NCBI GenBank assembly: GCA_030668875.1 | Contig: DAOVER010000056.1 | Coordinates: forward strand, 1-18,582 | Reading direction: 5' to 3' | Length of the DNA stretch: 18,582 bases | Source: Candidatus Heimdallarchaeota archaeon | GTDB lineage: Archaea; Asgardarchaeota; Heimdallarchaeia; Heimdallarchaeales; Heimdallarchaeaceae | In this document: one piece after another, positions 1 to 18,582 of the stretch | Layout: the number at the start of each line of letters is the position of its first letter | Numbering within the stretch: position 1 is the first letter of the stretch | Translations under genes and position numbers: made by a program | The notes under the pieces: model-generated | The model's input: only the letters and a program-made list of their open reading frames with translations | Databases searched by the model: none | What the model was told of the DNA's origin: nothing

Positions 1-704
1 AAACCTGTATGTGAACAATACCTTGTGAAGTTAGATATTAGCAAAATTAAAAGTAAATTGAGCAAATAAGTATATCTACAGCTGTTTCTTAATCCATTCA
101 AAAGGTAATTCCTGAACTTCATCGGGGGTTGATACGCAAACGTAAAGCTCGAGACACTTTTGGATTCTGTAAGTTGCAAGGAGAGCTCAATAGAGTCTAT
201 ACTCGTCGCATGAGACTCATTCGCGAGCTTACCCTTCTCCTTCCACCCTTTCTTGCTGCAGTCATGGTGAAGAAACAGTGTAAGACCTTGAAGATTGAAC
301 AATTAACTGTTGACCCCTCAGGTACTAAAGGGGCTTTAGCTAAAGCTATTTACACTATGCCCGATAGTCTCTTCATCTATCAGAAAGCTGTCTGGTTAGC
401 TTCTCAAGAGTTAGGTTATCAAGTATTATTAGAGTCTGTTCGTCCTTACCACACCAGTACTATTCATTATGGTTGTGGGGGGACACTCGTTCGCAACCAA
501 GGTCAGTATGATCATGCTCCTTGCACCAAATGTGGGCGAAAAGTTAACACTCATACTAATGCTGCGCACAACATTGCTTCTCTCCCTGGTACACTTCTTC
601 CTTCCTTCTGATTCTCTTCCCCTCAACGCACGTGAGGGGACCCACCTAAACGACGGTTAGACCGCCTCTGGCAAGTTTAACCAAGTTTCATAACGTGCGT
701 TTGG
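1..704 (+). mobile_element. 3' part of a TnpB-encoding insertion sequence (IS607-like or IS200/IS605-like); left part lies outside the window; right end most likely TTGG at 701-704, alternative TTCA at 687-690
   Basis: tnpB-like ORF followed by a structured non-coding tail. Sampled 60-nt lines at 181-300 are about 43-50% GC versus about 30% at 721-780. A start-less host reading frame runs on immediately downstream. Confidence 0.75.
129..611 (+). CDS. tnpB: TnpB-like RNA-guided endonuclease, C-terminal portion (bridge-helix region, RuvC-II, Zn finger, RuvC-III); frame is open from 93; probably a 5'-disrupted pseudogene
   Basis: LKIEQL matches the RuvC-II 'ivvEdL' motif (Glu codon 297-299). 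VRPYHTS-x2-HYGCGG...PCTKCG...VNTHTNAAHNIA matches the TnpB pattern 'v.p.yTS..C..CG...C..CG...D.NAA.NI'. There is no RuvC-I/WED/REC in this ORF, an in-frame TAA at 90-92, and only a TTG start. Confidence 0.8.
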   Translation: MIRKRKARDTFGFCKLQGELNRVYTRRMRLIRELTLLLPPFLAAVMVKKQCKTLKIEQLTVDPSGTKGALAKAIYTMPDSLFIYQKAVWLASQELGYQVLLESVRPYHTSTIHYGCGGTLVRNQGQYDHAPCTKCGRKVNTHTNAAHNIASLPGTLLPSF

Positions 705-724
705 TATGTTGCTATTGATTATAC
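612..724 (+). ncRNA. Putative TnpB omega-RNA (reRNA): scaffold about 618-704 plus a flanking-DNA-derived guide about 705-724; the true 5' end may lie inside tnpB
   Basis: Perfect 8-bp stem TCCCCTCA (618-625) / TGAGGGGA (633-640). AACGCACGT (625-633, spanning the loop) is the exact reverse complement of ACGTGCGTT (693-701). The position just 3' of tnpB is where omega-RNAs are encoded. Confidence 0.6.
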
Positions 725-1127
725 TTCAATTGATGTTGATTTAGTTCTTTGGTACCCTGAATTTGGTTCTTATATACAAGATCAAACACCGAATTTTGAT
801 TGGGAAGATATTCCTGGTACAACAGGCTATTTGCTCCAAGTTTCAAATTCTTCAGGATTTACTAATTTAATAGTTAATGAATCACTAATATTTCATGTAT
901 CAAATTATACCATTACAGAACCCTTAGTTTATGGCGAAGAGTATTTCTGGCAAGTTGCATATTATATCGATTTCAATACGATTAGTCATTTCTATGGCTA
1001 CAGCTCATTCACAATTGGTGAAGAACCTGTTGTGCCAGAATTTGGTAATGTAGCTTATGTGATTCTTTCCCTAACAATGGTTTCAATTTCAATTGTTTTG
1101 ATGGTGAAAAGACATCGTAAAATCTGA
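705..1127 (+). pseudogene. 3' remnant of a PEF-CTERM cell-surface protein gene with an FN3/Ig-like domain, apparently interrupted by the IS
   Basis: The frame is stop-free from 681 to 1127 with no ATG until the TM segment. It reads YVAIDYTSIDVDLVLWYPEFGSYIQDQTPNFDWEDIPGTTGYLLQVS...YFWQV, an FN3-like 'P.F.W....Y.lqv...YyWqV' pattern. It ends VVPEF + hydrophobic helix + KRHRKI. There is no signal peptide, and the TTG at 831 falls inside the domain. Confidence 0.75.
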
Positions 1128-1143
1128 TAATACCTAAATGAAA

Positions 1144-1174
1144 TTTTTTCTTTTTTCCTTTTTCCCTTGTTTTA
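1144..1174 (+). terminator. Archaeal-type T-tract terminator
   Basis: TTTTTTCTTTTTTCCTTTTTCCCTTGTTTT shortly after the stop at 1127. Confidence 0.55.
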
Positions 1175-1229
1175 CCAAAGGATAAAAATTACTCTATGGT
1201 TACTTTTTTAGGTTTTTCTCACTATTGTT

Positions 1230-1244
1230 GTAAAAGTTTATAAA
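1230..1244 (+). promoter_or_regulatory. BRE/TATA promoter for the 1274 gene (likely leaderless)
   Basis: GTAAAAG followed by TTTATAAA (1237-1244), about 30 bp upstream of the ATG at 1274. Confidence 0.55.
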
Positions 1245-1273
1245 CACTTAAAGATTCGAAATATTAGTTTAAA

Positions 1274-2971
1274 ATGACTACCTCTGAAACAGACTCTGAA
1301 GCAATAATTCAACAAAGAAAAAGATTTCAAGCCTTAGGAAGTGCAATTAATAAAGCCGATGGGATGTCAAGCTGGCTTAGGGTATTAATGGCTGTTACAT
1401 TGATTTTTGGGATACCTACTGTAGCACTACTAGCTGATCCTGCTAAAGATTCAACTATCATAATGTTTGAAATTATAGCTTTTACTTTCAGAATTCTTAT
1501 TATTGCAATGATTTTGTACCTAATTTCTAAGATTACTCGAGCAATTTATACTGCTAGTAATGATTTTGACAAAAAAATTGAGGAAATAGGTTTCAAAGTT
1601 GAAAACACTAACACATTAGAAGAGAAGAAATTGATGAACAACAAAATCATTTATACAATAATAAGTGTAATAGTCATTCTAGCTTCATTTATTGGAATAT
1701 TCATGGTTGGTTCACGTTTTGAAGCAACATATATAATAGGACAGTTAATTGTTTACATCATTATTGTTGTGTGCTTAGGACTCACATTCAAGTTTTGGTA
1801 TGGGAAAAATTCTGAAGAATCGTTAAGAATGGGTGGAAGAAAAATTATTAAAGTATTCATGCCCATCTTCTTCTTTCTAGCGGTTGAAATTGTAATTGAT
1901 TTCTTTAGTATTCTTGGCGAACCCCGATTTAGAATTAATGCTTTACAACTATCTTGGGGTATAATATACCCATTTCTATTTCTGTTCCTCTTGATAGCCA
2001 TCTTAGTCACAACTAAAAAAACACAAAGAGAAAAACTCTCTTTACAAGAAGCAAAAGTTGCAGATTTCAAAAGAAGGAAGGTACATATTCAAAATAAAAA
2101 TAAAATCAAGCAAGCGTTCTTTAGTATAAAAGTATCTTGGAACAAATTAACTAAATCAACTGATCCTAGTGATACTGCCAGAAAAGAGAAGCTCGATAGG
2201 AAACCTAGTAAAGTGCTTGTTCATAGTATCTGGATTTCTTTGTTTGTTACAGTTATACCTTTTGCTCTTATAGCTCCTTGGAGTTTGTTCCCCCATGATG
2301 GTCTGTTAATTATTGCATCATTACTGATATCATATCAATATTCAATGATAAAATATGAGAGATATGAAATAGATGTGATTTCTGAACCTAAAAAGGATGA
2401 ATCACTCGAACCTACCGAAATACGACAACCTGCAATGATAAATAATGCAGTAATAATGCTTCTACTACCAACTATTGTTTTCATAACCATACAGTATCTC
2501 ATAAGTGGAGTAATAATTGGTGAAACTCTAACGAAAAGCACAGAGATGGTGATTATAGGATTCACATGGATAGTAGCTCTAATAGCACTACCAGTATCAT
2601 ATCAGCTTTTCTATAAAATTAAGCAAAATACAGATATCAATCGTTCTGAAGAAAATATTTCAATGTATAGAAGGGGTCTTGTTCAGATTTTAATTCTCGA
2701 AATTACTTTGATAGTATGCTCTCTGGCAGGACACTTCACTGCTTCAATCTTTGTGAGTTATGACTATATACAATGGTTTGCTATGGGACTTCAACTCACT
2801 TTTGTTGTTGCTTTGATTATTTTACCATTAATATTCTTGTATGTTGTTCCTAAATTATCAGACAAAGGATACAAAATTGCAGCGATTTCTGCAGTAGTTA
2901 TTATCACAGTTATTAATGTGGCAATATTAACACTATTTTTTGCGAATATAATAATAGGGTATTTCTTATAA
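1274..2971 (+). CDS. Hypothetical polytopic membrane protein (about 13 TM helices, large basic central loop)
   Basis: 565-aa ORF with about 6 hydrophobic segments, a Lys/Arg-rich loop and about 7 more hydrophobic segments; no family motif recognised. Confidence 0.85.
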   Translation: MTTSETDSEAIIQQRKRFQALGSAINKADGMSSWLRVLMAVTLIFGIPTVALLADPAKDSTIIMFEIIAFTFRILIIAMILYLISKITRAIYTASNDFDKKIEEIGFKVENTNTLEEKKLMNNKIIYTIISVIVILASFIGIFMVGSRFEATYIIGQLIVYIIIVVCLGLTFKFWYGKNSEESLRMGGRKIIKVFMPIFFFLAVEIVIDFFSILGEPRFRINALQLSWGIIYPFLFLFLLIAILVTTKKTQREKLSLQEAKVADFKRRKVHIQNKNKIKQAFFSIKVSWNKLTKSTDPSDTARKEKLDRKPSKVLVHSIWISLFVTVIPFALIAPWSLFPHDGLLIIASLLISYQYSMIKYERYEIDVISEPKKDESLEPTEIRQPAMINNAVIMLLLPTIVFITIQYLISGVIIGETLTKSTEMVIIGFTWIVALIALPVSYQLFYKIKQNTDINRSEENISMYRRGLVQILILEITLIVCSLAGHFTASIFVSYDYIQWFAMGLQLTFVVALIILPLIFLYVVPKLSDKGYKIAAISAVVIITVINVAILTLFFANIIIGYFL

Positions 2972-2981
2972 TCCCCTTTTC

Positions 2982-3959
2982 TTATTTTTCACTTAATTTA
3001 ATGAAATGACTTGCTTTTTTTTCCAGTTCACTTTTTTCAGAGTTAGCATAGTAGTAGAATAATCCATTCTTATTTGTTACACCTGCCACATTTCCTCTAT
3101 TATCCATTGTAAGAATATGAATAACACCTTCCTCTTTGATTTTCTTCAAATCAAGAACACCATACTCTGCAGCTCTTTCAGGTGTCATGTTGTTTTCAAC
3201 TCGGTCCACTACCATTCTTGCTGTTGATAGCCTTAGAGTTATCTCTCCCGTTCCAGTACATGCTGCTCCTGCTTTCTCTGAACAATAAACACCTGCACCA
3301 AAAATTGGTGAATCTCCAACTCGACCAGGAAATTTCATGGCTAATCCAGATGTCGAAACACCCGCTGCCAAATTCCCTTCTGAATCTAATGCAATTACAT
3401 TTGTAGTGCCTTGTTTATCAAAACTCAACTTTTTATACCATTCCATGATAGGATAATTTTCCATCACTTCTTTCAGGTGGACATCAAAATTCATAAAAAG
3501 TTCCCGAACAAGCTTTTGAGCTTCAGCAGGCATTTCTAGACTTCTTCCTTCCATGATATTATGATAGTTCTTCATGCCAAGTTCATCGATAATTTCCTCT
3601 TCTATGAAACCCAAAGCTTTTGCGAAACGTTCAGCTCCTTCTCCAACTAAGAACGCATGAGGTGTTAAATCCATAACTTTGCGAGCTATTGAAATCGGAT
3701 GCCGGTAGTTTTTTACTGCAGCTACAGCTCCAGCTTTCCTTGTTTTACCATCCATGATAGAAGCGTCTAACTCTACTATTCCCATCAAGTTTGGAAAACC
3801 ATTAAAACCAACAGTAATATCATACTTGTTATTTTCTATTAACTTTATACTCTCTTCTACAGCGTCTAAAGCAGATCCACCTTTAGACAAAATCTGTAAT
3901 CCAGTAGGCAAACCCACATTACTATTCCGCGTACCAACAATGGCATACTCTAGTTTCAT
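2982..3959 (-). CDS. Isoaspartyl peptidase/L-asparaginase or N4-(beta-GlcNAc)-asparaginase family protein (Asparaginase_2, Ntn hydrolase)
   Basis: GGSALDAVE, ELDASIMDG, GTTNVIALD (nucleophile Thr), STSG, PGRVGDSP and TGTGE motifs. Confidence 0.92.
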   Translation of the reverse strand: MKLEYAIVGTRNSNVGLPTGLQILSKGGSALDAVEESIKLIENNKYDITVGFNGFPNLMGIVELDASIMDGKTRKAGAVAAVKNYRHPISIARKVMDLTPHAFLVGEGAERFAKALGFIEEEIIDELGMKNYHNIMEGRSLEMPAEAQKLVRELFMNFDVHLKEVMENYPIMEWYKKLSFDKQGTTNVIALDSEGNLAAGVSTSGLAMKFPGRVGDSPIFGAGVYCSEKAGAACTGTGEITLRLSTARMVVDRVENNMTPERAAEYGVLDLKKIKEEGVIHILTMDNRGNVAGVTNKNGLFYYYANSEKSELEKKASHFIKLSEK

Positions 3960-4010
3960 TGAATGTAGAAAAGATTTCTAACATAAAAAAATACCTCATC
4001 ATACATTCTA

Positions 4011-4025
4011 AGAAAAAATTAAATA
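4011..4025 (+). promoter_or_regulatory. BRE/TATA promoter for the EamA gene
   Basis: AGAAAAA then ATTAAATA (4018-4025), about 31 bp upstream of the ATG at 4056. Confidence 0.4.
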
Positions 4026-4055
4026 GATGTCTCGAATTGAAATTTGGTTAGTAAG

Positions 4056-5057
4056 ATGGAAAAGACCAAATTAATAGGGTATATCTCAGCTATTCTTGGA
4101 GGTTTGTCTTTTGGTACTATACCCATTTTTTCAGCAAATTTAAGAGATTTGGGAGCTTCTAGTTTGGAGCAATCGATCTTGAGGTTGTTTTTTGCATTCA
4201 TAGCAGGACTAGTCATAATCTTACTATTCCTACCGATCAATACAAAGATGGTTAGACAAAGCGTAAAATTTTCAGGGCAAAGAGGATATATGCTACAAGG
4301 ATTAATTCTAGCAATAATGATAATTCTATATCTCTCTTCAATAGCTGTAGGCACACCAGCTGGTGAAGCGGCGCTTTTAATTCAAGTGCATCCATTTGTT
4401 ACATTATTACTAGGTTGGTTATTGTTTAAAGAAAAAATCACAAAATCTAAAATAATCGCTCTTAGTTTTGCATTAAGTGGTTTAATTATTCTTGTACATC
4501 CTTGGGATGTGCCATCATTCCTTTCTTCAATTATAGGTGATGCTCTTGTTTTGTTATTGGGAGTACTTTATGCAGGGTATATTATGATTAATAGATGGAA
4601 TAATAAAAATGTAGAAGGCGTCTCATTTCTTATATCAGTATCATGGATTTTAATTTGGACTTTTTTGATGGGTTTGCCATTATTATCTATCATGAAACAG
4701 TTCAATTTACCTCCGGAAATAGTAAACTTTTCCTTCGAAAACATATTAACACCTCAGATCCTACTGATGGGGATTTTGTTAGCTGTTGTTGGTGGTTTAT
4801 TCCCTTATGGTTTTATCATGTTGGCATCAAGGTATCTTGAAGCTTCAAGAGCTTCGATTTTACTACTATCTGAACCCATTGGAGCTATGATTCTAGGATC
4901 TATTTTTCTTGGAGAAACAATCACCCTCTGGTACATATTAGGAGGAGTTGCACTACTAACTGCAGTTGTTATAACCATTTTATCAAAAACAAAAAATGAG
5001 GTAATATCAGTAGAAAATGTGACAGATGAGCTTGTAGAAAAAAATACGAAAACATAA
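4056..5057 (+). CDS. EamA/DMT-family transporter
   Basis: About 10 TM helices in two EamA repeats (PFVTLLLGWLLFKEKIT; LLSEPIGAMILGSIFLGETIT). The ATG at 4056 is preferred over the TTG at 4044. Confidence 0.9.
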   Translation: MEKTKLIGYISAILGGLSFGTIPIFSANLRDLGASSLEQSILRLFFAFIAGLVIILLFLPINTKMVRQSVKFSGQRGYMLQGLILAIMIILYLSSIAVGTPAGEAALLIQVHPFVTLLLGWLLFKEKITKSKIIALSFALSGLIILVHPWDVPSFLSSIIGDALVLLLGVLYAGYIMINRWNNKNVEGVSFLISVSWILIWTFLMGLPLLSIMKQFNLPPEIVNFSFENILTPQILLMGILLAVVGGLFPYGFIMLASRYLEASRASILLLSEPIGAMILGSIFLGETITLWYILGGVALLTAVVITILSKTKNEVISVENVTDELVEKNTKT

Positions 5058-5090
5058 TTTTAATAACTTAACTGAACAAGCATACACAGA

Positions 5091-5870
5091 ATGTCTGAAT
5101 TTATGGTGAAAACAGTAAACTTGTCAAAGGATTTCAAAATGACAAGAGCTGTTGATAGAGTGAATATTCGGGTTCCTAAAAAGTCTATCTATGCACTTCT
5201 GGGGCCAAATGGTGCTGGCAAAACAACATCAATAAGGATGATATTAGGTTTGCTAAAACCATCGGCAGGAGAAGTATATGTTAATGGATTTAATGTCTCT
5301 GCGAATCCAAAATCAATTAGAGGTCAGATTGGTCTATTACCACAGTTTTCAGCTGCATATTATGATTTGACACCTATTCAAAATATCAAATTCATACTGG
5401 AATTAAATGATTTAGCGTATGAGGATGTAAGTGTGAAAATAAGCGACTATTTTGAAAAATTAGACATAAAGCCAGGATTGCTTCAAAAACCATTTACAAA
5501 ACTATCTGGGGGAGAGCAAAGAGCGATTTCTTTTATCATGGCAGCAATAACTGATAAAGAGTTTTTAATTCTAGATGAACCTACAAGTGGTCTTGATATT
5601 GCTCGAGCAAAATACATTCGCTCTATAATAAAAGATCTTGTTGAAAAAGAAGGAAAAACGATTTTATTATCTTCGCATATCGTTTCAGATCTTGAAGAAC
5701 TAGCAGAATACTGTGGTATCCTAAAAGAAGGTAATTTGGTTTTCCAAGGGGACAAGGAAGAGATAGTTAATACTTATTCACCAGAATCCAAAGATTTTGA
5801 AGATGCAATAGTTAATGCCTTCCAAGCTCCTGTAACTAGCAAATCAATCTCTTCAGAGGTGTTAAAATGA
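5091..5870 (+). CDS. ABC transporter ATP-binding protein (ABC-2/exporter type)
   Basis: Walker A GPNGAGKTT, signature LSGGEQR, Walker B LILDEP, H-loop SSH. Confidence 0.95.
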   Translation: MSEFMVKTVNLSKDFKMTRAVDRVNIRVPKKSIYALLGPNGAGKTTSIRMILGLLKPSAGEVYVNGFNVSANPKSIRGQIGLLPQFSAAYYDLTPIQNIKFILELNDLAYEDVSVKISDYFEKLDIKPGLLQKPFTKLSGGEQRAISFIMAAITDKEFLILDEPTSGLDIARAKYIRSIIKDLVEKEGKTILLSSHIVSDLEELAEYCGILKEGNLVFQGDKEEIVNTYSPESKDFEDAIVNAFQAPVTSKSISSEVLK

Positions 5871-7069
5871 AGGAGGACAAACTTAAATTATATCAGCTTA
5901 AAGCTCTTCTCAAAAAGGATATCTCATTATTATTTCGAAAGAAAATAGCAATCTTTATCTTTGGAGGACCTTTCATACTAATGTTTATACTCATTGGGCT
6001 ACCTGCTTTATTTACTTCTCAAGATGCTCTTATTCTTCTAGTTCACACTGAAGATATTGGGTATTTAGATTCAAATATTGGTGATTCAATTGTTGGTAAC
6101 ATCTCTTCATATTTTGAATCAGATGAAACCATTGAAGTGCAGGTTACTGATAATCTCACCGAGGTTTTGTACACCCAAGAATTAGGTTATTATATCCCAA
6201 ATAATTTCTCTGAACTTGTTTTTACGGGAATACCTGTCACATTCACTATAGATGCAACATTATCACCCTATCTTTCATCAACCTTTGAAGTTATACAAGC
6301 AATAGCTAATAATGTGATGGTTACATATCTTGCAAATAGAACAATACCTACACTTCAAAACTATGAACTTCCTCCAGTTTCTTTGCCAGAGGAACAGCTC
6401 CTTGGACCTAAAGCAGCTGCAATTGCAATGCCATTAAGCTACATGATATTTTTACTAATTGCTCTAAATTCTGGGTCATATACCCTTATAGGTTTTGCAA
6501 GAGAAAAACGTATGCGAACAATGGAGATTCTATTGTCATATACTCACAATCATAGTTTTCTCGTAATCTCCAAGGTTATAACTGGTTTAGTTGCATCTCT
6601 AGGATCAACCTTATCCTATGTTCTAGGTATACTAGTAGGAACCCAGTTGTCTGGAAATGATACAAGTGGTCTGTTACTTATATTTGGGTTAAACCTAGAT
6701 AGTTTGGGTGCTGGAGATATAATAATTAGTTTAATTTTTGTAGTATTAGCTCTACTTATTTCCACACTCATAACAATGGCAGTCGATTGCAATCTAACTC
6801 GAGAAGCATCAGAAAGAATCAGTCCTCTAATATCAATAGGGTTAGCGATGTTCTTCTATTTCGTAGTTCTGATGAATCCTTTTGCAACTTCTTCAGCGCT
6901 CCTAGTTAATCCATTTTATTGGTGTTATAGATTGGCTCTTCTTCTGATTGCAAGAGTATTCAGCATGGAAATATTTCTCTACTTTTCATTGATAGTAGGG
7001 CTAATTGTTATCTTGATTTTCTTTGCTACTAGAGGTATTCAAAAGGAAAAGAGTTTATACCTTGAGTAA
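5867..7069 (+). CDS. ABC-2-type permease (NatB-like)
   Basis: TM1, an extracellular domain, then about 5 TMs; AREKRMRTMEILLS motif; ATGA overlap with the ATPase gene. Confidence 0.88.
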   Translation: MKEDKLKLYQLKALLKKDISLLFRKKIAIFIFGGPFILMFILIGLPALFTSQDALILLVHTEDIGYLDSNIGDSIVGNISSYFESDETIEVQVTDNLTEVLYTQELGYYIPNNFSELVFTGIPVTFTIDATLSPYLSSTFEVIQAIANNVMVTYLANRTIPTLQNYELPPVSLPEEQLLGPKAAAIAMPLSYMIFLLIALNSGSYTLIGFAREKRMRTMEILLSYTHNHSFLVISKVITGLVASLGSTLSYVLGILVGTQLSGNDTSGLLLIFGLNLDSLGAGDIIISLIFVVLALLISTLITMAVDCNLTREASERISPLISIGLAMFFYFVVLMNPFATSSALLVNPFYWCYRLALLLIARVFSMEIFLYFSLIVGLIVILIFFATRGIQKEKSLYLE

Positions 7070-7094
7070 GAAATACTATTTCTCTCTTTTATTT

Positions 7095-7982
7095 TCAATT
7101 ATTTTCTATACCAAATATGAATTTTTTCATTTTCTTAGCAGTTTCTCGACTGTGAGTTTCCTGAAAATTAATTAGATTCTCAAAAATAGCATTAGGGATT
7201 TTTTTAGAGATTTCAACACTTTGTTCATATGAATGTATTTTATCATTAGATGCTGCGAAAATATATACTGGAAATTGGAAATCTGAATAGTTAACATCAG
7301 ATTGATAATCAATTATTTCTAAAACACACGCTTTCATTCTTTTAGGAATTCCTGTCTCTAGATTTCTTTTATTTAGATAATACGTTCCAGAATCATTTTT
7401 CATATCTGTTCTAAAATGTTTTAACATAAATTTTAGAAAAGGTAGCATGGGATAATATAACCATGCAGGAGCAAACTTAAACAAAACTTTCATCCAACCT
7501 GAAAAACTAAAAGTTTCTGCTGGGCTGATTAAAATCATCCCCTTTGGTGCAGTATAACCTGCTTTCATATACAAAGCTCCGATTTCTGCACCAAATGAAT
7601 CACCAAAAATATAGAACCCATCCTTGTTCAAATTATAATGCTCAATTATTATATTAAGATCTTTAACAAAGGCATCAAAACTGTAATCAACCCCCTTGTT
7701 AAAATGTCTCGCAGTGTTTTTTTCTCTAGTTTCAATGTGGTAAATATTAGCTATTTTAGACAGTTCATGATCAGAGCTTAACCATCCTATAAAATGAGAA
7801 CACAACCCAGGAATTACTATTACATTAATCTTGCTCCCCTTTTGTTCACTTGGGATTTTGAAAATTCTTAACAGGATTCCTTCTTCTACTTTAACATAAT
7901 CAATTTCAAGCCATGGAAAAATTGAGTAATCTACTTCGTTGATATTGGCCAACTGCAAATTATCCATTTTTTCTTCAAGCAT
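7095..7982 (-). CDS. Alpha/beta-fold hydrolase (esterase/lipase-like); the ORF is open to 8060 but the ATG at 7982 (or 7967) is the likelier start
   Basis: VIPGL oxyanion region, nucleophile elbow GDSFG, candidate acid in ASNDKIH, late His in QETHS; TATA-like box about 25-30 bp upstream of 7982. Confidence 0.85.
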   Translation of the reverse strand: MLEEKMDNLQLANINEVDYSIFPWLEIDYVKVEEGILLRIFKIPSEQKGSKINVIVIPGLCSHFIGWLSSDHELSKIANIYHIETREKNTARHFNKGVDYSFDAFVKDLNIIIEHYNLNKDGFYIFGDSFGAEIGALYMKAGYTAPKGMILISPAETFSFSGWMKVLFKFAPAWLYYPMLPFLKFMLKHFRTDMKNDSGTYYLNKRNLETGIPKRMKACVLEIIDYQSDVNYSDFQFPVYIFAASNDKIHSYEQSVEISKKIPNAIFENLINFQETHSRETAKKMKKFIFGIENN

Positions 7983-8005
7983 TATGATTTTACTAATGCT
8001 TACAT

Positions 8006-8015
8006 TATTTATAAG
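8006..8015 (-). promoter_or_regulatory. TATA-like box for the alpha/beta hydrolase
   Basis: Minus strand reads CTTATAAATA, 24-33 bp upstream of the ATG at 7982. Confidence 0.45.
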
Positions 8016-8072
8016 ACTTGCAGTTAAGTGGGTAACATACGAAGGGAGAACCACCCTCAATTAGAGGAAGCA

Positions 8073-8540
8073 TTAGATAAGTAAGAAATCAATTACAGCT
8101 GTTATAATCTGTATTATAAGTATTAGACCAATTATGTAGAGATATTGTCTCCTGTAAGTTGGTAGTTCATTAATTGTTAAATCTGAAATTTCTTGAGGTT
8201 CTGATTTCTTTCTGAAACTAGTTGCAAACACTACTAATATCACTGTAAAACCAAAATAAACAGCAGTCAAGATATACTCTCCTGTTTCGATCTCTCGTCC
8301 TTGGACCCCTCGTAAAATGAATATCCATATATTAAAAACCACTGCAGAAATAAAGAAAGAGAAACCAATTGTTAAAGGATAAACATACATTTTTTTCTGT
8401 TCTTCCCAATATGAAACAACATCATTCTTGCAAGTAGGACATTTTAGTTGCTTTTGAACAGATTCCTTATTTGTAAGTTGCAGAAAAGAAACCTGTTTTT
8501 CACATATTTTACAATACTGTCTTCTTTGTAAAAACTTCAT
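8073..8540 (-). CDS. Hypothetical protein: N-terminal Zn ribbon (CxxC...CxxC) plus about 3 TM helices
   Basis: CKIC-x18-CPTC then three hydrophobic segments; ATGA overlap with the upstream MFS gene. Confidence 0.75.
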   Translation of the reverse strand: MKFLQRRQYCKICEKQVSFLQLTNKESVQKQLKCPTCKNDVVSYWEEQKKMYVYPLTIGFSFFISAVVFNIWIFILRGVQGREIETGEYILTAVYFGFTVILVVFATSFRKKSEPQEISDLTINELPTYRRQYLYIIGLILIIQIITAVIDFLLI

Positions 8541-9931
8541 AGAGGCTGTTCATTATCTGGCAATTTAACCTTTTCGACGTCATTTTCTTCTTTTTCTCCT
8601 TTCTTCTTCTTCTCATTAATTGATAATATTAATGTAGGAATAACTGCTAGAAGTCTGACTGAAGCAATAATTAGAAAAGATATTTTCAGAGCAAAAGCTG
8701 TACCATTGCTGTTTAGAAAAATGTTATACAAAAACCCTCCAACAAATGCTGAATCAGCGATATTTAGAAAACCATTATGCATGAACACTCCAACAAATGC
8801 TGGATCAGTGAGAAAACTTTCATACAAGAACCCTCCTACAAATGCACCAAAGAAGGAAACAATTCCTGTCACCAAATTATACGCACCTGAATAAGCACCT
8901 TTAGTGTCCTCCTTGGACAAATGAAGAATTTCAGAACTAAGGGCAACAGTCAATAATCCATTCCCAAAACCTCCAAACAAATTTGCTATCAAAATAGTCT
9001 CCCAAGTAACAGTGTATGCGAAAACAATGGGGACAAGACAAAACGACATGAAACTAATAACTAATGTAAATCTTCTCCCGATTTTATCGGCAATCATTCC
9101 ACTTATCCATTGTCCTAGTGTAATAAATACTGCAAATACTACAGACATTATTGCTAACTGTGTATTAGTTGGATTTACACTAGCAGTAATAATTGGTGCT
9201 AATGGCCAAAGAAAACTCATCGCGAACCACCAAATTAAGGTTGTGCCTGAGAATATCTTAAATTTCTTATCCCTCATTGGTTCCCAGAATGATGATTTTT
9301 TCACTTTTCCTTTTTTAGAATTTGTTTCAGATATCAACATGGATAGAATTGCAGCTACAGCAAAGAATAATGCACCGATTAGAATCATAACTCGATATTT
9401 TTTCAATAGATCAAAGGGCAAGAAATCTGTTAAAAACCCTAACAGTAATAAAATCATTGATGAGACAAATGAACCGATCATACTAATCTGGCTGATTATT
9501 TTTGTTCTCGTTTTTTCTGTTGAAACATCACCTAAGAGAGCATTCCATGTAGGAATAACCATACTCATGCCTAGTGAATATATTGCAATCACTATCATGT
9601 AAATAATTGGTGATGTCAATTGCGATATCACCACTGTTGTTATGGATGCAATTATGAATCCTATAATCAGAACAACTTTTCTACCAATTTTATCTGATAA
9701 CTTTCCAAAAAACGTTTGTAGTAATGCTGAACCTAGTGTCTGTATTGCAGTAATGAAAGACATCATTAAAGCTGTTGCTCCAATACCAACAGCAAGAACA
9801 GTAGCATAGTTGAAATAAAAGTTCACTCCTCCACTATTTGCAATAGCCAAGGCTCTTATGATGATTTTTTGTTTCAATGTCGCTGGCTTTGAATTTTCAG
9901 GTTCTTCATTAGCTTGTTTCAAGAGCGTCAT
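8537..9931 (-). CDS. Major facilitator superfamily transporter
   Basis: MFS motif A GKLSDKIGRK and its C-half copy GMIADKIGRR; about 12 TM segments. Confidence 0.93.
   Translation of the reverse strand: MTLLKQANEEPENSKPATLKQKIIIRALAIANSGGVNFYFNYATVLAVGIGATALMMSFITAIQTLGSALLQTFFGKLSDKIGRKVVLIIGFIIASITTVVISQLTSPIIYMIVIAIYSLGMSMVIPTWNALLGDVSTEKTRTKIISQISMIGSFVSSMILLLLGFLTDFLPFDLLKKYRVMILIGALFFAVAAILSMLISETNSKKGKVKKSSFWEPMRDKKFKIFSGTTLIWWFAMSFLWPLAPIITASVNPTNTQLAIMSVVFAVFITLGQWISGMIADKIGRRFTLVISFMSFCLVPIVFAYTVTWETILIANLFGGFGNGLLTVALSSEILHLSKEDTKGAYSGAYNLVTGIVSFFGAFVGGFLYESFLTDPAFVGVFMHNGFLNIADSAFVGGFLYNIFLNSNGTAFALKISFLIIASVRLLAVIPTLILSINEKKKKGEKEENDVEKVKLPDNEQPL
8712..8848. repeat. Imperfect tandem triplication (51- and 45-bp periods) inside the MFS coding sequence
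   Basis: CCAACAAATGCTG at 8739 and 8790, CCTACAAATGC at 8835, TTTAGAAAA at 8712 and 8763. The protein reads AFVGGFLYESFL / AFVGVFMHNGFL / AFVGGFLYNIFL. Confidence 0.85.
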
Positions 9932-9992
9932 TGGTCATTCATTGTTTTCGTTTAAAAATATGCTTTATCTGGCTAAAGCTCAACTTTGCTAT

Positions 9993-10040
9993 AAATTAAC
10001 AGTATGTATAAAATCAACAGCATTTAACCAAATTAACAGT
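9993..10040. promoter_or_regulatory. Three direct repeats AAATYAACAG in the divergent MFS / surface-protein promoter region; candidate operator
   Basis: AAATTAACAG 9993-10002, AAATCAACAG 10011-10020, AAATTAACAG 10030-10039. Confidence 0.45.
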
Positions 10041-10113
10041 GCTTACAGAAACTTTAAAAATGTTCTTCCTTCATCGATGATTAAATAAGTCAGCTACTTG
10101 AGGTTATAAATTT

Positions 10114-12750
10114 ATGAAATTTTCAAAAAAATGGCAAAATCTATTCTTAGCTGTAATTGTTATTGGTTTGTTCAGTGTCAACACCCTTCTAAGTGCTGAA
10201 AGCAACTTGAAATTTGACCCACCAGTTGCTGGTCAGTGGGTAATTAGTGATCAACAAACCATTGATAATGAGAACGTTATTATCAACGGTTCAATTTTTA
10301 TTGAATCTACAGGTGAATTATCAATAATTGATTCAACTGTCACCTTTGCTGTTAACGAAACATTTATCCTAGATATAAGCGTTTTTGGTTCTCTAATTGT
10401 AGAGAACAGTACTCTAACAGTTTCAAATACTCTTTACAATTTTACGGTAACAGCAGTACAAGGTTCGGTATCCATCACCGACAGCGTGATTAATTATCTA
10501 ATGTTTTCAAGTGACGAAACAGATATACAGATAGCGAATAGTGAATTTAATTTTTACAAACAATTTGATTTAAGCGATTCCCCATATGTTTCTATTGTCG
10601 GAACCGACTTCCTTTCTGGAGAAGCAATTTTCACTTCTGATGGAGCGGACAATATAGATCTTATCGGAAATACAATAGATGAAAAAGGATTTGAAATATT
10701 TAGCGCAGTTAATGCTACAGTAGAATACAACACTTTCTCCTTGCATACTGATTTTGCATTATATATCGATAATGGACAAAATGTGATCATCTCTCACAAC
10801 ACTTTCACAAATTCATTATCAGGATTAAAAGTTGAAGGAGTAGATGCATTAGTTTTCAATAATACTTTTGATGATTTGGAAACAGCAATAATGCTTTATG
10901 TTGCACATCATAGTATAATTACGGAAAATGTTTTTACTATTGTATCTGACATTTGTATTGACATAGATAATTCAGATTTATTGATTATTGAGAAAAATCA
11001 ATTTAATAATAGTGCTCAAGCTATCTATGGATATAGATCTACAGTAACAATAGATGATAACATCTTCTTTAATCTCGAGTATGGTATCCAATTATTATTT
11101 GCTGATTACTCAATCATAAGTAGTAATAATCTGACTGATATTGCAGAAACTGGATTAAAGCTTTCTAATACACGCAATTCGGAAATTTCAGATAATTCTT
11201 TCATGAATATTACCTCTGCTGCAAGCATTGAAACCTGTAGAGCCGGTCTTATTGAAGGTAATGATTTCTATAAAGTTCAAGAAGGAATAAGTGTTATCTC
11301 TTCAAGAGAAATTGAAATACTAGCTAATATCGTTGAAGATACAATTACTGGTATTTACCTCGAACAAACAAAGGATACTGTTCTGACTGCTAATGGAGCA
11401 ATCAACGCTGTATATGGAATATCATTATGGTCTATGAACAATGTGATTCTATCAAGCAATGGTGTTTTTGACTCTACCTACGGTATAAGTGTATGGTTCT
11501 CTGAAGGTGTTCAATTACTTGGTAACCAAGTCAATACATCCGACATTGGTATTGTAGCAAGAAACACAATCTCTCTTCTAATTAAGAATGGTGATTATAG
11601 TTCTCTTAACTATGGATTACAAATCCTAGCTTGTGAGAACGCAATAATATTCGGAAATACATTTGACCTAATTGTTTTAGATGCGATTTATCTAAAATCT
11701 AGTAATGGTTTCAAAGTTTATTATAATAACTTCTTTACCGTTGGAAATTATGGGACAATTGAAAGTTGTATTGGAAGGTTTGATTACGATTTAACAAATG
11801 TAACTGTTGTAGGTAACTATTATGATGGAATCACCGCTGATGAGGTATTGATTGATACAGTAATTATAGACTTATTATCATTTGATATTATTGATCATGC
11901 TCCATTGGACAGAGCCTATATTGTTAAACCAACGATAGAATTCGTTTCTAGAGATATTGAAGAACCTGATGACACAGTTGATGTTACTGTAAGTACACAA
12001 GTTTTCGTTCCTTCTGGAGTTGACGTTACAGTTTATCTAGATTACTCCCTCAATGAAGATTCTGATTGGACTTCTATTGATGTTACTGCATCAGAAGAAC
12101 CTATCGGTTCGATTGGTGCTATTAATTTATATGAAGGAACTATCCCTGCACAGTTGTATGACTATCTTGTAACATACAGAATTCGAATTGAATATGTTGA
12201 TGGACTTGATACTATTGAAATGCTATCTGAAAATAATACTTATACAGTATTAACCTCTCTCGAGACACCTATTATCATCTGTGAACCAGAAGTCTTTACT
12301 ACAATATTAGATGATAATGACGTTGAAACAAATGTTCCAACACAAACCTTCTTTGATGAATACGAATATTTCATTCAAGTACGAATTCTCAATAGAACTG
12401 ATTTCGAAATTATTGATGGTAGAAGACATGTCAATTTGACTTGGACAATATTCGATTCAACAGATAATTCAAGTGAGAGCTTTACAGCCTTTATGTTCTA
12501 CAATTCATCCACTGATGTCTATTCCTACGAATTCAAAACAATTTTTGATATAGGTATTGAAATAGATTATTTCATACTAGCAGTAGACGTAAATGGAACA
12601 ATTCATAGAACAGTAAGTAACTATACAATAACAATAGAGTCTATCACAGATGCAGGATTTGATGCAATAACTCTGTTGAGTATAGGTGGAACTCTTTTAC
12701 TAATTCAGGCAATTGTTGTCATTAGACGAAGACGAAAACGAGAAGAATAA
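10114..12750 (+). CDS. Large cell-surface glycoprotein with right-handed parallel beta-helix (NosD/CASH, PbH1-like) repeats, C-terminal Ig-like beta domains and a membrane anchor
   Basis: N-terminal signal peptide; repeated roughly 22-aa 'GI.l..s.n..i..N.f' units; many N-x-S/T sequons; ends DAGF + TM helix + RRRRKREE. Confidence 0.9.
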   Translation: MKFSKKWQNLFLAVIVIGLFSVNTLLSAESNLKFDPPVAGQWVISDQQTIDNENVIINGSIFIESTGELSIIDSTVTFAVNETFILDISVFGSLIVENSTLTVSNTLYNFTVTAVQGSVSITDSVINYLMFSSDETDIQIANSEFNFYKQFDLSDSPYVSIVGTDFLSGEAIFTSDGADNIDLIGNTIDEKGFEIFSAVNATVEYNTFSLHTDFALYIDNGQNVIISHNTFTNSLSGLKVEGVDALVFNNTFDDLETAIMLYVAHHSIITENVFTIVSDICIDIDNSDLLIIEKNQFNNSAQAIYGYRSTVTIDDNIFFNLEYGIQLLFADYSIISSNNLTDIAETGLKLSNTRNSEISDNSFMNITSAASIETCRAGLIEGNDFYKVQEGISVISSREIEILANIVEDTITGIYLEQTKDTVLTANGAINAVYGISLWSMNNVILSSNGVFDSTYGISVWFSEGVQLLGNQVNTSDIGIVARNTISLLIKNGDYSSLNYGLQILACENAIIFGNTFDLIVLDAIYLKSSNGFKVYYNNFFTVGNYGTIESCIGRFDYDLTNVTVVGNYYDGITADEVLIDTVIIDLLSFDIIDHAPLDRAYIVKPTIEFVSRDIEEPDDTVDVTVSTQVFVPSGVDVTVYLDYSLNEDSDWTSIDVTASEEPIGSIGAINLYEGTIPAQLYDYLVTYRIRIEYVDGLDTIEMLSENNTYTVLTSLETPIIICEPEVFTTILDDNDVETNVPTQTFFDEYEYFIQVRILNRTDFEIIDGRRHVNLTWTIFDSTDNSSESFTAFMFYNSSTDVYSYEFKTIFDIGIEIDYFILAVDVNGTIHRTVSNYTITIESITDAGFDAITLLSIGGTLLLIQAIVVIRRRRKREE

Positions 12751-12778
12751 CTTTCTTTCTCTATTTTTTCATTTTTTA
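12751..12778 (+). terminator. T-tract terminator
   Basis: CTTTCTTTCTCTATTTTTTCATTTTTTA directly after the stop codon. Confidence 0.55.
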
Positions 12779-12852
12779 CTAATTTCTAGTTTTTCCTGTT
12801 TGCTCAAATGACAACATAAATAAGTAATCGAAAGTTTGTGATTTTGACATTT

Positions 12853-13590
12853 ATGCATGGACTACCTAGAGGAAAACGAAAAGTCTTCAGAAAAGAAAAT
12901 ATTATCCAACAAATTATTCTAGGATTCCTTATTCTAGCAGGTGCTATTTTCGCATTTACTTACGATAATGCCTTTCTTAAGGTAGCTGCAGGGATAATTT
13001 TGGCAATTGTTTCTGTTGTGATTCTTTCCTATTATATGATTGAATTTTTCACAGGTAGAGGTTATGCTATTGCAAGTGCTATCAATGAAGCATTATATTT
13101 GGTCCTAGGTATTCCTATATTGGTTATAGCTGCAGGTTTTTTACCCATTAGTTTCTACGTAGCATTTTTTCCAGAAGATAGCACTGAAATTGTTAAAATA
13201 TTAATTTTCATTACTATGGGGCTTCTCGAGTTTTTTGCAATTGCATATCTCATCAAACGTTATCTTAGAGAGAGAAAAATGAACTTAAGACAATATTTCA
13301 AATATATGTTTGACTTCGATGCTCGAGCTAAAGACCAAAAAAGATTCAAAGAAAGAGCAGACGAAATTGATCACTTCTACAATGATTTAAGTAAAGTAAG
13401 TGACAAACTTGCTAAGCAGAGGGAAGAGCGAGCGATGGGTTTCGCGGAATTTGATTTCAGGGAAAGAACTACTCAATTAGGTCTACGAAAAGTTAAAGAG
13501 ATTAAGTGTTGGAATTGTCAAGCAATTAATGAAAAAGATTCCGTTTTTTGCACTACTTGTAGTGCTCCTCTGAGAAAAGAGCAACAATAA
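12853..13590 (+). CDS. Membrane protein (about 4 TM) with a C-terminal double zinc ribbon
   Basis: Four hydrophobic segments, a charged helical tail and CWNCQAINEKDSVFCTTCSAPL. The ATG at 12853 is preferred over the GTG at 12838. Confidence 0.82.
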   Translation: MHGLPRGKRKVFRKENIIQQIILGFLILAGAIFAFTYDNAFLKVAAGIILAIVSVVILSYYMIEFFTGRGYAIASAINEALYLVLGIPILVIAAGFLPISFYVAFFPEDSTEIVKILIFITMGLLEFFAIAYLIKRYLRERKMNLRQYFKYMFDFDARAKDQKRFKERADEIDHFYNDLSKVSDKLAKQREERAMGFAEFDFRERTTQLGLRKVKEIKCWNCQAINEKDSVFCTTCSAPLRKEQQ

Positions 13591-13652
13591 AACTTATTTG
13601 CCAATACATATTCTTTAAGAATACCCCTTAAACATTTACGAGGCTACTGAAG

Positions 13653-14324
13653 GTGAATTCTAAAGATCTCAATTCAAGCTTGCTCATTATCTTCGATTTT
13701 GATGGTGTTTTGGCTAATTCTAAGGGCGCTTATGCAGCTCAGATGAAGGAAACTATTGAAAGCATATCCAAGAAGACTTTTTCCAAGAAAATGTTCAGTG
13801 AGAGAGTTGGAAATACTGACCAAAAGGATGATTTCAGATTTTTCCTGGAAACTGAAGATAGAAAGGTAATAATGGAAGCTGTAAAGAAGTATGAAGAACT
13901 CACACCCAAATATGCTCACCTTCGATCTCTCTATCCAGGTATAAGAAGAATCATAGAATCTTTACATAATGCTCACTATACTGGAATTGTATCTAGAAAA
14001 CCACAAGATAGAATGGAATATTGGTTGAATTTCTATGATATACAAGACCATTTTGATTACCCGATAGGTACTGTAGAAAATACAAAAAGTCATGCAATTA
14101 GACGAATAATGTCCCATTACGGTTTTTCTAATGATAGGACAATAATGATTGGTGATACGGAATTCGATATTCAGAGTGCAAAAGAAGCTGGTGTGATCTC
14201 GGTTGCTGCTACCTATGGTTCAAGTAATCTAGATGATTTATTAAAACTAAAACCAGATTTTGTTCTTAATGAACCTGATGAGATTGAAGTTATAGTTGAC
14301 AAAGTAATGAAAAATTATTCCTAA
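13653..14324 (+). CDS. HAD-superfamily hydrolase (phosphoglycolate phosphatase-like)
   Basis: Motif I FDFDGVL, motif II VSR, motif III Lys (TKSHAI), motif IV IGDTEFD. Confidence 0.92.
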   Translation: MNSKDLNSSLLIIFDFDGVLANSKGAYAAQMKETIESISKKTFSKKMFSERVGNTDQKDDFRFFLETEDRKVIMEAVKKYEELTPKYAHLRSLYPGIRRIIESLHNAHYTGIVSRKPQDRMEYWLNFYDIQDHFDYPIGTVENTKSHAIRRIMSHYGFSNDRTIMIGDTEFDIQSAKEAGVISVAATYGSSNLDDLLKLKPDFVLNEPDEIEVIVDKVMKNYS

Positions 14325-14368
14325 AACGATTGCATATATTTTAAATATATTGAGAGTTTAACACAGCT

Positions 14369-15169
14369 ATGAAAATTGGTTTTCTTCAGTTCAAACCCCT
14401 TTTTGGTCAAGTTGAGGACAATCTAGATAAATTATCTTCAATGATTGAAAAAGCTCCATATTTTGACTTACTGGTTTTACCCGAGCTAGCAAATTCTGGA
14501 TATGTTTTTTCAAATAAGGATGAGTTAGGGAAAGCAAGTGAAACAATACCTAGTGGTTTATTCGTAGAAAAATTATCCGAGATTACAAATTCGAGAAATT
14601 CAGCTATTGTTTGTGGAATCTGTGAAAGAAAAGGAGTGAATTATTACAATTCTTCTGTTCTTATTGGTCCAAAGGGGTTTATTGGAAAATATCAAAAAAT
14701 ACACCTGTTCGATAGAGAAAAATTGTTCTTTCAACCTGGAAATGGACCTTTAAAATCCTTTGAAGTTAATGGAATGAAAATAGGTATGCTAGTTTGCTTT
14801 GATTGGATATTTCCAGAAGCGACTAGGGTGTTAGCTTTAGAAGGCATAGACATTTTAGCTCATTCTGCAAATTTAGTATTACCTTATAGTCAAACAGCTA
14901 TGTTAGCACGATCAATAGAAAATAGTATCTTTACAGTAACTTCTAATCGAATAGGTACTGAAGAAAATGGTGGAATTGAGTTGACATTTACTGGACAGAG
15001 TCAAATCACATCTCCTAAGATGGAATTGTTAGCTAGTGCTGGAGTGGACACTGAAGAAATCAAAATTGTTGAAATTGACATAGAACTCGCTCGCAATAAA
15101 TGGCTCAATGAAAGAAATAATGTCTTATTAGATAGAAGGAGTGCAATGTATACAAAACTTGCAGAGTAA
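14369..15169 (+). CDS. Nitrilase-superfamily carbon-nitrogen hydrolase
   Basis: Catalytic Glu-Lys-Cys triad in LVLPEL, YQKIHLF and VCFDWIFPE. Confidence 0.93.
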   Translation: MKIGFLQFKPLFGQVEDNLDKLSSMIEKAPYFDLLVLPELANSGYVFSNKDELGKASETIPSGLFVEKLSEITNSRNSAIVCGICERKGVNYYNSSVLIGPKGFIGKYQKIHLFDREKLFFQPGNGPLKSFEVNGMKIGMLVCFDWIFPEATRVLALEGIDILAHSANLVLPYSQTAMLARSIENSIFTVTSNRIGTEENGGIELTFTGQSQITSPKMELLASAGVDTEEIKIVEIDIELARNKWLNERNNVLLDRRSAMYTKLAE

Positions 15170-15236
15170 TACAAATTTAACTAGATGATTTGTTAAAAAA
15201 GAGTTTTAAATTGAGTGTTTTAAGGAATTATAACAA

Positions 15237-16136
15237 ATGAATTCTAATCAACCAAAAAGAAAGAATGGTTATGTTCCTCACAAAGCTGCAGCTGAATTCA
15301 AACCAACATATGACTGGTCAAATGCTGAAGCTGAGAAGATGTTTTTAGAACGAGAATTTTCTTTTGAAGTTGATAAGGTATTTTTTGATGATTGTGTTCA
15401 AGAATTAAGAAAATTACCCCCTGAAAGTATTGATATGATTGTAGCTGATCCCCCTTTTGGACTTAATTTTGGGGAAATGGAAGTTCTTTACAATCGTAAT
15501 AGCGATTTAGTTGCAAAAGGATATCAAGATGTTGAAATAAATGACTATTCTTCCTTTTGTAAAAACTGGATTAAGGAACTCCCCCGAGTTCTAAAGGAAG
15601 ATGCCGGTGTATGGATATTTAGTGGTTGGACTAATTTAGTTAATATTCTTAATGCTCTTAAAGAAAGTAATCTAAAACTAATAAATGACATTGTTTGGAA
15701 ATACCAATTTGGTGTTTTCACTAAAAGGAAGTTTGTTACTAGTCATTATCACATTCTTTTTGCAGTAAAAGATGAGAAGAAATACTTCTTTAACAAAGTA
15801 GAACACTATCCTTTAGATGTATGGGAAATAAACAGAGGTTATCAAAGAGGTAAAAAGAAAAATGCAACTAAACTTCCGATGCAAGTTGTTCAGCGTTGTA
15901 TAGACTTTGGTAGTGAGCCCGGTGATTTAATACTTGATCCTTTCATGGGAAATGGAACAACAGCTGTAGCATCTCTTGGTTCTTATCGTCACTTCTTGGG
16001 ATATGAAATTAACCATTCATTAAATGAAATTATTGCTCAAAACATCTTAGACATAACACTTGGCCAAGATTATAAGCAATACAGTAAACGACCAGATGAA
16101 TTAGTAGAAAAAGCAAGAAAAAAATTTAAAAAATAA
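15237..16136 (+). CDS. Site-specific DNA methyltransferase, N6-A/N4-C, beta class; no adjacent restriction enzyme
   Basis: Catalytic motif IV DPPF precedes SAM-binding motif I LDPFMGNGTT; DIVW and SHYHILF conserved blocks. Confidence 0.9.
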   Translation: MNSNQPKRKNGYVPHKAAAEFKPTYDWSNAEAEKMFLEREFSFEVDKVFFDDCVQELRKLPPESIDMIVADPPFGLNFGEMEVLYNRNSDLVAKGYQDVEINDYSSFCKNWIKELPRVLKEDAGVWIFSGWTNLVNILNALKESNLKLINDIVWKYQFGVFTKRKFVTSHYHILFAVKDEKKYFFNKVEHYPLDVWEINRGYQRGKKKNATKLPMQVVQRCIDFGSEPGDLILDPFMGNGTTAVASLGSYRHFLGYEINHSLNEIIAQNILDITLGQDYKQYSKRPDELVEKARKKFKK

Positions 16137-16147
16137 CTGTTAAAAAT

Positions 16148-16735
16148 TCATTTGTCTTTAGTTCTAATTAAGATACTCATCTCAAAAATGAAGAACACAT
16201 ATGTAGCTAAACCAATGCATCCAGCTCCAATAATCAGCTGGTATGGAATAAAAAACCATCCTAAAAATGAGAGAGCTAAAAATAATGATTCTATTATGAT
16301 TATTACTTTACTATTCCAGTATTTTTTCAGAAAGAAGAGTTTACTTTTTTCTTCTAGATTTTGCTCTTTCAGGATACCTAAATAGATTTTTCGAAACTTT
16401 TGCAAAGGTAAAAGAGGAAGCCCCCAATCGAGTAAATCAAACAAAAGGTGCCAGATTCCTCCTAGACAGAAAGCAAGAAAATAATCAAAGAACTCTACAG
16501 TGGAATACCGGAGAATTAAGAAAATAATTGACAAGAAGGTCCAAAACAATAAGGAGTGGAAAATGTAAAAACGATGGTTTTTTTCTTTGAGAAATGATGA
16601 AAAGAAAGTATCCAGATCAATTAGTACACTACTTACTAAGAAAATGATACCTAGTACCCATGGAAATTCAGGAATACTAAGGTAAATTATTCCCAAGAGA
16701 AACATAGAACTATGGAAATGGGTTGTTGGACGCAT
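16148..16735 (-). CDS. Membrane-bound metal-dependent hydrolase (YdjM-like)
   Basis: MRPTTH...IDLD...HRFYIFHSL...WHLLFD...GLPLL His/Asp pattern with intervening TM helices. Confidence 0.8.
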   Translation of the reverse strand: MRPTTHFHSSMFLLGIIYLSIPEFPWVLGIIFLVSSVLIDLDTFFSSFLKEKNHRFYIFHSLLFWTFLSIIFLILRYSTVEFFDYFLAFCLGGIWHLLFDLLDWGLPLLPLQKFRKIYLGILKEQNLEEKSKLFFLKKYWNSKVIIIIESLFLALSFLGWFFIPYQLIIGAGCIGLATYVFFIFEMSILIRTKDK

Positions 16736-16896
16736 CTTAGTTTCAATATAATTTGATAAAGATAATTCTTTCGTTATTATTCGAAAATTAATTTAGAAAG
16801 GTTTAAGAAATCCTTCAGTCCCACTTTTAATTAACTGTCCCTATAATATTTCACATATCTATGAATAGATTTGTTTGAATAAATAGAGTTGTAAGG

Positions 16897-17625
16897 GTGA
16901 AAACATTGAGGAAAAAATTACTGTTTATTGGATTTTTTATTTTACTGGTCTATTCTACTACAGCGTTTGCTCAAGCCGACACTGAAGTAATAATTTCTGA
17001 TACCGACAATTTAACTGGTGGATATTTTATTCTTTATCGTCGAGAAATTTCATATTTTGATACAAATGTTACTGTTGTGCTAAACTCAAGTGAACCTATA
17101 GAATTTGGTGTTTGTGATGATGGAGATTTAGAAGACTGGAATGAAGGTGGAGATTATCCCATCTGGTACTATAATTCAGAAGATGTATTTACAAGAACTA
17201 TGCACTTTATTTTGGACGATGGTGATTACAATTTTTGTTTATTGAATTGGGGAGTAAACACAGCTAACTATACCTTAACTGTAACAATTACGTATGACAT
17301 CGCCAATACACCCACGTCAAGTATATTTAGTGGGAGCATTATTTGGTATATTATTATCATAGTAGTAATCATAGTTGCTCTAATGGGTATATTCCGATTC
17401 ATGAGATCCAGAAGGAGAAAGACTCAACAACAATATTCTCAAGCGTCTCAATACGATTCTAGACAGATTTATACTCCATATCAAAGTTCAACCTACGAGC
17501 AACCTTCTTATGCATCTCAAACTCCCACACCCCTTAAACCATTGGAAACCAAGGTATGCCAGAATTGTGGAGCAGATATGGAAGGAGATGCCGTCTTTTG
17601 TACTAATTGTGGAAGTAAAATTTAG
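16897..17625 (+). CDS. Single-pass (type I) membrane protein: signal peptide, small extracellular beta domain, TM, Tyr/Gln/Ser/Pro-rich tail, C-terminal double zinc ribbon
   Basis: Signal ending AFA; TM IIWYIIIIVVIIVALMGIF + RFMRSRRRK; CQNCGADMEGDAVFCTNCGSKI; GTG start. Confidence 0.82.
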   Translation: MKTLRKKLLFIGFFILLVYSTTAFAQADTEVIISDTDNLTGGYFILYRREISYFDTNVTVVLNSSEPIEFGVCDDGDLEDWNEGGDYPIWYYNSEDVFTRTMHFILDDGDYNFCLLNWGVNTANYTLTVTITYDIANTPTSSIFSGSIIWYIIIIVVIIVALMGIFRFMRSRRRKTQQQYSQASQYDSRQIYTPYQSSTYEQPSYASQTPTPLKPLETKVCQNCGADMEGDAVFCTNCGSKI

Positions 17626-17649
17626 TCTCTTTTTTTCCTTTTCTTTTTG
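17626..17649 (+). terminator. T-tract terminator between convergent genes
   Basis: TCTCTTTTTTTCCTTTTCTTTTTG. Confidence 0.55.
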
Positions 17650-18582
17650 TCAAAGAAACTCTTTAGCTAAATTGTAATACACATTCAGCGAAAGCTCCAC
17701 TGTTTTCAGGCTAATTCTCTCATCAACTCCATGAGCTAGACTAACAATTTCATTCATTGGTGTTTCTGGATTGAAAAGAGCAAATCCATATGTATCTACA
17801 TTTTTTTCTCGTAAAAATCTTCCATCCGTTGCCCCACTTGCAATTAAGGGAACTAAGCTCGCATTTGGAAAATCTTTTCGAATAGCATTTTTCATTGCTG
17901 TAACAAAATCGGATTCCACTGGGCTAGCTGTACCTGTTGACGCTATACCTTCTTCTGCTTCAACCCTCTCGATAATTACTTCATCTGCGAGTTCTTTTAA
18001 CGCTTTCTTAACATGAAAAACAACATAATTATAATCTTGACCTGGAAGTGTCCTAACATCTATTTCTAAGCTGGCTTCTGAAGCAATTATGTTGATTTTC
18101 TTTCCACCTTGTATAATGTTTGGTGATATGGTCATTCTGCTTAAGCTGTGTAAAACCTTTGGCATTTCAGGATCTTTTTTATTGAGGATTTTGAGAATAA
18201 TTGGAAGTAGTTTTTTATTTGTGATTAGCGACCTTAGAATGAAATTCATCCCTAGACCCTTAACTAAATTTCTAATAAAAGTTGTATCAATAGGTATTTT
18301 GTTGTCGCAATAATCTGTAAGGTAAAGTGCTGCTTTGGACACCTTGTGTACAGCATTATCACTTGAATAAGGTGCGCTACCATGACCGGGAGTTCCTTGA
18401 AACTTCAGTTTTAAACTTGTTGCACCCTTTTCACCATTAATAATTACAAATTTATCTTTACTAATCTGAACACCACCAGCTTCAGTTACTGCAAACATCT
18501 TACGGTTATTGATGCTTAACTCATTGGAATGATTCTTGATCATCCAATCAGCTCCCCACGCCCCCCCTGTTTCTTCATCTGC
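17650..18582 (-). CDS. M20/M25/M40-family metallopeptidase or amidohydrolase; partial, 5' end lies beyond the window
   Basis: The frame continues past the 18543 ATG to the window edge, reading ADEETGGAWGADW (conserved DEE motif). GHGS, GATDGR and HGVDERI motifs are also present. Confidence 0.9.
   Translation of the reverse strand, partial: ADEETGGAWGADWMIKNHSNELSINNRKMFAVTEAGGVQISKDKFVIINGEKGATSLKLKFQGTPGHGSAPYSSDNAVHKVSKAALYLTDYCDNKIPIDTTFIRNLVKGLGMNFILRSLITNKKLLPIILKILNKKDPEMPKVLHSLSRMTISPNIIQGGKKINIIASEASLEIDVRTLPGQDYNYVVFHVKKALKELADEVIIERVEAEEGIASTGTASPVESDFVTAMKNAIRKDFPNASLVPLIASGATDGRFLREKNVDTYGFALFNPETPMNEIVSLAHGVDERISLKTVELSLNVYYNLAKEFL

Follow-up and report, generated by a model that had tools for sequence, protein, structure and literature searches.

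A probable pseudoknotted TnpB guide-RNA scaffold at the right end of an IS607-type element from Heimdallarchaeota

Introduction

The closest described counterparts of the locus reported here are transposable elements whose TnpB proteins work with a guide RNA. In ISXfa1, an IS607 element of Xylella fastidiosa, a pseudoknot in the guide RNA (the reRNA) is required for activity, and the U-130A change is rescued by A-3U (PMC10711439). In CboIStron of Clostridium botulinum the serine transposase, TnpA(Ser), excises the element as a circle and rejoins the TAM with the target; the TAM, TGGG, ends in the GG of the core, and the scaffold ends in UCGG, a near-copy that has to escape self-cleavage (bioRxiv 10.1101/2023.11.20.567912). 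The omega-RNA of ISDra2 contains a pseudoknot in which positions -6 to -2 pair with a distant 5′ segment and which is stacked on stem 1, and pseudoknots of this type are conserved across Cas12 guide RNAs (PMC10097598). As for the protein, there are other TnpB branches, RIIIr-4 for example, with a conserved replacement of the RuvC-III Asp by His (PMC10691335). For ISXfa1 and CboIStron, both of them bacterial IS607 elements, the general design discussed below is already on record.

The Heimdallarchaeia are the archaeal group nearest to eukaryotes. The DNA analysed here, which we refer to as the window, is a stretch of 18,582 nucleotides from a Candidatus Heimdallarchaeota archaeon (GenBank assembly GCA_030668875.1, contig DAOVER010000056.1, positions 1 to 18,582, forward strand); it is the start of contig C76 of the genome that we searched (3.23 Mb, 99 contigs, 33.8% G+C, 92% complete). 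Window positions 615–700 are very probably both the right end (RE) of an IS607-type element and the pseudoknotted 3′ scaffold of the guide RNA of a TnpB-like protein. By analogy with the systems above, this RNA would be produced and bound by TnpB, and cleavage may be the work of the TnpB-like protein, even though its RuvC-III residue is His and not Asp.

The locus and ISXfa1 are alike in being serine-recombinase elements with a guide RNA at the right end and an apical-loop pseudoknot ∼3 nt before the guide, and in having a fixed junction nucleotide that is part of the scaffold rather than of the guide (PMC10711439). They differ in that ISXfa1 has a GG core and a GGG-type TAM whereas the Heimdall element has a shared CGT and the target ACCGT, and in that the latter, whose host is an Asgard archaeon, encodes a protein of 635 aa that has His at RuvC-III and a long N-terminal helical region; we found no RNA sequence or Rfam similarity to the ISXfa1 reRNA. 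The counterparts of the CboIStron TAM and scaffold end are here the TAM-like ACCGT and UGCGU, with a core that is not GG, and the window has no Rfam hit to a group I intron like that of CboIStron. With ISDra2 the locus shares the placement of the pseudoknot and the protein fold (8h1j), but ISDra2 has a Y1 transposase, single-strand transposition, a TTGAT TAM and an end at the cleavage site, where the element described here has a serine recombinase and a shared junction motif. RIIIr-4 is described as being without a zinc finger and linked to RHH/MazE (PMC10691335); the Heimdall TnpB family, as far as a comparison by description goes, is unlike it in that an H/C-C-C finger is kept and the gene lies in a mobile IS607 element.

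The analysis defines a TnpB guide RNA from the Heimdallarchaeia to the base, with its end at 700, a predicted guide from 701, the target ACCGT and a pseudoknot of 6 bp. With these components it would be possible to test a large His-variant TnpB directly, through TAM depletion and guide reprogramming, and the family provides a natural example of a junction motif, a target motif and a guide-RNA pseudoknot changing together.

Results and Discussion

The copy in the window

The left part of the window is organized as follows:

Positions 1–98 (no strand assigned): unique sequence at the start of the contig, not homologous to the transposon and with stop codons in all three plus-strand frames.
Positions 99–611, plus strand: 3′ remnant of tnpB, placed by tblastn of P0003 and the ORF list, with an open frame at 129–611.
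Positions 615–700, plus strand: putative core of the omega-RNA (reRNA) scaffold and right end of the element, from 26 genome copies.
Positions 701–720, plus strand: predicted guide segment, TTGGTATGTTGCTATTGATT, which is the host DNA directly following the insertion.
Positions 701–1127, plus strand: 3′ part of a split host gene whose orthologue in G010:C169 is uninterrupted.

As judged from its sequence, the window carries a defective copy of the element with an intact guide-RNA end. It can be aligned with the intact copy (C48:36122-38849) from window 99–102 onward, and positions 102–608 correspond to residues 467–635 of P0003, the TnpB-like protein of that copy, with 88% identity (tblastn); these are the last 169 codons, and they retain the RuvC-II Glu, the HxxC...CxxC zinc finger and the RuvC-III motif NTHTNAAHNIA. 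The unique sequence of window 1–98 stands where the first two thirds of tnpB should be. Neither the rest of the genome nor the fetched loci contain a match to bases 1–110, and the closest relative copy (G021:C209) aligns just from window 111. With most of tnpB lost, an RNA from the window could work only with protein from another copy, such as that at C48.

There is a considerable chance, if one short of even, that the window copy is an inert relic, a locus without RNA or function in which the scaffold is kept only because the insertion was recent. The loss of tnpB residues 1–466, their replacement by unrelated sequence containing stop codons and the absence from the window of the tnpB promoter of intact copies are all as expected of such a remnant. 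The hairpin, pseudoknot and end are nonetheless intact here, an intact TnpB is encoded at C48, and derivatives that have these 86 nt but no genes have multiplied. Moreover, the matter concerns the window copy only and leaves the identity of the sequence untouched.

Copies of the element and the position of its end

The genome contains 26 copies of the 3′ ∼86 nt. The 86 nt at 615–700 are common to TnpB-bearing, TnpA-only and gene-less copies of ∼401 nt, and in all of the TnpB-bearing copies a conserved non-coding segment of 89 nt (612–700) lies directly 3′ of the stop codon (609–611). All 26 copies are homologous through ...ACGTGCGT (window 700) and diverge immediately after it, with T in 13 copies, A in nine, G in two and C in two. 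Matches were found in 23 of the 30 genomes of the family, this genome included, and nearly all of them end at the same base.

An earlier reading of the window from its sequence alone (the sequence-only reading) had argued against TTCA (687–690) as the end of the scaffold, and the copies agree, showing no divergence at about 690 and sharing sequence as far as 700. The same reading had put the right end at a GG within TTGG (701–704) and the start of the guide after it, at 705; both of these must be moved, since the element ends at 700 in CGT and 701–704 are host nucleotides that differ from copy to copy, the GG at 703–704 being host gene sequence of this one insertion. Going by the copy alignment, the guide starts at 701 (TTGGTATGTTGC...), the first variable base in all copies, and the segment 701–720 is unique in the genome. 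A guide of 16–20 nt would be expected from other TnpBs.

The copies are of several structural types. Those that bear TnpB sequences are the intact copy in C48 (C48:36122-38849), in which tnpA is followed by the ORF for the TnpB-like protein (635 aa) and then by the RE, together with C87, C37 and fragments. In C15 (30712-31483) a 772-nt derivative has kept tnpA alone, tnpB being deleted, so that the scaffold lies directly 3′ of the recombinase gene. The gene-less element of ∼401 nt, for example G000:C95:100420-100820, is represented by at least 13 left ends (LEs), including those at contig breaks in C3, C11, C15, C19, C37, C39, C43, C44, C47, C81, C84 and C85; many contigs break 141 nt into this element, which looks like an assembly k-mer effect. 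It is composed of an LE, a TTTATATA box resembling the box upstream of tnpB in C48, a hairpin-rich RNA segment of ∼170 nt and the same 86-nt RE, and its stems show compensatory differences between two subfamilies when read by eye. The smallest form is an 83-nt mini-element (C88:71839-71921, minus strand; L026:1502-1584) with ∼46 nt of LE, 37 nt of RE and no hairpin, inserted at ACCGT within a coding gene.

Within the right end we also note a repeated motif:

Positions 672–678 and 682–688, plus strand: CAAGTTT, a direct repeat that hardly varies among 64 copies.

These repeats are mirrored by AAWCTT motifs in the LE, an inverted counterpart, and are candidate binding sites for TnpA; the ends of IS607-family elements have been described with short repeated motifs of this kind (PMC6188088).

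A hairpin loop that pairs directly ahead of the guide

The structured part of the right end consists of three features:

Positions 618–640, plus strand: hairpin with stem 618–625/633–640 and loop 626–632, read directly and with pairing assessed over 64 distinct copies.
Positions 627–632, plus strand: 5′ strand of the pseudoknot, loop bases CGCACG, pairing with 694–699 according to covariation and RNAalifold.
Positions 694–699, plus strand: 3′ strand of the pseudoknot, CGTGCG, at positions -7 to -2 before the guide.

Direct reading of the window confirms an observation made at the outset, that of an 8-bp stem whose entire loop pairs with 694–700: the arms 618–625 (TCCCCTCA) and 633–640 (TGAGGGGA) are perfect reverse complements, and the loop ACGCACG (626–632) is exactly complementary to CGTGCGT (694–700). 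The proposed extension to a 9-nt complement (625–633 with 693–701) is not meaningful, as A625 and T633 pair together in the stem and T701 is the variable base outside the element. This combination of stem and loop complement is the sole instance in the 18.6-kb window when both strands are scanned. Among 5000 dinucleotide-preserving shuffles of the region 561–760 none had an 8-bp perfect stem with a whole 5–9-nt loop complementary to sequence no more than 120 nt downstream, while 45 of the 5000 gave such a feature with the stem requirement lowered to 5 bp.

The conservation of these pairings was examined by counting the named pairs in an alignment (A1) of 64 distinct right ends, drawn from 23 relatives in two genera as well as from this genome. 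The inner seven pairs of the stem (619–625 with 633–639) are paired in 98.7% of cells with two compensatory changes, and the outermost pair, T618-A640, in just 79%. The loop is paired with the 3′ strand in 92% of cells. Loop position 2 with -2 is CG in 53 copies, UA in four, UG in three and AU in one, and loop position 3 with -3 is GC in 53, GU in five and AU in four; compensatory changes thus affect two pairs and nine cells. The terminal pair A626-T700 is lost from 25 of the 64 copies, and the conserved helix is therefore one of 6 bp (627–632 with 694–699) and not 7. RNAalifold, which cannot draw pseudoknots, chose the same long-range helix unaided, sliding the partner strand by 1–3 columns lowers pairing to 24–63%, and in 500 shuffles the covariation score and the count of double changes always stayed below the observed values.

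Most of the pseudoknot columns are simply conserved, and the compensatory changes come from few clades and at least three events, so the raw statistics overstate independence and the support, although good, is below what the raw counts suggest. TnpB homologues of 44–62% identity from other metagenomes also end in ...CGTGCGT, and their loops remain complementary to that end, in one case through a G·U and in another with a bulge. The pseudoknotted omega-RNA scaffold with loop pairing just 5′ of the guide, as originally proposed, is thus supported by covariation. A small internal hairpin proposed at the same time (CGGT-TAG-ACCG, 654–664) is present in the window copy but is not conserved, with 62% of cells paired and one pair broken in 45 of the 64 sequences. 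Searches with Rfam 15 of positions 1–1500 (E up to 10) and of the whole window (gathering scores) returned only noise, with no omega-RNA or RAGATH family among the matches.

There is a slim chance that the hairpin and the complementary sequence downstream function at the DNA level rather than as an RNA pseudoknot, perhaps as a structured site at the right end that is recognized by the transposase. The 3′ strand does have to serve as DNA, as 694–700 overlaps the recombination core and its last bases covary with the left junction (see below), and the neighbouring CAAGTTT repeats resemble protein binding sites. Serine recombinases use duplex DNA, however, with no hairpin required, and the changes in the loop follow those in the 3′ strand over a distance of about 60 nt. 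Ten pseudoknot cells are G·U, which would be A·C mismatches on the minus strand and poor in DNA; because these cells fit the plus strand only, the pseudoknot belongs to the plus-strand RNA. In addition, the pairing of loop to 3′ end in ISXfa1 has been functionally proven as RNA (PMC10711439).

Slimmer still is the chance that the match to the loop is coincidental and that the true partner of the 3′ strand is GCGCAC (564–569), inside the tnpB frame. The helix of 564–569 with 695–700 appears in the single-sequence MFE fold of 500–700, and gene-less copies likewise have GCGCAC upstream. The hexamer is nonetheless not kept in relatives with an unchanged 3′ strand, which have gctgcccaa, gcagctatc or gcagctcga in its place, whereas the hairpin loop covaries with that strand.

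Between the pseudoknot strands RNAalifold offers, as an alternative to the internal hairpin, a weak GUUA/UGGC helix (656–659 with 669–672), which shows one-sided changes only. Seven copies from G040 and G041, in the second genus (L074-L078, L080 and L081), have a 15-nt insertion directly 3′ of the hairpin that forms a GNRA-capped stem (GGGUGAAACCC), and L082 carries a different one at this position, which suggests a point at which expansion of the RNA is tolerated. The loci of the 44–62% homologues are L096, L098 and L099 (on the contigs of P0112, P0117 and P0094), where no adjoining tnpA gene was called; in L096 the hairpin is traversed by the reading frame of the homologue.

The transposase and the family of the element

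In C48 and C87 the TnpB-like gene is immediately preceded by an ORF with a resolvase domain, and C15 has another such ORF. The C48 TnpA is a 196-aa protein with a MerR domain (PF00376) at residues 4–41 and a Resolvase domain (PF00239) at 62–190, and it scores 163.8 bits against the NCBIfam model of the IS607 transposase, NF033518 (cut-off 110). A Y1 transposase (PF01797) was not found in the genome, which is 92% complete. The full copies thus carry an IS607 serine-recombinase TnpA, in line with the IS607-like affiliation given by the sequence-only reading, which had named serine recombinase versus Y1 as the check to make.

Other attributes of the IS607 family are also present. The serine recombinase of the C48 copy has an N-terminal MerR-like HTH, tnpB is downstream of tnpA in the same element (C48:36122-38849), and at two independent loci there is no target duplication and the crossover occurs at a short shared motif. 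The exception is the GG core dinucleotide of IS607, ISXfa1 and CboIStron, no GG being conserved at either junction. The alternative of an IS200/IS605-type (Y1) right end at TTCA, with 691–700 as host DNA, draws on the resemblance of TTCA to IS605-type cleavage motifs and the frequent association of TnpB genes with IS605-type elements, and it is effectively refuted by the copy alignment, in which homology continues 10 nt beyond TTCA in all 26 copies, as well as by empty sites that put the junction at 700 and by a transposase that is of the IS607 and not the Y1 (HUH) type.

The target site and the junction motif

One further feature is needed to describe the junctions:

Positions 698–700, plus strand: CGT, found at the left as well as the right junction and enclosing the recombination core; the element's final base is 700.

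The left ends in this genome all begin with ACCGT, and no conserved motif was found to the left of it in at least 13 left flanks. Two empty sites are available. The first is in a relative, G021 (C238), at the orthologue of the locus of the 83-nt mini-element, and reads flank-ACCGT-flank where the occupied site reads flank-ACCGT...(78 nt)...GCGT-flank. The second corresponds to the insertion in the window itself: the gene that continues at 701 is uninterrupted in G010 (C169), and its 5′ part, together with the left end of the element, is at the end of contig C40 (110565-110705), where the left end reads ACCGTAGTCAACTG... and is followed by the start of tnpA. The flank upstream of the site in the G010:C169 orthologue matches C40:109970-110558, and a colinear protein results only if all 5 nt of ACCGT are kept (STSP-T-VWY versus STSP-V-VWY). 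From these two empty sites we conclude that the target is ACCGT and that CGT is common to both junctions. The crossover accordingly lies inside CGT, at CG or GT, and not at GG, which had been the recombination core assumed before the copies were compared.

The relatives show how this motif varies. Nine lineages with a right end of ...GCGT have left ends of (A/C)CCGT. In four relatives the elements are without tnpA, and no left end turned up at the spacing of a tnpA-bearing element. In lineages where the right end is ...GTGTGT, with C changed to T at -3, the loop is ACACACG, with G changed to A, and in all three of the TGT cases with a left end found the LE is ACTGT, in different flanks. The joint change at -3, in the loop and in the LE ties the same base to the junction motif, the target motif and the RNA fold, and on sequence grounds these TGT/ACTGT lineages favour a 2-bp core that includes position -3. 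A subfamily with the right end ...GTGCAT (L050/L105 in G011:C4 and L090/L106 in G023:C2) has a compensating loop, (A/T)TGCACG, and the LE ACTGT, in one clear case and one that is less certain; its junction ends, TGT versus CAT, mismatch and fit neither a CG nor a GT core.

In the explanation that we prefer, the RNA would fold into the hairpin at 618–640, whose loop bases 627–632 would pair with 694–699 directly before the guide, and transcription would run on into host DNA, with 701 to about 720 as the guide. The serine recombinase TnpA would insert the element at ACCGT, with crossover inside the CGT of both junctions, and after excision the donor would read ACCGT followed by the match to the guide, that is, a TAM and target for TnpB and its omega-RNA, by analogy with CboIStron and ISXfa1.

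A more speculative extension, which we regard as unlikely though worth stating, is that position 698 (-3) is triply constrained, as part of the junction or crossover trinucleotide, as the third base of the ACCGT target or TAM, and as a member of a pseudoknot pair. Site choice by the transposase, the TAM of the nuclease and the fold of the guide RNA would then co-evolve as one unit, in a clade of His-variant TnpB that maybe does not cut like standard TnpB.

The TnpB-like protein

The TnpB-like proteins are ∼635–650 aa in length, P0003 being encoded by C48:36853-38757. The named sources of their homologues are almost all Heimdallarchaeota or Heimdallarchaeaceae, with one subsurface-metagenome record. 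Profile matches are weak overall: PF07282 scores 27.4 bits in P0002 (cut-off 26.3) and 24.8 in P0003, and the guided_TnpB profile scores 17 bits. An AlphaFold model of P0003 (pLDDT 86.6, pTM 0.71, from a 50-sequence alignment) has its best Foldseek matches in CnCas12f1, ISFba1 TnpB, ISDra2 TnpB and Fanzor2, the hits 8hr5, 8iaz, 8h1j and 9b0l having E-values from 4e-9 to 2e-4.

On the predicted model the protein has the RuvC fold with a zinc-finger (TNB) insertion of TnpB and Cas12 proteins, the zinc finger of P0003 being H588/C591...C607/C610. In place of a D-E-D triad it has D433-E532-H617. H617 aligns with the RuvC-III Asp of CnCas12f1 and is invariant, as are the other two residues of the triad, in alignment A3 (P0003 and 49 homologues, 50 sequences in all, down to 42% identity); with His at RuvC-III, nuclease activity is not assured. 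P0003 also has a helical N-terminal region of ∼300 aa that is not found in TnpBs of 400 aa. Finally, a distant paralogue is encoded in the same genome (G000:C95:34089-35831), with 39% identity over residues 40–626 of the TnpB-like protein.
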